Positions 1 through 64,000 of a DNA stretch of 64,000 nt are shown piece after piece (the first letter of the stretch is position 1; each line of letters begins with the position of its first letter). Position numbers and translations under genes: made by a program. The stretch comes from an uncultured Bacilli bacterium (GTDB lineage Bacteria; Bacillota_I; Bacilli_A; RF39; UBA660), in contig CAKOOH010000005.1 of the NCBI GenBank assembly GCA_934098485.1, positions 11,617 through 75,616 of the forward strand, in the 5' to 3' direction. Below the pieces are notes generated by a model that saw only the letters and a list, made by a program, of their open reading frames with translations, ran no database searches and was not told where the DNA came from.

Positions 1-2437
1 TGGCTTAACTGGTTTTGATACTGATCTAAGAGCTCTTAAAAATATTTTAAACGCTAAAGCCTTTGATAAAAGTGCTGAAGCAAATATTGAAAGACGCAAA
101 AAAGAAGCTGCTGATTTAAAAGCAACTATTGCTGAAGAATATCGTAAAATAAAAGATTTAGGAACTGATCCTAGCAATATTGAAGAAATTAAATCTCGCA
201 CCATTAAATTTAACGAACTAACAAAAGGGTATCATAATGCTCAAAATGTTCTAGACAAGTTAATCAAACAAAGCGAAAGAACTAGTTTATTATCTTTTGA
301 TGATATAACGCGTGCTCAAAATTTAAGTAACCAAATATATGATTCTTTAAATTTTGCTAAAGTTTATGGATTTAGCAGTCCTGAAGTAACGGCCTTAAAT
401 AGTAGTTTTGAAGAGTTAAATAACGATTTTTCTTCCTATCGAGAGTTGATAATAAATGCCTCAAATTTAGAAAAAGAAGTAAAGAAAAGGGAAAATGAAT
501 TAAATAAATTATTTGCTTCCTTAAGTGTAAATGGCGCTGGGGAAATAGATTTAAGTAATGTAAATAAAGTAGCAAGTAACCCTGAACCTAGTAAAACTGA
601 AGCACCAGCCTCAGAACCAATAACAATTAATCCTGCTGAAAGTCTAAACGAAGAAGAAATCGAAGAAAAGAAAGTTATATTTATTGGTTTTAATAATTCT
701 ATTGAAAAAATAGATCGCTTCAAAAGTCTTGAAATAGGTGAGACTTATACTATTAAAGAAGAAACCAAAGACCTATATACTTTTAATGAGGTAATTGGTT
801 ACTATCCTAAATCATCATTTATGACGGAAGAAGAATTTAAAAACATGTATGCTCCTGGTAAAACCGTTTATTTATATGTACCACAAGAAAATGTTGATTT
901 AATAGATGATGAATTAGAATTAAATACACCTTATACTATCAAAAGTGTAGATAATGATAAAATAACCTTTAATGAAATCAGCGGAACTTATCCATTAATG
1001 ACTTTTGTTATTCCAGAAACTTGGAATTGTATCGGTTATTCATTAACAGGTCTAAGAACAAACGATCCAAAATTCGAGGAAAAACTAGGGGATATTTATT
1101 ATCCAAATAAAGACTTAAACAATACAATAGAGGGAAGTCCTAAAGTTGGTGAAAAATTACTATACTTCGGCTTACTAAAAAATAGAACCATTCCTTATTA
1201 TCCTGGTTTAGCCTTTTTAGAAGAATATACAATTAAAGAAATTATTAACATAAATGGCAATAGATTCTTCCGTTTTAATGAAGTAGATGGAACATATTCT
1301 GAAGAAAGTTTTATTACTAGAGAAGAACACAATAAAATATATAATGATGGTATAAAAGCTGGAAAAACTGTTTTATACTATCCAGTTGACACGGAAAAAG
1401 CCGATCCAAACCTAAGATTAGGTGCTGAATACGTCATTAAAGAAGTTAAAGATGGAAAAATATATTTAGAAAATAGTGATAAAGAATACAGTATTCATGA
1501 TTTTTATCCTTGTGTATGGAAAGACATTGTAATTCATAATTTAACTGGGAAACAGCCTATAGAAGTGGAAAATTTTGAACCAATCCCACCACATGGAGAA
1601 CCTGATGATGACTTCTATGTGGTATATAAAGGCAATGCCCCTAAAGGTTTTGAAGATTATTACGCTATTTTAAATAAAGGTCAAAAATATAAAGTTGTTG
1701 ATGAAACTGGTATTTATTATGAAGTTGAACTTCCAAATAATGACACTTTAAAAATTTTAAAATCATATGCCTGTCCATTAAAAGAATGGCAAGAAAGAGA
1801 TAGTTTTGTCATATATAATGGTAAAATTATCAAAGATGCTGAGTGCAAAATTAAAGATTACTGCGAGCTAAATGCTGGACAATCTTATAAAATTATTGAT
1901 ACAACCGAAGATGGTAAGTATTATATTATTGAAGGTTTAGAAAATAAAAAGTTTCCTATATCTGCATTTACACCACTAGAAAAATGGGAAACTTTAAGTG
2001 AAGATGAAAAAGAGCAAATCAAAAACAGTCCTAAACCTCATAAAGTAGTTAATGAAGAAACTAAAGCTAAAGCATTTACTCTTACTTCCTTTGCACTTGC
2101 TATCGCCGGATTAATTGCCGCTGAAGCATCACCTGCTTTAATTACTGGCCTAGTATTATCAAGTGTTGCCATTGGTTCAATCGCTTGCTACATAAGCAAA
2201 CTAAGAAAAAAAGGTAAGCACATTGAACGTCAAGAAATAATCAAACCACTAGTTCAAAAAATTAAAAATGCCTATAATGGAATTAAAAATAATGTCAAAG
2301 AAAAAACAAAATTTAAAAATTCTTTAAATGATATTATTGATGATGACTTAAAAGGCGAATTAATAACTGAAGGTTTACCTGAGGAGATTATTGAAGGCGA
2401 AATCGTTGACACTAACGAACAAGTTAAACAAATGTAA
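1..2437 (+). CDS. Large repeat-containing protein, 5'-partial at the window edge. It has a coiled-coil N-region, degenerate ~60-aa internal repeats (YTIKE...TFNEV.GTYP...GKTV.LYYP) and a C-terminal TM anchor.
   Basis: The frame is open from the window start with no stop until 2437, and there is no in-frame ATG before the TTG at 446. Lys/Glu-rich heptad-like sequence is followed by visible internal repeats. A hydrophobic segment (AFTLTSFALAIAGLIAA...SVAIGSIACYI) lies near the C-terminus. Confidence 0.6.
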   Translation, partial: GLTGFDTDLRALKNILNAKAFDKSAEANIERRKKEAADLKATIAEEYRKIKDLGTDPSNIEEIKSRTIKFNELTKGYHNAQNVLDKLIKQSERTSLLSFDDITRAQNLSNQIYDSLNFAKVYGFSSPEVTALNSSFEELNNDFSSYRELIINASNLEKEVKKRENELNKLFASLSVNGAGEIDLSNVNKVASNPEPSKTEAPASEPITINPAESLNEEEIEEKKVIFIGFNNSIEKIDRFKSLEIGETYTIKEETKDLYTFNEVIGYYPKSSFMTEEEFKNMYAPGKTVYLYVPQENVDLIDDELELNTPYTIKSVDNDKITFNEISGTYPLMTFVIPETWNCIGYSLTGLRTNDPKFEEKLGDIYYPNKDLNNTIEGSPKVGEKLLYFGLLKNRTIPYYPGLAFLEEYTIKEIININGNRFFRFNEVDGTYSEESFITREEHNKIYNDGIKAGKTVLYYPVDTEKADPNLRLGAEYVIKEVKDGKIYLENSDKEYSIHDFYPCVWKDIVIHNLTGKQPIEVENFEPIPPHGEPDDDFYVVYKGNAPKGFEDYYAILNKGQKYKVVDETGIYYEVELPNNDTLKILKSYACPLKEWQERDSFVIYNGKIIKDAECKIKDYCELNAGQSYKIIDTTEDGKYYIIEGLENKKFPISAFTPLEKWETLSEDEKEQIKNSPKPHKVVNEETKAKAFTLTSFALAIAGLIAAEASPALITGLVLSSVAIGSIACYISKLRKKGKHIERQEIIKPLVQKIKNAYNGIKNNVKEKTKFKNSLNDIIDDDLKGELITEGLPEEIIEGEIVDTNEQVKQM

Positions 2438-2454
2438 GAATAGAAGGGAAGATT

Positions 2455-2850
2455 ATGAATATAAAACCAGGAAGACATAAAATTATTAAAGAAGAAATAA
2501 AAAAACAAAAAAACAAAAATGCTGCTTATAAACTAGCAGTAGCAATGGCCGTTGTTGGTATAATCACTCCTACCGGAATAATTATTAAACTCGGTATGGT
2601 CGCTCTTCTATCTTACTTACATAAATTAAGAAAATCTGGTGTTATCAAAGAGGACTATGACGATATTAAGGAGATTATGGATGATACCATTGTTTCCACT
2701 ATCCCTAAAGGATTTATTGAAAAATCCGAAGATAAAGAACTGGAAAGCACTGTTGATATGTGGAACACTGCTACATGGGAAGGATATTATAAACCAGTAG
2801 TAACCTACACAACCAAAAGGGAAGAAAGTTATGGAAGAAGGATTGCGTAA
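2455..2850 (+). CDS. Hypothetical small membrane protein
   Basis: 131-aa ORF directly downstream of the large protein. It has a hydrophobic segment (LAVAMAVVGIITPTGIIIKLGMVALL). Confidence 0.45.
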   Translation: MNIKPGRHKIIKEEIKKQKNKNAAYKLAVAMAVVGIITPTGIIIKLGMVALLSYLHKLRKSGVIKEDYDDIKEIMDDTIVSTIPKGFIEKSEDKELESTVDMWNTATWEGYYKPVVTYTTKREESYGRRIA

Positions 2851-3117
2851 ATGAAAGAATTAGAAAGAAAATATATTACATTAGATAATAATGAAAGATA
2901 CGAAATAGTAGATGAAACAACTCAAAATGGCTTGAAATATTATTTTGCTTCACTAGTAGATGAAAATGACACACCTTTAGTAAAATCTTATATCTTTGAA
3001 GAAGTTATAGAAGATAGCGAAAAATATGTTATCCCTGTTACTGATGAAGAAAGATATAATGCCTTGGCAGCAATATTCATATCAAATTTCAATAAATTAG
3101 TAGACGAAGAAGATTAA
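2851..3117 (+). CDS. Hypothetical acidic small protein
   Basis: 88-aa ORF whose start abuts the stop of the previous gene. Confidence 0.4.
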   Translation: MKELERKYITLDNNERYEIVDETTQNGLKYYFASLVDENDTPLVKSYIFEEVIEDSEKYVIPVTDEERYNALAAIFISNFNKLVDEED

Positions 3118-3179
3118 TTCTTCTTTTTTTATGTATATTTTAATTATATCTAGCCAAATTAATAACAAGGAGAGAAAAT

Positions 3180-3719
3180 ATGAAGAAAAAAATTAGTATA
3201 TTTAGTTTATTATTACTTGTTACTATGTTATTTGGTTGTACAATGGGTAATACCCCTAAAGCAAAAGTTGAAACATTATTAAATAGGTATCAAAGCAAAG
3301 ATACTTCTGTTATTGGAGAACTAGATGATTATTTAAAAACTTTAACTATCGATGATACAAATTATGATGATTATAAAAATGTATATTTAAAACAATATGA
3401 AAATATGAAATATGAAATCAAAGATGAAAAAATAGATGGCGATAATGCTACTGTTGTTACTCAAATTGATGTATATGACTACTACAAAGTAGAGCAAGAT
3501 GTAAATAATTATATCGCTGAAAACCCAAGCGAATTTGCTGATAAAGGTATTTATAATCAAGAAAAAGCCTTAAAATATAAAATTGATAAACTAAACACAG
3601 CTAAAGATAAAGTACAATATACCATTACATTTAACTTAACTAAAGTAAATGATAAATGGACCATTGATACTTTAAGTACCGAAGATTTAGAAAAGATTCA
3701 TGGCACATACGCTCATTAA
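3180..3719 (+). CDS. Lipoprotein of unknown function
   Basis: Signal peptide with a lipobox (LLLLVTMLFGC). An AAGGAGAG ribosome-binding site lies upstream. Confidence 0.7.
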   Translation: MKKKISIFSLLLLVTMLFGCTMGNTPKAKVETLLNRYQSKDTSVIGELDDYLKTLTIDDTNYDDYKNVYLKQYENMKYEIKDEKIDGDNATVVTQIDVYDYYKVEQDVNNYIAENPSEFADKGIYNQEKALKYKIDKLNTAKDKVQYTITFNLTKVNDKWTIDTLSTEDLEKIHGTYAH

Positions 3720-3800
3720 TCTTTTTTTAATTTCTAAAATTTTTACTTTAAGTATTGTCATCTCTTTGCTATAATTGTAACAGTAAGGTAGTGTGATTTT

Positions 3801-4970
3801 ATGAGTAAAAAAAATATGATAATATTAGTAAGTGTTTTAATTTTCGCAATGCTATTAAGTTTTGGCATTTATAAAAAATTAACACTTAAAAAAGATTTAA
3901 GTTCTTCAAAAGATAAAGTCATATCAGTTATAACTTTAGATATAAATCCTAGCATTAAAATAAGTTTAAATGAAGAAGAAGAAGTAATTAACTTTGAAGC
4001 TTTAAATGATGATGCTAAAGAAATTTTAGTAAACTATCAAAACAAAAAATTATCTACTGTTATGGAAGAATTTGTCTCTAAACTAAAAGAAAAAGGATAT
4101 ACTAAAGATAAATTATATATAATAGTAGGTGTAACTGGTAAATTTGATAAAGAACGTGCTACAACGTTAATAAGTGAAGATTTAACTAAAAATGGTGTTA
4201 ATTATGAACTAATAGTGCCTAAGCAAACTAAAGATGCCAAAGAGTTAGCCGAAAAATATAATATAACTGAAAGTAAAGCATCATATATTTCCAAAATTAT
4301 AACTGAGCATCCAGAAGTAAAGATTGAAGACTTAAAAGATATGAACGTAAATAATATTGTTAAAAAAGAAAATGAACTAAGTGCGCCCGTAACAACAACC
4401 ACTGCATCTCCCACAACCACCACAACGAAGGCAAAAACAACAACTACTAAAACAACTAAAGCACCAAGTAATAATTCCCAATCAAGTGGTTCTCAAAGAA
4501 AATGTGATAATGTAAATTATGCTTTAACAAATGAAGAAGCCGCAATTAAGGCTGCCTCTTTAAAAGGAGCTACTGTTATGAAAAATTATTGTAGTATTCT
4601 AATGCCAGAATCATTTGTAACTTTAGCATCAGATGGTAGTTGTGCTTATAAAGTAAGTTTTAAATATCGTACGGAAAGTTGTGTTTACTATATTAGTGTT
4701 GAAACAGGAAACATCTTAAGTAGTTCTTGTGAGCCAGCTACTCTTAATGCCGGAGAAAATCAGTGTATTATAATGGATAATCTAGGCTTAACCAAAAGAG
4801 AAATGCTATATATTTCAAATGAAAGAGACTTAGGTAGTGAATTCGTTTCTGATGTTAAAGACGTTTATGGCACCCCTAATGAAAATGGAGAAAACTTCAT
4901 CTATGAGTATCATGTTTCCAAAACAACTGGTAAAATTACTGAAAAGAAAATAATTGGTATCGTAAAGTAA
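3801..4970 (+). CDS. Membrane-anchored protein with a Thr-rich linker and a Cys-rich C-terminal domain
   Basis: N-terminal TM segment, a poly-Thr stretch (TTTTASPTTTTTKAKTTTTKTTK) and multiple Cys residues in the C-terminal 150 aa. Confidence 0.6.
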   Translation: MSKKNMIILVSVLIFAMLLSFGIYKKLTLKKDLSSSKDKVISVITLDINPSIKISLNEEEEVINFEALNDDAKEILVNYQNKKLSTVMEEFVSKLKEKGYTKDKLYIIVGVTGKFDKERATTLISEDLTKNGVNYELIVPKQTKDAKELAEKYNITESKASYISKIITEHPEVKIEDLKDMNVNNIVKKENELSAPVTTTTASPTTTTTKAKTTTTKTTKAPSNNSQSSGSQRKCDNVNYALTNEEAAIKAASLKGATVMKNYCSILMPESFVTLASDGSCAYKVSFKYRTESCVYYISVETGNILSSSCEPATLNAGENQCIIMDNLGLTKREMLYISNERDLGSEFVSDVKDVYGTPNENGENFIYEYHVSKTTGKITEKKIIGIVK

Positions 4971-5034
4971 AATTATTAAAAGGATAAATATTAATAATTT
5001 ATTATTTAATCGCATAGTTATTACTAGGTGATTT

Positions 5035-6180
5035 ATGATAAAGAAAAAAATATTATTTATCCTTTTATTTTTATTTATGCCCATAATAAATGTTAAAGGA
5101 GAAGAACTAAATTTAGCTGCCAGTGCCGGATCTGCCATTCTAATTGAATCAACAACTGGCAAAATTTTATATGAAAGAAATGCTCATGAAAAAATGGCGC
5201 CTGCCTCCATGACCAAAATTATGACTATGCTTTTAATCATGGAAGCTATAGATGAAGGTAAAATCTCCTTAGATCAAAATATTAATATCTCTGCAAATGC
5301 GGCCTCTATGGGTGGTAGTCAAGTCTTTTTAGAACCAAATACCCAGATGAAAGCAAATGAACTAATTAAATCTATCGCCATTGCTAGTGCTAATGATGCC
5401 GCCGTTGCTATGGCCGAAACTATAAGCGGAACTACTGATGCATTTGTTAAAAAAATGAATGAAAAATGTAAAGCCTTAGGTTGCGAAAATACCTCATTTG
5501 TAAATGTCCATGGCCTAGATGATCCTAATCATTATAGTACTGCTAAAGATATGTCCTTAATTGCAAGTGAATTACTAAAACATGAAGACATCTTAAAATA
5601 TACAAGTATTTATGAAGAATACTTAAAAAAGCCAGATGGATCCACTACATGGATGGTAAATACCAATAAATTAATAAGATTCTATAATGGTTTAGATGGT
5701 TTAAAAACTGGATATACTAAAAATGCTGAATACTGCTTAACAGCAACTGCAAAAAGAAATGGTATGAGATTAATAAGTGTACTTATGAAAGAACCAACTA
5801 GTCAGGTAAGAAATAGTGAAACTGTTGAATTATTAAATTATGGTTTTTCTAACTATAAAATCAAAACTATTATTGAAAAAGAAAAAAGTTTAGGAGAAGT
5901 TGAAGTTGTTGATGGCAAAAAAGAAAAAGTTATGATTAAACTAAAAGATGCCGCTACTGCCTTAGAAAAAATAAATGACGAAAAAAACTATAGTTACAAT
6001 ATCAATGTAGACAAAATAAAAGCACCAGTCAAAGTAGGGGATGTAATTGGTTATTTAGAAATAACCGAAAATGGAACTATAATTAAAAATGTCGATATAA
6101 CTGTAACTGAAAATGTTAATAAAGCAAATATCTGGGACTTATATAAAAGATATTTTAAAAAAGTATTATCAGGTAATTAA
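5035..6180 (+). CDS. dacA: D-alanyl-D-alanine carboxypeptidase (low-MW PBP, PBP5 type)
   Basis: Signal peptide followed by the SxxK (SMTKIMT), SxN (SANDAA) and KTG motifs in the canonical order. Confidence 0.85.
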   Translation: MIKKKILFILLFLFMPIINVKGEELNLAASAGSAILIESTTGKILYERNAHEKMAPASMTKIMTMLLIMEAIDEGKISLDQNINISANAASMGGSQVFLEPNTQMKANELIKSIAIASANDAAVAMAETISGTTDAFVKKMNEKCKALGCENTSFVNVHGLDDPNHYSTAKDMSLIASELLKHEDILKYTSIYEEYLKKPDGSTTWMVNTNKLIRFYNGLDGLKTGYTKNAEYCLTATAKRNGMRLISVLMKEPTSQVRNSETVELLNYGFSNYKIKTIIEKEKSLGEVEVVDGKKEKVMIKLKDAATALEKINDEKNYSYNINVDKIKAPVKVGDVIGYLEITENGTIIKNVDITVTENVNKANIWDLYKRYFKKVLSGN

Positions 6181-6190
6181 AGATTAATTA

Positions 6191-6218
6191 GAAAGTATTA
6201 ATATACTTTCTTTTTTAA
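6191..6218 (+). terminator. Rho-independent terminator after the dacA-like gene
   Basis: Hairpin AGAAAGTAT-taat-ATACTTTCT followed by a T-run. Confidence 0.5.
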
Positions 6219-6356
6219 ATCTAAATAATCTAGTAGAGATAGAAATAAAAAACTATCTCATTTTTATGGTATAATCGTATATGAACAAAGAATTAAATTA
6301 AAGAAAGAATGATATTAAATGAAAGTATTATTTATAGGAGCGGCGGTCATAAGCAA

Positions 6357-6497
6357 TGAGTGCTAGAGAAGAATTCCTTCTTTTAGACAAAGAATTTCAA
6401 AAATCAAAGAAAAAATCTAAACTTGAGACTAAAGTATATGATAAATTAAGATTAGAATTATTAAAATATGAAAGTGAAGAAAATCTTCCCCATTAAA
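6357..6497 (+). CDS. Possible small protein (46 aa, MSARESFLLLDKEFQKSKKKSKLETKVYDKLRLELLKYESEENLPH)
   Basis: Short ORF read directly from the sequence (coordinates are my own count, accurate to within a base or two). It is downstream of an extended -10 (TGGTATAAT at about 6266-6274). No homology is recognised. Confidence 0.25.
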
Positions 6498-6525
6498 TAA
6501 GAATTAATAAATAAGAGGTGTTTTA

Positions 6526-7548
6526 ATGTATACAATAATTGATTATTTAAAATTTTATAGTAATGCTTCATTGAATGAAGTTAAATGGAATAATATTGAT
6601 AATCTAATGGCATCCATTATAGTTTATTTACCAGTTCCATCATTTAAAGAAAATAAAAGCATAAAAGAATTATCTGATTATACTACAAAAAATGAAGCAG
6701 ATATTCGTGGTTTCACGGAAACAAAAGCGGTCGAAATATTAAATATTATTAAAAATAGTAAAAGATATAAAAATATTACTATTTCTAACTTTATTAATAT
6801 TAAAAATGAAGACTCACAATTTGGTGCTTGTATCATCAAAACTGATCAAGAAAAAATTATTAGTTTTAAAGGTACTGATCGCTCTTTAATTGGCTGGCTT
6901 GAAAACTTTAGACTTATGTATGAATATCCCACTTATACCCAAAATCTAGCCATTAAATATCTAAATGATAATATATCTTTTATGGATAAAGATATTTATG
7001 TAGTTGGTCACTCTAAAGGTGGTAATCTTGCAATGGCAAGTGCCATGGAACTATCTGATTCAAAATTTAATAAGATAAAAAAAGTTTGTAATTTTGATGG
7101 GCCAGGATTTAAAAAACAAGAATATGAAAGTAAGAAATTTAAAAGATTAAAATCAAAACTCTTAAATGTCATTCCGACCGGATCCATTATTGGTACTATT
7201 CTTTATAATGATAACTATAAAGTTGTTTCAAGTAATGAATATGCTTTTGATGAACATCATCCAACATCATGGAAACTATTTGGTCAATACTTCGTCGAAG
7301 GTAAATTATCAGCCATCAGTAAACAATTTCATAAAAATACATCAGATGGATTAGAAACCCTAGATAAAGAAAAACTTAAAAAGACTATTGAAACAAGTTT
7401 TAAAAGTTTTGAAAAAGAATATTCAAGTGATTTTACCTCAATTTCCTTTAATGACATTAAAAACGTTTATACAAATATGAAAAATGTCGATCCCGAAATA
7501 AGAGATTATTTATTAGTTTTAATGGAAGAATTAATAAAATATTCATAA
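6526..7548 (+). CDS. Lipase-like alpha/beta hydrolase (DUF2974/Mbeg1-like)
   Basis: Nucleophile elbow GHSKGG (VVGHSKGGNLAMASAMEL). No signal peptide. Confidence 0.6.
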   Translation: MYTIIDYLKFYSNASLNEVKWNNIDNLMASIIVYLPVPSFKENKSIKELSDYTTKNEADIRGFTETKAVEILNIIKNSKRYKNITISNFINIKNEDSQFGACIIKTDQEKIISFKGTDRSLIGWLENFRLMYEYPTYTQNLAIKYLNDNISFMDKDIYVVGHSKGGNLAMASAMELSDSKFNKIKKVCNFDGPGFKKQEYESKKFKRLKSKLLNVIPTGSIIGTILYNDNYKVVSSNEYAFDEHHPTSWKLFGQYFVEGKLSAISKQFHKNTSDGLETLDKEKLKKTIETSFKSFEKEYSSDFTSISFNDIKNVYTNMKNVDPEIRDYLLVLMEELIKYS

Positions 7549-7663
7549 CTCGTTATTCTAGGGTAGCTATAGATTTCTAACTTAAAAAAATCATAATTTA
7601 CAAAATAATATAATTGTGTTACATTATTAATGTAAATTATTTAAAGAAAGGAGTGAGATTAAT

Positions 7664-7729
7664 ATGAAAAATTTACAAGTTATAAATAATGCAGAATTAA
7701 TCGCAACTCCTAACTTATTAAACTTTTAG
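7664..7729 (+). CDS. 21-aa upstream ORF (MKNLQVINNAELIATPNLLNF), a candidate leader peptide
   Basis: Strong ribosome-binding site AAAGGAGTGAG 7 nt upstream of the ATG. The ORF overlaps segment 1 of an alternative-pairing RNA structure. Confidence 0.3.
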   Translation: MKNLQVINNAELIATPNLLNF

Positions 7730-7755
7730 GAATATTCTTTTATGATAATAAAATT

Positions 7756-7782
7756 AATTCTGTATTATGCAGAATTTTTTTG
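7756..7782 (+). terminator. Intrinsic terminator/attenuator hairpin (AATTCTG-tattatg-CAGAATT + T7)
   Basis: 7-bp stem, 7-nt loop and a U-tract. Its 5' arm can alternatively pair with AATGCAGAATTAAT inside the upstream small ORF. Confidence 0.5.
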
Positions 7783-7797
7783 TTAGGAGGATTTTAA

Positions 7798-8247
7798 AAT
7801 GATAATAAAATTAAATTTTATGATAGGGCTGCTCTAGCTATAAAAAATAAAACAAAGAAAGTAGAAATTAGAGCAAATAAAGATAATAAAGAACATGATT
7901 ATAGTAAATTAAAAGAAAATGATATTATAGAGTTTAACAGTAAGAATTTAGGAATATTTTATGTAAAAGTTAAAGAAGTAAATCATTATGAAACACTTGA
8001 GGAATTATTTACTTTAGAAGGAACAAGATATACAACTTCATCTACTAATAATAAGGAAGAAGCAATCAAAAATGTAAGTAAATTAGATGGATATGAAGAT
8101 GCTATTAAGAAAAATGGCGTATACGCTGAATATGTTTTAGTAAATGTATTTGCTTATAATGAAAAAGCGATTAGATTTTATGATAGGCATGGATATCATT
8201 CAAGAATGTATACAAATATAAAGCAAATAATGAAAGATGGATTATAA
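7798..8247 (+). CDS. ASCH-domain protein (GxKxxExR-like motif KTKKVEIR) whose ORF lacks an in-frame canonical start. It is either expressed through a -1 frameshift from the ATG at 7799 or is a pseudogene.
   Basis: Stop-to-stop ORF of 149 codons with an ASCH-like N-region (FYDRAALAIKNKTKKVEIRANKD). A strong ribosome-binding site AGGAGG and the ATG at 7799 are in the +1 frame, which terminates after 12 codons. The heptamer A_AAT_TTT at 7813-7819 bridges the two frames. Confidence 0.5.
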   Translation, partial: NDNKIKFYDRAALAIKNKTKKVEIRANKDNKEHDYSKLKENDIIEFNSKNLGIFYVKVKEVNHYETLEELFTLEGTRYTTSSTNNKEEAIKNVSKLDGYEDAIKKNGVYAEYVLVNVFAYNEKAIRFYDRHGYHSRMYTNIKQIMKDGL

Positions 8248-8304
8248 TGATTATAATTAAAGAATTAAAAAAATACTTTTTTACATATTATAATAGGAGA
8301 AGTA

Positions 8305-10209
8305 ATGAAAATAATTGAATTAAAAGAAGCAAAAAATAATTGTGGTGGCAAAGCCTATGGATTATATAGGCTAATACAAGCAGGTATAAATGTACCTGAA
8401 GGATTTGTTATTGAAGACTCACAATCATTATCAAACGAAAATATTTCTGAATTAGAAAACAGATTAAAAGAATTAGATAAAAATGATAAATTAGCAGTTA
8501 GATCTTCAGCATCTAATGAGGATGGAAATATAAAATCATTTGCTGGAATCTTTGAAACAGTATTAAACGTCAAAAATGATATCAATGATGTTACAAAATC
8601 TATTAAAAAAGTAAATGATAGTGCTAATACTGATAAAACCAAGAATTATTCGAACAACAATTTCCAAATGAATGTCGTAGTGCAAAAAATGATAAACCCT
8701 AAAATATCAGGTATATGTTTTACAAATGTAATTGATTTCTCTGGTAAAAGATGTGTTATGTTTGAATATGTACAAGGAATTGGAGAAACATTAGTTAGCG
8801 GTAAATCAAATTCAAATAGAATAATTGTTAAATATAATAATGATAAATTAGATTATAACCATGCTAGATTAGAAGGAAGTTTAATAAACTTTACTGGTTT
8901 TGAAGCATTATGTAATTTGATAACTAAAGCAATTAACAACTATGATAAAAATCTAGATATAGAGTGGTGTATAGATGAAAACAATGTAGCATATTTATTA
9001 CAAGCAAGACCCGTAACAAAAGAAATATTTATTGAAAAGAGTAGTGATAGTAATAATACAAATACAATAGTTGCATCAAGAGGATGTGTTGAAGCCGAAA
9101 CATATGTAATTGATTCGAATTTAGACTATGAAAAAGTAAAATATGAAATAGAAAATTTTCCTGAGAATAAAATTTTAGTTTGTGATTATACAGAAACATA
9201 TTATCTTCCAGCAATGAAAAAAGCAAAAGGAATAATCACAAATACAGGCTCAGCTTTATGTCACGCGGCAATAGTATCAAGAGAATTAAACATCCCATGT
9301 ATTGTAGGATATGATAACGCAACAACAAAATTTAAAACCGGAACTCTAATCAAATTAGACGCTAATAACAACTCAATTTCTATAGGAAATGAAAACATGT
9401 TAGTATCAAAGGAATATAAATTAAACTTTGGAGAACTTGATTGTTTTGATAATTACATTGAAATTGTGATAGATAATACAAAGATATTTATCGAAAATAC
9501 ATTTGACGGAATATATGTTCATAAACCAGATAGATTAACTAATTCGGAAATTAATGAAATTGAAAAATTTGTTAGAAAAACATTTGGTCAAGTAGCAATA
9601 TTTTCATCAGATGAAAATAAATACTTATGGATTAAAGAAGTAAATCGTTTTCATAAATTACCTTATTTTTCAAAATATTATGAACATGTAAAAGATAGTG
9701 CAAAAAATTTTAATGAATCGAAATTAACTAAAATTCAAAAAAATTTAATTACAATGGCAAGCCAATATTTAACATATAAAAAGACATCAAAAGATACAAT
9801 ATTAAATATTTTTATAGATGAAATTATCGCGTCAATAAATGAAATATTAGATGGAATAATCCCCTTTGGATATCCTATGTATGAATCTTATGTTCAATCA
9901 TTACAATTATTAGAAAAAGAAGGAAAAACATATAATGATTTATTTGGACATATTTTATTTAAAAATGAAAAATTAATAAAAATTCAAAATTTCTTACACG
10001 CAGTTTCAAAAATAAAAGACGAAAGCTATCAAATTGTATGGGATATGGGAGGAAATGATCCGGATTATTTTGAAAAAAGAGATGAAAAAGTAAAACAAAT
10101 ATTAAATAAAAATAATCTTGACGAAGATTTTATGGACATATTTTATGAATTTTATCTTCCTAAATACTATGAAAAATTATTGGAGATAGTTGAAGAAAAC
10201 GAATTATAA
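8305..10209 (+). CDS. PEP-utilising enzyme family dikinase/phosphotransferase-like protein. It has an N-terminal PPDK_N ATP-binding region, a central mobile His domain and an unassigned C-terminal domain of about 300 aa.
   Basis: N-terminus GGKAYGLYRL...VPEGFVI matches the PEP synthase/rifampicin phosphotransferase ATP-grasp signature. The central NTGSALCHAAIVSRELNIPCIVG matches the PEP-utilisers phospho-His motif. Confidence 0.7.
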   Translation: MKIIELKEAKNNCGGKAYGLYRLIQAGINVPEGFVIEDSQSLSNENISELENRLKELDKNDKLAVRSSASNEDGNIKSFAGIFETVLNVKNDINDVTKSIKKVNDSANTDKTKNYSNNNFQMNVVVQKMINPKISGICFTNVIDFSGKRCVMFEYVQGIGETLVSGKSNSNRIIVKYNNDKLDYNHARLEGSLINFTGFEALCNLITKAINNYDKNLDIEWCIDENNVAYLLQARPVTKEIFIEKSSDSNNTNTIVASRGCVEAETYVIDSNLDYEKVKYEIENFPENKILVCDYTETYYLPAMKKAKGIITNTGSALCHAAIVSRELNIPCIVGYDNATTKFKTGTLIKLDANNNSISIGNENMLVSKEYKLNFGELDCFDNYIEIVIDNTKIFIENTFDGIYVHKPDRLTNSEINEIEKFVRKTFGQVAIFSSDENKYLWIKEVNRFHKLPYFSKYYEHVKDSAKNFNESKLTKIQKNLITMASQYLTYKKTSKDTILNIFIDEIIASINEILDGIIPFGYPMYESYVQSLQLLEKEGKTYNDLFGHILFKNEKLIKIQNFLHAVSKIKDESYQIVWDMGGNDPDYFEKRDEKVKQILNKNNLDEDFMDIFYEFYLPKYYEKLLEIVEENEL

Positions 10210-10639
10210 CTTATCAATCACAAATAAAAAATGAAGAAGAAAATTTTTGGTATAATATAAGAAGTATGAATTTACAATTGATTCAACTTTTAGTTTCGCC
10301 AATTAAGCCACTTAGACTATTTATTAAAATATAAAACATTGTATATTAAATTTGGACAGCATCTTTAATATTGATACTGTAATACCATCTAATTTAACTA
10401 AATCATCTTATTATGCTATTTATACCAGAAATGCCCAAAGTGATGATTATACTAATTTAAATTGTTATGTTTTTTACTATTCTAATAAAGCAGGTGATAA
10501 AAATATCCGAGTAGCTTTTTCCAATAATGGCACTCCAATAAGGGACTATCATTTTGATGAAAGTAGTGCGAAAAACTCAAATATTAATAATCATGATTTA
10601 TTAATTTATCAGTATAAAGGCATTATCAAATAATAAAAA

Positions 10640-10670
10640 AAGTAGTTAATTAGTTTTCTACTTTTTCTTT
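10640..10670. terminator. Bidirectional terminator hairpin (AAAGTAG...CTACTTT) between convergent ORFs
   Basis: Inverted repeat flanked by an A-run and a T-run. Confidence 0.4.
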
Positions 10671-10888
10671 TTTTTCGCTTTTAATTTGGCAATCGCATTT
10701 CGAACAAACTGCGCTTGGGTTAATCCTTCTTCTGCAAGTAACATATCAAGTTCTTTCTTTTCTTCTTTTTTTAAATTAATTTTAAGTGGTGAATAATGTT
10801 TTTTCTTATATTCATTTATATACTCATTTTGATTAAATTTCTTTTTTTCGTCTTTAGCCATTTTTAAATCTTCATCCTTTCTTTTCAT
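10658..10888 (-). CDS. Small ribbon-helix-helix (CopG/MobC-like) DNA-binding protein
   Basis: Lys-rich N-tail followed by LTQAQFVRNAIAKLKA, as in RHH proteins. The start is uncertain (the M at 10888 or 10861; the track extends to 10918). The 5' end lies inside the 53-bp direct repeat. Confidence 0.45.
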   Translation of the reverse strand: MKRKDEDLKMAKDEKKKFNQNEYINEYKKKHYSPLKINLKKEEKKELDMLLAEEGLTQAQFVRNAIAKLKAKKKKK

Positions 10889-10929
10889 AAGTATATCACA
10901 TTGGGAGGGTAGTGTCATTAAAATAATAA
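10877..10929. repeat. 53-bp perfect direct repeat, copy 1 (copy 2 at 12620-12672), bracketing the AbiE cassette
   Basis: Identical 53-nt string CTTTCTTTTCATAAGTATATCACATTGGGAGGGTAGTGTCATTAAAATAATAA at both positions. Confidence 0.9.
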
Positions 10930-11048
10930 CATCATGGATTGAAACAAAAGGATAAATTTAATATCACTACTAAAAAATAGTTTTTAAAAAGAGTAATTTT
11001 ATATTTAAAGTTTTTTTAATGAATGTGAGGTAAAAAAAGTTTTCAAGT

Positions 11049-11076
11049 ACACTTAAATGTGATAAAATTTAAGTGT
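11049..11076. promoter_or_regulatory. Perfect 10-bp inverted repeat ACACTTAAAT-n8-ATTTAAGTGT overlapping a TGTGATAAAAT -10-like element, a candidate AbiEi autorepressor operator
   Basis: Palindrome read directly, 16 nt upstream of the AbiEi start. Confidence 0.4.
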
Positions 11077-11091
11077 GAAAGGAAAAACGAT

Positions 11092-11679
11092 ATGGAATAT
11101 GAAAATAAAATTTTAAATTTATTTAAAAATGGTTATTTAATTACTAAAAATGTTACCGATAATAATATTCCTAGGATTTACCTTACTAAACTTATTAAAG
11201 AAAATAAAATAGAAAGAGTAAGTCGTGGAGTATATATTAAAAAGAATGTTTTAGTAGATGAATTTGTCGTATTACAAAGCAAAAGTAAATATGCCATTTA
11301 TTCTAATACAACAGCACTTTATTTACATGGACTTTCTAATAGAATTCCTATTAGATATGATATTACAATTAAAAGTGGGTATAAAGGTTCACTTCAAAAA
11401 GAAGATAATGTTAATTTATTTTATACAAAAAACGAATTATTAGATTTAGGAGTTATTAACTATAAACTAAATTCCGGTAATATTATTAAAGTTTATGATT
11501 TAGATAAAACTATTTGTGACATTATTAAAAATAAAAAGAAAATAGATGCAGAAATTTTTAATAAAGCTATTAGAGAATATTTTTATAGTCAAAAGAAAAA
11601 TACTTTAAAACTATATGAATATGCTAAAAAGATGAATATTTATAATAAGGTAAGAGATACTTTCGAGGTGCTTCAATGA
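11092..11679 (+). CDS. abiEi: AbiEi-family antitoxin/transcriptional regulator (type IV TA, abortive infection)
   Basis: N-terminal wHTH with the AbiEi-typical ...RVSRGVYIKK motif. The 4-nt ATGA overlap with the downstream toxin gene is typical of a TA operon. The ATG at 11092 has the ribosome-binding site AAAGGAAA. Confidence 0.7.
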   Translation: MEYENKILNLFKNGYLITKNVTDNNIPRIYLTKLIKENKIERVSRGVYIKKNVLVDEFVVLQSKSKYAIYSNTTALYLHGLSNRIPIRYDITIKSGYKGSLQKEDNVNLFYTKNELLDLGVINYKLNSGNIIKVYDLDKTICDIIKNKKKIDAEIFNKAIREYFYSQKKNTLKLYEYAKKMNIYNKVRDTFEVLQ

Positions 11680-12527
11680 TTAAAAATAGGGATAGTTTAA
11701 AAGCAAGAACGTCTAATTTAGCTAATAAAACTAATATTCCTAATAAATATTTAATTCAAAGCTTTATGTTTGAAGCTTTATTAAAAAGAATATCAATTTC
11801 TAAATATAAAGATAAATTTATAATTAAAGGTGGCCTCTTATTATCATCTATCTTTGGTGTAAACTTAAGAAGTACTATGGATTTAGATACCACTATAAAA
11901 GGATTATCACTGGATAGAGAAACCATTATTAAAGTTATTAATGATATTATTAGCATTGAAATAGACGATAATATCAAAATTGAAATAGAAAATATTAAAG
12001 ATATTAGAGAAGAAGAATTATATTCGGGTTTTAATGTCAATTTAAAAGCCGAATTCGATGGTTTGAAAACTAATTTAATGATTGATATAACTACAGGAGA
12101 TGTTATTACTTATAAAGAAGTTGAGTTTAAATATAATACCTTATTTGATAATGAAATCATCAATATTATGACTTATAATTTTGAAACTATACTAGCAGAA
12201 AAATTTGAAACAATAATTAGCAGAAATATAGATAATACTAGAATGAAAGATTATTATGATTTATATATGTTTGTTAATTTAAAATGGGATGATATTAATA
12301 AGGATACTTTAAGAAAAGCAATTATAAACACCGCTAAAAATCGTAAAACTTTAGATTACATAGATAATGCTAGTAAATATATAGAATTAATTAGTGATGA
12401 CTCAAGATTAAAATCTCTTTGGAATAGTTATAAAAGTAATTATGATTATGCAAAAAATATAGAGTTTGAAGATACAATATATGCTATTAAAACAATTGGC
12501 AAAATTGTTACATCAGTCGGAATTTAA
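11676..12527 (+). CDS. abiEii: AbiEii/AbiGii-family nucleotidyltransferase toxin (DUF1814)
   Basis: FIIKGGLLLSSIFGVNLRSTMDLDTT matches the GG...R.T.DLD nucleotidyltransferase signature of AbiEii. It is translationally coupled to AbiEi. Confidence 0.75.
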   Translation: MIKNRDSLKARTSNLANKTNIPNKYLIQSFMFEALLKRISISKYKDKFIIKGGLLLSSIFGVNLRSTMDLDTTIKGLSLDRETIIKVINDIISIEIDDNIKIEIENIKDIREEELYSGFNVNLKAEFDGLKTNLMIDITTGDVITYKEVEFKYNTLFDNEIINIMTYNFETILAEKFETIISRNIDNTRMKDYYDLYMFVNLKWDDINKDTLRKAIINTAKNRKTLDYIDNASKYIELISDDSRLKSLWNSYKSNYDYAKNIEFEDTIYAIKTIGKIVTSVGI

Positions 12528-12619
12528 GTGGTAAAAAGTGAAACTGGCTAAGAAAGAAACTAAAAACAACCTTCGAATATAAAAAACATATCATAAAATT
12601 AAAGAAGAAACGTAATCTT

Positions 12620-12672
12620 CTTTCTTTTCATAAGTATATCACATTGGGAGGGTAGTGTCATTAAAATAATAA
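12620..12672. repeat. 53-bp direct repeat, copy 2, carrying a 20-codon remnant of the RHH gene 5' end on the minus strand
   Basis: Identical to 10877-10929. Minus-strand translation gives MTLPSQCDILMKRKKITFLL*. Confidence 0.9.
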
Positions 12673-12774
12673 TGTAGTAATTTTAAAGTATATATATTAT
12701 TAATATAATGAAAAATACTAAGAATCATGGTATAATATTTCTAATTTAATTTGATAAATAAAGGAGGTATTTAA

Positions 12775-13587
12775 ATGGAAGAAATAACCTATAATAAAGT
12801 TGAAGATGAAAAAAGCCCCAAAATAAAACAGTTATATTGGGATATTGCCTTTGGTCTTCAAGACGTAGATGGATTAAAGCCATCTAAATATATGATTGAA
12901 TTATCAAAAGAACATATAAATGGGCAAAAAACGTATCATGAGGTTAAAGAAGAAATTACCTCTTATTATAAGATAAATTATGATAATCATGCTGACGATG
13001 ATGAAGAAGAAGCTGATGAAGTTTCTATCGCAATATACCAAATACTTAATAATAAATCTTTTAGATTTGATTATTTAACTTTAAAAAATTATCATCAAAG
13101 ATTATTTTGTAACTTAAATAAAGAAAAATATAATCCGGGCGTTTTTAGATTGTATAACATAACTAAAGACGAGCCAATTTTAAATGGTGATACAGTAAAC
13201 TATCAATCTTATGATATGATTGAAGAAACTTTAAAATATGATTTTAATGAAGAAGCGGCTCAAAATTATCTTGAGTTTACTGAAGAACAATTAATAAATC
13301 GTATTTGTGAGTTTACATCTAGAATATGGCAAGTACATCCTTTTCAAGAGGGTAATACAAGAACTACAGCTATTTTTATTCAAAAATATTTAAATAGCAT
13401 TGGATTTAAAGTAAACAACGAATTATTTAAAGATAATTCCCAATATTTTAGAAATGCTTTAGTAAGAGCAAATTACACAAATTATAGTAAAGGCATAAGT
13501 GCTGATACCAAATTCCTAAAAATGTTTTTTGAAAATTTATTATTATATAAAAATAATGAATTAAATAATGATGATTTAAAAATATAA
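12775..13587 (+). CDS. Fic/Doc-family protein with a degenerate active-site motif (HPFQEGNTRTT instead of HxFx(D/E)GNGRxxR)
   Basis: The Fic core motif is recognisable but with G-to-T and a missing second Arg. An extended -10 TGGTATAAT and the ribosome-binding site AAAGGAGG lie upstream. Confidence 0.65.
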   Translation: MEEITYNKVEDEKSPKIKQLYWDIAFGLQDVDGLKPSKYMIELSKEHINGQKTYHEVKEEITSYYKINYDNHADDDEEEADEVSIAIYQILNNKSFRFDYLTLKNYHQRLFCNLNKEKYNPGVFRLYNITKDEPILNGDTVNYQSYDMIEETLKYDFNEEAAQNYLEFTEEQLINRICEFTSRIWQVHPFQEGNTRTTAIFIQKYLNSIGFKVNNELFKDNSQYFRNALVRANYTNYSKGISADTKFLKMFFENLLLYKNNELNNDDLKI

Positions 13588-13639
13588 AAATCACATTTTT
13601 CCTTAAATATGCCGAAATTCTCTTTAAATTTTTCTAAAT

Positions 13640-13910
13640 TGTGCTATACTAAGTAAGTAAATCGAAGAAAAAGACAAGTAAAATTTAAACCGGCTTAAAG
13701 AGAGTCAAGATATGGTGGAACTTGATAGCACGTTAAATTTGAATAACACTTTGGAGTGATGTATTGAAAACTAGTAAATACATTCGTATAGATGCGTTAA
13801 ATCTTAAAGTGATCTACAAATGTAGATAAATTGGGTGGTACCGCGGAATTTAAACAGTGTTTCGTCCCTTGAGGATGATATACTGTTTTTTATATATAAA
13901 AGAAAGGAAA
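13640..13910 (+). ncRNA. T-box riboswitch leader of asnS
   Basis: Conserved T-box sequence AAATTGGGTGGTACCGCGG at about 13831-13849, followed by a terminator with a U-run (...CTGTTTTTT). An extended -10 TGTGCTATACT lies upstream. A candidate Asn specifier AAC is in GAATAACAC. Confidence 0.7.
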
Positions 13911-13917
13911 AAAAATT

Positions 13918-15306
13918 ATGGATTATGTATTTTTAAGCGATTTATACGCAAGTGAAAAAGAATATTTAGATAAGGAAGTAAAAGTAAAAGGTTGGATTAG
14001 AAATCATCGACCTCAAAAAGAATTTGGTTTTATTGATTTTTCTGATGGCACTTGTTTTAAACATTTACAAATTGTCTATACAAATAAACTAAGTGACTTT
14101 GACAAAATAACTAAATTACATAATGGTTCTAGTATTGAAGTAACTGGTGTATTTACTCATTCTGAAGGAAAAGGGCAAGACTATGAATTAAAAGCAAACT
14201 CTATTACTCTATTAGGTGACTGTGCTGAGGATTTTCCATTGCAACCTAAAAAACATAGTATGGAGTTTTTAAGAAACATTGCGTACTTAAGACCTAGAAG
14301 TAACACTTTTCAAGCCGTATTTAGAGTAAGAAGTGTTGCCGCTTTTGCTATTCACAAATACTTTCAAGAAAAAGGTTATATATATGTTCATACACCACTA
14401 TTAACAACTGCTGACTGTGAAGGCTCAGATCAAATGTTTAAAGTAACCACTTTAGATTTTGATAACTTACCAAAAACTGAAGATGGCAAAGTGGATTTTA
14501 GTAAAGACTTATTCAATAAAAAAACCTTTATAACTGGCTCTGGTCAATTACATGGGGAAACATTTGCCCTAGCATTTAGTAAAATTTATACTTTTGGTCC
14601 TACTTTCAGAACTGAAAACTCTAATACAAAAACTCACGCTAACGAGTTCTGGATGATTGAACCAGAAATTGCTTTTGCTGACATTAATGATTTAATGGAC
14701 ATTGAAGAAGACTTCTTAAAATATATTGTTAAATATGTCCTAGATACATGCCCAGATGAAATAGATTTCTTTGATAAATTCGTTGAACCAGGCTTAAAAG
14801 AAAAATTAGAAAAAGTTATTAGCAGTAAATTTGTAAGAATAGACCATAAAGACGTTATTGATTTACTAAAAAACAGTGGCGAAAAATGGGAATTTACTCC
14901 TGACTATGATGATGACCTTGCTAAAGAACACGAAAAATGGCTAACAACTCATTTTAATGGCCCTGTTTTTGTTAAAAACTGGCCTAAAGACATTAAAGCA
15001 TATTACATGAAATTAAACCCTGATGGCAAAACTGTTGCGGGAGTTGATTTAGAAGTTCCTGGTGCTGGTGAACTTATTGGTGGCTCTCAAAGAGAAGAAG
15101 ACCTTGAAGCACTACAAAAAAGAATGAAAGAAATGAATGTTGACGAGTCATTAATCGATTGGTACATTAACTTAAGAAGATACGGAACTTGTGTTCACTC
15201 AGGCTTCGGCATGGGCTTCGAAAGATTAATTATGTATATAACAGGTATGACAAACATTAGAGACGTATGTCCATATCCTAGAACCCCAGGTAGTTGCTTA
15301 TATTAG
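13918..15306 (+). CDS. asnS: Asparaginyl-tRNA synthetase
   Basis: Class IIb aaRS. The C-terminal motif-3 region GFGMGFERLIMYITGMTNIRDV and an N-terminal OB-fold anticodon-binding region are present. Confidence 0.95.
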   Translation: MDYVFLSDLYASEKEYLDKEVKVKGWIRNHRPQKEFGFIDFSDGTCFKHLQIVYTNKLSDFDKITKLHNGSSIEVTGVFTHSEGKGQDYELKANSITLLGDCAEDFPLQPKKHSMEFLRNIAYLRPRSNTFQAVFRVRSVAAFAIHKYFQEKGYIYVHTPLLTTADCEGSDQMFKVTTLDFDNLPKTEDGKVDFSKDLFNKKTFITGSGQLHGETFALAFSKIYTFGPTFRTENSNTKTHANEFWMIEPEIAFADINDLMDIEEDFLKYIVKYVLDTCPDEIDFFDKFVEPGLKEKLEKVISSKFVRIDHKDVIDLLKNSGEKWEFTPDYDDDLAKEHEKWLTTHFNGPVFVKNWPKDIKAYYMKLNPDGKTVAGVDLEVPGAGELIGGSQREEDLEALQKRMKEMNVDESLIDWYINLRRYGTCVHSGFGMGFERLIMYITGMTNIRDVCPYPRTPGSCLY

Positions 15307-15442
15307 AAGATAACCTTAAATTATCTTCTTTTTTTGTTTTTGCATCTAGTAACCTTGATTTTTAGCGCCTTCGGTAGTAAAATCTTAATAACATTTATAA
15401 ATAATAATAACTTAAATATTAATTTTCTTAGGGGGAGTTTAT

Positions 15443-16876
15443 ATGGCGAATATCACACTACAAGATTTAATTAATAATATTAAATCTTACAATAAGGAAG
15501 AAGTAGAAATAATCAAAAAAGCCTATTACTATGCAGAAAATTTGCATGCCGGTCAGTATCGCCAAAGTGGGGAGCCTTACATAACCCATCCTTTAAATGT
15601 TGCCTATATACTTAGTCAAATGCACGCTGATAGGGACACCATAATCGCCGCTTTACTCCACGACACCCTAGAAGATACTTCTGCGACGCTAGAAGATATT
15701 CATCATGAATTTAATGATACCATCGCTCATTTAGTTGATGGTGTTACTAAACTTTCCAAAATGAATTTTTCATCTAAACAAGAAAGAAATGCTGCTAACA
15801 CCCGTAAAATCATAACAAGCATAACTGAAGATGTTAGAATTATCATAATTAAACTAGCCGATCGCCTTCATAATATGCGCACCTTAGAATTTAAATCTTC
15901 TGCCAAGCAAAAAGAAAATGCTCTAGAAACTCTCGAAATATTTGTCCCTCTTGCTTACTATATTGGTGCTTATAATCTAAAAAGTGAATTAGAAGATTTA
16001 TCATTAAAATATTTAAATCCCGACGACTATCAAAGAGTCAGTGAAAAACGGGCTTTAATTGAAACCAAATATGAAAGTATTTTAAAAGAAATGCTCGAAA
16101 ATATCGACTTTTTATTAAAGCAAAACAAAGTGCCTCATGAAATAAAAATGCGTCTTAAAAATCTTTATGGCATTTATAAATCTCTTATAAGTGGCGTGAA
16201 ACTAAATGACATCCATGACTTAGTAGCCTTACAAATCATGGTAGAAACAGTAAACGATTGCTACCGAACTTTAGGCCTAGTTCATCAAATATATCATCCT
16301 ATCAATTATGAATTTAAAGACTATATTTGCAATCCTAAACCTAATATGTATCAGTCTTTGCATTCAAATCTATATGTTCCAACAAATCATATTGTGCAAG
16401 CCCAAATTAGAACCTTTGATATGGATAAAATTGCCTCATATGGTCTTACCGCTTACTGGGATAAACTAAAAGGCAAAGCCAGAGATGCCATGCAAGAAGA
16501 CTTACGAACTAAATTTAAATTTTTTAAAACTTTAACTGAAATTGATGAGACTTTTTTAGATAATGCTGACTTTGTAAGCCAAGTTAAAAAAGAACTACTA
16601 TCTGGTACCATCTGTGTTTACACTTCATCTGGAAAATCCATTGAAATGCCACTAGGTTCTACCGCTATTGACTTTGCTTACAGCCTAAGTACTGATATTG
16701 GTGATACTATGGTAGGTGCCGTTATTAATGGTAAAACAATGCCTGCTGATACCGTTTTACAAAATGGTGATTACATAAAAATCATAACCGATGCTATGTC
16801 ATTTGGCCCTAAAAAAGGCTGGGTAGATAAAGTTATAACTACGGCTGCCCACCGAGAACTAATTAAATTTAAATAA
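15443..16876 (+). CDS. Short RelA/SpoT-homologue (HD hydrolase + synthetase-like + TGS domains, 477 aa, no C-terminal regulatory domains)
   Basis: HD motifs (YITHPLNVAYIL, ALLHDTLEDT). Synthetase-like region YQSLHSNLYVP...QAQIRTFDMDKIASYGLTAYW. TGS domain ICVYTSSGKSIEMPLGSTAIDFAY. Confidence 0.8.
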   Translation: MANITLQDLINNIKSYNKEEVEIIKKAYYYAENLHAGQYRQSGEPYITHPLNVAYILSQMHADRDTIIAALLHDTLEDTSATLEDIHHEFNDTIAHLVDGVTKLSKMNFSSKQERNAANTRKIITSITEDVRIIIIKLADRLHNMRTLEFKSSAKQKENALETLEIFVPLAYYIGAYNLKSELEDLSLKYLNPDDYQRVSEKRALIETKYESILKEMLENIDFLLKQNKVPHEIKMRLKNLYGIYKSLISGVKLNDIHDLVALQIMVETVNDCYRTLGLVHQIYHPINYEFKDYICNPKPNMYQSLHSNLYVPTNHIVQAQIRTFDMDKIASYGLTAYWDKLKGKARDAMQEDLRTKFKFFKTLTEIDETFLDNADFVSQVKKELLSGTICVYTSSGKSIEMPLGSTAIDFAYSLSTDIGDTMVGAVINGKTMPADTVLQNGDYIKIITDAMSFGPKKGWVDKVITTAAHRELIKFK

Positions 16877-16893
16877 AAAACTAAGGAGAAATT

Positions 16894-17559
16894 ATGAAAA
16901 GAATCTTAATTATTGAAGATGATAAAAAACTTGCTAATGAATTAAAATACCTATTAAACACTCACGGTTATGATGCTGATAAAATAGAAAGCTTTACCGG
17001 AAATATCGTAGATGACATTATCGCTTCTAGATCCGATTTAATCTTACTTGATATAAATCTTCCTTTCGAAAGTGGCGAAACCATCTTAAAAAACTTACGC
17101 AAAACATCTAATACACCCGTAATTATGCTAACTAGTAAAGTAGGGGAAATAGATGAAGTCTTATCCCTTAGTTATGGAGCCGATGATTATATTACTAAAC
17201 CGTATAACCCCACCATTTTACTTTTACATATCGAGGCCATTTTAAAAAGAACCATGCCTAAACAAGATATCATTAACTATAAAGGCGTGACAATAAACCT
17301 AAATAAAAGTTCCCTTACTGATGGCATCAAAGAAATACCTCTAACTAAAAGTGAAATGATTATCTTTAAATATTTACTAGATAATCAAAACAAAATTGTT
17401 TCAAGAGATGCTTTAATGACCGCCCTTTGGGATAATGACGACTATATAAATGATAATGCTTTAACTGTAAATATCAGTAGGCTAAGAGGCAAACTAGAAG
17501 CATTTCACATCGAAAAAAATTTAGAAACTAGAAAAGGGCAAGGTTACATCTTATTATGA
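16894..17559 (+). CDS. OmpR-family response regulator (BceR-like)
   Basis: Receiver Asp pocket (IIEDD, LILLDINLP) and a C-terminal winged helix. It overlaps the kinase gene by ATGA. Confidence 0.9.
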   Translation: MKRILIIEDDKKLANELKYLLNTHGYDADKIESFTGNIVDDIIASRSDLILLDINLPFESGETILKNLRKTSNTPVIMLTSKVGEIDEVLSLSYGADDYITKPYNPTILLLHIEAILKRTMPKQDIINYKGVTINLNKSSLTDGIKEIPLTKSEMIIFKYLLDNQNKIVSRDALMTALWDNDDYINDNALTVNISRLRGKLEAFHIEKNLETRKGQGYILL

Positions 17560-18566
17560 AAGCATCTTTATATTTAAAAGATAAAATTATTGAAATATTT
17601 ATCTTTCTTCTAACCATTATTATCATAACCCTTTTCTTTGTCGCCTATAAAATGCCAGTATCTTTAATAATTATTACTCTTATTATTATAAATGTTTTAT
17701 TTATCACTTGCTTTATGATAGACTATCAAAAAAAGAAAACCTTTTATAACTTTTATCTACTTACTTTAAATAGATTAGATCAAAAATATCTAATTTTAGA
17801 AACTCTCACTAAGCCATCTTTTTATGAAGGCCAAATTTTATATGACAGTTTATATGAAATAAATAAATCTATGCTAGAAAAAATAAATGCCTATAAAGAA
17901 AATGTTAATGACTTTAAAGAATACATTGAAACATGGATTCATGAAGTAAAAATTCCTATTGCCTCAATGGAACTAATGCACTTTAATCACCAAGATAAAT
18001 TAAGTAAATCCCTAAAAGAGGAAATTGATCGCCTTGATGATTATACTGAAAAAGTTCTTTATTATGTCCGCAGTGAAAACGCTGAAAAAGACTATCTTAT
18101 CAAAAAAGTAAACCTAAATAAAATAATTCATAACGTACTAATCAAAAATAAAAATATTCTTTTAGAAAATAAGATCGATGTCATAACCGATAATAAAAGC
18201 ACTTTCGTTTTTAGTGATGCCAAATGGTTAGAATTTATTATTAATCAAATTTTAAGTAACAGCGTTAAATATCATAGTAAAGAAAACCCTTATATTAAAA
18301 TAAGTATTACCAAAGAAGATAATTTAGTTTTTTTAAATATATATGATAATGGGATAGGTATTAGTAAAAAAGACTTACCTCGCGTATTTGAAAAAACTTT
18401 TACCGGAACAAATGGTCATCAAAATAGTAAATCTACCGGTATGGGACTTTATATTGTTAAAAATTTAATAAACAAACTCGGTCATCAAATAACTATTTCA
18501 TCTAAAGAAAAAGAATATACTAAAGTAACCATAACTTTTGCTTTAAATGATTATTATCATCTCTAA
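17556..18566 (+). CDS. Intramembrane-sensing histidine kinase (BceS-like)
   Basis: Two N-terminal TM helices with a minimal extracellular loop. The H-box HEVKIPIASMEL and an ATPase G-box (YDNGIGI, TGMGLYI) are present. Confidence 0.85.
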   Translation: MKASLYLKDKIIEIFIFLLTIIIITLFFVAYKMPVSLIIITLIIINVLFITCFMIDYQKKKTFYNFYLLTLNRLDQKYLILETLTKPSFYEGQILYDSLYEINKSMLEKINAYKENVNDFKEYIETWIHEVKIPIASMELMHFNHQDKLSKSLKEEIDRLDDYTEKVLYYVRSENAEKDYLIKKVNLNKIIHNVLIKNKNILLENKIDVITDNKSTFVFSDAKWLEFIINQILSNSVKYHSKENPYIKISITKEDNLVFLNIYDNGIGISKKDLPRVFEKTFTGTNGHQNSKSTGMGLYIVKNLINKLGHQITISSKEKEYTKVTITFALNDYYHL

Positions 18567-18584
18567 TATTACAAAATTGTAATA
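18567..18584. promoter_or_regulatory. Perfect 8-2-8 palindrome TATTACAA-aa-TTGTAATA overlapping a TATAAT -10 (18583-18588), a candidate response-regulator operator for the ABC transporter operon
   Basis: Read directly. It sits immediately after the kinase stop and 70 nt upstream of the ABC ATPase start. Confidence 0.4.
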
Positions 18585-18655
18585 TAATTGTAAGATTAAA
18601 ATAGCGACAAAATCGCGTTTTTTTTATAAACTATTCTGGTAAGGAGAGAAAAATT

Positions 18656-19423
18656 ATGGAAAATATATTAAAAGTTGAAAAAGTCGAAAAATACTACGGG
18701 AATAAGTCAAGTCTTACAAAAGCTATTGACAATATTTCTTTTGCAGTTAAACCCCAAGAATTCATTGCCATAATGGGCGCCAGTGGTTCGGGAAAAACAA
18801 CTCTTTTAAATTTAATCTCCACGATAGATAAAGTAACTACTGGCCATATCTATGTTGATGGAGAAGACATCACGACCTTAAAAGGCAACAAACTAAATGC
18901 CTTTCGCCGTGAAAAATTAGGTTTTATCTTTCAAGATTTTAATTTGTTAGATACTTTAACGGGATATGAAAATATTGCTCTTGCTTTATCAATTTTAAAT
19001 GTTCCTCATAAAGAAATTGCCAAAAGAATTGAAGATATAGCGGAGAAACTAAACATCACAAAAATACTAAATAAATATCCATATCAAATGAGCGGTGGCG
19101 AAAAACAAAGAATTGCTTCTGCTAGAGCCATTATAACTAACCCCAAATTAGTTTTAGCCGATGAACCAACCGGAGCCCTAGACTCTAAGTCATCTAAAGC
19201 TTTATTAGAAAGTTTTGAATATTTAAATGAAACTTTAGCATCTACAATTATTATGGTAACTCATGATGCATTTACTGCTAGTTACGCTTCCAGAGTAATC
19301 TTTATTAAAGACGGCAAAATATTTAACGAATTAATTAAAGGAGACGCTACTAGAAAAGAATTCTTTAATAGTATCATTGATGTCGTTACTCTTCTAGGAG
19401 GGGATTTAAATGATGCTTTGTAA
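18656..19423 (+). CDS. ABC transporter ATP-binding protein (BceA-like)
   Basis: Walker A GASGSGKTTLLN, ABC signature LSGGEKQRIASARA and Walker B LVLADEPTGALD. Confidence 0.9.
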   Translation: MENILKVEKVEKYYGNKSSLTKAIDNISFAVKPQEFIAIMGASGSGKTTLLNLISTIDKVTTGHIYVDGEDITTLKGNKLNAFRREKLGFIFQDFNLLDTLTGYENIALALSILNVPHKEIAKRIEDIAEKLNITKILNKYPYQMSGGEKQRIASARAIITNPKLVLADEPTGALDSKSSKALLESFEYLNETLASTIIMVTHDAFTASYASRVIFIKDGKIFNELIKGDATRKEFFNSIIDVVTLLGGDLNDAL

Positions 19424-21401
19424 GTTATCAATAAATAACCTAAAAAAGAGTTTTAAAGATTACGCTATTTATTTCTTTACTTTAATCTTAGGTGTTTGTA
19501 TATTTTATATATTTAATTCCTTAGATAGTCAAACCGCGATGCTTAAAGTATCATCTTCAACTAGAGAAATTATTGTTTTATTAATAAAAGCCTTATCCGG
19601 TGTATCCGTATTTGTCTCTTTAGTTTTAGGCTTTTTAATCATTTACGCATCTAGATTTTTAATTAAAAAAAGAAAAAAAGAGTTTGGCGTCTATCTAACC
19701 TTAGGAATGAGCAAACGCAAAATATCTTTAATGCTTTTCCTAGAAACCTTACTGATTGGTATTATATCTTTAGTAATTGGACTACTACTAGGAACTTTTA
19801 TATCCCAAATAACCAGTGTATTTATCGCTAATATGTTTGAAGCTAATTTAACTAATTATACCTTTACATTCTCAAAAAGTGCCGCTTTAAAAACTATTAT
19901 GTATTTTGGCGTTATCTACTTAGTTGTCATTATTTTTAACACGGTAATTATTAATAAATGTAAGCTAATTGACTTGTTATCATCAAATCGTAAAACCGAA
20001 AAAGTAAAAATTAAAAATCCTCGTGTCTGTGTAAGCCTGTGTCTTCTTTCTATGATTATTTTGGGAGTTGCTTACTATATGGTAACTGGTGGCATAAATA
20101 AACTAATGGATTATGATGCATCAATTCTTTTACTACCTATATTTCTAGGCGGCCTCGGAACCTTTTTATTCTTCTTTTCGGTATCTGGCTTATTTTTAAA
20201 TATCTTTAGCAAATTTAAATCTCTATACTATAAAGAATTAAATGCTTTTACCTTTAAACAAATAAGCAGTAAAATTAATACCATGGTAGTATCTATATCT
20301 GTAATATGTATTTTATTGTTTATGACTATCTGCATATTATCAAGTGCTTTTTCCATTAAGAATTATTTAAATGATTCTATAAACAAATATGCCCCAGCAG
20401 ATTTCGAATATGAATATTTTGCAAATGACATAGAAGATATTAATAAATTATATGAAGAAAATGGCGTTTTAAAATATTTTAAGAATTATGTTGTCATAGA
20501 TAATTACACTTTTGAAGATTTTACTTATGAAAAACTATTTGATAAATATTATGATGAAATTTTTGCTAAATATGGCATACTAAATGTTACCTCATCTGTA
20601 GAAATGATTAAATTATCTGATTATAATAAACTTGCGGGTATTTATCACTTTACCAAAGAAAGTCTAAAAGATAATGAATTCTTAATTTCTTGTAACTTTA
20701 AAGAAGAAACTTATAATTACTTATTAAGCAAAACTAAAGAATTTAAAATTCTTAATCAAACTCTAATCAGCAAAAGTGATAATGTCATAGATAGTTTTAT
20801 ATATATGGGTGCTAATCCTACTAATGGCGGTTTTCTAATTGTTCCTGATCATGTTTTAGAAAAGGCTAAACCAACCTATAAAGTATTAGTAGGGAATTTT
20901 ATCACCCAAGATAGTGAAGAACAAAGAAATTTAATTACTAAAATTAATCGCCTTCATTATCAAGATTCTTTTTCTGTTAATACTAAAAATGATATTAAAG
21001 ATTCATCAAATGGTTTATCTGTTATGGTAACTTTTATTGGTTTATATCTAGGTATTATATTTCTAATTTCATCATCCGCTATCTTAGCCTTAAAGGCCTT
21101 ATCCGATGCCATTGATGATAAAGGTAAGTATCTTATTTTAAGAAATATTGGTGCCGATGAAAAAGATATCAATAAATCTTTATTTAAACAAACTTTAATA
21201 TTTTTTATGGTACCGCTTTCTCTTGCTATAATTCATACCATTTTTGGTATTAAATTTTGTATGATTATTTTAAATTCCATGGGTATTAATAATCTAATCA
21301 AACCAATATTTTTAACCTCACTATTTTTAATCTTTATTTATGGTAGTTATTTCTTTATTACATATTTATATAGTAAAAATTTAATTAAAACAAATCGTTA
21401 A
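19410..21401 (+). CDS. FtsX-like ABC permease with 10 TM helices and a large extracellular loop (BceB-like)
   Basis: 663 aa with a 4-TM + large loop + 6-TM hydrophobicity pattern. It overlaps the upstream ATPase gene. Confidence 0.85.
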   Translation: MMLCKLSINNLKKSFKDYAIYFFTLILGVCIFYIFNSLDSQTAMLKVSSSTREIIVLLIKALSGVSVFVSLVLGFLIIYASRFLIKKRKKEFGVYLTLGMSKRKISLMLFLETLLIGIISLVIGLLLGTFISQITSVFIANMFEANLTNYTFTFSKSAALKTIMYFGVIYLVVIIFNTVIINKCKLIDLLSSNRKTEKVKIKNPRVCVSLCLLSMIILGVAYYMVTGGINKLMDYDASILLLPIFLGGLGTFLFFFSVSGLFLNIFSKFKSLYYKELNAFTFKQISSKINTMVVSISVICILLFMTICILSSAFSIKNYLNDSINKYAPADFEYEYFANDIEDINKLYEENGVLKYFKNYVVIDNYTFEDFTYEKLFDKYYDEIFAKYGILNVTSSVEMIKLSDYNKLAGIYHFTKESLKDNEFLISCNFKEETYNYLLSKTKEFKILNQTLISKSDNVIDSFIYMGANPTNGGFLIVPDHVLEKAKPTYKVLVGNFITQDSEEQRNLITKINRLHYQDSFSVNTKNDIKDSSNGLSVMVTFIGLYLGIIFLISSSAILALKALSDAIDDKGKYLILRNIGADEKDINKSLFKQTLIFFMVPLSLAIIHTIFGIKFCMIILNSMGINNLIKPIFLTSLFLIFIYGSYFFITYLYSKNLIKTNR

Positions 21402-21449
21402 AAAAGTCTATGATTTCCACTTCATTTGGGTAATACCATAGACTTTTTG
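21402..21449. terminator. Terminator hairpin (AAAAAGTCTATG...CATAGACTTTTT), part of conserved module copy 1
   Basis: 12-nt arms with A-run and T-run flanks. The same arms recur at 56922-56972. Confidence 0.55.
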
Positions 21450-21465
21450 TATGCAGAATATTAAC

Positions 21466-21494
21466 TTGACATGGGGTGGGGTTATTAGTACAAT
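21466..21494 (+). promoter_or_regulatory. Sigma-A type promoter TTGACA-17-TACAAT, module copy 1
   Basis: Consensus -35 with 17-bp spacing to the -10. It is followed by a ~30-nt leader with the ribosome-binding site GGGGTGA before the ATG at 21524. Confidence 0.6.
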
Positions 21495-21523
21495 TATATA
21501 GAAAATATCGGGGTGAATTAAGT

Positions 21524-23671
21524 ATGAGAAATTTTCTATATAAGAGAAAAATAATATATATAATTTTAATTGTAGTTGGGATTATTGCATTAACAGGAAC
21601 AACTTATGCGATATTTACAACAACGACCACTCAAGAAGGCACAAATACAATTAATACTTTAAAGTGCTTAGAACTAACATTTTCTAATCAAAGTGATGCG
21701 ATTAATTTAGATAATACATATCCTATGAGTGATGAAAGAGGAAAAAAGAATACACCTTATACATTTACTTTAACTAATAAATGTGGTGCATATGTGGAGT
21801 ATTCGCTAGGTCTAGCCATAAATACAAGTAATACTTTAGAAAATAAATATATAAAAACAATGTTTTCTTTAAAAAATGAAGATGGTGAAACAGTTCTTTT
21901 AACTGATAGATTAGAAGGAAAAGATTATGAAGGAAAGAAAACCTACATTCTTAAAAATGATGGCCTAGAAAATAATGCTAGTAAAGACTATAAACTAACA
22001 TTATGGATTGATGAGTCTTTAACTAATTCACAAATGAACTCAGATTTTAAAGGAAATATTATATTACAATTAAAGGCTACAAAATCACCTATTACAGTGG
22101 AATGTGATAAAGGGGATAACTCAGTAATTATAAATAAAGTTTCTTCTCAAAGTGAAGCCGTTTTTACTAAAAATTGTAAAGTTGTAGGAACCGCTAAGTA
22201 TGTTAGCAGTGATGAAGTACTTGTATATAAAGTGAAATTAGAAAACAGAAGTAATACTTATGAGGGGCTTGGTTTAAGTTATAGTCTAAGTAGTACCAAT
22301 ACATCAAATAATGGTAAAATTATGCCAAGTGTAAGTAAAGAGTATATTGGCACCGATGATGTTATATTAGGTAGTGGCATAATCGAAGGTGGAACTACGG
22401 TAGAACATGATTATAATTTAAAGATCTTTTTAAATAATATTGGAGTGCTTTCTAGTGATGTATTAAGTTCTGCATTTAAAGGACAAATAAAAATAGAATA
22501 TAGTACAGCACCTAAAGAACCAACAGGGTGGAGTGAAGCAAAAAGTGGAACCTTACTAGCCGGAATAAAAACTAATAATAATACATATACGCAGTTAATT
22601 ACTAGTCCTGGAAAAGAAACATCTTCTAGTAGTGAAGCCATCTTAGCCGCCGCACCCGATGATTATGGTATGAGTTATTATTATAGAGGAGCCGTAACCA
22701 ATAATTATGTAGAGTTTGCAAATAAATGCTGGAGGATTGTAAGAGTAACTGGAGATGGTTCAATCAAATTAGTTCTTCATAATGATAATGTAAATAATGT
22801 ATCTAGTCCATGTGCTGCATCAAATAATAGTAATACGGCTGCTTTTGCAAGATATAGTGGAACAACGTATACAACAGCATTTAATACAGCGGCAGATGAT
22901 AATACTTATGTTGGCTTTATGTATGGAGCAGCCGGATCAAGTACTTATGCTGCGACTCACGCAAATACCAATAAAAGTACGATTTTACAAAATTTAGAGA
23001 CTTGGTACAATAATAATTTAACTGCATACGAAAATAAACTAGCTGATACTATTTGGTGTAATGATAAAAGTACCCAAAAAAGTCAGTCTCTAATAACTAC
23101 TAGTTTAAATACTACCACAAATAAAATTACCAAAAGTACGTCTGCTTATCCCGGCTTAGGTTATGGAACTGATAAAACCCTATATAGTGGCCGCCAAAGA
23201 AGCAGAACAAATTACTATTTCACTAATTCCGCAAATCAGCAATATGGAACCGCCGGAACGGGACCAGATCTTATATGTCCAAATGACGATTTAGATGGCA
23301 ATTTATCAAAGTTTACCGCTTATGATACCATTAATGGTAATGGAGCCTTAGATAAAAAAATCGGCTTACTTACAACAGACGAAGTACTACTTGCTGGTAG
23401 TGTCGACTGGCATATATATGTAGCCCTTAATTATAAAATGGCAAGCATCACTAGTTACATAATAGAAAATACCAAAAATATAAAATACTGGACGTTATCC
23501 GCATATAATTTCGCAGATGAAGCAAATATTATTTATGTTGGAAGTGCTTACGCCCTTGGTAATGGTGTTGCCACCACTAGTCAAGGTTTAAGACCCGCAA
23601 TTTCTTTAAAAAGTGACACTACAATATCTAAAGGAACTGGTACTTCATCCAATCCATTTGTTATAAGTTAA
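21524..23671 (+). CDS. Secreted/surface protein with a SipW-cognate-type signal peptide and a TasA/camelysin-like N-domain (~190 aa), fused to a ~500-aa unassigned C-terminal region
   Basis: Signal anchor ...ALTGTTYAIFTTT parallels TasA ...LVGGGTWAAFND. The N-domain is paralogous (~65% identity) to the N-domain of the ORF at 58699. The track ORF starts at GTG 21476 inside the promoter; ATG 21524 with a ribosome-binding site is preferred. Confidence 0.6.
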   Translation: MRNFLYKRKIIYIILIVVGIIALTGTTYAIFTTTTTQEGTNTINTLKCLELTFSNQSDAINLDNTYPMSDERGKKNTPYTFTLTNKCGAYVEYSLGLAINTSNTLENKYIKTMFSLKNEDGETVLLTDRLEGKDYEGKKTYILKNDGLENNASKDYKLTLWIDESLTNSQMNSDFKGNIILQLKATKSPITVECDKGDNSVIINKVSSQSEAVFTKNCKVVGTAKYVSSDEVLVYKVKLENRSNTYEGLGLSYSLSSTNTSNNGKIMPSVSKEYIGTDDVILGSGIIEGGTTVEHDYNLKIFLNNIGVLSSDVLSSAFKGQIKIEYSTAPKEPTGWSEAKSGTLLAGIKTNNNTYTQLITSPGKETSSSSEAILAAAPDDYGMSYYYRGAVTNNYVEFANKCWRIVRVTGDGSIKLVLHNDNVNNVSSPCAASNNSNTAAFARYSGTTYTTAFNTAADDNTYVGFMYGAAGSSTYAATHANTNKSTILQNLETWYNNNLTAYENKLADTIWCNDKSTQKSQSLITTSLNTTTNKITKSTSAYPGLGYGTDKTLYSGRQRSRTNYYFTNSANQQYGTAGTGPDLICPNDDLDGNLSKFTAYDTINGNGALDKKIGLLTTDEVLLAGSVDWHIYVALNYKMASITSYIIENTKNIKYWTLSAYNFADEANIIYVGSAYALGNGVATTSQGLRPAISLKSDTTISKGTGTSSNPFVIS

Positions 23672-23783
23672 ACTAAAAATAAGAAGATTTTAGACAAAAC
23701 ACATCTATTTGTTGCATAAATTTTTTAATTCTAGACAAGGCAACTAAAATCTTTTAAAATGATAATAGAAAGGAGTTTATATA

Positions 23784-24350
23784 ATGTTACAGAAGTTAAA
23801 CAAATTATATTTATCATCAATAATAATTTCTATTTTAATGTTTATTTTAGGTTTAATCTTTATTATTTTTCCTGAAGTATCATTTACAACTATGACTTAT
23901 GCTTTATCTGCAATACTTATAGTAAACGGAATTTACTTTATCGTTGATAAAGAATCTAGTATATTTTCATCAAGTTTCTTAACTTTAGGAGTAGTTGAAT
24001 TATTACTAGGAATTATTATGATAATTAATCCAGACATCGTAAAAACATTATTCCCAATCTTTGCTGGCATCGTAATCATTACTAAAGCCGCTTTAGATTT
24101 TAGATTAGCGATTATGCTATCTAAATACGATATTGGTAGTTGGGTATCTATGTTAATATCTTCTATAATTTCTATAATTTGTGGTATCATCATTGTTATT
24201 AATCCGGAAATAGGTGCTCTTGCTCTTACAACATCTCTAGGCATTTTAATCTGTGCTACATCCGTTACTGGTGTAATTGATACTATAATTATTAAAAAGA
24301 ATATTAAAGAAATTGTAAAATTACTAGATAATAAAAAAGAAGCAAAATAA
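23784..24350 (+). CDS. DUF308/HdeD-like small membrane protein
   Basis: Four hydrophobic helices with repeated G-rich motifs. Ribosome-binding site AAAGGAG. Confidence 0.55.
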   Translation: MLQKLNKLYLSSIIISILMFILGLIFIIFPEVSFTTMTYALSAILIVNGIYFIVDKESSIFSSSFLTLGVVELLLGIIMIINPDIVKTLFPIFAGIVIITKAALDFRLAIMLSKYDIGSWVSMLISSIISIICGIIIVINPEIGALALTTSLGILICATSVTGVIDTIIIKKNIKEIVKLLDNKKEAK

Positions 24351-24386
24351 AAAGAGTTCACATCATTTCAAATGTGAATTTTTTTT

Positions 24387-24968
24387 TTATAAACTTAAAA
24401 TATCTTCAGGAATTAAAATCTTTAAATAATTAATTAAATCTTCTTTGGTGTATTTGCCGGTTCCATTAATCCATTCAACTCCAATATTAATAACCCCGCC
24501 TAAATAAAATTTCGCAATAACTTCTCTAGGAATTTTTGTTTTAATATCATCAAGTTCTAATCTTTTTAAGACATCATTATTTACAACACTAAGTAAAATA
24601 TCCATCATAATACTATTTCTATTATTAACCATAATTGTATTATAAATATCTTTTTTATCTTCAATATGATCTAAAAATAAACTAATTAATTGAATGTAGT
24701 AATCTCTAATATTTAAATTTTTATTACTTTTTTCTAATTCTTTAACAAATTCTTCCTTTAAAAAATTCAAAAAATCTTGTAAAAGTTCATATTTATCTTG
24801 GTAATGAGCATAAAAAGTCGAGCGATTTATTAAAGCTTTAGTACAAATATCTGATACCTTAATCTCTTCAAACTCCTTTTCCTTCATTAATTCAATTAAA
24901 CTATTATATAAGACATTTTTAGTTTTAACCACCCTTAAATCAGTTTTTTCCTTCATAAACATCACCAA
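24387..24968 (-). CDS. TetR/AcrR-family transcriptional regulator
   Basis: N-terminal HTH (VSDICTKALINRSTFYAHYQDKYELL). It is divergent from the MMPL transporter gene. Confidence 0.8.
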   Translation of the reverse strand: MVMFMKEKTDLRVVKTKNVLYNSLIELMKEKEFEEIKVSDICTKALINRSTFYAHYQDKYELLQDFLNFLKEEFVKELEKSNKNLNIRDYYIQLISLFLDHIEDKKDIYNTIMVNNRNSIMMDILLSVVNNDVLKRLELDDIKTKIPREVIAKFYLGGVINIGVEWINGTGKYTKEDLINYLKILIPEDILSL

Positions 24969-25132
24969 GTAAATTATAAATCAAAAACCTACAAAAGAAA
25001 AGATAACTACTAAAATGTTGCTTATTATCAATACATAACTATAAAAGTGTTGGAAAACATACAAAAATAGAAATATATTTATTCACATTTCGCCTATAGA
25101 ATAATAGAATGTATAGCGAAGGAGAAATTTAT

Positions 25133-28100
25133 ATGAAAAAATTTGCTAAAAAAATATGCGAAAAGAAAAAGTTAATCATATTTATATCAGCCTGCTTATT
25201 AGTCTTATCTTTTATTGGTATGTCCTTAACTAGAGTAAATTATGATATTTTAGTGTACTTACCAGAAGATATTGAAACTATCAAAGGTCAAAATATCTTA
25301 ACTGAAGATTTCGATATGGGTTCTTATTCCATCGCGGTCATTGAAAACTCTAAAGGAAAAGATATCCTAAAATTAGAAGAAAGAATTAAAAAGGTTGAAG
25401 GAGTAAATAACGTTGTATCTTTATATGATGTAATTGGTACTAATATTGATATCAATATGTTGCCAAGTGAAATTAAAGATCATTTCCATGAAGAAAATAC
25501 CGACATGCTATTTATTACCTTTGCTGGTGGTACATCAAGTGAAGAAACTATTAATGCAGTTAAAGAAATTCGTACTCTTGATGACAATTTAAATCTTGGT
25601 GGGATGAGTTCCATGGTTCTCGATACCATGAATTTGTCTGAAAGTGAAATTACCATTTATATTATTATTGCGGTTGCTCTATGTACTTTAGTCTTAGAGT
25701 TATCCCTAGATTCATATGTAGCCCCTATATTACTTTTACTTAATATTGGTGCTGCTATCCTAGTAAACTTAGGAACAAATGTCTTTCTAGGCCAAATATC
25801 CTATATAACTAAAGCCTTAGTTGCTGTTTTACAATTAGGTGTTACTACTGATTTTTCTATTTTCTTATACCATTCATATGAAGATAAAAAGAAAAAATAT
25901 AAAGATAAAGAAGAAGCTATGTCCGAAGCCATTTCTGAAACATTTACATCTGTTATTGGTTCATCCCTAACAACTATTGCTGGCTTCCTAGTTCTATGCT
26001 TTATGCAGTTAACTTTAGGTAAAGATTTAGGCATCGTTATGGCTAAAGGTGTTTTACTAGGTTTAGTATCTGTTCTTACTTTATACCCTTGCTTAATTTT
26101 AACATTTGATAAATTTCTAGAAAAAACTAAACATAAGAGTTTATCATTAAACTTTAATAAACTAAACACCTTTGTTGTTAAACATCATGTCATTTTATTC
26201 TGCATCTTCTTAGTATTACTTGTTCCTATGTATCTATCTTACCGTAAATGTGAAGTTTACTATAAAATCGATAGATCCTTACCAGATACTTTAGAAAGTA
26301 TTAAAACTAATGAATACTTAAAAGATCATTACAATATCGTAAGTCCTGAAATTATTTTATTAGATGCTAAAGATAAACCTAATAAAGTAAACGCTTTAAC
26401 TGATGAACTTAGAAAAGTTGAAGGAGTCGATTTTGTATTATCATTTGATAAATTACAAGAATATGGCTTTACAGAAAATATGTTAAGTGAAGATATTCTA
26501 AAAATATTTAAAAATGATAAATATCAAATGATTTTAGTAAACTCATTATATGAAGTAGCATCTGATGAGCTAAATAATCAAATAACTATTGTAAATGATA
26601 TCGTTAAAAACTATGATGAAAATGCCATAGTAGCAGGTGAGGGGCCTTTAATGAAAGACCTAATAACTACTAGTAATACTGACTTTAATAACGTTAATAC
26701 TTATTCAATTGTCATTATCTTACTAATCTTATTATGTGTTCTTAAAAATGCTTTCTTGCCTATACTACTTATTGCCGCTATCGAATTTGCTATCTTTACT
26801 AATATGAGTATTTCTTACTATAGTGGTGCCGTTTTACCATTTGTTGCTCCAATTGTTCTTGGTACTATTCAGTTAGGTGCTACTATCGATTATGCTATCT
26901 TACTTACAACTACTTACAAAAATAATCGTAAAGAAACTAAAGACAAAAAAGAAGCGATGATTAAAACTTTAAATTATAATGGTGCATCTATTTTAACTAG
27001 TGGTTTATGCTTCTTTGCTGCTACCTTTGGAGTAGGGGTATATTCCGATATAGATATGGTTGGTTCTCTATGTACTTTAATTAGCCGTGGTGCTTTAATA
27101 AGTATGTTTATTGTTATCACTGTTTTACCAGGAATATTATTAATAAGTGATAAATTATTTATCAAAGAAGAAAGGAAAGATAATATGAAAAAAAATAATA
27201 AAAAATTAGCTGTATTAGCTCTTAGTGCTTTTATGCTAACTGCTAATGCCCTAAACGTTAATGCTTTAACAAAAGTAGAAACTGTTTATGGTAAATTAGA
27301 TTCCACAGGAAAAAGCAAATCTATTTATATAAATGAAAGACTTTTAAATAGTTCTAAATTAAATCAAATAAATGATTATACGGAACTTAAAAATATTTTA
27401 AATATTAATGGTGATGAAACTTACACTATTGATGGTAACAAAATAACTTGGGAAAGTAATGGAAACAATATTTTCTATCAAGGAACTTATGAAAAATCTT
27501 TACCTATAAATATCTCTATCTCATATAAATTAGATGGTAAAGACATTAAACTTGAAGATTTACTTGGTCAAAAAGGTAAAGTAGAAGTAACTATTAAATA
27601 TGTTAATAATGATAAACATACCGTTAAAATTAATGGTAAAAATGAAACTATGTATACACCATTTACTATTATGTTTGGTACTATTTTACCAAGTGATGCT
27701 GAAAATATCAGTGTAACAAATGGTAAAATAATTTCTACTGGTACTAAAAATGTTGTAGTTGCCTTAAGTGCGCCTGGCCTTTATGACAATTTAAAACTTG
27801 ATAATTTAAAAGACTTAAATAAAATTGTCTTATCTTATAATACTGATAACTTTGAGCTTCCATCAATGTACAATGTTGTTAGTCCTAAATTAATATCAAG
27901 TAGTGATATTAGTAAACTAAATGATTTAGATAAAATCTATAGTAAAGTTGATGAATTAAGTCAAAATATGGATTTAATAGATAACAGTACTAAAGAATTA
28001 AAAAATGGTTCTAATTCTTTAAAAAGTGCTTTATCTTCATCTATTAATACTTTAAAAAATGATAAAAGTAATGCTTTAAATGAAGCTGCTTTAAAAGGCA

Positions 28101-28963
28101 TTGTTGATGCTGCTGTAAGTGGTGTAAATGAAACATTCACTGATGAATATAAAAAAGCCATCGCTGATTCTGCTTGGGAAACTGTTAAAGCAAATTTAAA
28201 TGAAACAGATGAAAACTTACAAAATAGTATTTCTGAAACTGTTAAAAATAATTTAACGGCTGCTATTACTAAATATATTGAATTTAAACAAATTGATATT
28301 GTAAATGATACTAAAGTATGTTTAACTGCTACTAAAACTTTAGAAGCTTTAGGAAAAACTCCTGATGAAATGACTCCTGAAGAAAAACAAAGTTGTGCTA
28401 ATGTTAATGAAATAAATACCTTACAAAATATTTTAACTGAAAGTTATACTAGCACTGCTACAGAAGTAAGCTCTAAAGTAACTATGGGTGTTGCTGAAAA
28501 AGTATCTAAAAATGTTGCTGTATCTGCTAGTTATAATGCTGCTATAAATACCGCTAAAAGTGTATCTTCTAGTGTATCAACAAATGTTGCTAATAGTGTC
28601 AAAACTGCTGCAACTAATTCCTTTGCTACTTCTCTAAATACTTTATATGAAAACATTTCTTTAATTGATAATGGCTTAAATGAACTATCAAGTGGTGTTA
28701 CTAAATTTAATAATGAAGGAATTAAAACTATCGCCAGTCTAGTAAATAATGATGTCAAAGGATTATCTGAAAGACTAGAAAAAACTGCCTCTTTAGGAGA
28801 AAACTATAAATCTGTTATGAATCATAATAACTTAGATAAAGATAGTGAAACAAAATTTGTTTTAGTTGTTGATGGTGAAAAGAAAGAAGAAACTAAAAAC
28901 ACTACTGTTAAAGAAAATACTAAAACATCTCTATGGCAAAAAATCAAAAATATCTTCAAATAA
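25133..28963 (+). CDS. MMPL/RND-superfamily membrane transporter with a ~600-aa C-terminal extracellular extension
   Basis: Two 6-TM bundles separated by soluble loops (MMPL architecture) in residues ~1-690, then an Asn/Ser/Thr-rich non-membrane tail. The ATG at 25133 has the ribosome-binding site GAAGGAG. Confidence 0.75.
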   Translation: MKKFAKKICEKKKLIIFISACLLVLSFIGMSLTRVNYDILVYLPEDIETIKGQNILTEDFDMGSYSIAVIENSKGKDILKLEERIKKVEGVNNVVSLYDVIGTNIDINMLPSEIKDHFHEENTDMLFITFAGGTSSEETINAVKEIRTLDDNLNLGGMSSMVLDTMNLSESEITIYIIIAVALCTLVLELSLDSYVAPILLLLNIGAAILVNLGTNVFLGQISYITKALVAVLQLGVTTDFSIFLYHSYEDKKKKYKDKEEAMSEAISETFTSVIGSSLTTIAGFLVLCFMQLTLGKDLGIVMAKGVLLGLVSVLTLYPCLILTFDKFLEKTKHKSLSLNFNKLNTFVVKHHVILFCIFLVLLVPMYLSYRKCEVYYKIDRSLPDTLESIKTNEYLKDHYNIVSPEIILLDAKDKPNKVNALTDELRKVEGVDFVLSFDKLQEYGFTENMLSEDILKIFKNDKYQMILVNSLYEVASDELNNQITIVNDIVKNYDENAIVAGEGPLMKDLITTSNTDFNNVNTYSIVIILLILLCVLKNAFLPILLIAAIEFAIFTNMSISYYSGAVLPFVAPIVLGTIQLGATIDYAILLTTTYKNNRKETKDKKEAMIKTLNYNGASILTSGLCFFAATFGVGVYSDIDMVGSLCTLISRGALISMFIVITVLPGILLISDKLFIKEERKDNMKKNNKKLAVLALSAFMLTANALNVNALTKVETVYGKLDSTGKSKSIYINERLLNSSKLNQINDYTELKNILNINGDETYTIDGNKITWESNGNNIFYQGTYEKSLPINISISYKLDGKDIKLEDLLGQKGKVEVTIKYVNNDKHTVKINGKNETMYTPFTIMFGTILPSDAENISVTNGKIISTGTKNVVVALSAPGLYDNLKLDNLKDLNKIVLSYNTDNFELPSMYNVVSPKLISSSDISKLNDLDKIYSKVDELSQNMDLIDNSTKELKNGSNSLKSALSSSINTLKNDKSNALNEAALKGIVDAAVSGVNETFTDEYKKAIADSAWETVKANLNETDENLQNSISETVKNNLTAAITKYIEFKQIDIVNDTKVCLTATKTLEALGKTPDEMTPEEKQSCANVNEINTLQNILTESYTSTATEVSSKVTMGVAEKVSKNVAVSASYNAAINTAKSVSSSVSTNVANSVKTAATNSFATSLNTLYENISLIDNGLNELSSGVTKFNNEGIKTIASLVNNDVKGLSERLEKTASLGENYKSVMNHNNLDKDSETKFVLVVDGEKKEETKNTTVKENTKTSLWQKIKNIFK

Positions 28964-29199
28964 TTTAATAAAAATATCTAAAACATCTTATCAAAAGGTA
29001 AGGTGTTTTTTTATAACAATTCTAAAATCACCATAAAAACCCGCAAATAAGTCAAATTATCTTGTACAAATTCATAAAATTTGCTAATATATTAATGGTT
29101 TTAAACCAATATGTACATAAACGGATTAAAGTGCCCAGTGGCCTAGCCGGTGCTTTAAGAAGATGTTTATGGGTAAATAACGAAAGGATTGTGAAAATT

Positions 29200-30129
29200 A
29201 TGGCTGTTGTTTCTATGAGTTACTTATTAGAAGCAGGTGTTCATTTTGGACATCAAACAAAAAGATGGAATCCTAAAATGAAGGAATACATCTTTACATC
29301 TAGAGATGATATTTATATTATCAATCTAGAAAAAACTGCTGCATGCATTGAAACTGCTTATGCAGAAATTAAAAAAATCGCTGAAAACGGAGGAAGTTTC
29401 TTATTTGTTGGAACTAAAAAACAAGCTCAAGAAGCCTCTAAAGAAGAAGCTGAAAGAAGTGAATCTTTCTATGTAGTAGAAAGATGGTTAGGTGGAACTC
29501 TTACTAACTTTAGAACTATTAGAAAAAGAATTAAACGTCTAGAAGAAATTGAAAAAATGGAAAATGACGGAACATTCGATGTTTTACCTAAAAAAGAAGT
29601 TATCGGACTTAAAAAAGAATACGAAAAATTAAATAAAGTATTATGTGGTATCCGTAACATGGAAAAATTACCTAATGCTTTAATTATTGTTGATCCTAAA
29701 AAGGAAATTAACGCTATTCGTGAAGCAAGAAAATTAAATATCCCAGTATTTGGTTTAGTAGATACTAACTGTGATCCTGATGATGTAGATTTTGTTATTC
29801 CTGCTAATGATGATGCTGTAAGAAGTGTAAAAGTTGTTCTAGGTGTTTTAACAAATGCCATTTGTGAAGCTAAAAATTTAGAAATCGTTGATTATATCAC
29901 TGAAGAAGAAAAACCTAAAAAAGAAGCTAAGGCAAAAACTGTTAAAGAAATATTTGTTGAAAGTTTAGAAAAAGAAGAAACTAAAGAAGCAATTAAAGAA
30001 GAAAAAATTGTTGAAGATGAAGATTTAACTTTAAAAACTTTAACAGAACTTAAAAATATTGCTAAGAAAAAGGGTATCAAAGGATACTCATCAATGAAAA
30101 AAGAAGAATTATTATTAGCGTTAAAATAG
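29200..30129 (+). CDS. rpsB: 30S ribosomal protein S2 with a Lys-rich C-terminal extension ending in a Rho_N/SAP-like motif
   Basis: [27 protein letters not shown] is the canonical S2 N-terminus. The tail is ...[37 protein letters not shown]-rich structured leader lies upstream. Confidence 0.9.
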
Positions 30130-30138
30130 GAGGAAATT

Positions 30139-31011
30139 ATGATAGATGCTAAAAGTGTTGCTGAATTAAGAGCAAAAACTGGTGCTGGTATGATGGACTG
30201 CAAAAAAGCCTTAACTGAAACTAATGGCGATATGGATGCAGCCGTTGACTATTTAAGAGAAAAAGGTATTGCTAAAGCTGCTAAAAAAGAATCAAGAATT
30301 GCTGCTGAAGGCTTAGCAAACGTCTATATTAGTGGTAACAAAGCTGTTATCTTAGAAGTTAATAGTGAAACTGATTTTGTTAGTAAAAATGATGAATTTA
30401 AAGGTATGTTAGATACTATTGGAAATACTATTTTAAATAGTAATGTAACTACTTTAGAAGAAGCTCTAACTCTTCCATGTGAAGAAGGAACAATTAATGA
30501 TTTAATCATTGCTAAAACTGCTAAAATCGGTGAAAAACTATCTCTAAGAAGAATTGAAGTATTAACTAAAAATGATAATGAAAACTTTGGTTCATACTTA
30601 CATATGGGTGGTAAAATTGCTGTTTTAACTTTACTTGAAGGTGCAAATGAGGACGTTGCTAAAGATGTTGCTATGCAAGCAGCTGCTATGAAACCTGAAT
30701 TTGTAACTAGCGAAGAAATTCCTGCTGAACGTGTTGAAAAAGAAAGAGCTATCTTTAAAGAACAAGCTATGAACGAAGGAAAACCTGCTGAAATAGCTGA
30801 AAAAATGGTTGAAGGAAGATTACATAAATTCTTTAAAGAAATTTGCTTAGTTAGTCAAGCATTTATTAAAGATAGTGATTTAGATGTTGAAACTTACGTA
30901 AAAAATAATGGCGGAAAAGTTTTAAAAATGATTCGTTATGAAGTAGGCGAAGGTATGGAAAAAAGAAATGATAACTTTGCTGAAGAAGTTATGAGCCAAA
31001 TTAATAAATAG
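30139..31011 (+). CDS. tsf: Elongation factor Ts
   Basis: N-terminal UBA-like SVAELRAKTGAGMMDCKKAL and a dimerisation core. Confidence 0.95.
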   Translation: MIDAKSVAELRAKTGAGMMDCKKALTETNGDMDAAVDYLREKGIAKAAKKESRIAAEGLANVYISGNKAVILEVNSETDFVSKNDEFKGMLDTIGNTILNSNVTTLEEALTLPCEEGTINDLIIAKTAKIGEKLSLRRIEVLTKNDNENFGSYLHMGGKIAVLTLLEGANEDVAKDVAMQAAAMKPEFVTSEEIPAERVEKERAIFKEQAMNEGKPAEIAEKMVEGRLHKFFKEICLVSQAFIKDSDLDVETYVKNNGGKVLKMIRYEVGEGMEKRNDNFAEEVMSQINK

Positions 31012-31019
31012 AGGCTTAT

Positions 31020-31679
31020 ATGAATAAAAACGTAATAACTGGTATTATACTAGGAATCATCGTTTTAATCTTGTGCTATATCGCATTTAATTGGGAAAAA
31101 GAAACTGTAATAGATGAAACTCCATCATATACTATTACTAATGATTCATTAAAATTCAAAAAAGAATTTGAAGCAAATAATGATAAGAAAAATAAAGTTA
31201 ATATTTCCATTAAAAATTATAGTACTGTTACATATTCATCATATGAAGAAATATTTAAGAAACTAGAATCAGATGAAAGTTATATTCTTTTCTTTGCATC
31301 AAGTACTGATGAAAATTCTCGAATAATGGCTTCTATCTTAGTTGATAAAGCCCTTACTTTAAAAGAAGATATTTATTATTTAGATATAACTAATGATGTT
31401 GACAAAAAAGAATTAACTAAAGATGGCAAAATTAAAACTATCAAAAAAGGTTCTGATAATTATTATGAATTAGTTAAAAAACTAAATGGTTATTTGCCAT
31501 CTTATGAAGGCCTTAAAGATGATACTATCAAAAGAGTATACATCCCTACAGTAGTTTTTGTATCTAAAGGCAAAATTATTAAAATGGTAAATATTCCATC
31601 TGAAATTGATAATAGAAAATATAGTAAAACTTTATCTGATGAAGAACTAAAAATATTAAGTGATGCTTTAAATGTTTAA
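31020..31679 (+). CDS. Membrane-anchored hypothetical protein (N-terminal TM, ~190-aa extracytoplasmic domain)
   Basis: Signal-anchor ITGIILGIIVLILCYIAF. It is followed by the terminator at 31681-31712. Confidence 0.5.
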   Translation: MNKNVITGIILGIIVLILCYIAFNWEKETVIDETPSYTITNDSLKFKKEFEANNDKKNKVNISIKNYSTVTYSSYEEIFKKLESDESYILFFASSTDENSRIMASILVDKALTLKEDIYYLDITNDVDKKELTKDGKIKTIKKGSDNYYELVKKLNGYLPSYEGLKDDTIKRVYIPTVVFVSKGKIIKMVNIPSEIDNRKYSKTLSDEELKILSDALNV

Positions 31680-31680
31680 A

Positions 31681-31712
31681 TAGAAAGTAAGAAAATACAC
31701 TTTCTATTTTTA
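31681..31712 (+). terminator. Rho-independent terminator (AGAAAGT-aagaaaatac-ACTTTCT + T-run)
   Basis: Read directly. An extended -10 TGATATAAT follows at about 31720-31729. Confidence 0.55.
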
Positions 31713-31753
31713 TTTTCTTTTGATATAATTACCTTAGAATGCGGAGGCCTGTT

Positions 31754-33418
31754 ATGAAAAAAGGATTTACCTTAATTGAAATGATAATATCTGTTACTCT
31801 TCTTGCATTTATTGCCGTTATAATTATGATTAATCTTAATAAAAATATTAAAGACCAAGAAGCTAAAGAGTATGCTGAATTTGTTGAGAAAGTTAAAGCT
31901 GCCGCTAATATTTATATGGCCGCTAATCCTGATTCAGAAGCATTTGCCAAAGACGAAAACGGTTATAATATTATTAGTATTGAACTTTTAGAAGAGTCTG
32001 GGTTATTAAGTGCCGATTCTCTTATTGATCCTGAAACAAATCTTCGTTTAAGTGATGAATCTACCGATGTTTCTAAAAAATATATTAAAATTTATGATGA
32101 TGAAAAATTAGAAAATAATGAAAAATCCGAAGCGACTTTAATTGAATATCCTGCTACAGGAGAAATCAATAAATATATAAGAACTGTAGAATATGAAATG
32201 AATGGCTTTGGTTCTTGTAACACTCAAAAACCAGTTGTAGGAGAAACTATCAGTATATGTAATCCTACTGATGATAATGCTACCTTTGTTAAATGGTTTT
32301 TAGATAGTGAATTAAGTAGTGAAGGTCCTAATGGTAATGACGAATATAAACCAATGGAAGATGTAAAATTTTATGCTAAATGGTATAAAAATAAAAGTTC
32401 AACTATTAGAGCGATGAAAATAGAAAGTGCCACTTCTAATCATGATGATTACAAAGTAAAAGTAACTTTAGATATTATCGATGTTTATGGTGGAAAATTA
32501 AAAGTATGTCTAAGTAAAACCAACAATATGGATACTTGTCAAAACTGGGAAGAAATTGATTCTGCTAAAGATTCTGTAACTACATATACTAAAGAAGTAA
32601 ATTTACAAGAAATGTTTGATTCTAGTTACACCACTGGTTCTGGAAAAAGTGCCAAATTATATGCTTTTGTTCAAAATACGGCATATGAAGAAGCCTTAAA
32701 AGAACGTAGAAGTACGACTAATTTAGTTGCATCAGCATATAAAACCTATAAAATATATTTATTTTGTACTGAAGTAACTGTAACATCAGAGGGAACTTAT
32801 GGTGATTGCTCAGCCCAATGTGGTGGTGGCACTAAAAGCAGAATGAATAAAGTTAAAGACAAATATTATGATGCATCATATATATTATGTGCTGATTCTA
32901 AAGAAGAAACAAGCTGTAATACAATGGATTGTTGTTCTAGTACCGTTAAGCAAGAAGGAACATATGGTGCTTGCTCAGCCAAATGCGGTGGTGGTACACA
33001 AAGTATGACTATCAATTATGTATCTGCATATGATAGCAGCAAAGTTTGTAGTTCAAAAACTGAAACCAAACAGTGTAATACCCAAGATTGTTGTTCATCA
33101 ACATATGCATCATACTCATATGGTGCTTGCTCAGCATCTTGTGGATCAGGATCGCAAAGTGTAACCATAAATTATTATTCATCATATGATAACCGCTATT
33201 GTAGTAGTGAATCCACTAGTCAGACATGCAATGCTGGAAGTTGTTGCCCGGATGGATATAAGGAAGCGTATGGACAATTTGGATGTAGTAATCCTAATAT
33301 TGGTTGTTATAAGTTAAGATACAGAACCAATGAATGCTGGGAATGCAATTCATGTGGTAATTGGGGTGAACAAGTTTGGACTAACAATGGTTATTGTATA
33401 AAATGGGTTTGCCCATAG
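31754..33418 (+). CDS. Type IV prepilin-like protein (class III signal MKKG|FTLIEM) with a large C-terminal domain ending in three thrombospondin type-1-like Cys repeats plus a Cys-rich cap
   Basis: Prepilin peptidase motif G|FTLIEM with Glu at +5 and a 20-aa hydrophobic helix. Three repeats contain CSAxCGGGTxS(R/M)...C...CNTxDCC. The ribosome-binding site GGAGG 7 nt before the ATG at 31754 is preferred over the ATG at 31739. Confidence 0.7.
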   Translation: MKKGFTLIEMIISVTLLAFIAVIIMINLNKNIKDQEAKEYAEFVEKVKAAANIYMAANPDSEAFAKDENGYNIISIELLEESGLLSADSLIDPETNLRLSDESTDVSKKYIKIYDDEKLENNEKSEATLIEYPATGEINKYIRTVEYEMNGFGSCNTQKPVVGETISICNPTDDNATFVKWFLDSELSSEGPNGNDEYKPMEDVKFYAKWYKNKSSTIRAMKIESATSNHDDYKVKVTLDIIDVYGGKLKVCLSKTNNMDTCQNWEEIDSAKDSVTTYTKEVNLQEMFDSSYTTGSGKSAKLYAFVQNTAYEEALKERRSTTNLVASAYKTYKIYLFCTEVTVTSEGTYGDCSAQCGGGTKSRMNKVKDKYYDASYILCADSKEETSCNTMDCCSSTVKQEGTYGACSAKCGGGTQSMTINYVSAYDSSKVCSSKTETKQCNTQDCCSSTYASYSYGACSASCGSGSQSVTINYYSSYDNRYCSSESTSQTCNAGSCCPDGYKEAYGQFGCSNPNIGCYKLRYRTNECWECNSCGNWGEQVWTNNGYCIKWVCP

Positions 33419-33430
33419 AAAGAAGGTATT

Positions 33431-34228
33431 ATGAAAAATAATAAAAAAGTGTTTATAATTGTAGGATTTCTAATATTCCTTTTTCTAAGTTTAATAATTA
33501 TCCTAATATTAAATAAAAAAAATATTTTAAATCCTAATCCCCAAACCACAACTAAAGAAATAGAACTCGATCCTAAAAACTATGCTCCCGCCATTGCTAG
33601 TTCACTAAGTTATTTTAATAATTGCAATACTGGTTACAAGTTTGATTTTGGCAATAAAGACAAAATAGAATACAATGACTTATCTACGGATTTTATATAT
33701 AATACAGTATACAATTACTTATATAATCAAAATAAAATAAAAATAACTAAAAGTGATAATCCTAATAAAGAAGCCATATTATCCGAAACTAATTATATAG
33801 AAGAAGAATTTTCTTTAGATGCTTTTCTATCTGCTTATCAGTACTTATATGGAATTAATTCCCAAGACATTAAATATGAAAATAGTTTTAAAATAGGGCA
33901 GTATACATTTACTTTAAATAACAATAAATTCTATACTAAAAAAACATCAAGTCCAGATTGCTTTTCTAATAATACGACAAATTATTTATTAGTAAACCAA
34001 AAATTAGGCAAAGATTTTATAGAAATAACCTATATAGTTTATTATTCCAAACATGAATATGCAGATAATGTAATGAATGAGTATGCTGTGAATATCGATA
34101 ATGGCGAAATTATTTGTAAAACATCTAACGTAAACAGTACGGAAAACATTGATAAATTGACTAAATATAGCTTTACTTTCATCAAAAAAGGAAATAATTA
34201 TATTTTTAATAACATAACAAAATCATAA
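33431..34228 (+). CDS. Membrane-anchored partner protein A1 (paralogue of 34242-35027)
   Basis: N-terminal TM. Motifs shared with its paralogue: CNTGY.FDF, ...KYSFTFIKKGNNYIFNN. No homology is recognised. Confidence 0.5.
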   Translation: MKNNKKVFIIVGFLIFLFLSLIIILILNKKNILNPNPQTTTKEIELDPKNYAPAIASSLSYFNNCNTGYKFDFGNKDKIEYNDLSTDFIYNTVYNYLYNQNKIKITKSDNPNKEAILSETNYIEEEFSLDAFLSAYQYLYGINSQDIKYENSFKIGQYTFTLNNNKFYTKKTSSPDCFSNNTTNYLLVNQKLGKDFIEITYIVYYSKHEYADNVMNEYAVNIDNGEIICKTSNVNSTENIDKLTKYSFTFIKKGNNYIFNNITKS

Positions 34229-34241
34229 TAAGGAATTTACT

Positions 34242-35027
34242 ATGAAAAGACAAAACTATAAAAAATTAAAAATAACTTTAATTACCGGTTTATTATTTAT
34301 TTTAACTGTGGGCTTTGGCCTTATTTATCTTCTTAATTCTAAAGAAAAACAGCCCATTTTCGATAATTCCAAAGTTACTCATAAAATAGATAACTCTGAT
34401 ATAACAACTTTATTAAACAAGATAACTTCGTCTTATGGTACTTGTAACACCGGCTATGCCTTAGATTTCAAAGAAAAAAATGTTCTTTTAGCAAATGAAT
34501 TAGATGAAAATTTTAAATATAATATAATTTATAATATTTTAAAAAGAAATAATAAGATAGTTAAGCAGTACAAAACTAAAAATGAACAAACCACTGAAGA
34601 ACCAGCATCTTTTTTCGATAAAACTAAATACACCGAAATATTAACTATCAGTGATTTTACAGAAGTTTATACAAGTTTATTTGGTTATAAACCAGAAGAA
34701 ATGCTCCCATCCTTTAAATTAGGTAACAAAATATATTCTTCCAATGGTAGTAGTTATTCGGCAAATATTGATGAAGCCGAAGAAGAAGATTGTACTTACA
34801 GTACCAAATATTCTATCTACTTTGCCACTTCTTCTAAAGAAGAAATTACTTTAGAATATATTTTATATTTTGAAACCAATAATAAAGCTTATACTGACGC
34901 TGATTTCAAAAATTCAGTATGTGGTTCTAGCAAAGTAAACGATTATAAAGATAATTTTATAAAATACCGTTTTACCTTTAAAGGAAATAATAATAATTAC
35001 GTTTTAAAAAACGTAAGTTTAGTTTAA
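34242..35027 (+). CDS. Membrane-anchored partner protein A2
   Basis: Paralogue of A1 (CNTGYALDF, KYRFTFKGNNNNYVLKN) with an N-terminal TM. Confidence 0.5.
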   Translation: MKRQNYKKLKITLITGLLFILTVGFGLIYLLNSKEKQPIFDNSKVTHKIDNSDITTLLNKITSSYGTCNTGYALDFKEKNVLLANELDENFKYNIIYNILKRNNKIVKQYKTKNEQTTEEPASFFDKTKYTEILTISDFTEVYTSLFGYKPEEMLPSFKLGNKIYSSNGSSYSANIDEAEEEDCTYSTKYSIYFATSSKEEITLEYILYFETNNKAYTDADFKNSVCGSSKVNDYKDNFIKYRFTFKGNNNNYVLKNVSLV

Positions 35028-35043
35028 TTAGGAAATATGTAAA

Positions 35044-36711
35044 ATGGAAAATAAGTTAAAAAAAGGGTTTACCTTAATTGAAATGATTATATCTGTTACT
35101 CTTCTTGCTTTTATTGCCGTTATAATTATGATTAATCTTAATAAAAATATTAAAGACCAAAAAGCTAAAGAGTATGCTGAATTTGTTGAGAAAGTTAAAG
35201 CTGCCGCTAATATTTATATGGCCGCTAATCCTGATTCAGAAGCATTTGCCAAAGACGAAAACGGTTATAATATTATTAGTATTGAACTTTTAGAAGAGTC
35301 TGGGTTATTAAGTGCCGATTCTCTTATTGATCCTGAAACAAATCTTCGTTTAAGTGATGAATCTACCGATGTTTCTAAAAAATATATTAAAATTTATGAT
35401 GATGAAAAATTAGAAAATAATGAAAAATCCGAAGCGACTTTAATTGAATATCCTGCTACAGGAGAAATCAATAAATATATAAGAACTGTAGAATATGAAA
35501 TGAATGGCTTTGGTTCTTGTAACACTCAAAAACCAGTTGTAGGAGAAACTATCAGTATATGTAATCCTACTGATGATAATGCTACCTTTGTTAAATGGTT
35601 TTTAGATAGTGAATTAAGTAGTGAAGGCCCTAATGGTAATGACGAATATAAACCAATGGAAGATGTAAAATTTTATGCTAAATGGTATAAAAACAAAAGT
35701 TCAACTATTAGAACGATGAAGATCGAAAGCGCTACATCTAACCATAATGATTACAAAGTAAAAGTAACTTTAGATATTATCGATGTTTATGGCGGAAAAT
35801 TAAAGGTTTGCATTAATAAAACCAGCAACGTAAATACTTGTCAAAACTGGGAAGAAATTGATTCCGTTAAAGATTCTGTAACAACGTATACCAAAGAAGT
35901 AAATTTACAAAAAATGTTTGGCTATAGTTATAAAACTGGCTCTGGTAAAAGTGCTACATTATATGCTTTTGTTCAAAATGCTGCTTATGATGATGCTGTA
36001 AAAGATAATAGAATTGCAACTAATTTAGTTGCATCAGCAAATAAAACTTATAAAATATATTTATTTTGTAGCGAGTTAACCGTAACAAGCACAGGAAAAT
36101 ATAGCGAATGTTCAGCCAAATGTGGTGGAGGTACTAAAAGTAGAACAAATAAAGTTAAGGACAAATACTATAGTACTTCTTATGTAACATGTGCCGATAA
36201 AACTGAAAAAACTAGTTGCAATACAGAAGGTTGCTGCTCAAAGACCGTTAAACAAGAAGGATTATATGGTGCCTGCTCAGCCGAATGCGGTGGCGGTACT
36301 CAAAGTAGAACCATCACCTATGTATCTGCGTTTGATAGCAGCATACCATGTGGTTCTAAAACTGAAAGTAAAAAATGTAATACCGACGATTGTTGTTCTT
36401 CAGTTTATGCATCATATTCTTATGGAACGTGTTCATCATCATGTGGTGGCGGATGGCAAAATATAACTATAACTTATTATTCATCATTTGACAATCGCTA
36501 TTGTAGTGAAGAAACCACTAATCAGGACTGCAATTCTGGAAGTTGCTGCCCAGATGATTATTATGAATTGTATAGTGATCGTTTTAGTTGTAATCCTGTT
36601 TGTTATACATTAAGACCAGCAGATAATATTTATGAAAATATTCATCATACTTGCCGCGATGGATCGAAGTATAGTGAAGATGGGTATTGTTATTATTATA
36701 TTTGTCCATAA
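35044..36711 (+). CDS. Type IV prepilin-like protein, paralogue 2, with thrombospondin type-1-like repeats
   Basis: MENKLKKG|FTLIEM. The first ~215 residues are almost identical to 31754-33418. The C-terminus has CSAKCGGGTKSR, CSAECGGGTQSR and CSSSCGGGWQN repeats. Confidence 0.7.
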   Translation: MENKLKKGFTLIEMIISVTLLAFIAVIIMINLNKNIKDQKAKEYAEFVEKVKAAANIYMAANPDSEAFAKDENGYNIISIELLEESGLLSADSLIDPETNLRLSDESTDVSKKYIKIYDDEKLENNEKSEATLIEYPATGEINKYIRTVEYEMNGFGSCNTQKPVVGETISICNPTDDNATFVKWFLDSELSSEGPNGNDEYKPMEDVKFYAKWYKNKSSTIRTMKIESATSNHNDYKVKVTLDIIDVYGGKLKVCINKTSNVNTCQNWEEIDSVKDSVTTYTKEVNLQKMFGYSYKTGSGKSATLYAFVQNAAYDDAVKDNRIATNLVASANKTYKIYLFCSELTVTSTGKYSECSAKCGGGTKSRTNKVKDKYYSTSYVTCADKTEKTSCNTEGCCSKTVKQEGLYGACSAECGGGTQSRTITYVSAFDSSIPCGSKTESKKCNTDDCCSSVYASYSYGTCSSSCGGGWQNITITYYSSFDNRYCSEETTNQDCNSGSCCPDDYYELYSDRFSCNPVCYTLRPADNIYENIHHTCRDGSKYSEDGYCYYYICP

Positions 36712-36930
36712 AAGAAATAATAAAATAAATAAAGATTCTATAGAAATAATATGCAGTTTATTATTCCAAGCATGAATTTATAGATGTTACGTTAATTAAG
36801 TAACTCATAAAGTAAATATTAATTAATTTCCAATAATATAAAGAGTGTTAGACAGAATTCTAATGCTTTTTCTTTACATTTATATTAAAAAAACTCTTGT
36901 TTTATTATATAATATTAATAGGTGATAAAA

Positions 36931-38010
36931 ATGCGTGTAATTATAACTGCTGGAGGTACTGGTGGCCATATCTATCCCGCTCTTGCTATTTTAAATAAAA
37001 TTAAAGAAAAAGAACCAAATTCCGAGTTTATCTATATTGGTACTCATAACCGAATGGAGAAAGATATTGTTCCTGCTGCGGGCTACCATTATGAATCTAT
37101 CGAGATTTATGGCTTTAGTAAAACTATGATAAAAAGAGATGTAAAAAATATTTCTTTAATTTATAAAGCCTATAAAAAATGTTTAAAAATAATGAAAGAC
37201 TTTAAACCTGACGTTGTTATCGGCGTTGGTGGTTACGTTACATTTCCTGTTATTATGGCCGCTAATAAATTACATATTAAAACTTTTATTCATGAACAAA
37301 ATAGTATTCCCGGTAAAAGTAATAAAGTTCTTGCCAAAAAGGCTGATCTAATAGGGGTAAGTTTTAAAGACTCTATAAAATACTTTAATCCGGAAAAATG
37401 TAAATTAACCGGTAATCCTTGTGGTGAAAATGCCTTAGATATTAAAGCCGCTAGTAAAACTAAATATCATATGCACGCTAATAAAAAAGGCGTCTTAATT
37501 GTTCAAGGAAGCCTTGGAAGTAATGTAATTAATAATAAAATGAAAGAATTTTTATCTAGTATTGATAATGAAAACTATGAAGTTTTATATGTTACTGGCA
37601 AAGATTATTATGAAGAATTTTCTAAAAATAAATTTAGTAAAAATGTTATAATCGTGCCATACGTTGATAATTTAAGTGCTTTAATAAAAGATATGGACTT
37701 AATTGTTACAAGGGCAGGAGCAAGTATTATAAGTGAAATTATGGCCTTAAGAAAACCAGCAATATTTATACCAAGCCCATATGTTGCTAATAATCATCAG
37801 TATTATAATGCTTTATCAATTAAAGATGCCCATGCTGGTGCCATGATTGAAGAAAAAGATTTAAATAAAGATATATTAAAAAATAAAATAAATGAAATCC
37901 TAAGTGATAAAAAGTTATACGCCGAATATGAAACAAATTTAGCAAAAATGAGTATTGATAATAGTAGTACATATATCTATGAATTATTAAAAGAATTAAT
38001 AAAGAAATAA
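36931..38010 (+). CDS. murG: UDP-N-acetylglucosamine--N-acetylmuramyl-(pentapeptide) pyrophosphoryl-undecaprenol GlcNAc transferase
   Basis: N-terminus MRVIITAGGTGGHIYPALAI (the G-loop of MurG). The ribosome-binding site AGGTGA precedes the ATG at 36931. Confidence 0.9.
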   Translation: MRVIITAGGTGGHIYPALAILNKIKEKEPNSEFIYIGTHNRMEKDIVPAAGYHYESIEIYGFSKTMIKRDVKNISLIYKAYKKCLKIMKDFKPDVVIGVGGYVTFPVIMAANKLHIKTFIHEQNSIPGKSNKVLAKKADLIGVSFKDSIKYFNPEKCKLTGNPCGENALDIKAASKTKYHMHANKKGVLIVQGSLGSNVINNKMKEFLSSIDNENYEVLYVTGKDYYEEFSKNKFSKNVIIVPYVDNLSALIKDMDLIVTRAGASIISEIMALRKPAIFIPSPYVANNHQYYNALSIKDAHAGAMIEEKDLNKDILKNKINEILSDKKLYAEYETNLAKMSIDNSSTYIYELLKELIKK

Positions 38011-38020
38011 GAGGGAAAAT

Positions 38021-38710
38021 ATGGCAAAGAAGAAGAAAAAATTAAATGTTAGAAAATTATTTGTATTTATTCTTTTTCTATACCTTTTTTTTGCGTTTAT
38101 CTATACTTTAATGAAAATGCCTATTAAAAATATTATTATCACCGGAAATACCCTTGTTAAAGACTATGAAGTAATAGAGGCTGCAGATATTAAAGATTAT
38201 CCTGCTATTCTTACTTTAAAAACCAGAAAAATTAAAAGAGAATTAGAAAGTATGCCTCTTATTAAAAGTGCCGAAATTAAACGCAATTTAAAATTCCAAT
38301 TAAAAATAAACATTACTGAAAATAAGATTGTCTGTTTATATAAAAGTACCGATAAATATTTATTAGATGATGGAAGCAGTTTAGATAATAATAAAACTTA
38401 TGAAGGTATTCCTACATTAATTAATTATACCCCTGAAGATATTTTAAAAGAATTTTTAAGTGGACTTGGAACCCTAGATTATGGTACGATAGGGGGAATC
38501 AGTGAAATATCATATAGCCCTGCTGTTAATGAAAAAAATGAAACGATTGATGCTACTAGATTTATTTTAAAAATGAATGATGGCATAATTGTTTATGTAA
38601 ATACGGCAAAAATAAATTTACTTAAACAATATCAAAAAATTTATGCATCCTTAGAAGATAAAAAAGGTATCTTGCATTTAGATAGTGGGGGCTATTTGGA
38701 GGTAAAATAA
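38021..38710 (+). CDS. Cell division protein FtsQ/DivIB-like (N-terminal TM + POTRA-like)
   Basis: Single TM after a Lys-rich N-terminus. Position downstream of murG as in dcw clusters. Confidence 0.65.
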   Translation: MAKKKKKLNVRKLFVFILFLYLFFAFIYTLMKMPIKNIIITGNTLVKDYEVIEAADIKDYPAILTLKTRKIKRELESMPLIKSAEIKRNLKFQLKINITENKIVCLYKSTDKYLLDDGSSLDNNKTYEGIPTLINYTPEDILKEFLSGLGTLDYGTIGGISEISYSPAVNEKNETIDATRFILKMNDGIIVYVNTAKINLLKQYQKIYASLEDKKGILHLDSGGYLEVK

Positions 38711-39291
38711 TGAATTACAATGAAGAAATGAAAAAAATAATTCAAAATAAAAAAGGCCGTAAATTATTATTACATAGTTGTTGCGGTCCTTGTTCATCTA
38801 GTGTTATTGAAAGATTAAAAGATGATTTTGACATTACTGTTTTATATTATAACCCTAATATAGAGCCTTTCGAAGAATATGAAAAACGTAAAAATGAACA
38901 GATGCGCCTATTAGATATTTATCATATTAAACATATGGATATCGATTATTTAAATGAAGAATATAGGAGTAAAGTTATAGGCCATGAAAATGATAAAGAA
39001 AATGGTCCTAGATGCCATTTATGCTATGAATTAAGATTAGAAAAAACGGCTAAACTAGCAAAAGAAAATGGTTTTGATTATTTTTGTACAACTTTAACAG
39101 TAAGTCCTTACAAAAGTAGTCCAGTAATTAATGAAATTGGTTTAAAATTAGAAGAAAAATACCATATTGACTATTTAGTATCAGACTTTAAAAAAGAAGA
39201 AGGCTATAAAAGAAGTATTGAATTATCAAAAGAATATAATTTGTATAGACAAGATTATTGTGGATGCTTATACAGTAAAAATCAAGATTAA
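38710..39291 (+). CDS. queH: Epoxyqueuosine reductase QueH (DUF208)
   Basis: LLLHSCCGPCSS and the later Cys cluster CHLCYELR...CGC are typical of QueH. Confidence 0.8.
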   Translation: MNYNEEMKKIIQNKKGRKLLLHSCCGPCSSSVIERLKDDFDITVLYYNPNIEPFEEYEKRKNEQMRLLDIYHIKHMDIDYLNEEYRSKVIGHENDKENGPRCHLCYELRLEKTAKLAKENGFDYFCTTLTVSPYKSSPVINEIGLKLEEKYHIDYLVSDFKKEEGYKRSIELSKEYNLYRQDYCGCLYSKNQD

Positions 39292-39333
39292 AATTTAGCT
39301 ATTAATTAAAGAGATAATAAAAAGGAGAAACAA

Positions 39334-39756
39334 ATGAAGAAAAATAATGGGTTTACATTAATTGAACTTTTAGCCGTTGTTGTTTTACTAGGAGTTTTAG
39401 TAACAATAGTAGTAACGCAAGGAACAGATATTTTTCATACAACGAAAAATAAAATTAGCAAGATAAATGAAAAAAACTTAAAAGACTCTGCTAGTTCTTT
39501 AGCTGATTCTATTCTTATGTGTGAACTAGATGATAATATATATAATGAATTAAATTTAGACCAAGGTAGTCGCAGCTGTTCTTATTTAAAAAATAAATTA
39601 TTTAATGATGGAGTGGAAGTAAGCGTTGAAAGTCTTAAAAAGTTAGATCTTTTTGAAGATGTATCAAATATTTGTAATGGTAACATGACTATTAAGGCAA
39701 ATGAAAGTGATTATAAATTAACTATTACATTTAATGAAGATTTAATATGCAAGTAG
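39334..39756 (+). CDS. Type IV prepilin/pseudopilin-like protein (MKKNNG|FTLIELLAVVVLLGVL)
   Basis: Class III signal peptide with Glu at +5. 140 aa. Confidence 0.7.
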   Translation: MKKNNGFTLIELLAVVVLLGVLVTIVVTQGTDIFHTTKNKISKINEKNLKDSASSLADSILMCELDDNIYNELNLDQGSRSCSYLKNKLFNDGVEVSVESLKKLDLFEDVSNICNGNMTIKANESDYKLTITFNEDLICK

Positions 39757-39765
39757 GAGGTTAAC

Positions 39766-40743
39766 ATGGGATTATTTAATAAATTTAAAAATCTTTTCAA
39801 AAAAGAAGAAAAAGACGAAGAAGAATTACAAAAATATGATGAAGGGTTAGAGAAGACTCGTAAAGAATTCATATCAAATATTAATATTTTAGGTCATAAA
39901 TATACTAAAGTGACTGATGAATACTTTGATGAATTAGAAGAAACACTAATTAAAGCCGATATTGGTGTTAAAACGGTTATGAATTTTCTTGATAAATTAA
40001 GAAAAAGAGTTAAAGATGAAAAAATTGAAAATACTGAAGATTTAAGAGAAATTATTATTGATGAATTATTTATGATTTATGTTAATGAAGACTCTCTAAC
40101 CGATAAAATAAATATGGCTGAAGAAGGCCCTACGGTTATATTAATGGTTGGTGTTAATGGAGTAGGAAAAACTACCACCATTGGCAAACTAGCAAATAAA
40201 TATCACAAAGAAGGTAAAAAAGTTATGTTAGTTGCTGGTGATACTTTTAGGGCTGGTGCTACTGAGCAGTTAAAAGAGTGGGCTAAGGCAACTGATTCGT
40301 TATTTGTGGGAAAAGAAAATATGGATCCTGCCAGCGTCATTTATGATGGTTTAGAAGAGGCTATTAAGGAAAATGTAGATATTATATTAATTGATACTGC
40401 CGGCAGACTTCAAAATAAAGTAAATCTTATGAATGAACTTGAAAAGATCAATAAAGTAATTGGCAAATTTATACCCGGTGCACCTCATGAAACTCTTTTA
40501 ATAATTGATGCTACTACGGGTCAAAATGGTATAAGTCAGGCTTCTAGTTTTAAAGAAATTACCAATATAACCGGCCTTGTTTTAACTAAATTAGACGGCA
40601 CTGCTAAAGGTGGTATTGTGCTCGCTATTAAAGAAGAAGTAAATTTACCTGTAAAATTCGTTGGTTTAGGCGAAGGCATTGATGATTTAAAATCATTTGA
40701 TATTGAAGAATATATTTATGGTTTATTAAAGGACTTAATGTAA
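39766..40743 (+). CDS. ftsY: Signal recognition particle receptor FtsY
   Basis: NG domain motifs GVNGVGKTTT, DTAGR and TKLDG. Confidence 0.95.
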   Translation: MGLFNKFKNLFKKEEKDEEELQKYDEGLEKTRKEFISNINILGHKYTKVTDEYFDELEETLIKADIGVKTVMNFLDKLRKRVKDEKIENTEDLREIIIDELFMIYVNEDSLTDKINMAEEGPTVILMVGVNGVGKTTTIGKLANKYHKEGKKVMLVAGDTFRAGATEQLKEWAKATDSLFVGKENMDPASVIYDGLEEAIKENVDIILIDTAGRLQNKVNLMNELEKINKVIGKFIPGAPHETLLIIDATTGQNGISQASSFKEITNITGLVLTKLDGTAKGGIVLAIKEEVNLPVKFVGLGEGIDDLKSFDIEEYIYGLLKDLM

Positions 40744-41024
40744 TGGAAGAAATATTATATTATTCTGCTTTATATGATTACTATGGTGGTCTTTTTACAT
40801 CAGTTCAAAAAGAATATTTTGAAGAATATTTCTTTAATAATTTATCCCTTCAAGAAATTGCCGATAACCATCAAATTAGTAAAAATGCCGTAAGTAAATG
40901 TTTAAAAGAAGTAAAAGAAAAACTAAAATTTTATGAAGAAAAACTTCATTTGTTAGAAAATAAAGATAAAATTGAAAAAATTCTTCCCAAAGAAGAATTA
41001 GATAAAATCATTAAATTCATATAA
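40743..41024 (+). CDS. ylxM: YlxM/UPF0122 sigma-70 region-4-like HTH protein
   Basis: LSLQEIADNHQISKNAVSKCLKEVKEKL. It overlaps the ftsY stop (ATGTAATGG). Confidence 0.8.
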   Translation: MEEILYYSALYDYYGGLFTSVQKEYFEEYFFNNLSLQEIADNHQISKNAVSKCLKEVKEKLKFYEEKLHLLENKDKIEKILPKEELDKIIKFI

Positions 41025-41027
41025 AAA

Positions 41028-41459
41028 TTAAACCACTATTTGACGGTTTAATTTTTTTTGGTTTATATAAGCAGTAAAATTAAATATTATAATTGGAATA
41101 AATATCGCAAGTGTACTTATATTATTTATAAAACTATCTTTAATATTAATTGCTAAAATTAATAATACAACCCATAAATAAGAACTTATTAAAATAAATT
41201 TTAGATCCCGGTAATAAAAACCAACTAATTTAAAAGCCGCTATTAAACAAATGCTTAAAATAATCAGTGCCCACCATGTACTTGTGTACATATTTTGAAT
41301 TAATAAAGCTAAATCATTAGTAGTATTAATAACGCTTTCTGCATAATTAAGTCTATCTAAATAATTGAAATAACATAAAAGAAATAGGGCAAGTACATTA
41401 TCACCAATAGTTAAAAAACCGAGTAATTTAGATCTTTTACTAAATATTTTTTTAATCAT
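41028..41459 (-). CDS. Hypothetical membrane protein (4 TM)
   Basis: Hydrophobic profile only. Confidence 0.45.
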   Translation of the reverse strand: MIKKIFSKRSKLLGFLTIGDNVLALFLLCYFNYLDRLNYAESVINTTNDLALLIQNMYTSTWWALIILSICLIAAFKLVGFYYRDLKFILISSYLWVVLLILAINIKDSFINNISTLAIFIPIIIFNFTAYINQKKLNRQIVV

Positions 41460-42329
41460 TTAATCATCACTTTCTATCATTTTTAAAGCATCCGCTATAA
41501 TAAGAGAGCCTCTAGATGCTAGCATATCATATTTTTTCTCATAAAACTTATTATTAAATTTAAAATATGCATAAGTTTTATTATCTTTATAATTTAAATA
41601 AACTCCTAAAAAGTTACGATCGCTATTTAAAATAAATTCTTTATATCTATCTAAATAATCATCAGAAAGCATTTCTAAACCCGTACTTTCAAATTCTATT
41701 TTCTCAAATTTATACTTTTTATATCTAACATTATTAAAAGCAAAAAGTAGATCACTCATATCAGTTTCCCTAAAATACTTCTTAAAATATTCATCAAAAT
41801 CCGTTTTATTAGAAAGACTTAAAATTAAATCTTTTGATTCCTGATTATATCTTGAACTGCGTCCAAAAGCACTATCATCCGCTGCAGCCATCAAAATCAT
41901 CTTTTTTTCATTTTCACTAAAATTATAAGTATCTTTAAATAACTGATATATAACTACTGTCGTTGAAACTAAATTTTTTATTACGGCATTATTAAAATTA
42001 CTACATTTTAAATGATGGTCAATCGCACCAATAACTAGAGTTTCATCATTAATAGATTGCTTAACATCATTATGATCCACTAAAAAATAATGATACTTCC
42101 TTTTTTCCTTTCTTTTTAAAATTACCGGTTTATAACTAGTTACATCACTTACCATTTTTTTAGTTTGCTGTGATAAAATATCATCTTCCCATATACCATA
42201 TGTAGCTTTAATATTCATTTTATTTAAAATATTAGAAACTAGCACACTTGCTAAACAAGAATCAGTATCCGGATTTTTATGTCCTATTATCATAATATTG
42301 TCAGCACTTCTTAATTTCTCAAGATTCAT
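41460..42329 (-). CDS. DHH-family phosphoesterase
   Basis: N-terminal MIIGHKNPDTDSCLAS (DHH motif I-II) and a later DHH-like IGAIDHH. Confidence 0.65.
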   Translation of the reverse strand: MNLEKLRSADNIMIIGHKNPDTDSCLASVLVSNILNKMNIKATYGIWEDDILSQQTKKMVSDVTSYKPVILKRKEKRKYHYFLVDHNDVKQSINDETLVIGAIDHHLKCSNFNNAVIKNLVSTTVVIYQLFKDTYNFSENEKKMILMAAADDSAFGRSSRYNQESKDLILSLSNKTDFDEYFKKYFRETDMSDLLFAFNNVRYKKYKFEKIEFESTGLEMLSDDYLDRYKEFILNSDRNFLGVYLNYKDNKTYAYFKFNNKFYEKKYDMLASRGSLIIADALKMIESDD

Positions 42330-42373
42330 AATTATCCTTTCTAATTTTAAAATAATGCGGAAGAAAAAGCAGA

Positions 42374-43567
42374 TTAGTCATCTGCTAAATTATCAAAATA
42401 ACCAGAAACGTATACAACTGGAGTACCTTTATCACCAGAACCTGATGTTAAATCACATAACGAACCAACTAAATCAGTAATGCGGCGTGGAGTAGTACCA
42501 AGTGATACATTCTTACCAACTAAATTATCTTCCTTCGCTTTAATTTCTTTCTTTATAGCATCCTTAAGTTCATCGCCTTTTAAATCAGCAAACATATTAT
42601 CTGATACATATTTAAGTTTTATTTCATTAGGCGTGCCTTCTAAGCCTTTTGTATAAGCAGGGGATACCACTGGATCAGCAAGTTCCCAAATATGACCAAC
42701 TGGATCTTTAAAAGCACCATCACCATAAACCATAACTTCAATTGTTTTGCCCGTTTTTTCTTTAAGTTTAGTTTGAATTTCATTAACCAAAGTATTTCCT
42801 GTCTTTGGAAATAACTTTAATCTTTCGTCTGTTGATTTATTAGAACCAAGTAATCCAAAATCGGGGTTAAAACCAGAACCATTAACCGGTTTATTTAAAA
42901 CATCTGCTAAAGAATAAACATTTGCTCCCGCTTTTTCTAATAACTTTTTCGTTTTAGCTCTCGTATGAATATCACAAACAAGAACGTCCTTTTCATAATT
43001 TAGAATTTCTAATGGATTATTTGCAAAAACAAATTCTACTTCACAATTTTCTTTATGACAAAAATCTCTATAATAGTCAACCATATTTATTCCTGTAAAT
43101 GGATGAATCCATGAACTAAAATACTCTTTATATTCATCTTCATTAATTGTACTTCCTAAATTAAACTTGCTATTATCTAAAATTTCCTCACTCATAATTC
43201 CATTACCAACTTCATCACTTGGAAAAGAGAGTAACATCGTAATTTTATTCATACTTCTAGCAATACCCTTTAAAATCATTGAAAAACGATTTCTTGATAA
43301 AATAGGGTAAACAACTCCAATTTCTTTATTAGGAAATTTTTCACTTAAATCGGTAACAATATCATCAACTGTCACATAATTTCCTTCACTAATTCCCACA
43401 ACTGCCTCTGTAATTGCGACAATATCTTTATCTTTAAATGAAAAACCTTCATTTTCACTTGCTTTTATTAATGAATCAACCACTATATCGGCAAGATTAT
43501 CTCCTTCTTTAATAATAGGTGTTCTAATTCCTCTTACGGTAGTTCCTACACATCTCATATCATTCAC
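42374..43567 (-). CDS. CofE-like (F420-0:gamma-glutamyl ligase family) protein with a C-terminal extension
   Basis: N-terminus RTPIIKEGDNLADIVV...DKDIVAITEAVVGISEG resembles the CofE ligand-binding fold. Confidence 0.5.
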   Translation of the reverse strand: MNDMRCVGTTVRGIRTPIIKEGDNLADIVVDSLIKASENEGFSFKDKDIVAITEAVVGISEGNYVTVDDIVTDLSEKFPNKEIGVVYPILSRNRFSMILKGIARSMNKITMLLSFPSDEVGNGIMSEEILDNSKFNLGSTINEDEYKEYFSSWIHPFTGINMVDYYRDFCHKENCEVEFVFANNPLEILNYEKDVLVCDIHTRAKTKKLLEKAGANVYSLADVLNKPVNGSGFNPDFGLLGSNKSTDERLKLFPKTGNTLVNEIQTKLKEKTGKTIEVMVYGDGAFKDPVGHIWELADPVVSPAYTKGLEGTPNEIKLKYVSDNMFADLKGDELKDAIKKEIKAKEDNLVGKNVSLGTTPRRITDLVGSLCDLTSGSGDKGTPVVYVSGYFDNLADD

Positions 43568-43632
43568 ATCCTTCTACTATAAATTTTACGATTGTTTAAA
43601 TAATTAGTCAATTTAAAATGTTAAGTAGATGT

Positions 43633-44085
43633 TTAATAATCTAAAGTAAGGAGATGAAAACTATTTTCGGGAATGCTTAAATTTAATTTATCATAAATTC
43701 CTTTAACGTCTAAAAAACTAACGGAATTTGAAAACCATGATAATACATCTCTTGCATTAGATTTTCTTTTTCCAGTAATTCTATTAAGTAAATCTACGGT
43801 ATTTTCATTACTTCTAACAATTTTAAAATGATACTTTTCTAAAACTTCATTAATAAGTAACATAACAATAGGACTTGTAATACTAACTTCTAAATCTCTA
43901 GAAAAAGTCATCATCAAATATGAAATAACCATAAAAGCATCTTTTTCTTCCATGTTTTCGGGAAGAATAAATGTACTAAGTGGCATATCAAATGATTTAT
44001 TATCGGAAAGAAGTTGATAATAATTTAATCTATAACTCTTTATAGTAGGGCTTACTTTTACAAAATTTTTAGGTTTCATAACCAT
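43633..44085 (-). CDS. Hypothetical protein
   Basis: 150-aa ORF with no recognised motif. Confidence 0.4.
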   Translation of the reverse strand: MVMKPKNFVKVSPTIKSYRLNYYQLLSDNKSFDMPLSTFILPENMEEKDAFMVISYLMMTFSRDLEVSITSPIVMLLINEVLEKYHFKIVRSNENTVDLLNRITGKRKSNARDVLSWFSNSVSFLDVKGIYDKLNLSIPENSFHLLTLDY

Positions 44086-44205
44086 CCTTTCTTAATATAA
44101 ATATATTATATGGAAAGTATATTAATTAATAAATAATAATTTTATTTGCAAGAAATGAGCTGGCAACAAAAAACGACTTCTTAAAAAGTCGCTTATAATC
44201 TAAAC

Positions 44206-44281
44206 TGGTGGAGAATAGGAGACTCGAACTCCTGACCCTCACGGTGCAAGCGTGATGCTCTACCAACTGAGCTAATTCCCC
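44206..44281 (-). tRNA. tRNA-Ala (anticodon UGC), CCA encoded
   Basis: The reverse complement GGGGAATTAGCTCAGTTGGTAGAGCATCACGCTTGCACCGTGAGGGTCAGGAGTTCGAGTCTCCTATTCTCCACCA folds as a cloverleaf with the anticodon loop CUUGCAC. Confidence 0.9.
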
Positions 44282-44364
44282 AAAGAACATATTAATTTTA
44301 GCATATGAATATTCTAAAATCAAGTATTCTTTTTTAATTTTGCGTTAATTTTTAATTATTTTTC

Positions 44365-45147
44365 CTAAAAAGAAGTCCATCCGCCATCGACAGGTAAAAT
44401 GACACCATTTACATAGCTAGCATCATCACTTGCTAAAAATAGGGCAGCAGTTGCAATTTCACTAGCTTCTCCTAGTTCGGGACTACAAGCAATAACTGTT
44501 TTAGCACGATTATAACCATCCATATTTGGCATTCCCATTGAAGAACTTATATTGGTCTTAATTCCTCCTGGTGCAATGGCATTAACTCTAATTCCATCTG
44601 GCATATACATATAAGCAGTGTTCTTAGTTAAAGAATTTAAAGCTGCTTTAGAAGCACAATAAATTGCTCCTGCGCATGTATGTGATCCTCCAACTGAAGA
44701 AATATTTATAATATTACCCTTCGTTTTATTTTCTTTAAAAACATTAACAGCCTTATTCATTGCCCACATAGGACCATAAAAATTAGTTTTCATAACTCTT
44801 TCATACATTTCATCTGTGATATTTCCTACTGGACTCATATCATCCATAACACCAGCATTATTTACTAAAATATCGAAAGAGCCAAATTTCTCTAAAGCAA
44901 AATCAATCATTTTTTCATTAGTTTCCTTTAAACTAATATCGCCAGCAAATATTTCTAATTTACCTTTTTCATTACTAAGTTCATTTAATAACGCTTCTAA
45001 TTTTTCTTTTCTTCTAGCAACTGCTACCACATTCGCACCATTTTTAACGAATAATTTAGTAATTGCTTCACCCATACCAGATGAAGCCCCAGTTACTACA
45101 ACGGTTTTATTTTCTAACTTCATTTTTACATCCTCCATATTTTTCAT
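44365..45147 (-). CDS. Short-chain dehydrogenase/reductase (SDR) family oxidoreductase
   Basis: TGASSGMGEA cofactor motif, the NNAG motif and the catalytic YCASKAA (YxxxK). Confidence 0.85.
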   Translation of the reverse strand: MKNMEDVKMKLENKTVVVTGASSGMGEAITKLFVKNGANVVAVARRKEKLEALLNELSNEKGKLEIFAGDISLKETNEKMIDFALEKFGSFDILVNNAGVMDDMSPVGNITDEMYERVMKTNFYGPMWAMNKAVNVFKENKTKGNIINISSVGGSHTCAGAIYCASKAALNSLTKNTAYMYMPDGIRVNAIAPGGIKTNISSSMGMPNMDGYNRAKTVIACSPELGEASEIATAALFLASDDASYVNGVILPVDGGWTSF

Positions 45148-45215
45148 TATAAAAAAATCTTATATCAAAGTCAAACCATTTTATTTTGCTGCATATTAAG
45201 TTAATTATTCTTTCT

Positions 45216-45551
45216 TTAAAGCAAATCTGCATACTTTATTTTGACTATTTCGCAAAAATGAATATCTTTTTCATTGTCTAAAACTATTTTTTGCTGTGAC
45301 TTTAAAATCTTTGTAACCGTTCCTTTAATCATTTTAAGATATCCCTTTTGATAAATTGTAATCTCAATCGGAATAACATTAAAATATGATTCAAATATTT
45401 TACTTTCTAAATATTCCATTTGTTCATCAGAAAGAGAAGGCTTATATATTTTGGCTTTATCATTTTCAATCTCTTTAATTAAATATTTACTATTTACAAC
45501 GGAGTTAAAAGGTGCCCATTTAATCATTCCCCGATCATGCACTATGACCAC
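45216..45551 (-). CDS. YolD-like protein (accessory to a Y-family polymerase)
   Basis: Small protein immediately downstream of, and overlapping, the Y-family polymerase gene, as for yolD/yozL in Bacillus. Confidence 0.55.
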   Translation of the reverse strand: MVIVHDRGMIKWAPFNSVVNSKYLIKEIENDKAKIYKPSLSDEQMEYLESKIFESYFNVIPIEITIYQKGYLKMIKGTVTKILKSQQKIVLDNEKDIHFCEIVKIKYADLL

Positions 45552-46794
45552 CTATTTTTTTATTACGAGCTTTAGCAGTTGAATCAGCAAGTAAACTAGA
45601 AGCCTTTAAAATACTATTAGCCCCAAATTTATTTTTAATTTTATCAATAGCTTCATTTTCTTGTTTTTTCAAAGTAACCTCTTCATAAGTTTCAAACAAA
45701 TTAAGCTGCACCCCAACATTATCTGATAACTTTCCGTAGCAAAGGCTTACTTTTCTAATTGGCAAATACTCATAATACCTATCAAAAATACTTTCACAAA
45801 TATTATAAATTAAATTAACATCATCAGTCGCTGTATCTAGTTTTTGCATATGATAAAACCCACCACCAATACTTTTAGAATAACCAATACCAAGTCCAAT
45901 TAAAGAAGTATGCTTCTTATTTTCTCTTAATCTCTTTGTTAAAACATCAATCATCTCTTTAATAATAAGCATTATATTATTTTCATCATAATCTTTAAAT
46001 AAAATCTGACTGTGACTCATAGATTTATCTTTTGGTGCATAATTAAAATCACTAATTTTTGCTAAATCAATGCCATTAGCGTGATTCCAAAGTTCCTCAC
46101 CAATTACTCCAAACTTTTCTTTTAATTTATTTTTATTATAACAAGCAATATCCCCAATTTTAAATAATCCTAGTTTATTAAGCCTTTTTTCTAATCTAGA
46201 ACCAATACCCCACATTTTAGATAGGGGAGTAATATTCCATAGCTTGCTTTGCACATCATCATAAGTCCAAACCGCTATATTATCCGGAGTATGCTTAGCC
46301 TCAATATCCATTGCTACTTTAGCCATCAATAAATTGGGCCCAATTCCTGCCGTTGCTGTAAGTCCTGTTTTATCTTTAATTCTTTTTAATATTGTTTTAG
46401 CAAGTTCTAAAGAAGTCATTTTATACATCTTTAAATAATCAGTTACATCAATAAAAACTTCATCAATAGAGTACACATGCATATCTTCACTAGCTACAAA
46501 TTCTAAATAAATACTAAGAACTTCTTTACTTTTCTTTATATATAAACTCATTCTCGGAGGTACTTTTAAAATCTTAATATTTTTAGGTAGTTCATAAACG
46601 CGGCACCTACCTGGAACACCTAACTTTTTTAGATAAGGAGAAACTGCTAAAGTAATCGCTCCATTTCTATTAGGGTCACATACCACTAAAGGCACTTTAA
46701 AAGCATCCAGTCCTCTTTCTACACACTCACAAGAGGCAAAAAAACTCTTTAAATCAATGGCAATAATTTCTCTTTTAATAAATACATTATCCAT
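45535..46794 (-). CDS. Y-family DNA polymerase (DinB/UmuC/UvrX-like)
   Basis: N-terminus IIAIDLKSFFASCE with catalytic Asp. The palm/fingers/little-finger organisation is recognisable. Confidence 0.9.
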   Translation of the reverse strand: MDNVFIKREIIAIDLKSFFASCECVERGLDAFKVPLVVCDPNRNGAITLAVSPYLKKLGVPGRCRVYELPKNIKILKVPPRMSLYIKKSKEVLSIYLEFVASEDMHVYSIDEVFIDVTDYLKMYKMTSLELAKTILKRIKDKTGLTATAGIGPNLLMAKVAMDIEAKHTPDNIAVWTYDDVQSKLWNITPLSKMWGIGSRLEKRLNKLGLFKIGDIACYNKNKLKEKFGVIGEELWNHANGIDLAKISDFNYAPKDKSMSHSQILFKDYDENNIMLIIKEMIDVLTKRLRENKKHTSLIGLGIGYSKSIGGGFYHMQKLDTATDDVNLIYNICESIFDRYYEYLPIRKVSLCYGKLSDNVGVQLNLFETYEEVTLKKQENEAIDKIKNKFGANSILKASSLLADSTAKARNKKIGGHSA

Positions 46795-46922
46795 CCTTCT
46801 TCACCTCCTAATAATTATAAAACAATTGTATGATATAGTCAATTTCCAAATATTGGCATTATTCTTAACCAGTCATTTTCTTTTTGCTTTCTTTCGTTTA
46901 TAATATCTATAAAGGTGATTTT

Positions 46923-49100
46923 ATGGAAGCAGAAGTTTTAATTGGTTATGGCGCTAAAATAATAGATAAAGCCTTTTCTTATGATGTGCCTAAAAACTTA
47001 GAAGATAAACTAAAAGTCGGTATGAAAGTAGTCGTGCCTTTTGGCAAAACAACTACTAATGGTTTTGTCATTAATATTAAAAATAAAACAAGTGAAAATG
47101 AACTAAAATCCATAACCAGTATAGCAGATGAAACGTTCGTTTTAAATGATGAACTATTAAAACTCGGAAAATATATTAAAGAAACCACTTTATGCTCCCT
47201 AGTTACAAGTTATCAGTGCATGCTTCCTTCTAGTATGAAAATCAAAAATATTAAAAGTAGCTACCAAAAATATGATGAGTATCTTATCTTAAATAGTCGT
47301 GATTTAGCCAAGGACTTTATTAAGAATAATGCCCGTAAAAAGCGTGCCTTAACTTTACTTAATGATCTTCTAAATACAGATAAAGTATTAAAGAAGAACT
47401 ATTCATCCGCCATAGTAGAACCTTTACTTAATGAAAATATTATTAAAATTGTTAAAGAAAATAAATACCGCATTAATAAAACCAATGATAAAGAGACTGC
47501 TAAAAAATTAACGGATGAACAATTAAATGTCTATGAAAGTATTACTTCATCACTAAATACTAATGATATTTTTTTACTTTTAGGTGTAACTGGTTCTGGT
47601 AAAACGGAAGTATATATGCAAGTCATAGAAAAAGTTATTGCTGAAAAGAAAAATGTCATCATGTTAGTTCCCGAAATAAGTTTAAGTATGCAAATAGTAA
47701 ACCGTTTTTATGAACGCTTTGGTAGTAGTGTTGCTATTTTTCATAGTGCTTTATCTGAAGGTGAAAAATATGATGAATACCATAAAATATTAAATGGTGA
47801 TGTTCACTTAGTAGTTGGAACTAGAAGCGCCATCTTCGCGCCATTTCCTAATATCGGCTTAATCATTTTAGATGAAGAACAAAGTTCTAATTATAAGCAA
47901 GACAATAATCCTAGATATCATGCCAAAGACATTGCCATTTGGCGCAGTCAGTATCATCATTGTCCTATTATTTTAGGAAGCGCGACCCCTTCATTAGAAA
48001 GTATGGCAAGAGCAAGTAAAGGAGTATATAAACTTTTAACTTTAAAAAATAGAATTGGAAGTGCTAAACTTCCTAAAATTACTTTAGTCGATATGCAAGT
48101 AGAATATAAAAAAAGAAATATGATTGTAAGCGATAAATTAGACTCTCTTATCAAAGAAAGAATTAATAATCATGAGCAAGTTATCATCTTTTTAAATAGA
48201 AGGGGCTTTACCACTATAAAAACATGCAAAAATTGTGGTTTTACTTTTAAATGTCCTCACTGTGATATAACTTTAATTTATCATAAATCTTCTAACCATC
48301 TAAGATGCCACTACTGCGGATATACTTTATTAAATACTGATATTTGTCCTGAATGCCATGAAGAAGCCCTAACTTCATATGGCCTTGGTACAGAAAAACT
48401 AGAAGAAGAATTAAAAATAAGATATAAAGATGCTAATATTCTTAGAATGGATGCTGACACCACCAGTAAAAAGGGTAGTAGTGAAGCGATGATTAAACAA
48501 ATCGAAAATGGTGATATTGATATTATTATCGGCACGCAAATGATAAGTAAAGGTTTCGATTTTCCTAAAGTAACTTTAGTTGGTATTATTAATGCTGATG
48601 AAACTTTAAATATTCCTGATTTTCGTAGTGGTGAACGTACTTATGAATTAATAAGTCAAACCGCGGGAAGAGCCGGACGTAAAGACCTTCCCGGCGAAGT
48701 CATCATTCAAACCTTTAATCCTGAAAATAAAACGCTTTTATATGTTGCCAATAATGATTATTTAGGAATGTATAACTATGAAATGAATATTCGTAAAACT
48801 CTTAAATATCCACCATATTTTTATTTGACTATTATTAAAATTGCTTCTAAAGACTATAATATGGCCAGTAGTGAAATTTCTAAAGTTTATAGTTTTTTAA
48901 ATAAAAATTTAAATAATGTTATTATGTTAGGTCCAACTACCGCCCCAATGTTTAAAGTAAATGGTATTTACCGTTTTCAAATAATTTTAAAATATAAAAA
49001 TTATGAGTTCATCAAAAATACTTTAATATCACTTGATGATTTATATAAAACAAATACTAAAGTAAATTTAGAAATTGATAATAATCCTAGTAGACTTTAA
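46923..49100 (+). CDS. priA: Primosomal protein N' (replication restart helicase)
   Basis: Walker A GVTGSGKTEVY, DEEQ box and Cys-rich zinc-binding region (CKNCGFTFKCPHCD...CHYCG...CPEC). The ribosome-binding site AAAGGTGA precedes the ATG at 46923. Confidence 0.9.
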   Translation: MEAEVLIGYGAKIIDKAFSYDVPKNLEDKLKVGMKVVVPFGKTTTNGFVINIKNKTSENELKSITSIADETFVLNDELLKLGKYIKETTLCSLVTSYQCMLPSSMKIKNIKSSYQKYDEYLILNSRDLAKDFIKNNARKKRALTLLNDLLNTDKVLKKNYSSAIVEPLLNENIIKIVKENKYRINKTNDKETAKKLTDEQLNVYESITSSLNTNDIFLLLGVTGSGKTEVYMQVIEKVIAEKKNVIMLVPEISLSMQIVNRFYERFGSSVAIFHSALSEGEKYDEYHKILNGDVHLVVGTRSAIFAPFPNIGLIILDEEQSSNYKQDNNPRYHAKDIAIWRSQYHHCPIILGSATPSLESMARASKGVYKLLTLKNRIGSAKLPKITLVDMQVEYKKRNMIVSDKLDSLIKERINNHEQVIIFLNRRGFTTIKTCKNCGFTFKCPHCDITLIYHKSSNHLRCHYCGYTLLNTDICPECHEEALTSYGLGTEKLEEELKIRYKDANILRMDADTTSKKGSSEAMIKQIENGDIDIIIGTQMISKGFDFPKVTLVGIINADETLNIPDFRSGERTYELISQTAGRAGRKDLPGEVIIQTFNPENKTLLYVANNDYLGMYNYEMNIRKTLKYPPYFYLTIIKIASKDYNMASSEISKVYSFLNKNLNNVIMLGPTTAPMFKVNGIYRFQIILKYKNYEFIKNTLISLDDLYKTNTKVNLEIDNNPSRL

Positions 49101-49197
49101 ATTTTATCTCGGAATTCTTAATTCAAAAGATATCTTTTTTTCTTATTTTCTTTTGGAAAGTAGATTTTTTTATGATATACTGGAAAAGGTGATAAAA

Positions 49198-51690
49198 GTG
49201 GAAGACGCATTAAAAAGAATTCACGACTATAGTTTAGAAGAAATTATGGGTTTAAGATTTGCCCGTTATTCCAAATATATAATTCAAGATCGTGCTATAC
49301 CTGACGTAAGAGATGGCTTAAAACCAGTTCAAAGAAGAATTATTTATGCTATGTATCGCGATAAAAACACTTATGATAAACAATTTAAAAAATGTGCTAA
49401 TGCTGTAGGTAACGTATTAGGTAAATATCATCCACATGGAGACTCATCCGTTTACGAAGCCTTAATTCGTATGAGTCAAAAGTGGAAACAAAATCACACT
49501 TTAGTAGAAGTAGATGGTAACAATGGTTCTGTTGATGGCGACCCACCAGCAGCATATCGTTATACCGAATGTAGACTTTCTAAAATAAGTGAGGAACTTT
49601 TAAAAGATATTGATAAAGACACTGTGGTTATGGCTCCTAACTATTCTGATACCTTATTAGAGCCTACCGTTTTACCGGCTAAATTTCCTAACCTTTTAGT
49701 TAATGGAACTAACGGTATTTCCGCTGGGTACGCTACTAACATACCACCTCATAACTTAATTGAAGTATGTGATGCTATTATTAAAAGAATAGATAGTCCT
49801 AATTGTCATGATGAATCTATTTTTGAAATAATAAAAGGACCCGATTTTCCTACTGGTGGCATTGTTGAAGGAACTGATGGAATTATATCAGCCTTTAAAA
49901 CTGGTAAAGGAAAACTTATTGTTAGATCAAAATATACCTTTGAAAAAAATAAAGGTAAAGAGCAAATTATAATTACTGAAATACCTTTTGAAGTTAATAA
50001 ACGTGTTTTAGTTGAAAAAATTGATGAAATAAGATATGAAAAAAAATTAGATGGCATTGCGGAAGTAAGAGATGAATCTGATAAAGAATCATCAATCAGA
50101 GTTGTAATTGATTTAAAACAAGGCACTGATAAAGATTTAGTATTAAAATATCTACTTAAAAATACTGACCTTCAAACATCATACAACTACAACATGGTAT
50201 GTATAGATAAACGTAGACCACGACTTTTAGGTATTATTCCTATTATCGATGCTTATATTGATCATCAAAAAGATGTTGTAACTAAAAGAACTAAATTTGA
50301 TTTAGATTTTGCCTTAAAAGAAATGCATATAACTGAAGGATTAGTTAAGGCTATCAGTATTTTAGATGAAGTAATCGCTGTCATTCGCGGTAGTCAAAAC
50401 AAGCAAGATGCTATCATGAACTTAGTTAAAAAATATGATTTTACCGAAGAACAAGCAACTGCAATCGTTATGCTTCAGTTATATAGACTTACTAATACTG
50501 ATATAACTATATTAGAAGAAAAATTAGAAAACCTACGTAAAATCATTAATGAATTAAATCTAATTTTAAGTGATGAAAACAAATTAAAATTAGTAATTAA
50601 GGAAGAACTTCGCCGTATTAAAAAAGAATATGGCACTCCTAGAAAAACAGAAATTTCAAATTTTGTTACCGAACTTAAAATTGACGAAAAAGACTTAATT
50701 ACTAAAGAAGATGTTATTATCATTTTAACTAAAGATGGTTACTTAAAAAAAGTAAGTAAAAAATCTCATGATAGTAATGATGGTGAAACAGCCCTAAAAC
50801 CAGGCGATTACGTTATAAATTACTTACAAACTAACACTTTAAATAAATTATGCATATTTACATCTCTAGGAAACTACTTGTATATTCCTATTCATGAAAT
50901 ACCATCATGCAAGTGGAAAGATTTAGGTAAACATGTAAGTAATATTGTAACTATGAATCCTGATGATAAAGTAGTAAATGCTTATGTTATTAATGAAGAA
51001 ATTACCAACCCAATTGTAACTTTCTTTACTAAAGATGGCATGGTAAAACAAACTTCCCTAAATGATTTCATTGTTAGTCGTTATAATAAAGTATATACCG
51101 CGATGAAAATTAAAGATAACGATGAAGTAGTAAACGTTTGGATCACTAAACCATATACATTAATAATTACGGAAAGTGGCTACTATCTAAATTATAATAC
51201 TAGTGAAATACCTGTAAGTGGTGCAAAAACTAGTGGCGTAAAGGGAATTAATTTAAAAGAAGACCATGTTGTAGCAGGTTTAACATTTACCGATGATGAT
51301 GAATATATTGATATATTTACAAATAAAGGAACAGCTAAACGTATTAAACTAAAAGATTTAAATACTTTATCAAGAGCCAAAAGAGGTACTACTTTAATTA
51401 AAAAAGTAAAATCAACTAACTATGAAGTAATTAATGCTATGATTGCTAGCACTAAAGATGTAATCGGTTTATTATCTGGTAATGAAATTAATTATTTAAA
51501 AAATAGTGAAATTGCTATCATGGATTTAACATCAACTGGGTCTGTCATTACTAAGCAAAAAATAGATAAAGTCTTCATCTTAAAAGAATTAAAAGTCATT
51601 ATTGATAAAAATGCCGAAACAATTCTTCCTAAAGATGAACAAGCAACCGAAATGACCATTGATGATTTCCTAGATGATTTTAAATTATAG
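49198..51690 (+). CDS. parC: Type IIA topoisomerase subunit A. Probably topoisomerase IV ParC, since no GyrA-box and no adjacent B subunit are seen.
   Basis: EEIMGLRFARYSKYIIQDRAIPDVRDGLKPVQRRIIYAM is the canonical GyrA/ParC N-terminus. The GTG start at 49198 is preceded by AAAGGTGA. Confidence 0.8.
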   Translation: MEDALKRIHDYSLEEIMGLRFARYSKYIIQDRAIPDVRDGLKPVQRRIIYAMYRDKNTYDKQFKKCANAVGNVLGKYHPHGDSSVYEALIRMSQKWKQNHTLVEVDGNNGSVDGDPPAAYRYTECRLSKISEELLKDIDKDTVVMAPNYSDTLLEPTVLPAKFPNLLVNGTNGISAGYATNIPPHNLIEVCDAIIKRIDSPNCHDESIFEIIKGPDFPTGGIVEGTDGIISAFKTGKGKLIVRSKYTFEKNKGKEQIIITEIPFEVNKRVLVEKIDEIRYEKKLDGIAEVRDESDKESSIRVVIDLKQGTDKDLVLKYLLKNTDLQTSYNYNMVCIDKRRPRLLGIIPIIDAYIDHQKDVVTKRTKFDLDFALKEMHITEGLVKAISILDEVIAVIRGSQNKQDAIMNLVKKYDFTEEQATAIVMLQLYRLTNTDITILEEKLENLRKIINELNLILSDENKLKLVIKEELRRIKKEYGTPRKTEISNFVTELKIDEKDLITKEDVIIILTKDGYLKKVSKKSHDSNDGETALKPGDYVINYLQTNTLNKLCIFTSLGNYLYIPIHEIPSCKWKDLGKHVSNIVTMNPDDKVVNAYVINEEITNPIVTFFTKDGMVKQTSLNDFIVSRYNKVYTAMKIKDNDEVVNVWITKPYTLIITESGYYLNYNTSEIPVSGAKTSGVKGINLKEDHVVAGLTFTDDDEYIDIFTNKGTAKRIKLKDLNTLSRAKRGTTLIKKVKSTNYEVINAMIASTKDVIGLLSGNEINYLKNSEIAIMDLTSTGSVITKQKIDKVFILKELKVIIDKNAETILPKDEQATEMTIDDFLDDFKL

Positions 51691-51736
51691 TCTAAAAACC
51701 ACTTATTAAAAATATAATTTAATAGGTGGTTTTATA

Positions 51737-52108
51737 ATGGATAAAAAAGAAGAATTTAAAAGTTTTGTCCAAAAGCATCCCGAACTAGTATCATATATTA
51801 AAGATAAGAAAAATACTTGGCAAGATTTTTACGAAATTTATGATATGTACGGTGATGATAAAAAAGTTTGGGATAAATATAAAGATGAAAGTCCTTTAAA
51901 CGAAGAAGAAAGTAGGGCTAAAAGTACATCTTTAGCCGAGCTAGCTAGTTTAGTTAAAAATATTAATATTGATAATGTTCAAAAATATATCAATAATGCC
52001 CAAAAGGCCATAAATGTAATTCAAGAACTTACCAGTAAGAATCCTGTAAAAACAGAAAACGTTATTCCTAAAAGTCCTAGGCCCATAACCAAATTTTTTG
52101 GTGATTAA
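51737..52108 (+). CDS. YlbD-like small protein
   Basis: 123 aa with a conserved acidic N-terminus. It is adjacent to a YlbE-like ORF, as in the Bacillus ylbD-ylbE pair. Confidence 0.45.
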   Translation: MDKKEEFKSFVQKHPELVSYIKDKKNTWQDFYEIYDMYGDDKKVWDKYKDESPLNEEESRAKSTSLAELASLVKNINIDNVQKYINNAQKAINVIQELTSKNPVKTENVIPKSPRPITKFFGD

Positions 52109-52329
52109 TGAAAACAGAAATTTTAATAAAAATTAATAATGATAAAAATCTTCATGATTATTTAAGAAAAAATTCTTATTGGTATAAATATTTAAATCGC
52201 AGTGATAAATATTATAAAGATTTACTAAGCGAGTATAAAAAAGATAAACGAAATGAAAAAGCAAATAAAGTAACTGACACTTTAAGTACATTAGATACCG
52301 TTAATACTATCTTTAAAATGCTAAAATAG
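52108..52329 (+). CDS. YlbE-like small protein
   Basis: 73 aa, Lys/Tyr-rich, translationally coupled (TAATG) to the previous ORF. Confidence 0.45.
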   Translation: MKTEILIKINNDKNLHDYLRKNSYWYKYLNRSDKYYKDLLSEYKKDKRNEKANKVTDTLSTLDTVNTIFKMLK

Positions 52330-52383
52330 CATTGACTTTACTTACTACTTTTTATATAATTTATTTAGAAAGTAGGAGAGAGA

Positions 52384-52905
52384 ATGAAAAATAAAAAAGG
52401 TTTTACTTTAGTAGAATTATTAGCAGTTATCGTTGTTTTAGCAATTATCATGATTATCGCTGTACCATCTGTATTAAATAGTATGACAGATGCTCGTAGA
52501 AACTCATTTGCTGTTTATGGTGAAAAACTAATTAACTCAGCACAAGCACAATCTCAAGCAACTGCCATGGTTAATGGAACAATAAAAAAATGTTATACTG
52601 TTAGCGAATTAGTTGATGGTGCTCATGGTACATACGAAGGCTACGTTCAAAGACTAGTTCATGGTGAAAAAGAATATTATTTCTTAACGCTAAGAGATGC
52701 TAACTATGCTGCCGTAAATATACTTGCTCAAGAACTTGAAGCAGTAAAATCAGGCGTACAAACTACATATAAAACCCATGTAATTGTTGGAAGAGACACA
52801 ATTGATGCTGATACAGAAGGAAAGAAAGTTGACTTTACAAAATGTCCTGAAACACCTACTGTATCTGAGACTGATATTCCAAACACAACAACAACAACTT
52901 CTTAA
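52384..52905 (+). CDS. Type IV pilin-like protein (MKNKKG|FTLVELLAVIVVLAII), Thr-rich C-terminus
   Basis: Class III signal peptide with Glu at +5. Ribosome-binding site AGGAGAGAG. Confidence 0.7.
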   Translation: MKNKKGFTLVELLAVIVVLAIIMIIAVPSVLNSMTDARRNSFAVYGEKLINSAQAQSQATAMVNGTIKKCYTVSELVDGAHGTYEGYVQRLVHGEKEYYFLTLRDANYAAVNILAQELEAVKSGVQTTYKTHVIVGRDTIDADTEGKKVDFTKCPETPTVSETDIPNTTTTTS

Positions 52906-52963
52906 TAAAAAAGTTCAGTTTGAAACTGACTTTTTTTGTGTTATAATCTTTATGGTGATTTAA

Positions 52964-53839
52964 ATGATAATCGGTTCACATGTAAGATTTAAAAATGATC
53001 AATTACTTGGAAGTGTTAATGAATCTCTTAGTTATGGCTCTAATGCTTTCATGTTTTATACTGGTGCTCCTCAAAATACCGTGCGTTCTAGTATTAATGA
53101 TGAATATACTTTTTTAGCGCTAAATAAAATGAAAGAAAATAATATCTCTTTAGAAAATGTTATATGTCATGCGCCTTATATCATCAACTTAGCAAATAAT
53201 ATGGAGCCAGAAAAGTATGAATTTAGCATTGAATTTTTAAGAAAAGAATTAGATAGATGTAAACAAATGCAAATAAAATATATTGTTCTTCATCCTGGAT
53301 CTGCTGTTAAGCATGATAAAGTAACCGCTATAAGTAATATTATAAATGGTTTAAATAAAGTTATTAGAAAAGACGATGTAACTACTATTTTACTCGAAAC
53401 AATGGCGGGAAAAGGCACTGAAATAGGTTCTAAGATGGATGAATTATGGTCTATAATTAAAAATATCGAATTAAAAGACCACATCGGTGTCTGTTTAGAT
53501 ACTTGCCATTTAAATGATTCTGGAGTTGATTTAAAAGAATTCGACCGTTACTTAGAGTTATTTAATAAGTATATTGGCATCGATAAAATAAAATGTATTC
53601 ATATAAATGATTCTAAAAACGCGTTAGGTTCCCATAAAGATCGCCATGAAAATATTGGTTATGGCACGATTGGCTTTGATACTTTAATGAATATAATTAA
53701 TCATCCCAAATTAAAAGATGTTCCTAAAATATTAGAAACACCATATATTAATGATAAACCTCCATACAAAGAAGAAATCGCTATGATCAAAAGTGACACT
53801 TTTAATGACAACCTAATTATGGATGTTATAAATAACTAA
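52964..53839 (+). CDS. nfo: Endonuclease IV (AP endonuclease family 2)
   Basis: TIM-barrel AP endonuclease with conserved His/Asp/Glu metal ligands (HAPYIINLA, VLHPGS, CLDTCH, IHINDS). Confidence 0.9.
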   Translation: MIIGSHVRFKNDQLLGSVNESLSYGSNAFMFYTGAPQNTVRSSINDEYTFLALNKMKENNISLENVICHAPYIINLANNMEPEKYEFSIEFLRKELDRCKQMQIKYIVLHPGSAVKHDKVTAISNIINGLNKVIRKDDVTTILLETMAGKGTEIGSKMDELWSIIKNIELKDHIGVCLDTCHLNDSGVDLKEFDRYLELFNKYIGIDKIKCIHINDSKNALGSHKDRHENIGYGTIGFDTLMNIINHPKLKDVPKILETPYINDKPPYKEEIAMIKSDTFNDNLIMDVINN

Positions 53840-54119
53840 TATATTTCTTAATTAATTTTTCAATTTTTTGAAAGTTTTCTTCGGAAAACTTTTCTTTATA
53901 TGCACTAAGATCAAAACTATCTCTATTTTTTATAACTTCCCGATAATTATTCTTAATAAAATTATAAACAAAATCGGTTTCCTCATCACTTAAAGCAATA
54001 TCATTCTTATAAGCAAAGTCTCTAACATTACTTACGCTCATATTTCTTACATACAAATCAATAATATCCATATCTTCACCCTTATATATCATATGTAATA
54101 AATTCTTAAAATAAACCAT
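53826..54119 (-). CDS. Hypothetical small protein
   Basis: 97-aa ORF convergent with nfo. The start is uncertain. Confidence 0.35.
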   Translation of the reverse strand: MVYFKNLLHMIYKGEDMDIIDLYVRNMSVSNVRDFAYKNDIALSDEETDFVYNFIKNNYREVIKNRDSFDLSAYKEKFSEENFQKIEKLIKKYISYL

Positions 54120-54128
54120 AATAAAAAT

Positions 54129-56057
54129 ATGAAAAGAAATATAGTGGTTTTGCTCATTGTAACTATCAATTTAATTTGTTTATATCGTATTATTTCCTTA
54201 AATCAAAATAATGCTTATACCATAAATAATTCCGTATTTGAAGGTTTAACTGCCCCAAGAGGGCGCATTCTTGATGTAAAAGGCAATATTTTAGTGGACA
54301 ACATTGGTGTCAAATCTTTAGTCTTTAATAAACTTAATATTAAAAATAGTGAAGTTATAACTATCAGTGAAAAACTCGCGGAAATAATTGATATTAATGA
54401 AAATCTAACTGACTATGATAAAAGATATTATTACTATTTAAATAATAAAAATGAAATAGATAAATTAATAAGCAGTGATTCTTTAAAAAAATACGAAGAA
54501 AGAAAAATTAGTTCTAAAGACATTTTAGAAGAAAAATTATCTTTAATAAGTGAGGAAAAATTAAATAAAGTAAATTCTAAAGCTGCTTATATTTATAAAT
54601 TACTAACAGATGGTTACAGTTATGAAGATAAAATAATCAAAAAAGATTTAACTAAAGAAGAATATAACAAGGTAAATAGCATGGATTTAAAAGGCATTAG
54701 AACTGAAATAACTTGGGAGCGTTACTATCCATATAAAAGTTTACTAAGAGATGTATTAGGTGTAGTATCATCATATAAACAAGGAATTCCTTACGAACTT
54801 AAAAATTATTATCTTAAAAAAGGTTACAAATTAAACGACCGAGTAGGAGTTACCAACTTAGAATATATTTATGATGATTATTTAAAAGGAACTAAAGCAA
54901 AGTACGAAGTTAAAGATAATAAAATAACTAAAATAAAAGACGAAGAAAAAGGTAAAGACTTAGTCTTAAGTATTGATATTAATATGCAAATGGATATTGA
55001 AAAAATCATGGAAGAAGAAATGCTTACGGCTAAAAAAGAATATAACACTAAATATTATAATACCTCATATATGGTAGTTAGTAATCCCGTTACTGGTGAA
55101 GTTATTTCTTTAATTGGAAAAAATTTAAATGATGATCAAACCTTTAATGACTACTCTTATTATAATGTTATAAATTCTTTTACAATTGGTAGTGCGGTAA
55201 AAGGAGCTAGTATTTCTGTCGGTTACAACAATCATATTATTGATGAAAATACTAAAGTAAAAGATGGCTGTGTTTATTTAAAAAATCAAGGTGGCAAATG
55301 TTCTTGGAAAACTTTAGGAGTTATGAATGATATTGAAGCCCTTCGCATGAGTAGTAATTATTTTCAGTATCTAATCGCCGTTGGCTTAACTGGTCATAAA
55401 TATAAAGCGGGATTAACTTTAAATGCTAATAAAAGTCATTTTGACATATACCGAGATACCTTTGCATCATATGGCCTTGGGACTAAAACTAATATTGATT
55501 TAATAAATGAAAGTACTGGTCAAAAAGGCACAACTTACAGTGATGATTTATTACTTAATATGTCTATTGGCCAGTACGATACCTATACGCCTATTAGCTT
55601 AAGTCAGTATATAAATACCATTGCTACGGGAAAGAGAAAAGAATTATCTTTACTTAAATATGTTTTAAATAATGATGGCTCAATCTACTATGAAAAACAA
55701 AATAAAGTTTTAAATAAACCCTTAATTGAAGATAAATATTTAGACCGCATTAGAAAAGGCTTGTATGAGGTAAATAAAAGTGGTACTGGTTATTCATATA
55801 CAACTCATAAATTTACATCTGCTGGCAAAACAGGTACTGCCGAAAGTTTTATGGACACAGATTTAGATGGTAAAATCGATAAACAAACTGTTTCAACTTC
55901 CTATATTATGTATGCACCCTTTGAAGAACCTAAATTTAGCATAATAATTGTTAGTCCTAATATAAAATATAAGAATAATGTATCTAATTATAAATATCCT
56001 ATAAATGCTAAAATAATGAGAAGAGTAAGTACTTTAGTTTATGATAATTATGCTTAA
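54129..56057 (+). CDS. Class B penicillin-binding protein (PBP2/FtsI-like transpeptidase)
   Basis: N-terminal TM. Transpeptidase motifs SAVK (SxxK) and KTGTAE (KTG). Confidence 0.85.
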   Translation: MKRNIVVLLIVTINLICLYRIISLNQNNAYTINNSVFEGLTAPRGRILDVKGNILVDNIGVKSLVFNKLNIKNSEVITISEKLAEIIDINENLTDYDKRYYYYLNNKNEIDKLISSDSLKKYEERKISSKDILEEKLSLISEEKLNKVNSKAAYIYKLLTDGYSYEDKIIKKDLTKEEYNKVNSMDLKGIRTEITWERYYPYKSLLRDVLGVVSSYKQGIPYELKNYYLKKGYKLNDRVGVTNLEYIYDDYLKGTKAKYEVKDNKITKIKDEEKGKDLVLSIDINMQMDIEKIMEEEMLTAKKEYNTKYYNTSYMVVSNPVTGEVISLIGKNLNDDQTFNDYSYYNVINSFTIGSAVKGASISVGYNNHIIDENTKVKDGCVYLKNQGGKCSWKTLGVMNDIEALRMSSNYFQYLIAVGLTGHKYKAGLTLNANKSHFDIYRDTFASYGLGTKTNIDLINESTGQKGTTYSDDLLLNMSIGQYDTYTPISLSQYINTIATGKRKELSLLKYVLNNDGSIYYEKQNKVLNKPLIEDKYLDRIRKGLYEVNKSGTGYSYTTHKFTSAGKTGTAESFMDTDLDGKIDKQTVSTSYIMYAPFEEPKFSIIIVSPNIKYKNNVSNYKYPINAKIMRRVSTLVYDNYA

Positions 56058-56162
56058 AACTAAAAAATTCCTTCATAAAGCCACATAAAACTCATAATTT
56101 ATATTGATAAACCTTTAAAATATATGATATAATACTAAGGCAATGAAAAAGGAGGAATAACC

Positions 56163-56330
56163 ATGGCTAAGAAAAATGAAAATCGTGAAAGCATTGAATT
56201 AAAATGCAGCGTTTGTGGTTCATTTATAAGACCAAGTGAAAAAAATAAAGCAAACACTCCAGATAAGTTAGAAATTAAAAAATTCTGTCCAAAATGTAAA
56301 AAAGTCCAAGTGTTTAAAGAGAAAAAATAA
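56163..56330 (+). CDS. rpmG: 50S ribosomal protein L33
   Basis: 55 aa MAKKNENRESIELKCSVCGS...KKFCPKCKKVQVFKEKK with two CxxC pairs. Ribosome-binding site AAAGGAGG. It was not in the ORF track because it is short. Confidence 0.9.
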   Translation: MAKKNENRESIELKCSVCGSFIRPSEKNKANTPDKLEIKKFCPKCKKVQVFKEKK

Positions 56331-56345
56331 TAAAGGAGTAATTTT

Positions 56346-56906
56346 ATGAATGTTAATATTAATGATATTAAAAACGGTATGACTTTAATTCTAGATGGAA
56401 ATTTATGCATGGTTATCGATTTCCAACATGTTAAACCCGGAAAAGGTCCTGCTTTTGTAAGAATTAAATATCGTAATCTAAGAACTGGTGCTACAGTTGA
56501 AGATACATTTAATACAACTCTAAAATTAGAAAAGGCTCATGTTGATAAATTACATATGCAATATCTATACAAACAAGGTAATGACTATGTATTTATGAAT
56601 ACTGATGATTATAGCCAAATGGAAATTAACGAATCTATCATTGGTGATGATGTTAAATTCCTAAAAGAGGGTTTAGAAATTGAAGTTCAAATGTATCAAG
56701 GTGAAATATTAGGTATTGTTTTACCAGAAAAAATTGAATATACAGTAACTGAAACAACTGATGCTGTAAAAGGTAATACAACTAATAACGCTATGAAAGA
56801 TGCTACTATTGAAAGTGGTTATGTAATAAAAGTTCCTATGTTTATCTCTCAAGGAGAAAAAATTATTGTAACTACTAAAGATGGTAAATATTCATCAAGA
56901 GCATAA
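56346..56906 (+). CDS. efp: Elongation factor P
   Basis: 186 aa. KPGKGPAFVRIKYRNLRTG contains the conserved modified-Lys loop. Confidence 0.95.
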   Translation: MNVNINDIKNGMTLILDGNLCMVIDFQHVKPGKGPAFVRIKYRNLRTGATVEDTFNTTLKLEKAHVDKLHMQYLYKQGNDYVFMNTDDYSQMEINESIIGDDVKFLKEGLEIEVQMYQGEILGIVLPEKIEYTVTETTDAVKGNTTNNAMKDATIESGYVIKVPMFISQGEKIIVTTKDGKYSSRA

Positions 56907-56921
56907 TACCAATATATAATT

Positions 56922-56972
56922 AAAAAGTCTATGGTTTTACTACTACACGTGGTTAATACCATAGACTTTTTG
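56922..56972. terminator. Terminator hairpin (AAAAAGTCTATGGT...ACCATAGACTTTTT), module copy 2
   Basis: 14-nt arms. It is homologous to 21402-21449. Confidence 0.55.
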
Positions 56973-56988
56973 TATGTGCAATATTAAC

Positions 56989-57018
56989 TTGACGTGTGGG
57001 GTGGGTTATTAGTATAAT
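56989..57018 (+). promoter_or_regulatory. Sigma-A type promoter TTGACG-18-TATAAT, module copy 2
   Basis: Homologous to 21466-21494. The shared leader GAAAATATCGGG(G/A)GTGA follows. Confidence 0.6.
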
Positions 57019-57047
57019 TAAAGTGAAAATATCGGGAGTGATTTATT

Positions 57048-58673
57048 ATGCATATGAATATAGTCAGTGACAAAATTGGTACGTTTTTAAACTATGTTAA
57101 AAAGGATAAGAAGCTTTTGCTTGTGTTAATAATTACTATTTTAGTTTTACTTTCTTTAATATTAAACATTGCTTTTAGTTTTCTTTTACAAAAGACCGAA
57201 AAACCTAGTACAAATATTACTGTCGGCGATTTAAAATATAGTATGGTAATTAACAATGTTAATTTAAATTCTTCGGTAGGAACAAAACTACCGACTAACA
57301 CAATCATTGGTGATCGAATAATAGTGTTAAAAAGTAAAAAAACCGAGCAGTTTAATATTGTATTAACATCAAATAACGATAAAAGCACTTATTATGAAAT
57401 AATTTATCATGTTTGTTCCGATGAAAACTGTACTAGTTTTATCGATACTCCCGAAACAATTCAAATCGCGTACCATGTTGATTCACTTTCTCCCATTACC
57501 GATTTAATCGCATCTAATGAATCAAGAACAATCACCATTGTAACTGATAATCAATCTACTCAAGATTATTACGTAGAAGTGGATTTAAATGTTGGATATA
57601 AACATAATAAATTAGTCCTTCAAAAACAGATAACTAATAAATTTACGCCGCCATATTTAAGTGGTAACTTAGATATAATTGCGACCGTTAATGGGGAAGA
57701 AATAGATGGATTTCCTACGGAGCCAGATTATGAAACAAATTTTGTCTGCAAAGAAAATGATGGTACTATTTCTAAGGCCAAAGGTATTTTTAGATACACA
57801 GCCGCTAATGGTTGGGAATTTGATGTTTATGGTCTAACTAGAAATCATACAACTTGTTATATTTCATTTACAAGTACAGAGTATGTAGTAACTTATGAAC
57901 TATTATCAACTAGACTAGATTGTGCTAATATTACGGCTAAACCAGACGAACCGATAATTACCTATACTGGAAACTGTGATATAACTTCAGAAACCGAAAA
58001 AACTGATGGAAGTCACAGATGGAAATTAAAATTTACCACAAGTGGCACTCTTTCTATAAGAGGCCAAATGTTTGTTGATGCATTCCTAGTAGGTGGCGGC
58101 CAAGGAGGAGCCAAAAAAGGAGTTGGTGGTGATGGTGGAAAAACAATTAGATATAATACCGTTAGACTTGCTAATGATGATACTTACACTGTAACAATTG
58201 GTGCCGGAGGCGCTGGTGGTGTAGAAGGTAGCACGAATGGTAAATTAGGAAGCCCTAGCACATTGATTTCCAGGACTTCAGCCGAAAACTTTTCTTTAAC
58301 TTCCGCAAATGGTTATGATACTAACGCTGGCGGTGCTGGTGGGTCAGACGATGATGCTAGTAATAATAAACCAGGGCAGTGCCGTACAGACAAATACTCA
58401 GCTGAATTTCACGATCCAACTTCTGGTATTTATTATGCCGGTGGCGGTGGTGGAAGTGGTGGCCAAAAAAGCTGGTACTCTAGCGGTCAATATTGGTATA
58501 GGGACATTGCTGGCGGTTCATCATGCGGTGATGGTGCTAGTGCCGGAAGTAGTGATGGGGAAAATCCTGCCGATCCAGCCGAAGATAATACCGGTGCTGG
58601 TGGCGGTGGCGGTCGTTTTGCTGGAGGTACTGGTGGTAGTGGAATTATTATAATTCGTGATACTAGAGCGTAA
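57048..58673 (+). CDS. Membrane-anchored protein with a C-terminal ALK/LTK-type glycine-rich domain (PF12810-like)
   Basis: N-terminal TM. The C-terminal 280 aa carry GGG-rich blocks (VGGGQGGAKKGVGGDGG, AGGGGGSGGQ, GAGGGGGRFAGGTGGSG) interspersed with a WEFDVYG start, as in glycine-rich domains. Confidence 0.6.
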   Translation: MHMNIVSDKIGTFLNYVKKDKKLLLVLIITILVLLSLILNIAFSFLLQKTEKPSTNITVGDLKYSMVINNVNLNSSVGTKLPTNTIIGDRIIVLKSKKTEQFNIVLTSNNDKSTYYEIIYHVCSDENCTSFIDTPETIQIAYHVDSLSPITDLIASNESRTITIVTDNQSTQDYYVEVDLNVGYKHNKLVLQKQITNKFTPPYLSGNLDIIATVNGEEIDGFPTEPDYETNFVCKENDGTISKAKGIFRYTAANGWEFDVYGLTRNHTTCYISFTSTEYVVTYELLSTRLDCANITAKPDEPIITYTGNCDITSETEKTDGSHRWKLKFTTSGTLSIRGQMFVDAFLVGGGQGGAKKGVGGDGGKTIRYNTVRLANDDTYTVTIGAGGAGGVEGSTNGKLGSPSTLISRTSAENFSLTSANGYDTNAGGAGGSDDDASNNKPGQCRTDKYSAEFHDPTSGIYYAGGGGGSGGQKSWYSSGQYWYRDIAGGSSCGDGASAGSSDGENPADPAEDNTGAGGGGGRFAGGTGGSGIIIIRDTRA

Positions 58674-58698
58674 ATAAAAAACATTGGGTGATTTTAAT

Positions 58699-60990
58699 AT
58701 GAGAAATTTTCCATATAAAAGAAAAATAATATATATAGTTTTAATTATCATGGGAATTATTACATTAACTGGTACAACCTATGCGATATTTACAACAACA
58801 ACTACGCAAGAAGGAACAAATACAATTAATCTTTTAAAGTGCTTAGAATTAGAGTTTTCTAATCAAAAAAATATTATCAATTTAACAAATACCTATCCTA
58901 TGCGTGATGAAAGAGGAAGTAAAAATCCTCCATATACATTTACTTTAACAAATAAATGTGGAATATATTTAGAATATTCAATCGGATTAGCGGTAAACAA
59001 AAATAACACCTTAGAAGACAAATATGTTAAAACAATTTTTTCCCTTTCAAATAATGATGGTGAACCTGTTTTATTAACAGACAGACAAGAAGGAAACACT
59101 TATAATGATAGAAAAACATATATTTTTAGAAATGATGGTTTAGAAAACGGGGAGAGCAAGGATTACAAATTAGTATTGTGGCTAGATGGAACTGCCAGTG
59201 ACTCTGAGATGCAAAAAAGTTTCACTGGTAATATAATAATTAATACAAAGCCAATTAAAAATGAAGATCAAAAAACAATAACTGTCGATTTAAATGGTGG
59301 AAATTTATTACAAGAATTAAACGAAGTATATAGAGAAGGAATGAAAATAAAATTACCCGTGCCAGCCAAAGCCGGATATCATTTTGATAAATGGGAAATA
59401 ACTGCGGGCGATGCTACCATTGATAAAAATAACTATTTAACTATTGGCAAAGAGAATATCACTTTAAAAGCCTATTATGCCGGTGGTGTAACTCTTACAT
59501 TAGAATTAAATGGTGGAAATACTACACAAACCTTTAAAGAGGATTATGGTCAAGGTGAAACAATAACGTTAATAGAACCAACAAAAGAAGGCTATTTATT
59601 TGGCGGTTGGAAAATCATAAGTGGAAATGGAATAATAAATGGTAGCACCTTAACAATGAATACCGAAAGTGTCGTAATAGAGGCAATTTGGAAAAAACAA
59701 GTAACTTTAACAGTAGAACTTAATGGTGGGAGAACTACGCAATCTTTTAAAGATGAATACTTTGAAGGCGATAAGATAACTCTAAATGAACCAACAAAAG
59801 AAGGTTATTTATTTGGTGGTTGGAAAATCACCAGCGGTGATGGAATAATAAATGGAAATATATTAACAATAAGTGCAGAAAACATAAAACTAGAAGCAAC
59901 TTGGAAAAAACGAGTAACTTTAACTGTCGATTTAAACGGTGGCATTACTACTCAAAATTTTAAATCAGCATATGGTGAAAAAGATGAAATTACCTTAACC
60001 ATTCCCACAAGATCGAATATTGCATTTATCGGTTGGGAGATAGTATCTGGGGATGCTACAATAAATAATAATAAACTAATCTTTGGATCAAACGATGTAA
60101 GCATTAGAGCCTTATGGCGAGAAACATGGACTTTTGACTTTACGGGTTCGGAGCAAACATTTACTGTGCCATATAGAGGCGTGTATAAACTAGAAATATG
60201 GGGAGCGCAAGGTGGAAGTGTTTCTTATTCAGGAACCTATAATGGTGGTTATGGGGGATATTCAAATGGTAGTATTAATTTAACTAAGAACGAAGTACTA
60301 TATATTAATGTAGGCGGTTCTGGAAGTGGTGGAGTAGCAACATCTTCATATTCCGGAGGATATAATGGTGGTGGCTCTACTAATGAAACTAGGGGCACAG
60401 ATCATTATCATGCATCAGGTGGTGGCGCTACGCATATTGCCAATGTTTCTGGAATATTATCATCTCTATCATCAAAAACTAGTAATATTTTAATTGTTGC
60501 TGGCGCTGGCGGTGGCGGCTACCGACATACTGAATCAGAAAAATATTCTAGTATAGGCGGTTCTGGTGGTGGCATACAAGGCACTGATTCAACTACCAAT
60601 GGTAGTAATGGTAAACAAGGATTAGGTGGATATCAAACCGCTGGTGGGAAATATGAAGGTGGCAGTGGTTCTAGCAGTATTTTTGGAAGTTTTGGCCAAG
60701 GTGGAACGCCAGGTAACTCTTGGGGCTCTGCTGGTGGCGGCGGCTTTTATGGCGGTGGTGCATCTAATGGCGATGTTGGATCAAGCGGTAATAGCGGTGG
60801 TGGCGGTGGCTCTGGTTATATTGGAAATTCGCTTCTTTCAGATAAAGTAATGTATTGTTATAATTGTACATCATCATCTGAAAATGCCACAAAAACCATA
60901 TCAACTACATGTACGAATTCATCAGCCACAGAAAACTGTACAAAACAAGGTAACGGCTATGCAAGAATAACATTTATAAATTTATCATAA
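58699..60990 (+). CDS. Secreted/surface protein: SipW-cognate-type signal + TasA-like N-domain + Flg_new (Listeria-Bacteroides) repeats + ALK/LTK-type glycine-rich domain + Cys-containing tail
   Basis: N-terminus MRNFPYKRKIIYIVLIIMGIITLTGTTYAIFTTTTTQEG. Repeated LNGG.TTQ.F...GE.ITL.EPTKEGYLFGGWKI.SG Flg_new units from about 59278 to 60120. Glycine-rich-domain blocks follow: WTFDFTG...YINVGGSGSGG...HASGGGATHI...IVAGAGGGGY...GSAGGGGFYGGGASNG...NSGGGGGSGYIGNS. Confidence 0.7.
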   Translation: MRNFPYKRKIIYIVLIIMGIITLTGTTYAIFTTTTTQEGTNTINLLKCLELEFSNQKNIINLTNTYPMRDERGSKNPPYTFTLTNKCGIYLEYSIGLAVNKNNTLEDKYVKTIFSLSNNDGEPVLLTDRQEGNTYNDRKTYIFRNDGLENGESKDYKLVLWLDGTASDSEMQKSFTGNIIINTKPIKNEDQKTITVDLNGGNLLQELNEVYREGMKIKLPVPAKAGYHFDKWEITAGDATIDKNNYLTIGKENITLKAYYAGGVTLTLELNGGNTTQTFKEDYGQGETITLIEPTKEGYLFGGWKIISGNGIINGSTLTMNTESVVIEAIWKKQVTLTVELNGGRTTQSFKDEYFEGDKITLNEPTKEGYLFGGWKITSGDGIINGNILTISAENIKLEATWKKRVTLTVDLNGGITTQNFKSAYGEKDEITLTIPTRSNIAFIGWEIVSGDATINNNKLIFGSNDVSIRALWRETWTFDFTGSEQTFTVPYRGVYKLEIWGAQGGSVSYSGTYNGGYGGYSNGSINLTKNEVLYINVGGSGSGGVATSSYSGGYNGGGSTNETRGTDHYHASGGGATHIANVSGILSSLSSKTSNILIVAGAGGGGYRHTESEKYSSIGGSGGGIQGTDSTTNGSNGKQGLGGYQTAGGKYEGGSGSSSIFGSFGQGGTPGNSWGSAGGGGFYGGGASNGDVGSSGNSGGGGGSGYIGNSLLSDKVMYCYNCTSSSENATKTISTTCTNSSATENCTKQGNGYARITFINLS

Positions 60991-61002
60991 AAATACCCAT
61001 GA

Positions 61003-61045
61003 AAAGACAAAAAGATTTATGCGTATAATTTGTATAAATCTTTTT
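61003..61045 (+). terminator. Rho-independent terminator (AAAAAGATTTAT-n13-ATAAATCTTTTTT)
   Basis: Read directly after the stop at 60990. Confidence 0.55.
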
Positions 61046-61094
61046 TATAATATGAAATCGATAAAAAATGATATATATTATCGGTATATAATAG

Positions 61095-61168
61095 TTGCTT
61101 AAATTTGAAAATAGTCTAAAATTTAAGCAAGATTTAAGCAAGATTTAAGCAAGATAAATTGCTTAAAT
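61095..61168. repeat. Operator-like array: TTGCTTAAAT ... three tandem (G)ATTTAAGCAA units ... TTGCTTAAAT, upstream of the Fic gene
   Basis: Three direct 11-bp repeats flanked by their inverted copies. A -10 GATATAAT follows at about 61181-61188. Confidence 0.8.
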
Positions 61169-61211
61169 CCCATTTTTACGATATAATAAATAATAATGAA
61201 GGTGATTTACT

Positions 61212-62210
61212 ATGGATAATTATAATCCACCATTTACAATTACTAATACAATGCTTGATTATATCTCATCAATAATGGAAAAAATCGGTAAAATTGATAA
61301 TTATACTTATTTGGAAAAAATGCCTAATCTTAGAAGAAATAATAAAATTAAATCTATTCATTCATCTTTAGCGATTGAAGCAAATTCATTATCACTATCT
61401 GAAGTTAAAGATGTAATTGCTGGCAAATATGTTTTAGGCCCCCAAAAAGAAATCCAAGAAGTATTAAATGCCTACAAAGCCTATGAAATGATTAAAGAAG
61501 TTAATCCTTATTCTTTAAAAGATTTAAAAATGGTTCACGGCGTCATGACTGAAAAAACCATTATACTATCTGGAAAATTTAGAACTGGTGGCGAAGGTGT
61601 TTTTGATAGTAAAGGACACTGCATTCATGTCTGTCCGCCGGCAAAACAAGTAGAACCTTTAATGGTTCAACTGTTTGCTTGGATTAAAAATAACAAAGAT
61701 ACTATCCATCCTTTAATATTATCATCAGTATTCCATTATGAATTCGTATTTATTCATCCATTTGCTGATGGTAATGGAAGAATGGCTAGATTATGGCAAA
61801 ATATATTATTAACAAACTGGAAAGATTTTTTCGAATATTTACCAATTGAAACAAGAATAAAAGAATATCAAAGTGAATACTATGCTGCAATTTCCCATTG
61901 TCATGAAGCAGCAAGTTCAAATGAATTTATTGAGTTTATGTTAAAAATGATAGATGAAGTACTTGAAAGCTTAGTAAAAGTGACAAGAGAAAATCTAACT
62001 GAAAAAGATATTAACGTTAATAAACTACTAAATATAATGACTATAAATGTACCCATGAGCGCTTATGAAATAATGGAAAAATTAGAAATAAAATCCAAAG
62101 AAACTTTAAGATCAAAATATTTAGATCCAGCAATTGAAGAAGGCTTAATTCTTTTAACAATTCCTGATAAACCAACTAGTAAAAACCAAATGTATTATAA
62201 AGCAAAATAA
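61212..62210 (+). CDS. Fic-family protein with the canonical HPFADGNGRMARLW motif
   Basis: Complete HxFx(D/E)GNGRxxR motif. An N-terminal SLAIEAN segment resembles, but does not exactly match, the inhibitory (S/T)xxxE(G/N) helix. Confidence 0.8.
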   Translation: MDNYNPPFTITNTMLDYISSIMEKIGKIDNYTYLEKMPNLRRNNKIKSIHSSLAIEANSLSLSEVKDVIAGKYVLGPQKEIQEVLNAYKAYEMIKEVNPYSLKDLKMVHGVMTEKTIILSGKFRTGGEGVFDSKGHCIHVCPPAKQVEPLMVQLFAWIKNNKDTIHPLILSSVFHYEFVFIHPFADGNGRMARLWQNILLTNWKDFFEYLPIETRIKEYQSEYYAAISHCHEAASSNEFIEFMLKMIDEVLESLVKVTRENLTEKDINVNKLLNIMTINVPMSAYEIMEKLEIKSKETLRSKYLDPAIEEGLILLTIPDKPTSKNQMYYKAK

Positions 62211-62269
62211 AATCATTAGGCCTCTTGATTTATATTTAAAATATGTGTTAAAATAAACGAAGAAAACGA

Positions 62270-62470
62270 AGATATAGGACAATAATTAAGAATGTTTTAT
62301 AGAAAGTTAGTGGCTGATGGAAACTAATAAACTACTTAATTTATCTACCTATTAGTGGTGTTAATCGCACCCGGCCTAGCCGTTATTATAATAAAGTAGT
62401 TTAAGGATGGTACCGCATTTATATGCTCCTTTGGTATCATCTTTTTTATTTTATTTAAGGGCTAATCTAT
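62270..62470 (+). ncRNA. Probable T-box leader of serS
   Basis: T-box-like AAGGATGGTACCGCA, followed by an overlapping terminator GATGGTACC...GGTATCATC + T6. It is located directly upstream of serS. Confidence 0.5.
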
Positions 62471-62491
62471 TATTAAGAAAGGATGATAAAA

Positions 62492-63775
62492 ATGATAGAT
62501 ATTAAATTAATTAGAGAAAACAAAGAATTAGTAAAAGAAAATATCAAAAAGAAATTTCAAGATGAAAAATTACCTTTAGTTGATGAAGTTCTTGAACTTG
62601 ATAAAGAAGTTAGAGAAGCAAAATTAAAAGGTGATAATTTAAGAAGCGAAAAAAATAATCTTTCTAAAAGCATTGGTATGCTTATGAAAGAAGGAAAAAA
62701 AGAAGAAGCTGAAAAAATAAAGCAAAAAATTGCTGATATGGACGCGCAAATCAAAATCTTAGAAATATCTGAAGAAAAAAAGAATGCTTTAATAAAAGAA
62801 AAAATGATGGTAATACCTAATATAATTGACCAATCAGTTCCGATTGGCAAAGATGATAGTGAAAACGTTGAAGTTGAAAAATTTGGAGATCCTTTAGTTC
62901 CAACATATGAAATTCCGTATCACGCTGATATCATCATGAATTTAAATGGGATGGATAAAGATGCTGCTGGGCGTACTAGTGGCGAAGGTTTTTATTACTT
63001 ACTAGGTGATATAGCTCGTTTACATGAAGCTATGATTGCTTATGCCAGAGATTATATGATTGCTAAAGGATTTACATATGCTATTCCGCCATTTATGATT
63101 CATGCTAATGTTGTTACCGGGGTTATGTCTTTTCCGGAAATGGAAGCCATGATGTATAAAATTGAAGGCGAGGACTTATACCTAATTGGCACATCCGAAC
63201 ATTCTATGATTGGTAAATTTAAAGATCAAATGCTAAAAAAAGAGGAATTACCAATTAAAATGACTTCATACTCTCCTTGCTTTAGAAAAGAAGGTGGCTC
63301 TCACGGCTTAGAAGAAAGAGGTTTGTATCGTGTTCATCAGTTCGAAAAAGAAGAAATGATTGTTCTTTGCGAACCAGAAGATTCTATGAAATATTATGAA
63401 GAAATGTGGAAATACACTGTAGAAATCTTTAGAAACTGGTGCGTTCCTGTAAGACAATTAGAATGCTGCTCTGGTGATTTAGCCGATCTAAAAGTTAAAT
63501 CATGCGATATCGAAGCATGGAGTCCTAGACAAAAGAAATATTTTGAAGTAGGTTCTTGTTCAAATTTAGGAGATGCTCAAGCAAGAAGATTAGGAATAAG
63601 AGTAAAAGGTGAAAATGGCAACTATTTCTTACATACTCTAAATAACACCGTTGTCGCATCGCCTCGTGGACTAATTGCTGTATTAGAAAATAATTATAAT
63701 GAAGATGGCAGCGTTACTATTCCGGAAGTTCTAAGACCATATATGGGTGGTTTAGAAAAAATACAGCCAAAGTAA
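62492..63775 (+). CDS. serS: Seryl-tRNA synthetase
   Basis: N-terminal coiled-coil arm and class II core (FRKEGGSHGLEERGLYRVHQFEKEE, GSCSNLGDAQARRL). The start is taken as the 4th codon of the track ORF (MIDIKLIREN). Confidence 0.95.
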   Translation: MIDIKLIRENKELVKENIKKKFQDEKLPLVDEVLELDKEVREAKLKGDNLRSEKNNLSKSIGMLMKEGKKEEAEKIKQKIADMDAQIKILEISEEKKNALIKEKMMVIPNIIDQSVPIGKDDSENVEVEKFGDPLVPTYEIPYHADIIMNLNGMDKDAAGRTSGEGFYYLLGDIARLHEAMIAYARDYMIAKGFTYAIPPFMIHANVVTGVMSFPEMEAMMYKIEGEDLYLIGTSEHSMIGKFKDQMLKKEELPIKMTSYSPCFRKEGGSHGLEERGLYRVHQFEKEEMIVLCEPEDSMKYYEEMWKYTVEIFRNWCVPVRQLECCSGDLADLKVKSCDIEAWSPRQKKYFEVGSCSNLGDAQARRLGIRVKGENGNYFLHTLNNTVVASPRGLIAVLENNYNEDGSVTIPEVLRPYMGGLEKIQPK

Positions 63776-63796
63776 TTTTTTGAAATTATCGTATAA

Positions 63797-63833
63797 ATAA
63801 TAAAAATCTCAAAGTATCACGCTTTGAGATTTT
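63797..63833. terminator. Bidirectional terminator (AATCTCAAAG-tatcac-GCTTTGAGATT + T-run)
   Basis: Read directly after the serS stop. Confidence 0.6.
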
Positions 63834-64000
63834 TCACTTTGTAAATTTGCTTTTTCATTTTCTTTTATGCTTAATATTTCATTAGGTGTTTTTAAATCAC
63901 CATTTTTTCTTTGCTTTTCTAACTTAGCATTATATTCATCTACAAATAATTTATAATTCGCCATGCCCTTATTTTTAATAAGCTTTGCTATTTGTTTCAT
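63809..64000 (-). CDS. Small ORF convergent with serS, possibly 5'-partial at the window edge
   Basis: 63-aa minus-strand ORF starting at the last base of the window. No motif is recognised. Confidence 0.3.
   Translation of the reverse strand: MKQIAKLIKNKGMANYKLFVDEYNAKLEKQRKNGDLKTPNEILSIKENEKANLQSEKSQSVIL

Follow-up and report, generated by a model that had tools for sequence, protein, structure and literature searches.

A four-gene unit encoding pilin-like and membrane proteins

The 64,000-nucleotide stretch of DNA analysed here (the window) comes from an uncultured low-GC gut Bacilli bacterium and carries, on its forward strand, four open reading frames in the order A1-B1-B2-A2, as described in an initial annotation, with intergenic gaps of 12, 13 and 16 nucleotides. 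Gene A1 (31754 to 33418) codes for a modular type IV pilin-like protein of 554 amino acids, recognized from its open reading frame, Pfam matches, NCBIfam prepilin domain and cysteine/repeat map, and A2 (35044 to 36711) codes for a counterpart of 555 amino acids. Between them lie B1 (33431 to 34228), which encodes a 265-amino-acid membrane protein with an N-terminal transmembrane helix (residues 4 to 27) and an α+β ectodomain, and B2 (34242 to 35027), which encodes a 261-amino-acid paralog of the same topology. Translation of A1 from an alternative ATG at 31739 would yield 559 amino acids. The start at 31754 is likelier, because a GGAGG sequence (31743 to 31747) lies 6 nucleotides upstream of it and the gene caller picks the same start on the related contig L001.

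An extended -10 promoter-like element, TGATATAAT (31720 to 31728, forward strand), precedes A1 and is a consensus match only, read from the sequence. No forward-strand terminator was found within the cassette by terminator scan, sequence inspection or RNA folding. Given this result, the gaps of 12 to 16 nucleotides, and the promoter-like element and ribosome binding site 5′ of A1, the four genes form an operon-like unit. Further upstream, an AU-rich, terminator-like hairpin followed by a U-tract (31678 to 31709, forward strand) is predicted to fold with -8.6 kcal/mol (z = -2.1 versus shuffled sequences). Because this hairpin is not among the calls of the consensus terminator scan, its support as a terminator is weak to moderate; a terminator here would set the cassette apart from the rpsB-tsf unit.

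The hairpin lies 3′ of an open reading frame (31020 to 31679, forward strand) directly upstream of the cassette, whose product is a conserved 219-amino-acid membrane protein with an N-terminal transmembrane helix. This protein has weak thioredoxin-like (PedC/BrcD) similarity (NCBIfam E-value 9e-5; 22 bits versus a cut-off of 120), and it carries no CxxC motif, its sole cysteine residing in the transmembrane segment. Its gene was not found beside distant pilin–TSR genes in the neighbourhoods examined, and its membership in the cassette is doubtful. In the spacer between A2 and murG, a short segment (36715 to 36785, forward strand) was detected by in-register repeats, local alignment and tblastn. 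About 57 of its nucleotides are 84% identical to B1 positions 34009 to 34066, with a 2-nucleotide deletion that breaks the frame, and it is probably the decayed remnant of a third B-type gene. The same spacer in L003 holds a different B1-like remnant (E-value 0.003). This relic and two additional small prepilin genes (see below) were absent from the first reading of the locus.

Modular prepilins with a thrombospondin-like stalk

Both A proteins begin with the sequence KKG/FTLIEM followed by a hydrophobic helix, and both exceed the curated Pfam cut-off for N_methyl (23.5 bits for A1 and 27.3 for A2, versus 21.2), so the prepilin N-terminus proposed earlier is real. NCBIfam likewise detects a prepilin domain in A1 and A2, and residues G8, F9, L11 and E13 are invariant in 32 homologs. 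An AF2 model of A2 (pLDDT 83) exhibits a 50-residue N-terminal helix and a very small head module of medium model confidence. Because no solved pilin is present among the top fold matches, support for the head comes only from the model and from the motif at the N-terminus.

In A2, the signal and α1 helix (35044 to 35226) and the head (35227 to 35463) are followed by an InlB-type B-repeat (35485 to 35691), an Ig-like domain (35701 to 36057), three thrombospondin type-1 repeats (TSRs; 36067 to 36234, 36235 to 36393 and 36394 to 36546) and a Cys-rich cap (36547 to 36708). A1 has the same arrangement: boundaries carried over from the A2 model place its signal and α1 helix at 31754 to 31933, head at 31934 to 32170, B-repeat (Flg_new) at 32192 to 32398 and Ig-like domain at 32408 to 32764, and the cysteine/repeat map places its TSRs at 32774 to 33253 and its cap at 33254 to 33415. 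The B-repeat and Ig-like domain that separate the pilin module from the TSRs had previously been overlooked, as had the near-identity of roughly 600 nucleotides at the 5′ ends of A1 and A2. Flg_new scores of 27.4 (A1) and 27.5 (A2) narrowly pass the cut-off of 27.

The TSR assignment made earlier withstands examination by Pfam and by fold. Scores for TSP1_spondin (43 for A1 and 54.7 for A2, cut-off 41, with three stretches in each protein) and TSP1_ADAMTS (31.1 and 29.9, cut-off 23.8) exceed curated thresholds, and the classic TSP_1 model (PF00090, cut-off 21.6) is passed by A2 only (27.3; A1, 12.9). Foldseek matches these repeats to properdin and thrombospondin-1 with a probability of 1.00 (6rus, 7yyk and 1lsl). 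Each protein carries three tandem units of 52 to 57 amino acids, every one with six cysteines and a CSxxCGGG core. As was also noted initially, Tyr and Gly take the place of the Trp ladder, and no Trp lies upstream of the core in any of the three units. We conclude that these are three degenerate, Trp-less thrombospondin type-1 repeats. The Trp/Arg ladder mediates ligand binding in eukaryotic TSRs, and no ligand can therefore be deduced from the ladderless units in the window.

The predicted Cys-rich cap is likewise present, with six cysteines in A2 and eight in A1. The total cysteine counts of 28 (A2) and 30 (A1) are both even, which is consistent with an all-disulfide extracellular stalk. 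The need to oxidize 28 to 30 cysteines in an anaerobic monoderm is a consideration that we count against our best explanation for the locus. Overall, each A protein is a modular type IV pilin composed of a class III signal, an α1 helix, a head, a disulfide-stapled stalk and a cap.

An orphan family of membrane partners

B1 and B2 are 27-29% identical and have in common the N-terminal transmembrane helix and a CNTGYx(F/L)DF motif, in agreement with their earlier description as paralogous single-pass partners. The A-B-B-A order is retained in five related contigs (L001, L002, L003, L004 and L007), among which the cassettes contain two or three A genes. A distant B member resides 9 bp downstream of a gene for an 801-amino-acid pilin–TSR protein in a different neighbourhood, and Cys-poor proteins with an N-terminal transmembrane helix also adjoin other pilin–TSR genes. 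Thus, B1 and B2 are membrane proteins with one N-terminal transmembrane helix, belonging to an orphan family that is genetically coupled to pilin–TSR genes.

A fixed site with hypervariable alleles

The cassette had been thought to interrupt the rpsB-tsf/murG neighbourhood through accessory acquisition. A recently acquired island between tsf and murG, with TSRs possibly derived from a eukaryotic host, would account for the sharp climb in divergence at the cassette borders, for the occurrence of similar cassettes at other housekeeping sites in other lineages (polC|smc, parC|ylbD and tRNA-methyltransferase|PEMT), and for the eukaryotic TSR proteins found among the homologs (28-34% identity). However, the cassette occupies the same site in all five of the related contigs examined, contains no mobility genes (no integrase, transposase or tRNA border), has no PHROGs or PADLOC matches, and has a GC content of 25-31%, the same as its flanks. 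Moreover, the TSRs find their nearest relatives in bacterial pilin fusions rather than in animal proteins. These observations run counter to acquisition, which we consider very improbable. What is notable about the locus is allelic hypervariability at a fixed site rather than insertion.

Relative to L002, dS reaches 1.0-1.4 across the cassette, against 0.01-0.06 upstream of it and 0.36-0.49 downstream, with an intermediate value of 0.28 for the 219-amino-acid open reading frame. The 5′ tract of A1 (31757 to 32353) is 99-100% identical in DNA sequence to A2 positions 35059 to 35655 and is a segment homogenized by gene conversion; in L003, A1 and A2 differ over this segment by up to 35 mismatches per 100 nucleotides. 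Mismatch tables reveal reciprocal A1/A2 conversion tracts in three strains, showing that the two genes trade segments through gene conversion. Divergence is greatest in the cap (~34% identity between the paralogs), where ω is 0.45, compared with 0.15 for the pilin part. Values of ω stay below 1 throughout and so do not demonstrate positive selection. These sequence comparisons show that the locus is diversified by whole-allele replacement through recombination, together with segmental gene conversion between A paralogs.

Short-read metagenome assemblies are the source of the mosaic alleles, each of which is nevertheless present on 4 to 6 independent contigs. The source is an uncultured MAG, and the ~600 nucleotides identical between paralogs are able to confuse assemblers, so chimeric assembly or eukaryotic contamination might be suspected of creating the pilin–TSR fusion. 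This explanation is scarcely credible, given that the exact A2 protein is present on four contigs and related alleles on up to six, that the independently assembled L001 is 99.99% identical over 17 kb, and that the pilin motif and TSR cores reside within one uninterrupted open reading frame in 69 protein clusters.

Distribution and a proposed function

Those 69 clusters were among 120 listed in a single search, and pilin–TSR fusions are recurrent in uncultured low-GC gut Bacilli. More distant relatives retain canonical WxxW…CSxxCGGGxxxRxR units. The earlier statement that TSRs are rare in bacteria accordingly holds for characterized bacteria only, and a published catalogue already has one pilin+TSP1 entry (PMC8179133).

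We slightly favour the interpretation that A1 and A2 are modular tip pilins with a TSR stalk and a variable cap, served by helper B proteins and encoded in a recombination-diversified locus. A prepilin peptidase encoded elsewhere would cut A1 and A2 after Gly, and the α1 helix would keep the protein in the membrane until it joins a type IV or Com-type filament of small pilins, as a subunit of low abundance that most likely sits at the tip. Candidate filament subunits are encoded by two small orphan prepilin genes on the forward strand: one of 140 amino acids between queH and ftsY (39334 to 39756; N_methyl 32.9 bits, NCBIfam), which is conserved in L001-L004 and L007 and may be tied to the cassette, and one of 173 amino acids (52384 to 52905; N_methyl 34.3 bits, motif scan). 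B1 and B2 could assist from the membrane, as anchored chaperones, priming factors or docking sites for the bulky pilins. The TSR stalk would hold the variable cap outward as the ligand-binding end, whose binding would result in adhesion to host or microbial surfaces. By analogy with known modular pilins, this adhesin function is plausible.

No gene for a prepilin peptidase, assembly ATPase, platform protein or PilMNO was found within the 64-kb window, nor did the ±10 kb around each of the pilin–TSR relatives examined contain pilus-assembly genes; for this reason, filament incorporation and adhesion are steps that we infer. This pattern, the scattering of the genes among housekeeping genes, the N-terminal membrane anchors of the partners and the very small head of medium model confidence would also fit surface stalks that never polymerize. 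The pilin-like N-terminus would then be a mere signal-anchor, with a ~500-aa stalk crossing the wall to show the cap from the cell surface and with B1 and B2 as co-anchors or co-receptors. We regard this arrangement as unlikely. G-1, F+1 and E+5 are strictly conserved in the 32 homologs, a pattern that processing and filament assembly require and anchoring does not; the window has two small classical prepilin genes whose products could form a filament; and characterized modular pilins do assemble into pili (PMC8179133).

It is quite unlikely that A1 and A2 are instead minor pilins of a competence (Com) pseudopilus, in which the TSRs and cap would capture DNA or donor cells. Their best partial NCBIfam matches are ComGE and ComGC, limited to the N-terminus, and in L005 and L009 a distance of 2-10 kb separates comEA and comEC from the pilin–TSR genes. 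However, the Com-family scores fall far under their cut-offs (32 bits versus 49-75), the window contains no com genes, the comE proximity is confined to those two examined neighbourhoods, and a hypervariable cap suits varied surface ligands better than DNA.

Comparison with known systems

In the catalogue of modular pilins considered here (Dataset S1), we take IPR000884 to be TSP1 and IPR012902 to be the pilin part of the pilin+TSP1 entry. Among its 264 architectures, IPR012902-IPR000884x2 occurs once (Raynaud et al. 2021, PMC8179133), and IPR012902 is also listed with Listeria-Bacteroides repeats (PMC8179133). A1 and A2 thus belong to an already recognized class, and their architecture is not unique. 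Modular pilins are established for Streptococcus sanguinis PilB, in which a grafted adhesive module is presented, probably at the tip (PMC8179133). [quoted passage not shown] In contrast to their single globular module, A1 and A2 bear a stalk made of four parts, namely the B-repeat, the Ig-like domain, the three TSRs and the cap, and these proteins, known from sequence, are encoded outside a pil locus by tandem paralogs with dedicated membrane partners. For those partners, the comparison drawn is with VirB8/TraE/DotI-type membrane proteins, which have an N-terminal transmembrane helix and an NTF2-like ectodomain.

Eukaryotic TSRs, such as those of thrombospondin-1, properdin, F-spondin and apicomplexan TRAP/MIC2, resemble the A1 and A2 units in their CSxxCGxG core, six cysteines per ~55 amino acids and elongated three-strand fold. 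The units described here differ in being without the WxxW Trp ladder and, for the most part, without the RxR Arg ladder. They are bacterial and pilin-anchored, and the eukaryotic modifications C-mannosylation and O-fucosylation are inapplicable to them.

Like A1 and A2, the minor pilins CofB (ETEC), TcpB and GspK are bulky and carry additional β-rich domains after the pilin module; proposed roles are capping or priming of the filament and the binding of partners (PMC8179133). Their extra domains have no sequence or fold relation to the A1/A2 stalk, and, unlike A1 and A2, these pilins are part of diderm T4b or T2SS systems, whose machinery operons contain their genes. Finally, Neisseria pilE/pilS exhibits a similar segmental, non-reciprocal-looking transfer between pilin paralogs that yields mosaic alleles, mostly in the exposed part. 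Unlike the silent, promoterless pilS copies, A1 and A2 are both full-length genes with start codons and ribosome binding sites, and their variation is seen between strains.

An Operon-Like Cassette Encodes Modular Pilins

Four open reading frames on the plus strand, with tsf and a 219-aa ORF upstream and murG downstream, make up the cassette: A1 (31739 or 31754 to 33418), B1 (33431-34228), B2 (34242-35027) and A2 (35044-36711). The A genes code for pilin-like proteins that end in three thrombospondin type-1 repeats (TSRs) and a Cys-rich cap, and the B genes between them code for paralogous membrane proteins. With intergenic gaps of only 12, 13 and 16 nucleotides, the layout appears operon-like, and a consensus scan found no terminator-like site on the plus strand inside the cassette. 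For promoters and terminators as a whole such scanning was uninformative, given that it returned 52 sites versus 41 expected in AT-rich DNA. Upstream of A1, an AU-rich hairpin with a U-tract (31678-31709; -8.6 kcal/mol, z -2.1) is followed by TGATATAAT (31720-28, read from the sequence), by GGAGG at 31743-47 and then by an ATG at 31754. Because of this arrangement, the initial annotation's choice of 31754 as the A1 start, which yields a 554-aa product, is the likelier one, and the gene caller used for an identical metagenome contig agrees with it.

Class III signal peptides open with a short, basic leader whose last residue is Gly(-1), followed by Phe or Met(+1), Glu(+5) and approximately 20 hydrophobic residues. 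Both A proteins carry such a signal, with the leader MKKG preceding FTLIEMIISVTLLAFIAVIIMINL in A1 and MENKLKKG preceding FTLIEM… in A2. The N_methyl model (PF07963) scores 23.5 bits for A1 and 27.3 bits for A2 (Pfam cut-off 21.2), TIGR02532 scores 24.1 against a cut-off of 16.3, and the prepilin cleavage/methylation domain is recognised by NCBIfam, where matches to ComGE, ComGC and GspG are sub-threshold and restricted to the N-terminus. Across 32 aligned homologs, neither residues G8, F9, L11 and E13 nor the TSR cysteines vary.

The structure of A2 predicted with AlphaFold2 from a 32-sequence alignment (mean pLDDT 83.3) begins with a helix spanning residues 11-61, followed by a small β head predicted at lower confidence. 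Two β-rich domains (~148-216 and 220-337) have pLDDT values above 90, three-strand units occupy residues 345-392, 401-445 and 454-496 (pLDDT ~85-93), and the cap (507-555) is less confidently modeled. The probable assignment of A1 and A2 as pilins therefore comes from the N-terminal motif and the predicted helix, and not from a fold match of the head domain. Flg_new (PF09479) scores 27.4 bits in A1 and 27.5 bits in A2 (Pfam cut-off 27), and with an HMM score above threshold and a matching fold this segment is identified as a Listeria-Bacteroides repeat, or InlB B-repeat. By definition, a modular pilin joins a pilin motif at the N-terminus to one or more domains not specific to pilus biology (PMC8179133), and a single ORF that combines the N_methyl, Flg_new and TSP1 families falls within that definition.

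The C-Terminal Repeats Are TSRs of a Trp-less Subtype

Each A protein contains three TSR units of 52-57 aa, and every unit has six cysteines and a CSxxCGGG core. The TSP1_spondin model matches three stretches (43 bits in A1 and 54.7 bits in A2; Pfam cut-off 41) and TSP1_ADAMTS gives 31.1 and 29.9 bits, respectively (cut-off 23.8), whereas TSP_1 (PF00090, cut-off 21.6) is passed by A2 (27.3) but not by A1 (12.9). When the predicted A2 model was searched with Foldseek, it matched properdin (6rus_A, E 6.8e-7), TSP-1 (7yyk, 5.5e-5), 1lsl (1.3e-4) and Sema5A (5.8e-3). The claim that these repeats are TSRs has thus survived on both counts, since HMM cut-offs are exceeded and the predicted three-strand units adopt the TSR fold. 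Each 'CC' doublet of the array straddles a boundary, with one Cys ending a unit and the other beginning the following one, an arrangement that resembles spondin/TRAP-type TSRs if the disulfides pair as we infer. The even Cys totals of the two proteins (28 and 30) would fit a fully disulfide-bonded extracellular stalk.

The exact A2 protein is present on four contigs, and close alleles (77-90% identity) are found on others. Among the best 120 clusters at 90% identity, 69 combine a prepilin motif within residues 1-60 with one or more TSR cores. These pilin–TSR proteins range from ~370 to 960 aa, and the GC content of all fetched loci is 25-30%. Eukaryotic matches, SCO-spondin and hemicentin-like proteins among them, are confined to the TSR part. 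A metagenome scan with the A-family alignment picked up the generic pilin N-terminal pattern, in the form of 17 ordinary short pilin matches.

The TSRs of the window lack the Trp ladder (WxxWxxW) and Arg ladder (RxRxR). No Trp occurs within 12 residues N-terminal to the core in any of the three units of A1 or A2, and [RK]x[RK] follows the core in only one of three. Within the 69 clusters drawn from the best 120, the 161 cores include 88 with Trp and 28 with WxxW, and more distant proteins keep canonical units, for example WSVWSSCSKSCGGGTQTRTRT in the contig L010 and AWSGWSTCSKSCGGGTQSHSRT in the contig L005. Because these distant relatives retain the canonical form, the window TSRs are, judging from their sequences, a Trp-less and degenerate subtype derived from a genuine TSR lineage. 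The ligand properties of eukaryotic TSRs depend on the Trp and Arg layers, and so these properties are not transferable to the window TSRs.

The 219-aa ORF that adjoins the cassette upstream (31020-31679) codes for a conserved membrane protein with an N-terminal TM helix. Its weak PedC/BrcD thioredoxin-like match (E 9e-5) is below cut-off. We considered a role for this protein as a thioredoxin-like oxidase for the TSR cysteines, and rejected a catalytic one because the protein has no CxxC.

An Orphan Membrane Protein Family Accompanies the Pilin Genes

B1 and B2 are 27-29% identical, and share an N-terminal TM helix, the motif CNTGY-x-(F/L)DF and two invariant cysteines. Neither has a match in Pfam, NCBIfam, PHROGs or PADLOC. 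A word-indexed search for B1 homologs recovered only 3 clusters, and an exhaustive profile search was needed to find more: a five-member B profile compared with 1.84 billion representatives matched only 46 proteins (E ≤ 1e-3), which with few exceptions are 250-275 aa long and align from end to end. One distant member (P0148, profile E 3.6e-23) is encoded 9 bp downstream of an 801-aa protein with N_methyl and TSP1_spondin domains, in an unrelated neighbourhood (with a tRNA methyltransferase gene on one side and a PEMT-family gene on the other). This adjacency indicates that the A–B pair is conserved beyond the window lineage. The most distant members, P0171 and P0180, are on contigs that are too short or that have no adjacent pilin gene.

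Other pilin–TSR genes adjoin Cys-poor proteins of 145-420 aa that also have an N-terminal TM helix. The proposal that every pilin–TSR gene has a B homolog beside it was rejected, as the B HMM had no match among the neighbours of the distant pilin–TSR genes; the likeness of those neighbours to the B family is one of topological analogy only.

The spacer between A2 and murG (36715-36785) retains 57 nucleotides that are 84% identical to B1 (34009-34066) and that carry a frame-breaking 2-nt deletion. At the same position, the related contig L003 has a different B1-like remnant. These remnants suggest that an ancestral A–B unit was duplicated and that one B copy has since decayed.

The Cassette Is a Hypervariable Locus at a Fixed Site

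The initial annotation described the architecture of the cassette correctly, but its interpretation stands only in part. It had taken the cassette to be an insertion between tsf and murG, which is not borne out, as the cassette occupies the same site in all five related contigs. Three of these (L001, L003 and L004) have the gene order A-B-B-A. The order in L002 is A-B-B-A-A, its three pilin genes coding for 620, 523 and 561 aa, and in L007 the last A gene codes for a protein with N_methyl and Flg_new but no TSR match, following A(TSR)-B-B. Synonymous divergence between the window and L002 is low on the upstream side (dS 0.056 for the MMPL gene, 0.014 for rpsB and 0.047 for tsf), intermediate for the 219-aa ORF (0.28), and highest in the cassette (1.3-1.4 for the A genes, 1.16 for B1 and 1.05 for B2), before it falls to 0.36-0.49 for murG, ftsQ and queH. 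In the same comparison ω is 0.27-0.33 for the cassette and 0.03-0.17 for its flanks, and therefore constraint on the cassette is relaxed or diversifying, although cassette values in this range do not show net positive selection.

A phage, mobile-island or defence origin found no support: neither PHROGs nor PADLOC gave a match at the cassette, signatures of mobility were likewise absent there, GC is 25-31% both inside and outside with no shift, and the site is the same in each contig. Comparable cassettes in other lineages lie at other housekeeping junctions, including polC–smc and parC–ylbD. The cassette is a hypervariable locus at a fixed site and not an insertion.

A natural pair of occupied and empty sites is seen at ylbD. 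In L010 (7396-13290), a pilin–TSR gene and a gene for a 267-aa partner lie between a topoisomerase IV/gyrase A-type gene and ylbD, and in the window (49075-52108) the latter two genes are only 46 bp apart.

Several other features of the window and its relatives were recorded. The window ORF at 57048-58673 codes for a Gly_rich_2 domain, and the next ORF (58684-60990) codes for an ALK/LTK glycine-rich domain with three Flg_new domains and has an N-terminus (…TGTTYAIFTTTTT) paralogous to that of 21476-23671. An extra 644-aa paralog is present between the MMPL gene and rpsB in L002 (5281-7215) and L007 (1760-3694) and is missing from the window. In L010, an ALK_LTK_GRD protein gene (15214-17019) lies ~3 kb from the pilin–TSR gene. 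The Gly_rich_2 and ALK_LTK ORFs look like a second 'eukaryote-like' family of variable surface proteins. The MMPL-family transporter itself (25109-28963; 1284 aa), which hardly differs in L002, ends in a C-terminal extension of ~600 aa that matches no family. The window also codes for an AbiEi/AbiEii toxin-antitoxin pair and for two Fic-domain proteins (11059-12527, 12775-13587 and 61212-62210).

Segmental Gene Conversion Between A1 and A2

The two A genes of the window are 99-100% identical at nucleotides ~100-600, 70-80% identical in the TSRs and ~50% identical in the cap. In the encoded proteins, the N-terminal ~225 residues are essentially the same and the caps are ~34% identical. Between the window and L003, against a background divergence of ~1%, the differences are concentrated at 35001-35500 and 36251-37000. 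We tabulated mismatches per 100 nt across six A genes. In L003, A1 and A2 differ by 35, 10, 17 and 34 mismatches per 100 nt over nucleotides 1-400 and are nearly identical over nucleotides 1301-1677, which is the reverse of the pattern in the window. In L004, A1 equals its own A2 over nucleotides 201-400, where the otherwise identical A1 of L003 differs by 17 and 34.

Tracts of identity between A1 and A2 thus fall at nucleotides 201-400 in L004, 101-600 in the window and 1301-1677 in both L003 and L004, and as read from these short-read assemblies they mark segmental conversion that took place repeatedly and in both directions. Each allele recurs on several independent contigs, and over 17 kb the window and L001 are 99.99% identical. 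A search for inverted and tandem repeats revealed no convincing invertible promoters or slippage tracts.

Possible Roles of the Encoded Proteins

The sequences show how the cassette is built, that A and B genes are linked and packed in operon-like fashion, that the alleles are hypervariable and that A1 and A2 carry conversion tracts. For the A proteins we further propose a model. By analogy with type IV filaments and modular pilins (PMC8179133), a prepilin peptidase would cleave after Gly, the helix α1 would retain A1 and A2 in the membrane, and the proteins would then be loaded at the filament tip, where the distal module would mediate adhesion. The TSR array would serve mainly as a rigid, disulfide-stapled spacer. 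We propose the variable cap as the ligand-binding end, because it is the most divergent segment (ω 0.45).

The main weakness of a filament model is that assembly machinery is absent nearby. The 64-kb window has no genes for a PilD/ComC peptidase, a PilB/ComGA ATPase or a PilC/ComGB platform protein, and no pilus-assembly genes lie within ±10 kb of the pilin–TSR relatives examined. The principal rival explanation is that A1 and A2 form a membrane stalk that is not polymerised. The only hint of a filament in the window is two small classical prepilin genes, at 39334-39756 (140 aa, between queH and ftsY) and 52384-52905 (173 aa, between ylbD and an AP endonuclease gene). Both stand alone among housekeeping genes, and so prepilin genes in this genome are dispersed rather than clustered. 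As a minor variant, the A proteins might serve a Com pilus: comEA/comEC-like genes lie 2-10 kb from pilin–TSR genes on two unrelated contigs (L005, 21406-22334; L009, 5476-8170), a possible link to competence pili.

One further reading, which we consider quite unlikely, is that the A–B unit would be a self-contained system for surface display, not described before, in gut Bacilli with reduced genomes. Pilin-anchored TSR stalks would depend on a dedicated membrane protein family with an N-terminal TM helix instead of a classical pilus operon, and gene conversion between the tandem paralogs would keep re-assorting their tips. In a commensal, such re-assortment would be a form of adhesin or antigenic variation. 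As a corollary of this reading, if true, abundant canonical WxxW/CSxxCGGG/RxR repeats in bacteria would raise anew the question of whether TSRs were a metazoan or apicomplexan invention.

Relation to Known Pilins

Modular pilins explain how simple filaments acquire new functions, and to our knowledge only their vWA and lectin modules have been studied. TSR arrays are the signature adhesion modules found in animal matrix proteins, in complement properdin and in malaria TRAP. The cassette is a well-defined graft of such an array onto a pilin in an uncultured human-gut bacterium, it belongs to a family that is widespread in gut metagenomes, and its strain-level reshuffling is typical of loci under pressure from hosts, phages or competitors. 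If function is confirmed, these proteins would offer a handle on gut attachment by uncultured, small-genome Bacilli, and their TSRs could be used to trace the origin of the domain.

We take IPR000884 to be TSP1 and IPR013378 to be the Listeria-Bacteroides repeat. Dataset S1 of PMC8179133 lists the architecture IPR012902-IPR000884-IPR000884 once and several IPR012902-IPR013378 architectures. The cassette is part of the known modular pilins, with its TSR module already catalogued once, and in our full-text literature searches no paper on pilin–TSR proteins turned up. What is new here is a family of multi-domain TSR stalks that occurs widely in uncultured gut Bacilli, its conserved orphan partner family, its location outside pilus operons, and diversification driven by recombination and gene conversion. 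Among characterized modular pilins, PilB of S. sanguinis has been shown to be an adhesin and its location at the tip has been argued (Raynaud et al., PMC8179133).

The A genes also invite comparison with pilE/pilS antigenic variation. Unlike that system, whose single expressed locus draws on partial silent copies that lack promoters, A1 and A2 are both complete ORFs with start codons and ribosome binding sites, and the only degenerate element at the cassette is the B-gene relic. Like pilE/pilS, however, A1 and A2 are mosaics generated, as their identity tracts suggest, by segmental gene conversion.

Follow-up and report, generated by a model that had tools for sequence, protein, structure and literature searches.

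In Neisseria, gene conversion between pilin copies (pilE and pilS) leaves the 5' part conserved and the 3' part variable, and a single expression locus is accompanied by promoterless, truncated silent cassettes and a G-quadruplex (G4) element. In Streptococcus sanguinis, the genes for PilE1 and PilE2 are tandem paralogues. These two proteins are both major pilins with an identical N-terminal α1 and with differences concentrated C-terminally, and a mosaic pilus surface has been proposed for them (PMC10628169). The same species makes two modular type IV pilins, i.e., PilB with a vWA module and PilC with a lectin module (PMC8179133, PMC9934059), a modular pilin being one whose pilin module is joined to at least one domain with no specific link to type IV pilus biology (Raynaud et al. 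2021, PMC8179133). Dataset S1 of PMC8179133 has one entry for the architecture IPR012902-IPR000884-IPR000884 (a pilin with two TSP1) and nine that combine a pilin with Listeria-Bacteroides repeats. Mosaic multi-locus or tandem surface-protein families are also reported to include Neisseria opa (PMC13183285) and a tandem paralogue cluster in Staphylococcus aureus (PMC2568036).

The locus described here lies in a window (the whole stretch of DNA that was analysed) of 64,000 nucleotides. The host is an uncultured human-gut bacterium. Two predicted pilin genes alternate with two partner genes, and the features discussed below are as follows.

31681..31753, + strand: upstream control region of gene 1, from sequence reading
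31754..33418, + strand: gene 1, predicted modular type IV pilin, 554 aa (a longer ORF runs from 31739)
31757..32410, + strand: near-identical tract, copy 1, encoding the signal peptide to the end of the Flg_new domain
31860..32325, + strand: exact core of 466 nt, identical to 35162-35627; the longest exact run
33431..34228, + strand: partner gene X1, 265 aa, with an N-terminal membrane anchor and an extracytoplasmic α/β domain; orphan family
34242..35027, + strand: partner gene X2, 261 aa, X1 paralogue with 26-28% amino-acid identity and saturated dS (~1.5)
35044..36711, + strand: gene 2, predicted modular type IV pilin, 555 aa, architecture as gene 1
35059..35712, + strand: near-identical tract, copy 2, from the alignment with gene 1
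35271..35439, + strand: pilin head block, 169 nt, state in doubt; 'A' allele here, identical to 31969-32137
36731..36785, + strand: decayed partner-type relic, with 57 nt that match the 3' part of X1 at 84% identity

The two proteins resemble PilB and PilC in combining a class III signal peptide, a small pilin module and a grafted adhesion-type domain in a monoderm bacterium. Unlike PilB and PilC, they have a stalk with four module types (Flg_new, β-sandwich, three to four thrombospondin-type repeats (TSRs) and a Cys-rich end), are encoded by two to three tandem paralogues that recombine and that alternate with genes of an orphan membrane-protein family, and are known from sequence alone. Like PilE1 and PilE2, they have an identical N-terminal α1 and differ toward the C-terminus. 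However, PilE1 and PilE2 are small major subunits, whereas the proteins here have 555 aa, with identity spanning an extra domain, and are probably low-abundance tip pilins. With pilE/pilS the locus shares gene conversion between pilin copies and a conserved 5' and variable 3' part, but here both copies are complete and apparently co-transcribed, with no 5'-truncated silent copies in the window (family HMM scan) and no G4 motif (G3+N1-7 ×4) on either strand of the whole window. As is reported for opa and the S. aureus cluster, segments of paralogous surface proteins move between loci, with patchwork alleles and copy-number change; unlike them, the locus concerns another protein family in an uncultured gut Bacilli host, and the evidence here is metagenomic only.

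Database gene calls for gene 1 begin at the MKKGF methionine (P0001, 554 aa). The predicted layout of its product comprises a prepilin signal and α1 helix (aa 1-57), a small pilin head (58-148), Flg_new (149-214), a β-sandwich (217-335), three TSP1 repeats (~341-500) and a Cys-rich region (501-554), and its Pfam matches to N_methyl, Flg_new, TSP1_spondin and TSP1_ADAMTS all exceed gathering cut-offs. The prepilin leaders, MKKG|FTLIEMIISV and MENKLKKG|FTLIEMIISV, have the prepilin cleavage/methylation motif (Gly, F at +1, E at +5); N_methyl scored 23.5 and 27.3 bits (cut-off 21.2) and TIGR02532 scored 24.1 (cut-off 16.3). In the AlphaFold2 model of the gene 1 product (pLDDT 82.9), a helix at residues 7-57 is followed by a small α/β region at 60-148 with lower confidence, i.e., α1 plus a head. 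Flg_new (PF09479) and TSP1 domains (PF19028, PF19030, PF00090) follow the N_methyl motif, so that the proteins conform to the definition of modular pilins. A profile search of PDB sequences matched thrombospondin-1, properdin and pilins (the N-termini of Geopilin and PilA).

The TSR assignment is based on both profiles and structure. TSP1_spondin scored 43 and 54.7 bits (threshold 41), TSP1_ADAMTS 31.1 and 29.9 bits (threshold 23.8) and, in gene 2, TSP_1 scored 27.3 bits (threshold 21.6). The TSR region of the AlphaFold2 model (pLDDT 80-93) matched properdin 6rus (E=1e-6) and thrombospondin-1 7yyk, 1lsl and 3r6b (probability 1.0) in a Foldseek search of the PDB. As in the TSRs of eukaryotic thrombospondin-1 and properdin, there is a CSxxCGGG motif and about six Cys per repeat, with Pfam TSP1 scores above cut-offs; unlike those, the repeats are only 13-22% identical to PDB TSRs and occur in a bacterial pilin. 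A Trp ladder (WxxW), whose residues stack with Arg, is a typical TSR feature that lies outside the Pfam definition. It is absent from these TSRs, where GTYGD, GTYGA and YSYGA precede CSxxCGGG and the Trp is replaced (e.g., GTYGDCS); in the consensus of more distant relatives, W is kept at the position preceding CSxxCGGG. The proteins would presumably be built into a pilus and serve as adhesins. Genes for type IV pilus machinery (a prepilin peptidase or PilB/PilC-type assembly proteins) were not found among the window ORFs scanned, the Pfam calls in the flanks or the neighbourhoods of related arrays (L006, L009, L013).

Pairwise alignment of gene 1 (31754-33418) with gene 2 (35044-36711) bore out the claim of an earlier note on this DNA that their 5' ends are near-identical and their 3' parts diverged. 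Only 6 of 654 sites differ between 31757-32410 and 35059-35712 (at 31765, 31786, 31807, 31859, 32326 and 32392 in gene 1). From 32411 on, identity is 0.87-0.67 per 60 nt (roughly 78-85%), dropping to 0.62-0.48 in the final ~150 nt and to ~50% over the final 100 nt. Uniform divergence can be dismissed, since the maximum chi-square was 170 and none of 10,000 permutations exceeded 29. The earlier note also held that identity decays progressively: it does fall in the 3' direction, but as three plateaus of ~1%, ~15-25% and ~50% divergence, i.e., stepped rather than as a smooth gradient. Between alignment columns 749 and 1560, past the first break, there was no significant trend in divergence (r=0.06, p=0.08), and column 1560 is a second significant break. 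The main step, at 32411, matches the predicted boundary between Flg_new and the β-sandwich. The partner genes were said to be diverged throughout, as their amino-acid identity and dS (listed above) confirm.

The dS between the pilin genes was 0.033 (4 synonymous changes) over codons 8-219 (211 codons), 0.53-0.79 over codons 219-505, and saturated (>1) at the end. Because dS is near zero at the 5' end and 0.5-0.8 downstream, protein-level constraint cannot explain the 5' identity. Synonymous divergence that is near zero inside a tract and old outside it is the pattern of concerted evolution, and together with the mosaic alleles in other assemblies of the same species (see below) it supports the suggestion that the copies are homogenised by gene conversion. 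The dN between the genes climbs steadily toward the 3' end; with dN/dS at 0.17-0.58, positive selection on the pilin genes was not shown.

We consider it likely that these tandem paralogues, with their stepped identity, are a recombination mosaic. Segments of one copy would have overwritten the other by non-allelic gene conversion, alleles would have been exchanged between strains as well, and some segments would thus be left with almost no synonymous divergence beside neighbours with old paralogue divergence. On the window's strain background the leader/α1 and Flg_new parts would have been homogenised; on another (L003) it would have been the 3' tip instead. Each protein would be a pilin module for filament insertion carrying a stalk (Flg_new, β-sandwich, three TSRs and Cys-rich end). 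We infer that exchange between the copies is ongoing.

All of the material compared consists of short-read metagenome assemblies, as contigs only. Repeats of this kind are a typical place for assembler chimeras. The same four-gene layout occurs in more than eight independent metagenome contigs from different assemblers, and in this sense the duplication is real. Two MEGAHIT k141 contigs are k-mer-consistent, i.e., their longest exact match between gene 1 and gene 2 is shorter than k (108 nt in L003, 109 nt in L035). In these, the head, β-sandwich and TSR1 segments differ by 0-4% between orthologues and 15-30% between paralogues, and the Flg_new segment by 0-1.5% among all four genes. In the leader/α1N segment the L035 paralogues differ by 3.6%, yet gene 2 differs from gene 2 by 24% between strains; in TSR3 plus the C-terminus, paralogues differ by 4-5% in L003 and 22-47% in L035. 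The pattern in L003 is reversed, with paralogues 24-30% diverged at the 5' end and 4-5% at the 3' tip. These segment trees conflict even in k-mer-consistent contigs, which gives good support to recombination between the paralogues. In the segment comparison of L003 and L035 and the identity profiles of nine loci, the grouping of paralogues depends on the segment (by genome in some, by locus in others), and tract limits depend on the strain.

There are at least 12 mosaic protein alleles, built from leaders a/b/c/d, heads A/C/D, middles 1/2 and tails x/x'/y/z, and several are present on two to six contigs. In Hadza three-gene loci, the body of gene 2 is gene-1-like (94-98% identical to gene 1, yet distinct from it), which shows that gene 2 alleles of this gene-1-like kind occur naturally. 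On one contig the only pilin gene is a fusion and both partner genes are missing, and some contigs end inside the repeat. Copy number and tip domains thus both vary across assemblies, in line with what the earlier note had anticipated for strains, and its view that the locus is prone to deletion and assembly error fits the three-gene loci, the fused gene, the 57-nt partner relic and the contigs that stop in the repeat. A constant shaft with a variable tip does not hold as a fixed design: it is contradicted by the L003 pattern, and by a 30% different gene 2 head in k-mer-consistent contigs of the same strain background.

A recombination mosaic is a separate matter from whether the uninterrupted 466-nt identity is genuine. 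On that point a bubble collapse in a short-read scaffold assembly and a very recent conversion are about evenly balanced, with a slight lean toward the artefact. If the assembly collapsed, the true genome has the L035 arrangement, with a C head block in gene 2 and with A at 32224 and G at 32230 in gene 1; the scaffolder would have popped bubbles within the repeat and run a single consensus through the two copies, and we would give this an even chance. The near-identity on either side (4 differences in ~212 nt and 4 in 270 nt) would still be real. Five contigs (L002, L035, L036, L037 and L038) carry the 'C' allele at 35271-35439, with 51 differences in 169 nt, and otherwise match the window exactly outside copy-distinguishing sites. 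More generally, assemblies from a single strain background vary only at such sites, with 0-1 other SNP in 8-17 kb. Among the window, L001, L030 and L035, every difference is copy-distinguishing, with three 'homogenised' states; between L003 (MEGAHIT) and L004 (scaffold), all 61 differences in 13.2 kb are so. Only the window and the 'MERR22 ... scaffold' assemblies show the homogenised states (A,A) and (C,C), whereas MEGAHIT contigs are always (A,C). Within single identical stretches the apparent donor switches (L004, L030, L001 and L032; five times in L032), as predicted by independent bubble popping but not by a single conversion tract. The differences left in the window are all no more than ~105 nt from a repeat edge. 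At k=55, an assembly graph would have junctions at shared runs of 60-108 nt, and ENA accession order suggests that both assembly sets may share samples.

Other observations speak against collapse. MEGAHIT spans both genes only if the repeat is not homogenised, so that the concordance of its contigs is in part an ascertainment effect. There are 4 long contigs with the gene 2 allele of the window (P0008), and many Hadza alleles with non-gene-1 bodies combine the b leader with the A block (P0005, P0006; 23 member sequences). Finally, the L002 contig stops ~141 nt past the C block, as it should if the sample also contains an A-block path that has T and A at the counterparts of 32224 and 32230.

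Within the recombination mosaic, a stronger version seems rather unlikely to us: a contingency system in which frequent bidirectional segment-wise conversion, with occasional deletion or fusion, operates between two co-expressed TSR-tipped pilin genes. If true, head and tip modules would be reshuffled in a gut commensal population that is clonal in other respects, which would explain why backgrounds with 0-1 SNP per 10 kb show (A,A), (A,C) and (C,C) as well as a fusion of the two genes.

It is unlikely that a single recent partial duplication or replacement copied the 5' 650 nt once onto an older paralogue, with no continuing exchange. The one sharp step at 32411, with few differences upstream, is what such an event would leave, but the tracts differ by strain (a 3' tract in L003, and to ~nt 1400 in the Hadza loci), L035 has an internal diverged block, and tails switch at several breakpoints. 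Since tracts and breakpoints differ between strains, several events are needed.

Antigenic variation at this locus was hypothesised in the earlier note, with cassette shuffling as one route. That route is at odds with both copies being complete genes that have their own start codon, ribosome-binding site and prepilin signal. Programmed variation of the pilE/pilS type, in which one expressed pilin gene is rewritten often from donor cassettes, is very unlikely: it would account for the conserved 5' and variable 3' parts, the many mosaic alleles, and block states that differ on backgrounds with ~0 SNPs per 10 kb, but both full-length copies carry a class III signal peptide in one apparent operon, the window is devoid of truncated silent copies and of the G4 motif, and the variable state is explicable by assembly.

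Purifying selection alone, under which the 5' part (signal peptide, α1 assembly helix and conserved domain) evolves slowly while the tips drift, is scarcely credible even though α1 forms the assembly interface of every type IV pilin (PMC10628169) and dN increases steadily 3'-ward, because synonymous sites are identical too (dS 0.033 versus 0.5-0.8), the L003 paralogues are 24-30% diverged over this 5' region, and the head block has two alleles 30% apart.

Upstream of gene 1, sequence reading of 31681..31753 identified a hairpin and then a T-run 3' of the preceding gene, a TATAAT box (31724-31729) and a GGAGG ribosome-binding site (31744-31748), 5 nt upstream of the ATG at 31754. A promoter scan was uninformative in this AT-rich DNA, and the promoter elements were read directly from the sequence. 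Gene 2 has a ribosome-binding site, AGGAAA, at 35030-35035; the spacer between X2 and gene 2 is only 16 nt, and gene 2 is thus probably co-transcribed.

X1 had no Pfam or NCBIfam match, and among 1.84 billion proteins its family matched only 46 cluster representatives. Its AlphaFold2 model (pLDDT 89.8) gave no PDB match at E ≤ 0.001, the best being weak NTF2-like matches. In distant relatives the family adjoins large pilin genes. The pilin array is placed among the housekeeping genes tsf and murG, outside any pil operon. The relic, which would encode YAVYYSKHEFID, sits between gene 2 and murG, and at its position the Hadza loci have a third copy of both the pilin gene and the partner gene.

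The locus consists of four co-oriented genes, bounded on one side by tsf and a gene for a 219-aa membrane protein (31020-31679) and on the other by murG:

31754-33418, gene 1, the first of two tandem pilin paralogues with thrombospondin repeats (TSRs)
33431-34228, same orientation as gene 1, X1, the first partner gene
34242-35027, same orientation as gene 1, X2, the second partner gene
35044-36711, same orientation as gene 1, gene 2, the second pilin paralogue

Gene 1 is preceded by a hairpin and T-run, then a TATAAT box and finally a GGAGG site, and its true start is the ATG at 31754, in agreement with database gene calls. A gap of 16 nt separates X2 from gene 2, which is served by a ribosome-binding site of its own. 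A scan for promoters and terminators was non-discriminating at 28% GC (52 sites, against 41 expected). The 219-aa membrane-anchored protein is conserved and always found upstream of Cys-rich pilin genes; it lacks a CxxC motif, and its resemblance to the thioredoxin-like disulfide isomerases PedC/BrcD is weak and sub-threshold (E=9e-5; 22 bits vs a cut-off of 120).

Both large proteins carry a canonical prepilin signal (KKG/FTLIE) and Pfam N_methyl, Flg_new and TSP1 domains above curated cut-offs. The TSRs of thrombospondin-1 and properdin, together with pilin N-termini, were recovered by Foldseek as well as by profile searching against PDB sequences. On this basis the two proteins qualify as modular type IV pilins as defined by Raynaud et al., 2021. 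The AlphaFold2 model of the gene 1 product (pLDDT 82.9) divides as follows:

residues 7-57, alpha-1 helix
up to about residue 148, small head
residues 149-214, Flg_new domain
residues 217-335, beta-sandwich
residues about 341-500, three TSRs
C-terminus, Cys-rich end, poorly predicted

A pilin-TSP1-TSP1 architecture is listed once in the survey of Raynaud et al., 2021 (PMC8179133), and the present family is an uncharacterised member of the known class of modular pilins; a literature search for bacterial TSP1 repeats gave no specific result. Pilus machinery genes were found neither in the window nor next to the related arrays of pilin genes. The X1/X2 family is small and orphan: a search of 1.84 billion proteins yields 46 cluster representatives. 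A confident partner-protein model (pLDDT 89.8) shows an alpha/beta ectodomain joined to a membrane anchor, with no significant match in the PDB. The family also accompanies large-pilin arrays in MAGs of less closely related gut Bacilli and Erysipelotrichaceae. Arrays on three such contigs (L009 4219-11993, L013 4068-13117 and L006 6300-12103) each hold two to three TSR-type pilin genes (700-950 aa), interleaved with partner-family genes and lying among housekeeping genes. Small prepilin N_methyl genes also occur in the window at 39334-39756 (140 aa) and 52384-52905 (173 aa), again with housekeeping genes around them (queH/ftsY for the first, a ylbD-like gene close to the second) and outside any pil operon.

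The earlier note had described near-identical 5' ends of the two pilin genes, and pairwise alignment confirmed this: 31757-32410 and 35059-35712 differ at 6 of 654 nt, with exact identity running for 466 nt at its longest. Further downstream, identity falls to 67-88%, and to ~50% in the final 100-150 nt. Divergence is thus non-uniform along the genes (maximum chi-square 170; none of 10,000 permutations exceeded 29). The lower identity toward the 3' ends was as described, but progressive decay fits it only roughly: the profile is stepped, and from the first break to another near alignment column 1560 there is no significant trend. The main step, at 32411 (codon ~220), coincides with the predicted Flg_new/beta-sandwich boundary. 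Purifying selection on the protein does not account for the 5' identity, since dS is 0.033 over codons 8-219 (four synonymous changes and one non-synonymous), compared with 0.53 at codons 219-345 and 0.79 at codons 345-505, and is saturated at the 3' end; the contrast instead attributes the 5' tract to homogenisation at the DNA level. Downstream of that tract, dN/dS is 0.17-0.58. X1 and X2 share 26-28% identity and are saturated at synonymous sites, in keeping with the statement that the partner genes have diverged throughout.

Recombination was examined on two MEGAHIT contigs assembled at a k-mer size of 141, i.e., L035, from the same strain background as the window, and L003, from another strain. 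Their longest exact matches between gene 1 and gene 2 are 109 and 108 nt, respectively; because neither contains a match of 141 nt or more, both are k-mer consistent. In the leader and N-terminal alpha-1 region, the paralogues of L035 are 3.6% apart, whereas the gene 2 orthologues of the two strains differ by 24%. The reverse holds for the head, beta-sandwich and TSR1, with 0-4% between orthologues and 15-30% between paralogues. In TSR3 and the C-terminus, paralogue divergence is 4-5% in L003 but 22-47% in L035, and in Flg_new every comparison gives 0-1.5%. Such conflicting relationships between segments are the mark left by recombination between the loci, its tracts being strain-specific. Comparison across strains, which yields mosaic alleles, therefore supports exchange between the paralogues well at the population level. 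It does not bear out a constant shaft with a variable tip, as the segments of the two strains disagree and no fixed design emerges. Nor is a reading as a cassette or antigenic-variation system supported: both genes are complete, and the window has no silent copies and no G4 motif.

Contigs of several samples, produced by several assemblers, show the four-gene layout again. The pilin alleles on these are mosaics of leaders (a, b, c or d), head blocks (A, C or D), middles (1 or 2) and tails (x, x', y or z), tail z giving a 597-aa protein with four TSRs. Many combinations occur, and several are each present on 2-6 contigs. Copy number varies within the species: in Hadza gut metagenomes, the stretch from gene 2 to murG also holds a third pilin gene, encoding 597 aa with four TSRs and a different Cys-rich tail, and a third partner gene, whose 273-aa product shares 48% identity with X1 (both genes at L031 4414-7038 and L033 4057-6519). 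The corresponding spacer of the window contains a 57-nt relic (36731-36785), which matches the 3' part of X1 at 84% identity and would encode YAVYYSKHEFID; this implies the loss of a former partner gene there. L036 and L037, which come from separate samples and were built by different assemblers, share their starting point, window position 33313, 105 nt upstream of the gene 1 stop codon; this coincidence points to branching of the gene 1 tail at the population level.

How much of the identity inside the window's repeat is genuine is a separate question. A short-read assembler that pops bubbles in a repeat may thread one consensus through both copies, and we put at roughly an even chance that the repeat-interior identity is artificial in this way. 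Five contigs (L002, L035, L036, L037 and L038) match the window over 8-12 kb except at two kinds of site: in gene 2 of all five, the C allele of the head block (35271-35439, counterpart 31969-32137 in gene 1) differs from the window at 51 of 169 nt, and in gene 1 of L002 and L035 there are two further SNPs, at 32224 and 32230. The single difference between L001 and the window in 17.6 kb, at 32326, distinguishes the copies, as does every one of the 61 differences between L003 and L004 in 13.2 kb; in L030, both genes carry the C block. Conflict between assemblies of the same background solely at copy-distinguishing sites favours collapse. So do apparent switches of donor between gene 1 and gene 2 inside single identical stretches, which independent bubble popping predicts and a single conversion tract does not. 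The homogenised states were found in the window and in "scaffold" assemblies. However, MEGAHIT cannot span a homogenised repeat, so that its contigs are a biased sample; moreover, the window's gene 2 allele is present on four long contigs, and Hadza gene 2 alleles combine a b leader and an A block with a distinct gene-1-like body. The ends of identical runs at the borders of shared runs were rejected as evidence for an artefact, because this holds by construction under either model. The gene 2 leader, sought as an exact pattern in JGI metagenome contigs with a view to its linkage to the head block, gave 0 matches.

The flanking near-identity (4 differences in about 212 nt, and 4 in 270 nt) is real, being present in k-mer-consistent contigs. 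The exact extent of identity between the two genes in the window should not be trusted without read phasing. The earlier warning that the repeats were prone to deletion and assembly error was apt, given the three-gene loci, the partner-gene relic, contigs that stop within the repeat and a fusion on L038, a contig of 4x coverage. There, a single pilin gene (7001-8656) has a 5' end from gene 1 followed by the gene 2 body, X1 and X2 are absent, and the flanks show 0 differences from the window in 10.4 kb; either the DNA between the direct repeats was deleted or the assembler took a shortcut. In practice, perfect identity in repeats of a few hundred bases in metagenome-assembled genomes is not to be taken literally.

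If the proteins are pilus-borne, they would represent a thrombospondin-repeat adhesin family on type IV pili of uncultured human-gut Bacilli, accompanied by a partner protein of an orphan family and encoded in a multi-copy locus that recombines, and would offer a route into how little-known commensals bind host matrix or glycans and vary that interface. Elsewhere in the window, 57048-60990 encodes an adjacent pair of large proteins with glycine-rich domains (Gly_rich_2; ALK_LTK_GRD), the second of which adds three Flg_new/InlB B-repeat domains, the domain type of the pilins. An AbiEi/AbiEii toxin-antitoxin pair followed by a Fic-domain protein occupies 11059-13587, and a second Fic protein is encoded at 61212-62210, close to the window end.

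Follow-up and report, generated by a model that had tools for sequence, protein, structure and literature searches.

We asked what two adjacent genes whose products end in glycine-rich domains might do for the uncultured Bacilli bacterium that carries them. The genes, here ORF A and ORF B, lie in a stretch of 64,000 nucleotides that was analysed as a whole (the window). A sequence-only reading had proposed that both proteins end in the glycine-rich domain (GRD) of the metazoan ALK/LTK receptors, more diverged in ORF A, and that in ORF B this domain is preceded by Flg_new repeats and a TasA-like N-domain. From the ORF A stop codon to the ORF B start there is a gap of 25 nt; the latter start, the ATG at 58699, is backed by a 99% identical protein of 763 aa (P0001). 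A promoter-like site lies upstream of ORF A, directly past the hairpin 3' of efp, and a terminator-like hairpin lies downstream of ORF B, a layout that suggests a single operon (Table 1). Their neighbours are efp, a PBP2-type gene, a Fic gene and serS.

Table 1. Features of the ORF A/ORF B locus, in positions of the window.
Feature	Position	Strand	Basis or remark
Promoter-like site TTGACG-18-TATAAT, 11/12 matching	56989..57018	+	Consensus scan and sequence; putative function
ORF A, 541 aa	57048..58673	+	N-terminal membrane helix, two beta-sandwich regions, C-terminal PF21722
ORF A hydrophobic segment, aa 22-46, LLLVLIITILVLLSLILNIAFSFLL	57111..57185	+	Signal anchor or uncleaved signal peptide; putative topology
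ORF A all-beta region, aa 55-276, two sandwich-like domains	57210..57875	+	AF2 secondary structure, pLDDT mostly 80-92
ORF A Gly_rich_2 domain (PF21722), aa 332-537	58041..58658	+	Pfam E=4e-16
ORF B, 763 aa	58699..60990	+	Hydrophobic signal, N-domain, four Flg_new, ALK/LTK-type glycine-rich domain
ORF B hydrophobic signal or anchor, aa 10-31, IIYIVLIIMGIITLTGTTYAIF	58726..58791	+	Ends in conserved TGTTYAIFTTTT
ORF B N-domain, aa 32-193, family unassigned	58792..59277	+	No Pfam match
ORF B four Flg_new (Listeria-Bacteroides / InlB B-repeat) units, ~71 aa each	59278..60132	+	Pfam, TIGR02543
ORF B ALK/LTK-type glycine-rich domain, aa 479-763	60133..60987	+	PF12810, PDB profile, AF2, Foldseek
Terminator-like hairpin, 11-bp stem then T-rich tail	61142..61169	+	Consensus scan; putative function

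The C-terminal domain of ORF B matches the Pfam family ALK_LTK_GRD (PF12810) with E=7.4e-34 and 118.2 bits (cut-off 24.5), aa 493-760 being aligned to profile positions 7-243 of 243. The ALK-type motif blocks quoted by the sequence-only reading are all present in the translation (WTFDFTG, LYINVGGSG, SGGGATH...ILIVAGAGGGGY and GGGGGSGYIGN). In the domain, about 13 Gly-rich segments separate the beta strands, and the C-terminal tail is conserved and holds four Cys (CYNC...C...C). A family profile was needed to detect ALK among PDB sequences: single-sequence phmmer with either protein gave no ALK match there, whereas a profile of 126 bacterial homologues, run against 177,635 PDB sequences, returned ALK (1.2e-10), SCD-2 (2e-8) and LTK (1.7e-4) and no other PDB sequence at E<0.9. 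The profile alignment with ALK covers non-glycine blocks, namely FxVPxxGxYxLxxWGAxGG, LxKxxxLYIxVG and GGGAT. The AF2 model of the domain has a pLDDT of 94.4 and a pTM of 0.93; its top 21 Foldseek matches in the PDB are ALK, LTK or SCD-2 throughout, and it also weakly matches the Bxb1 tail-tip chain 9D93 Qb. Homologues are ~50% identical, many non-Gly columns included. As judged from profiles and the predicted fold, the ORF B head is truly homologous to the TNF-like/glycine-rich ligand-binding module of metazoan ALK/LTK, and for this domain the original proposal held.

The ORF A domain fared differently. Pfam gave no PF12810 match in ORF A at E<=1; the family found is PF21722, with 60.1 bits against a threshold of 24.3 over profile positions 3-224 of 226. 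When the two family profiles were compared by hhalign, trimmed alignments gave a probability of 1.6% and full-length alignments one of 15% over a short GGGG stretch. Cross-HMM scores between the domains stayed within the range of mono-shuffled, block-shuffled and reversed controls, and ALK was absent among the 50 PDB matches listed for the ORF A model. Because neither hhalign (1.6%) nor cross-HMM scoring gave a signal, the idea that ORF A ends in a diverged version of the ORF B domain was rejected: at sequence level, its domain belongs to a separate family, statistically unrelated to that of ORF B. It corresponds to PHROG phrog_2295 (E=4e-15), and the 121 matches of its model in BFVD (E<=1e-3) are to minor tail proteins and glycine-rich domain proteins of phages. 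The best glycine-domain PDB match of the ORF A model was the Bxb1 tail tip (9d93_Qa, E=0.011, Foldseek), and the ORF A family profile found nothing useful among PDB sequences. The AF2 model suggests that the glycine-rich domain begins near aa 300 and predicts a long N-terminal helix (aa 4-50). For the all-beta region between them, Foldseek returned generic Ig/PapD-like matches only and Pfam no match. Full-length orthologues of ORF A form ~30 clusters in gut metagenomes, at 43-55% identity.

At the N-terminus of ORF B, the TGTTYAIFTTTT motif is kept in every full-length orthologue. We take this signal-peptide-like motif to resemble signals of the SipW/TasA/camelysin type, with no HMM support, and the short motif TYAIFT was the sole TasA/camelysin-like signal feature when ORF A and ORF B were tested. 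The N-terminal 205 aa of ORF B have no Pfam match even at E<=10, the N-terminal parts of both proteins have no HMM match to TasA/camelysin (Peptidase_M73, PF12389) at E<=10, and neither protein has a TIGR04088-type match. TasA was also absent from the family-profile matches among PDB sequences and from the Foldseek matches of ORF A. A TasA/camelysin identity of the N-domains, finding no support in HMM, PDB profile or Foldseek searches, was discarded. The G-F/M-T-L-x-E prepilin motif and a PF07963 (N_methyl) match are absent from ORF A and ORF B. Tandem Flg_new repeats do follow the N-domain, as had been read, but they number four rather than five and start at aa 194, 266, 337 and 408. Flg_new and Flg_new_2 (PF09479/PF18998) match above threshold in four stretches (E=1e-22 and 3e-21; 80.3 and 75.8 bits), and TIGR02543 matches with E=4e-12. 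A 213-nt tandem DNA repeat lies inside this region (59575-59964, TRF), and close orthologues have from 2 to 4 or more units.

The sequence-only reading could not place the domain combination in any described family. This is half right: our literature search turned up nothing on bacterial proteins with PF12810 or PF21722, but in metagenome catalogues the architecture is common. Flg_new and PF12810 are combined in ~20 clusters, further clusters add a prepilin N-terminus, and there are hundreds of genomic copies. Nor is the ORF B domain rare. Among 1.84 billion proteins it has 5,711 cluster representatives, and GTDB species genomes contain more than 457 stretches of it. Every one of the best 80 of these stretches belongs to the record of an uncultured gut or rumen MAG or metagenome bin; most are from Bacilli or "Tenericutes", and the genomes have several paralogs each. 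Some giant proteins hold up to 10 copies of the ORF B-type domain. A GFTL(V/I)E prepilin N-terminus precedes Flg_new plus GRD, or GRD alone, in relatives (P0026-P0036 have the motif), and one locus (L078) has five prepilin-type GRD genes in tandem. The pairing of the two families recurs as well. A PF21722 gene followed in tandem by a Flg_new+PF12810 gene is found in another MAG (L042). In a third, PF12810, Flg_new and PF21722 are fused within giant proteins of 1,785 and 2,922 aa (L004 and L005), and P0167 and P0169 contain both glycine-rich families.

Related scaffolds were also found in the window itself. ORF C (21476-23671, with 21524-23671 as the paralogue of ORF B) combines the ORF B N-module with a different C-terminal head, DUF6273; it is 51% identical to ORF B over 317 aa (BLASTP, E=3e-75), most strongly in the first ~185 aa. 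ORF C had matched the ORF A profile because C-termini other than GRDs contaminated the ORF A C-terminal alignment; as an ORF A-type glycine-rich protein it was rejected, being not glycine-rich, and genome counts from the contaminated profile were used only where Pfam confirmed them. Three further window ORFs (31739, 35044 and 52384) bear the prepilin motif. Since the same window encodes proteins with prepilin, Flg_new and TSP1 repeats, the genome appears to hold several adhesion-type modules on similar scaffolds. The glycine-rich domains are best read as interchangeable heads, because ORF C pairs the ORF B N-module with DUF6273 and relatives put the GRD behind a prepilin N-terminus.

We favour the explanation that ORF A and ORF B are operon-encoded modular surface proteins of an uncultured low-GC gut bacterium of the Bacilli type, whose glycine-rich heads bind a surface ligand, and we put its probability at a little over one half. 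The N-terminal hydrophobic segment would anchor each protein in the membrane or export it; no cytoplasmic-type domain was found in either. A beta-rich stalk, made of two sandwich domains in ORF A and of the N-domain plus four Flg_new units in ORF B, would follow, with the glycine-rich domain displayed at its far end. The heads could serve as rigid binding modules, with a polyglycine-II core and surface loops, that fix the cell to other microbes or to host material by way of a ligand on their surface. The two proteins may work jointly. In favour of this reading are the host-recognition role of glycine-rich domains in phages, the peptide binding of the ALK GRD and the strong expansion of the family in gut and rumen MAGs.

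Alternatively, the GRD might bind one conserved ligand of the cell's own envelope or matrix, or polymerise, and the proteins would then be wall, matrix or pilus components rather than adhesins for foreign targets. The domain is very conserved across paralogs and species, down to near-invariant polar and aromatic residues, and the giant multi-copy proteins, the presumed TasA-like signal motifs and the relatives with prepilin N-termini are consistent with such a structural role. However, ORF B has its head beyond a long stalk, and in the prepilin-type relatives the head is C-terminal; binding modules that face outwards are more typically placed like this. There are also no HMM matches to matrix or fibre families. 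We regard this alternative as rather doubtful. Also unlikely is a more ambitious version of the adhesin reading, in which PF12810 and PF21722 heads form a receptor-binding pool exchanged between phage tails and the pili and membrane stalks that gut Bacilli with reduced genomes possess. ORF A and ORF B would then be the two components of one adhesin, and the large PF12810 family of bacteria and phages would be the evolutionary source of the metazoan ALK/LTK ligand-binding domain. That gut-bacterial heads bind ALKAL-type host ligands is a bolder extension of it, and less likely again.

The link to phages raises another question, whether the genes are cellular at all. PF12810-type GRDs and PF21722 both occur in phage virion/tail gene modules (PHROGs, IMG/VR), the ORF B domain being represented by phrog_1589 (E=1.4e-36), 7388 and 5811, and both models match the Bxb1 tail tip. 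The pair could thus be phage-derived: a prophage remnant, a tailocin or the receptor-binding protein of a phage-like particle. When the two glycine-rich domains were searched by tblastn in 50,697 phage records, no match was obtained, probably because of low-complexity filtering, as PHROGs and IMG/VR did show phage relatives. Against a phage origin stand the neighbours named above and the annotated window ORFs, among which no phage structural, lysis or integrase gene was seen. Moreover, both proteins begin with a membrane or signal segment, a feature not normally seen in virion proteins, and homologues in other MAGs are dispersed among housekeeping genes. A phage origin therefore appears improbable.

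We give no more credit to the view that the GRD proteins are secreted stalked enzymes, with a catalytic or metal site built from the conserved positions E/W/H/N/Q. In the conservation map, the near-invariant residues of the bacterial family include the non-glycine positions E15, W17 and H95, and the tail has a CxxC...C...C pattern. But no enzyme family or fold matched, the strong PDB matches are all non-catalytic ALK/LTK domains, and the ALK alignment replaces all three residues (ISGYGAAGG for LEIWGAQGG, GGGATY for GGGATH). Finally, that mere low-complexity glycine similarity mimics a domain, as the compositional bias of the region, the phmmer result and the empty phage BLAST might suggest, is effectively refuted for ORF B by a Pfam match across the full model length, a family profile that finds ALK, LTK and SCD-2 and no other Gly-rich PDB protein, shared non-glycine columns and a confidently predicted ALK-like fold.

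Reviews present the ALK/LTK glycine-rich domain as one of few natural polyglycine-II bundle folds, the others listed being snow-flea antifreeze proteins, Obg, acetophenone carboxylase and phage S16 gp38 (10.1101/2023.11.25.568672; PMC13243192); bacterial ALK-domain homologues go unmentioned in these two reviews. Published glycine-rich PPII domains, in S16 gp38 and at the Bxb1 tail tip, serve in host recognition (10.1101/2023.11.25.568672; PMC13252515), and the ALK GRD binds peptide ligands (10.1101/2023.11.25.568672). ORF A and ORF B are further members of large, catalogued and functionally unstudied families: Pfam already contains both domains, metagenome catalogues commonly show the architecture, and the function proposed here is putative. 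In uncultured gut Bacilli and in phages the ALK-type family has many members, with thousands of clusters. Its short, single-domain, highly conserved proteins would be easy material for studying how a glycine lattice folds. Bacterial members could help to trace the origin of the metazoan receptor domain, and the family could help to single out surface binding proteins in a part of the gut microbiota that is uncultured and poorly known.

How does the adhesin-type pair compare with known systems? Among phage polyglycine-rich proteins (PF21722 tail proteins, Bxb1 9D93 Qa/Qb, S16 gp38 6F45), the ORF A domain is a PF21722 member, and the Bxb1 tail tip is matched weakly by both heads, Qa by ORF A and Qb by the ORF B GRD; S16 gp38 was not among the matches. 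In contrast to the phage proteins, those of the window have membrane or signal N-termini and a housekeeping-gene setting, with no virion module. Characterised modular type IV pilins of Gram-positive bacteria carry an N-terminal pilin module fused to a functional head. Relatives in which a prepilin N-terminus precedes Flg_new+GRD or GRD, and the prepilin+Flg_new+TSP1 proteins of the window, may resemble them, whereas ORF A and ORF B themselves lack the prepilin motif. With Internalin B-type proteins ORF B shares its four Flg_new units, all above the Pfam threshold, and its family profile weakly matches the InlB B-repeat, but it has no LRR, GW or LPXTG anchoring and a different head. The ORF B domain is also to be compared with the TNF-like/glycine-rich (TG) ligand-binding domain of metazoan ALK, LTK and C. 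elegans SCD-2 (PF12810; 7LRZ, 7MZY, 7N00, 7NX1, 7LIR), which is homologous to it by HMM and profile; the ALK, LTK and SCD-2 structures are its only strong structural neighbours in the PDB. ORF B is a homologue of the ALK domain, not an ALK-family receptor: Pfam matched nothing but Flg_new and PF12810, with no receptor tyrosine kinase feature, the PF12810 match stops 3 residues short of the C-terminus, and the kinase, MAM, LDLa and EGF context is missing, as is the ALK-specific insert around CPSTNQ...HEW. Identity is 16-24%, and E15, W17, H95 and the four-Cys tail are peculiar to the bacterial family. Strands and Gly segments follow the same order in both, with ~13 segments in ORF B and 14 PPII helices in human ALK.

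The C-terminal part of ORF B carries a glycine-rich domain (GRD) of the ALK/LTK type. In Pfam, ORF B matched both Flg_new (the Listeria-Bacteroides repeat) and PF12810 (ALK_LTK_GRD), the latter at E=7.4e-34 and 118 bits (cut-off 24.5 bits) over aa 493-760 and profile positions 7-243 of 243. ALK was not found when the single ORF B sequence was searched against PDB sequences. A profile of 126 aligned bacterial homologues of the domain (alignment A1) retrieved ALK (1.2e-10), C. elegans SCD-2 (2e-8) and LTK (1.7e-4), and no other PDB sequence under E=0.9. The bacterial domains and ALK align in non-glycine blocks (FxVPxxGxYxLxxWGAxGG, LxKxxxLYIxVG, GGGAT, LIxAGGGG, GxFGxGG and GGGGGYxGG). Modelled in AF2 from A1, aa 485-763 reached a mean pLDDT of 94.4 and a pTM of 0.93, and the model's 21 top Foldseek matches in the PDB were all GRD structures of ALK, LTK or SCD-2 (E 6e-7 to 5e-5, probability 1.00); a tail-tip chain of mycobacteriophage Bxb1 ranked 22nd (4.5e-3), with only noise below. 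The Pfam score, the profile matches and the Foldseek ranking bear out the sequence-only reading of ORF B and exclude a low-complexity artefact; the likeness to ALK exceeds glycine content. The domain also matched three phage families, all of unassigned function (phrog_1589 at 1.4e-36, phrog_7388 and phrog_5811).

ORF A had been taken to end in a more diverged domain of the same type, which did not hold. Pfam assigned it PF21722 (Gly_rich_2; E=4e-16, aa 332-537) and no other family. Trimmed family profiles of ORF A and ORF B aligned with a probability of 1.6% in hhalign, and cross-family HMM scores of the two GRDs fell inside the distributions of reversed and block-shuffled controls. The ORF A family profile retrieved zero PDB sequences. 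The full-length model (pLDDT 75.9) matched generic beta-sandwiches in the PDB, ALK was absent among the 50 matches listed, and for the glycine-rich part the best of the matches listed was the Bxb1 tail tip (9d93_Qa, E=0.011). The 121 matches to predicted viral structures at E<=1e-3 were almost all tailed-phage 'Glycine-rich domain-containing protein' entries, mycobacteriophage minor tail proteins among them, and a PF21722 catalogue protein (P0193, 343 aa) sits between portal and lysis genes on a 22.6-kb phage contig. Given the null comparisons with ORF B, the viral structure matches and this phage context, the ORF A domain is a phage-type polyglycine-rich domain.

Features of the two genes and of related modular proteins
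Feature	Location	Strand	Remarks
Promoter-like site, strong	56989-57018	+	11/12 consensus match; 3' of efp terminator hairpin
ORF A	57048-58673	+	541 aa
ORF B	58699-60990	+	763 aa
Flg_new units of ORF B	59278-60132	+	start at aa 194, 266, 337, 408
GRD C-terminal tail	domain positions 229-279 of GRD at 60151-60987		most conserved stretch of bacterial GRD
Terminator-like hairpin	61142-61169	+	downstream of ORF B
ORF C	21524-23671	+	715 aa; N-module common to ORF B
Prepilin+Flg_new+TSP1 proteins, near-duplicates	31739-33418; 35044-36711	+	~555 aa each
Small type IV pilin-like protein	52384-52905	+	173 aa; N_methyl E=1.5e-8, KKGFTLVELLAV
Giant fusion proteins	L004 239-5596; L005 2461-11229		MAG CAKOQC01, Hadza gut

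The genes are separated by 25 nt and have a G+C content of 35%, against ~28% for the window. For ORF B the ATG was preferred to a TTG at 58684 in the mechanical ORF list because a 99%-identical metagenome protein is likewise 763 aa long. Housekeeping flanks surround the pair (a PBP2-type gene, efp, a Fic gene and serS); the ORF directly 3' of ORF B (61212-62210, +) was judged Fic-like by translation. Elsewhere in the window, an AbiEi/AbiEii type IV toxin-antitoxin pair (11059-12527, +) is followed by a Fic/DOC protein (12775-13587, +).

Both proteins open with a hydrophobic segment, which in the ORF A model lies in a long helix (aa 4-50). All ORF B orthologues contain the motif ...TGTTYAIFTTTT..., which we take to resemble SipW/TasA-type signal peptides. 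The N-terminal parts matched no Pfam or NCBIfam model and the PDB profile search did not find TasA, so the proposed TasA-like N-domain is unsupported. Flg_new repeats are present as claimed, their number being four in Pfam (Flg_new/Flg_new_2) rather than four to five; the two central units form a 213-nt tandem repeat at the DNA level. Repeat number varies among ORF B orthologues, some of which have two GRDs.

Another MAG (L042) has a tandem pair in this order, the PF21722 gene first and the Flg_new+PF12810 gene second. In the MAG whose GRD is the closest match (71% identity), single chains of 1,785 aa (L004) and 2,922 aa (L005) unite PF12810, Flg_new and two to three PF21722 domains. Fusion and conserved adjacency suggest from gene arrangement that the ORF A and ORF B proteins work together. 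ORF C resembles ORF B (BLASTP, 51% identity over 317 aa, E=3e-75), most strongly across the first ~185 aa, and ends in a DUF6273 head (E=4.6e-5) that is not glycine-rich and replaces Flg_new+GRD, which indicates head swapping on one scaffold. The two near-duplicates are modular pilin-like proteins: each combines an N-terminal GFTLIE prepilin motif (N_methyl) with a single Flg_new repeat and, in triplicate, a Cys-rich thrombospondin type-1-like repeat (PF19028, E=5e-11 and 1e-14), an adhesion repeat typical of metazoans. The stretch between the near-duplicates holds two unannotated genes (~260 aa), and the small pilin-like gene is solitary between gyrA-like and AP-endonuclease-like genes. Taken together, the ORF C head, the variable ORF B orthologues and these pilin-like proteins point to an organism whose pilin-like or membrane-anchored stalks probably display a set of interchangeable heads.

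A search with the ORF B GRD among 1.84 billion proteins, clustered at 50% identity, gave 5,711 cluster representatives at E<=1e-3; at the stricter E<=1e-30, 780 remained. The representatives include several giant proteins with as many as ten copies. About 20 clusters share the ORF B architecture exactly, and others combine a prepilin N-terminus with Flg_new and a GRD or PF21722. A 5.8-billion-protein catalogue yielded 1,887 matches at E<=1e-5, mostly of 340-490 aa with PF12810 alone, some with a prepilin N_methyl N-terminus. In GTDB, surveyed with one genome per species, relatives occurred in >457 stretches, of which the best 80 without exception belong to MAG or metagenome-bin records of uncultured organisms, mainly from human gut with some from rumen or other sources; their titles are mostly 'Bacilli' or 'Tenericutes', a few being Firmicutes, Clostridiales or Muribaculaceae. 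Examples are CAG:582, CAG:605, CAG:1193, UMGS735 and Hadza MAGs. Up to seven GRD loci occur in one MAG, and some genes stand in tandem, three to five in a row. In Bacilli bacterium RGIG7548 from water buffalo omasum, five consecutive prepilin + ALK-type GRD genes (L078 5551-12803; 405-605 aa) are predicted to encode tandem GRD-tipped pilin-like proteins.

In IMG/VR contigs, PF12810-type domains adjoin tape-measure-like, virion structural, amidase, endolysin and integrase genes. A phage GRD gene of ~312 aa is apparently two ORFs (table 11) in L096, L099, L100, L102 and L107 (78-158 kb, sample 3300045988) and intact in the sister contigs L091, L094, L095, L098 and L101, which could reflect stop-codon recoding or assembly/frameshift differences.

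Of the claim that the combination fits no described family, what stands is that we found no paper on bacterial members of PF12810 or PF21722; such members are also absent from reviews of polyproline-II bundle domains. Pfam already includes both domains, and catalogues contain the architecture frequently: ORF A and ORF B belong to known but uncharacterised families. The wide bacterial and phage spread of the ALK-type domain is noteworthy and makes its origin and folding testable.

The best-supported reading, with a probability of roughly 0.55, is that ORF A and ORF B encode paired modular binding proteins of the cell surface. The chief caveat is that the bacterial GRD is very highly conserved, polar and aromatic positions included, a pattern more in keeping with a single shared ligand or a structural function than with diversified recognition; that the GRD proteins are structural, or directed at the organism's own envelope, we regard as doubtful. 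A phage remnant is unlikely, since the pair lies among housekeeping genes and both proteins have signal segments.

The bacterial GRD covers the ALK 'TG' unit entirely, with predicted strands at both ends and ~13 Gly-rich segments between. The ALK profile alignment stops short of the conserved bacterial tail (MYCYNC...TKTISTTC...NC.K.GNGYA.IT), whose four near-invariant Cys (CxxC-x14-C-x8-C) might pair as two disulfides or bind a metal. The ALK/LTK domain binds peptide ligands, and phage S16 gp38 and the Bxb1 tail tip are parallels (10.1101/2023.11.25.568672; PMC13252515); by analogy with all three, the glycine-rich heads would serve as rigid modules for binding.
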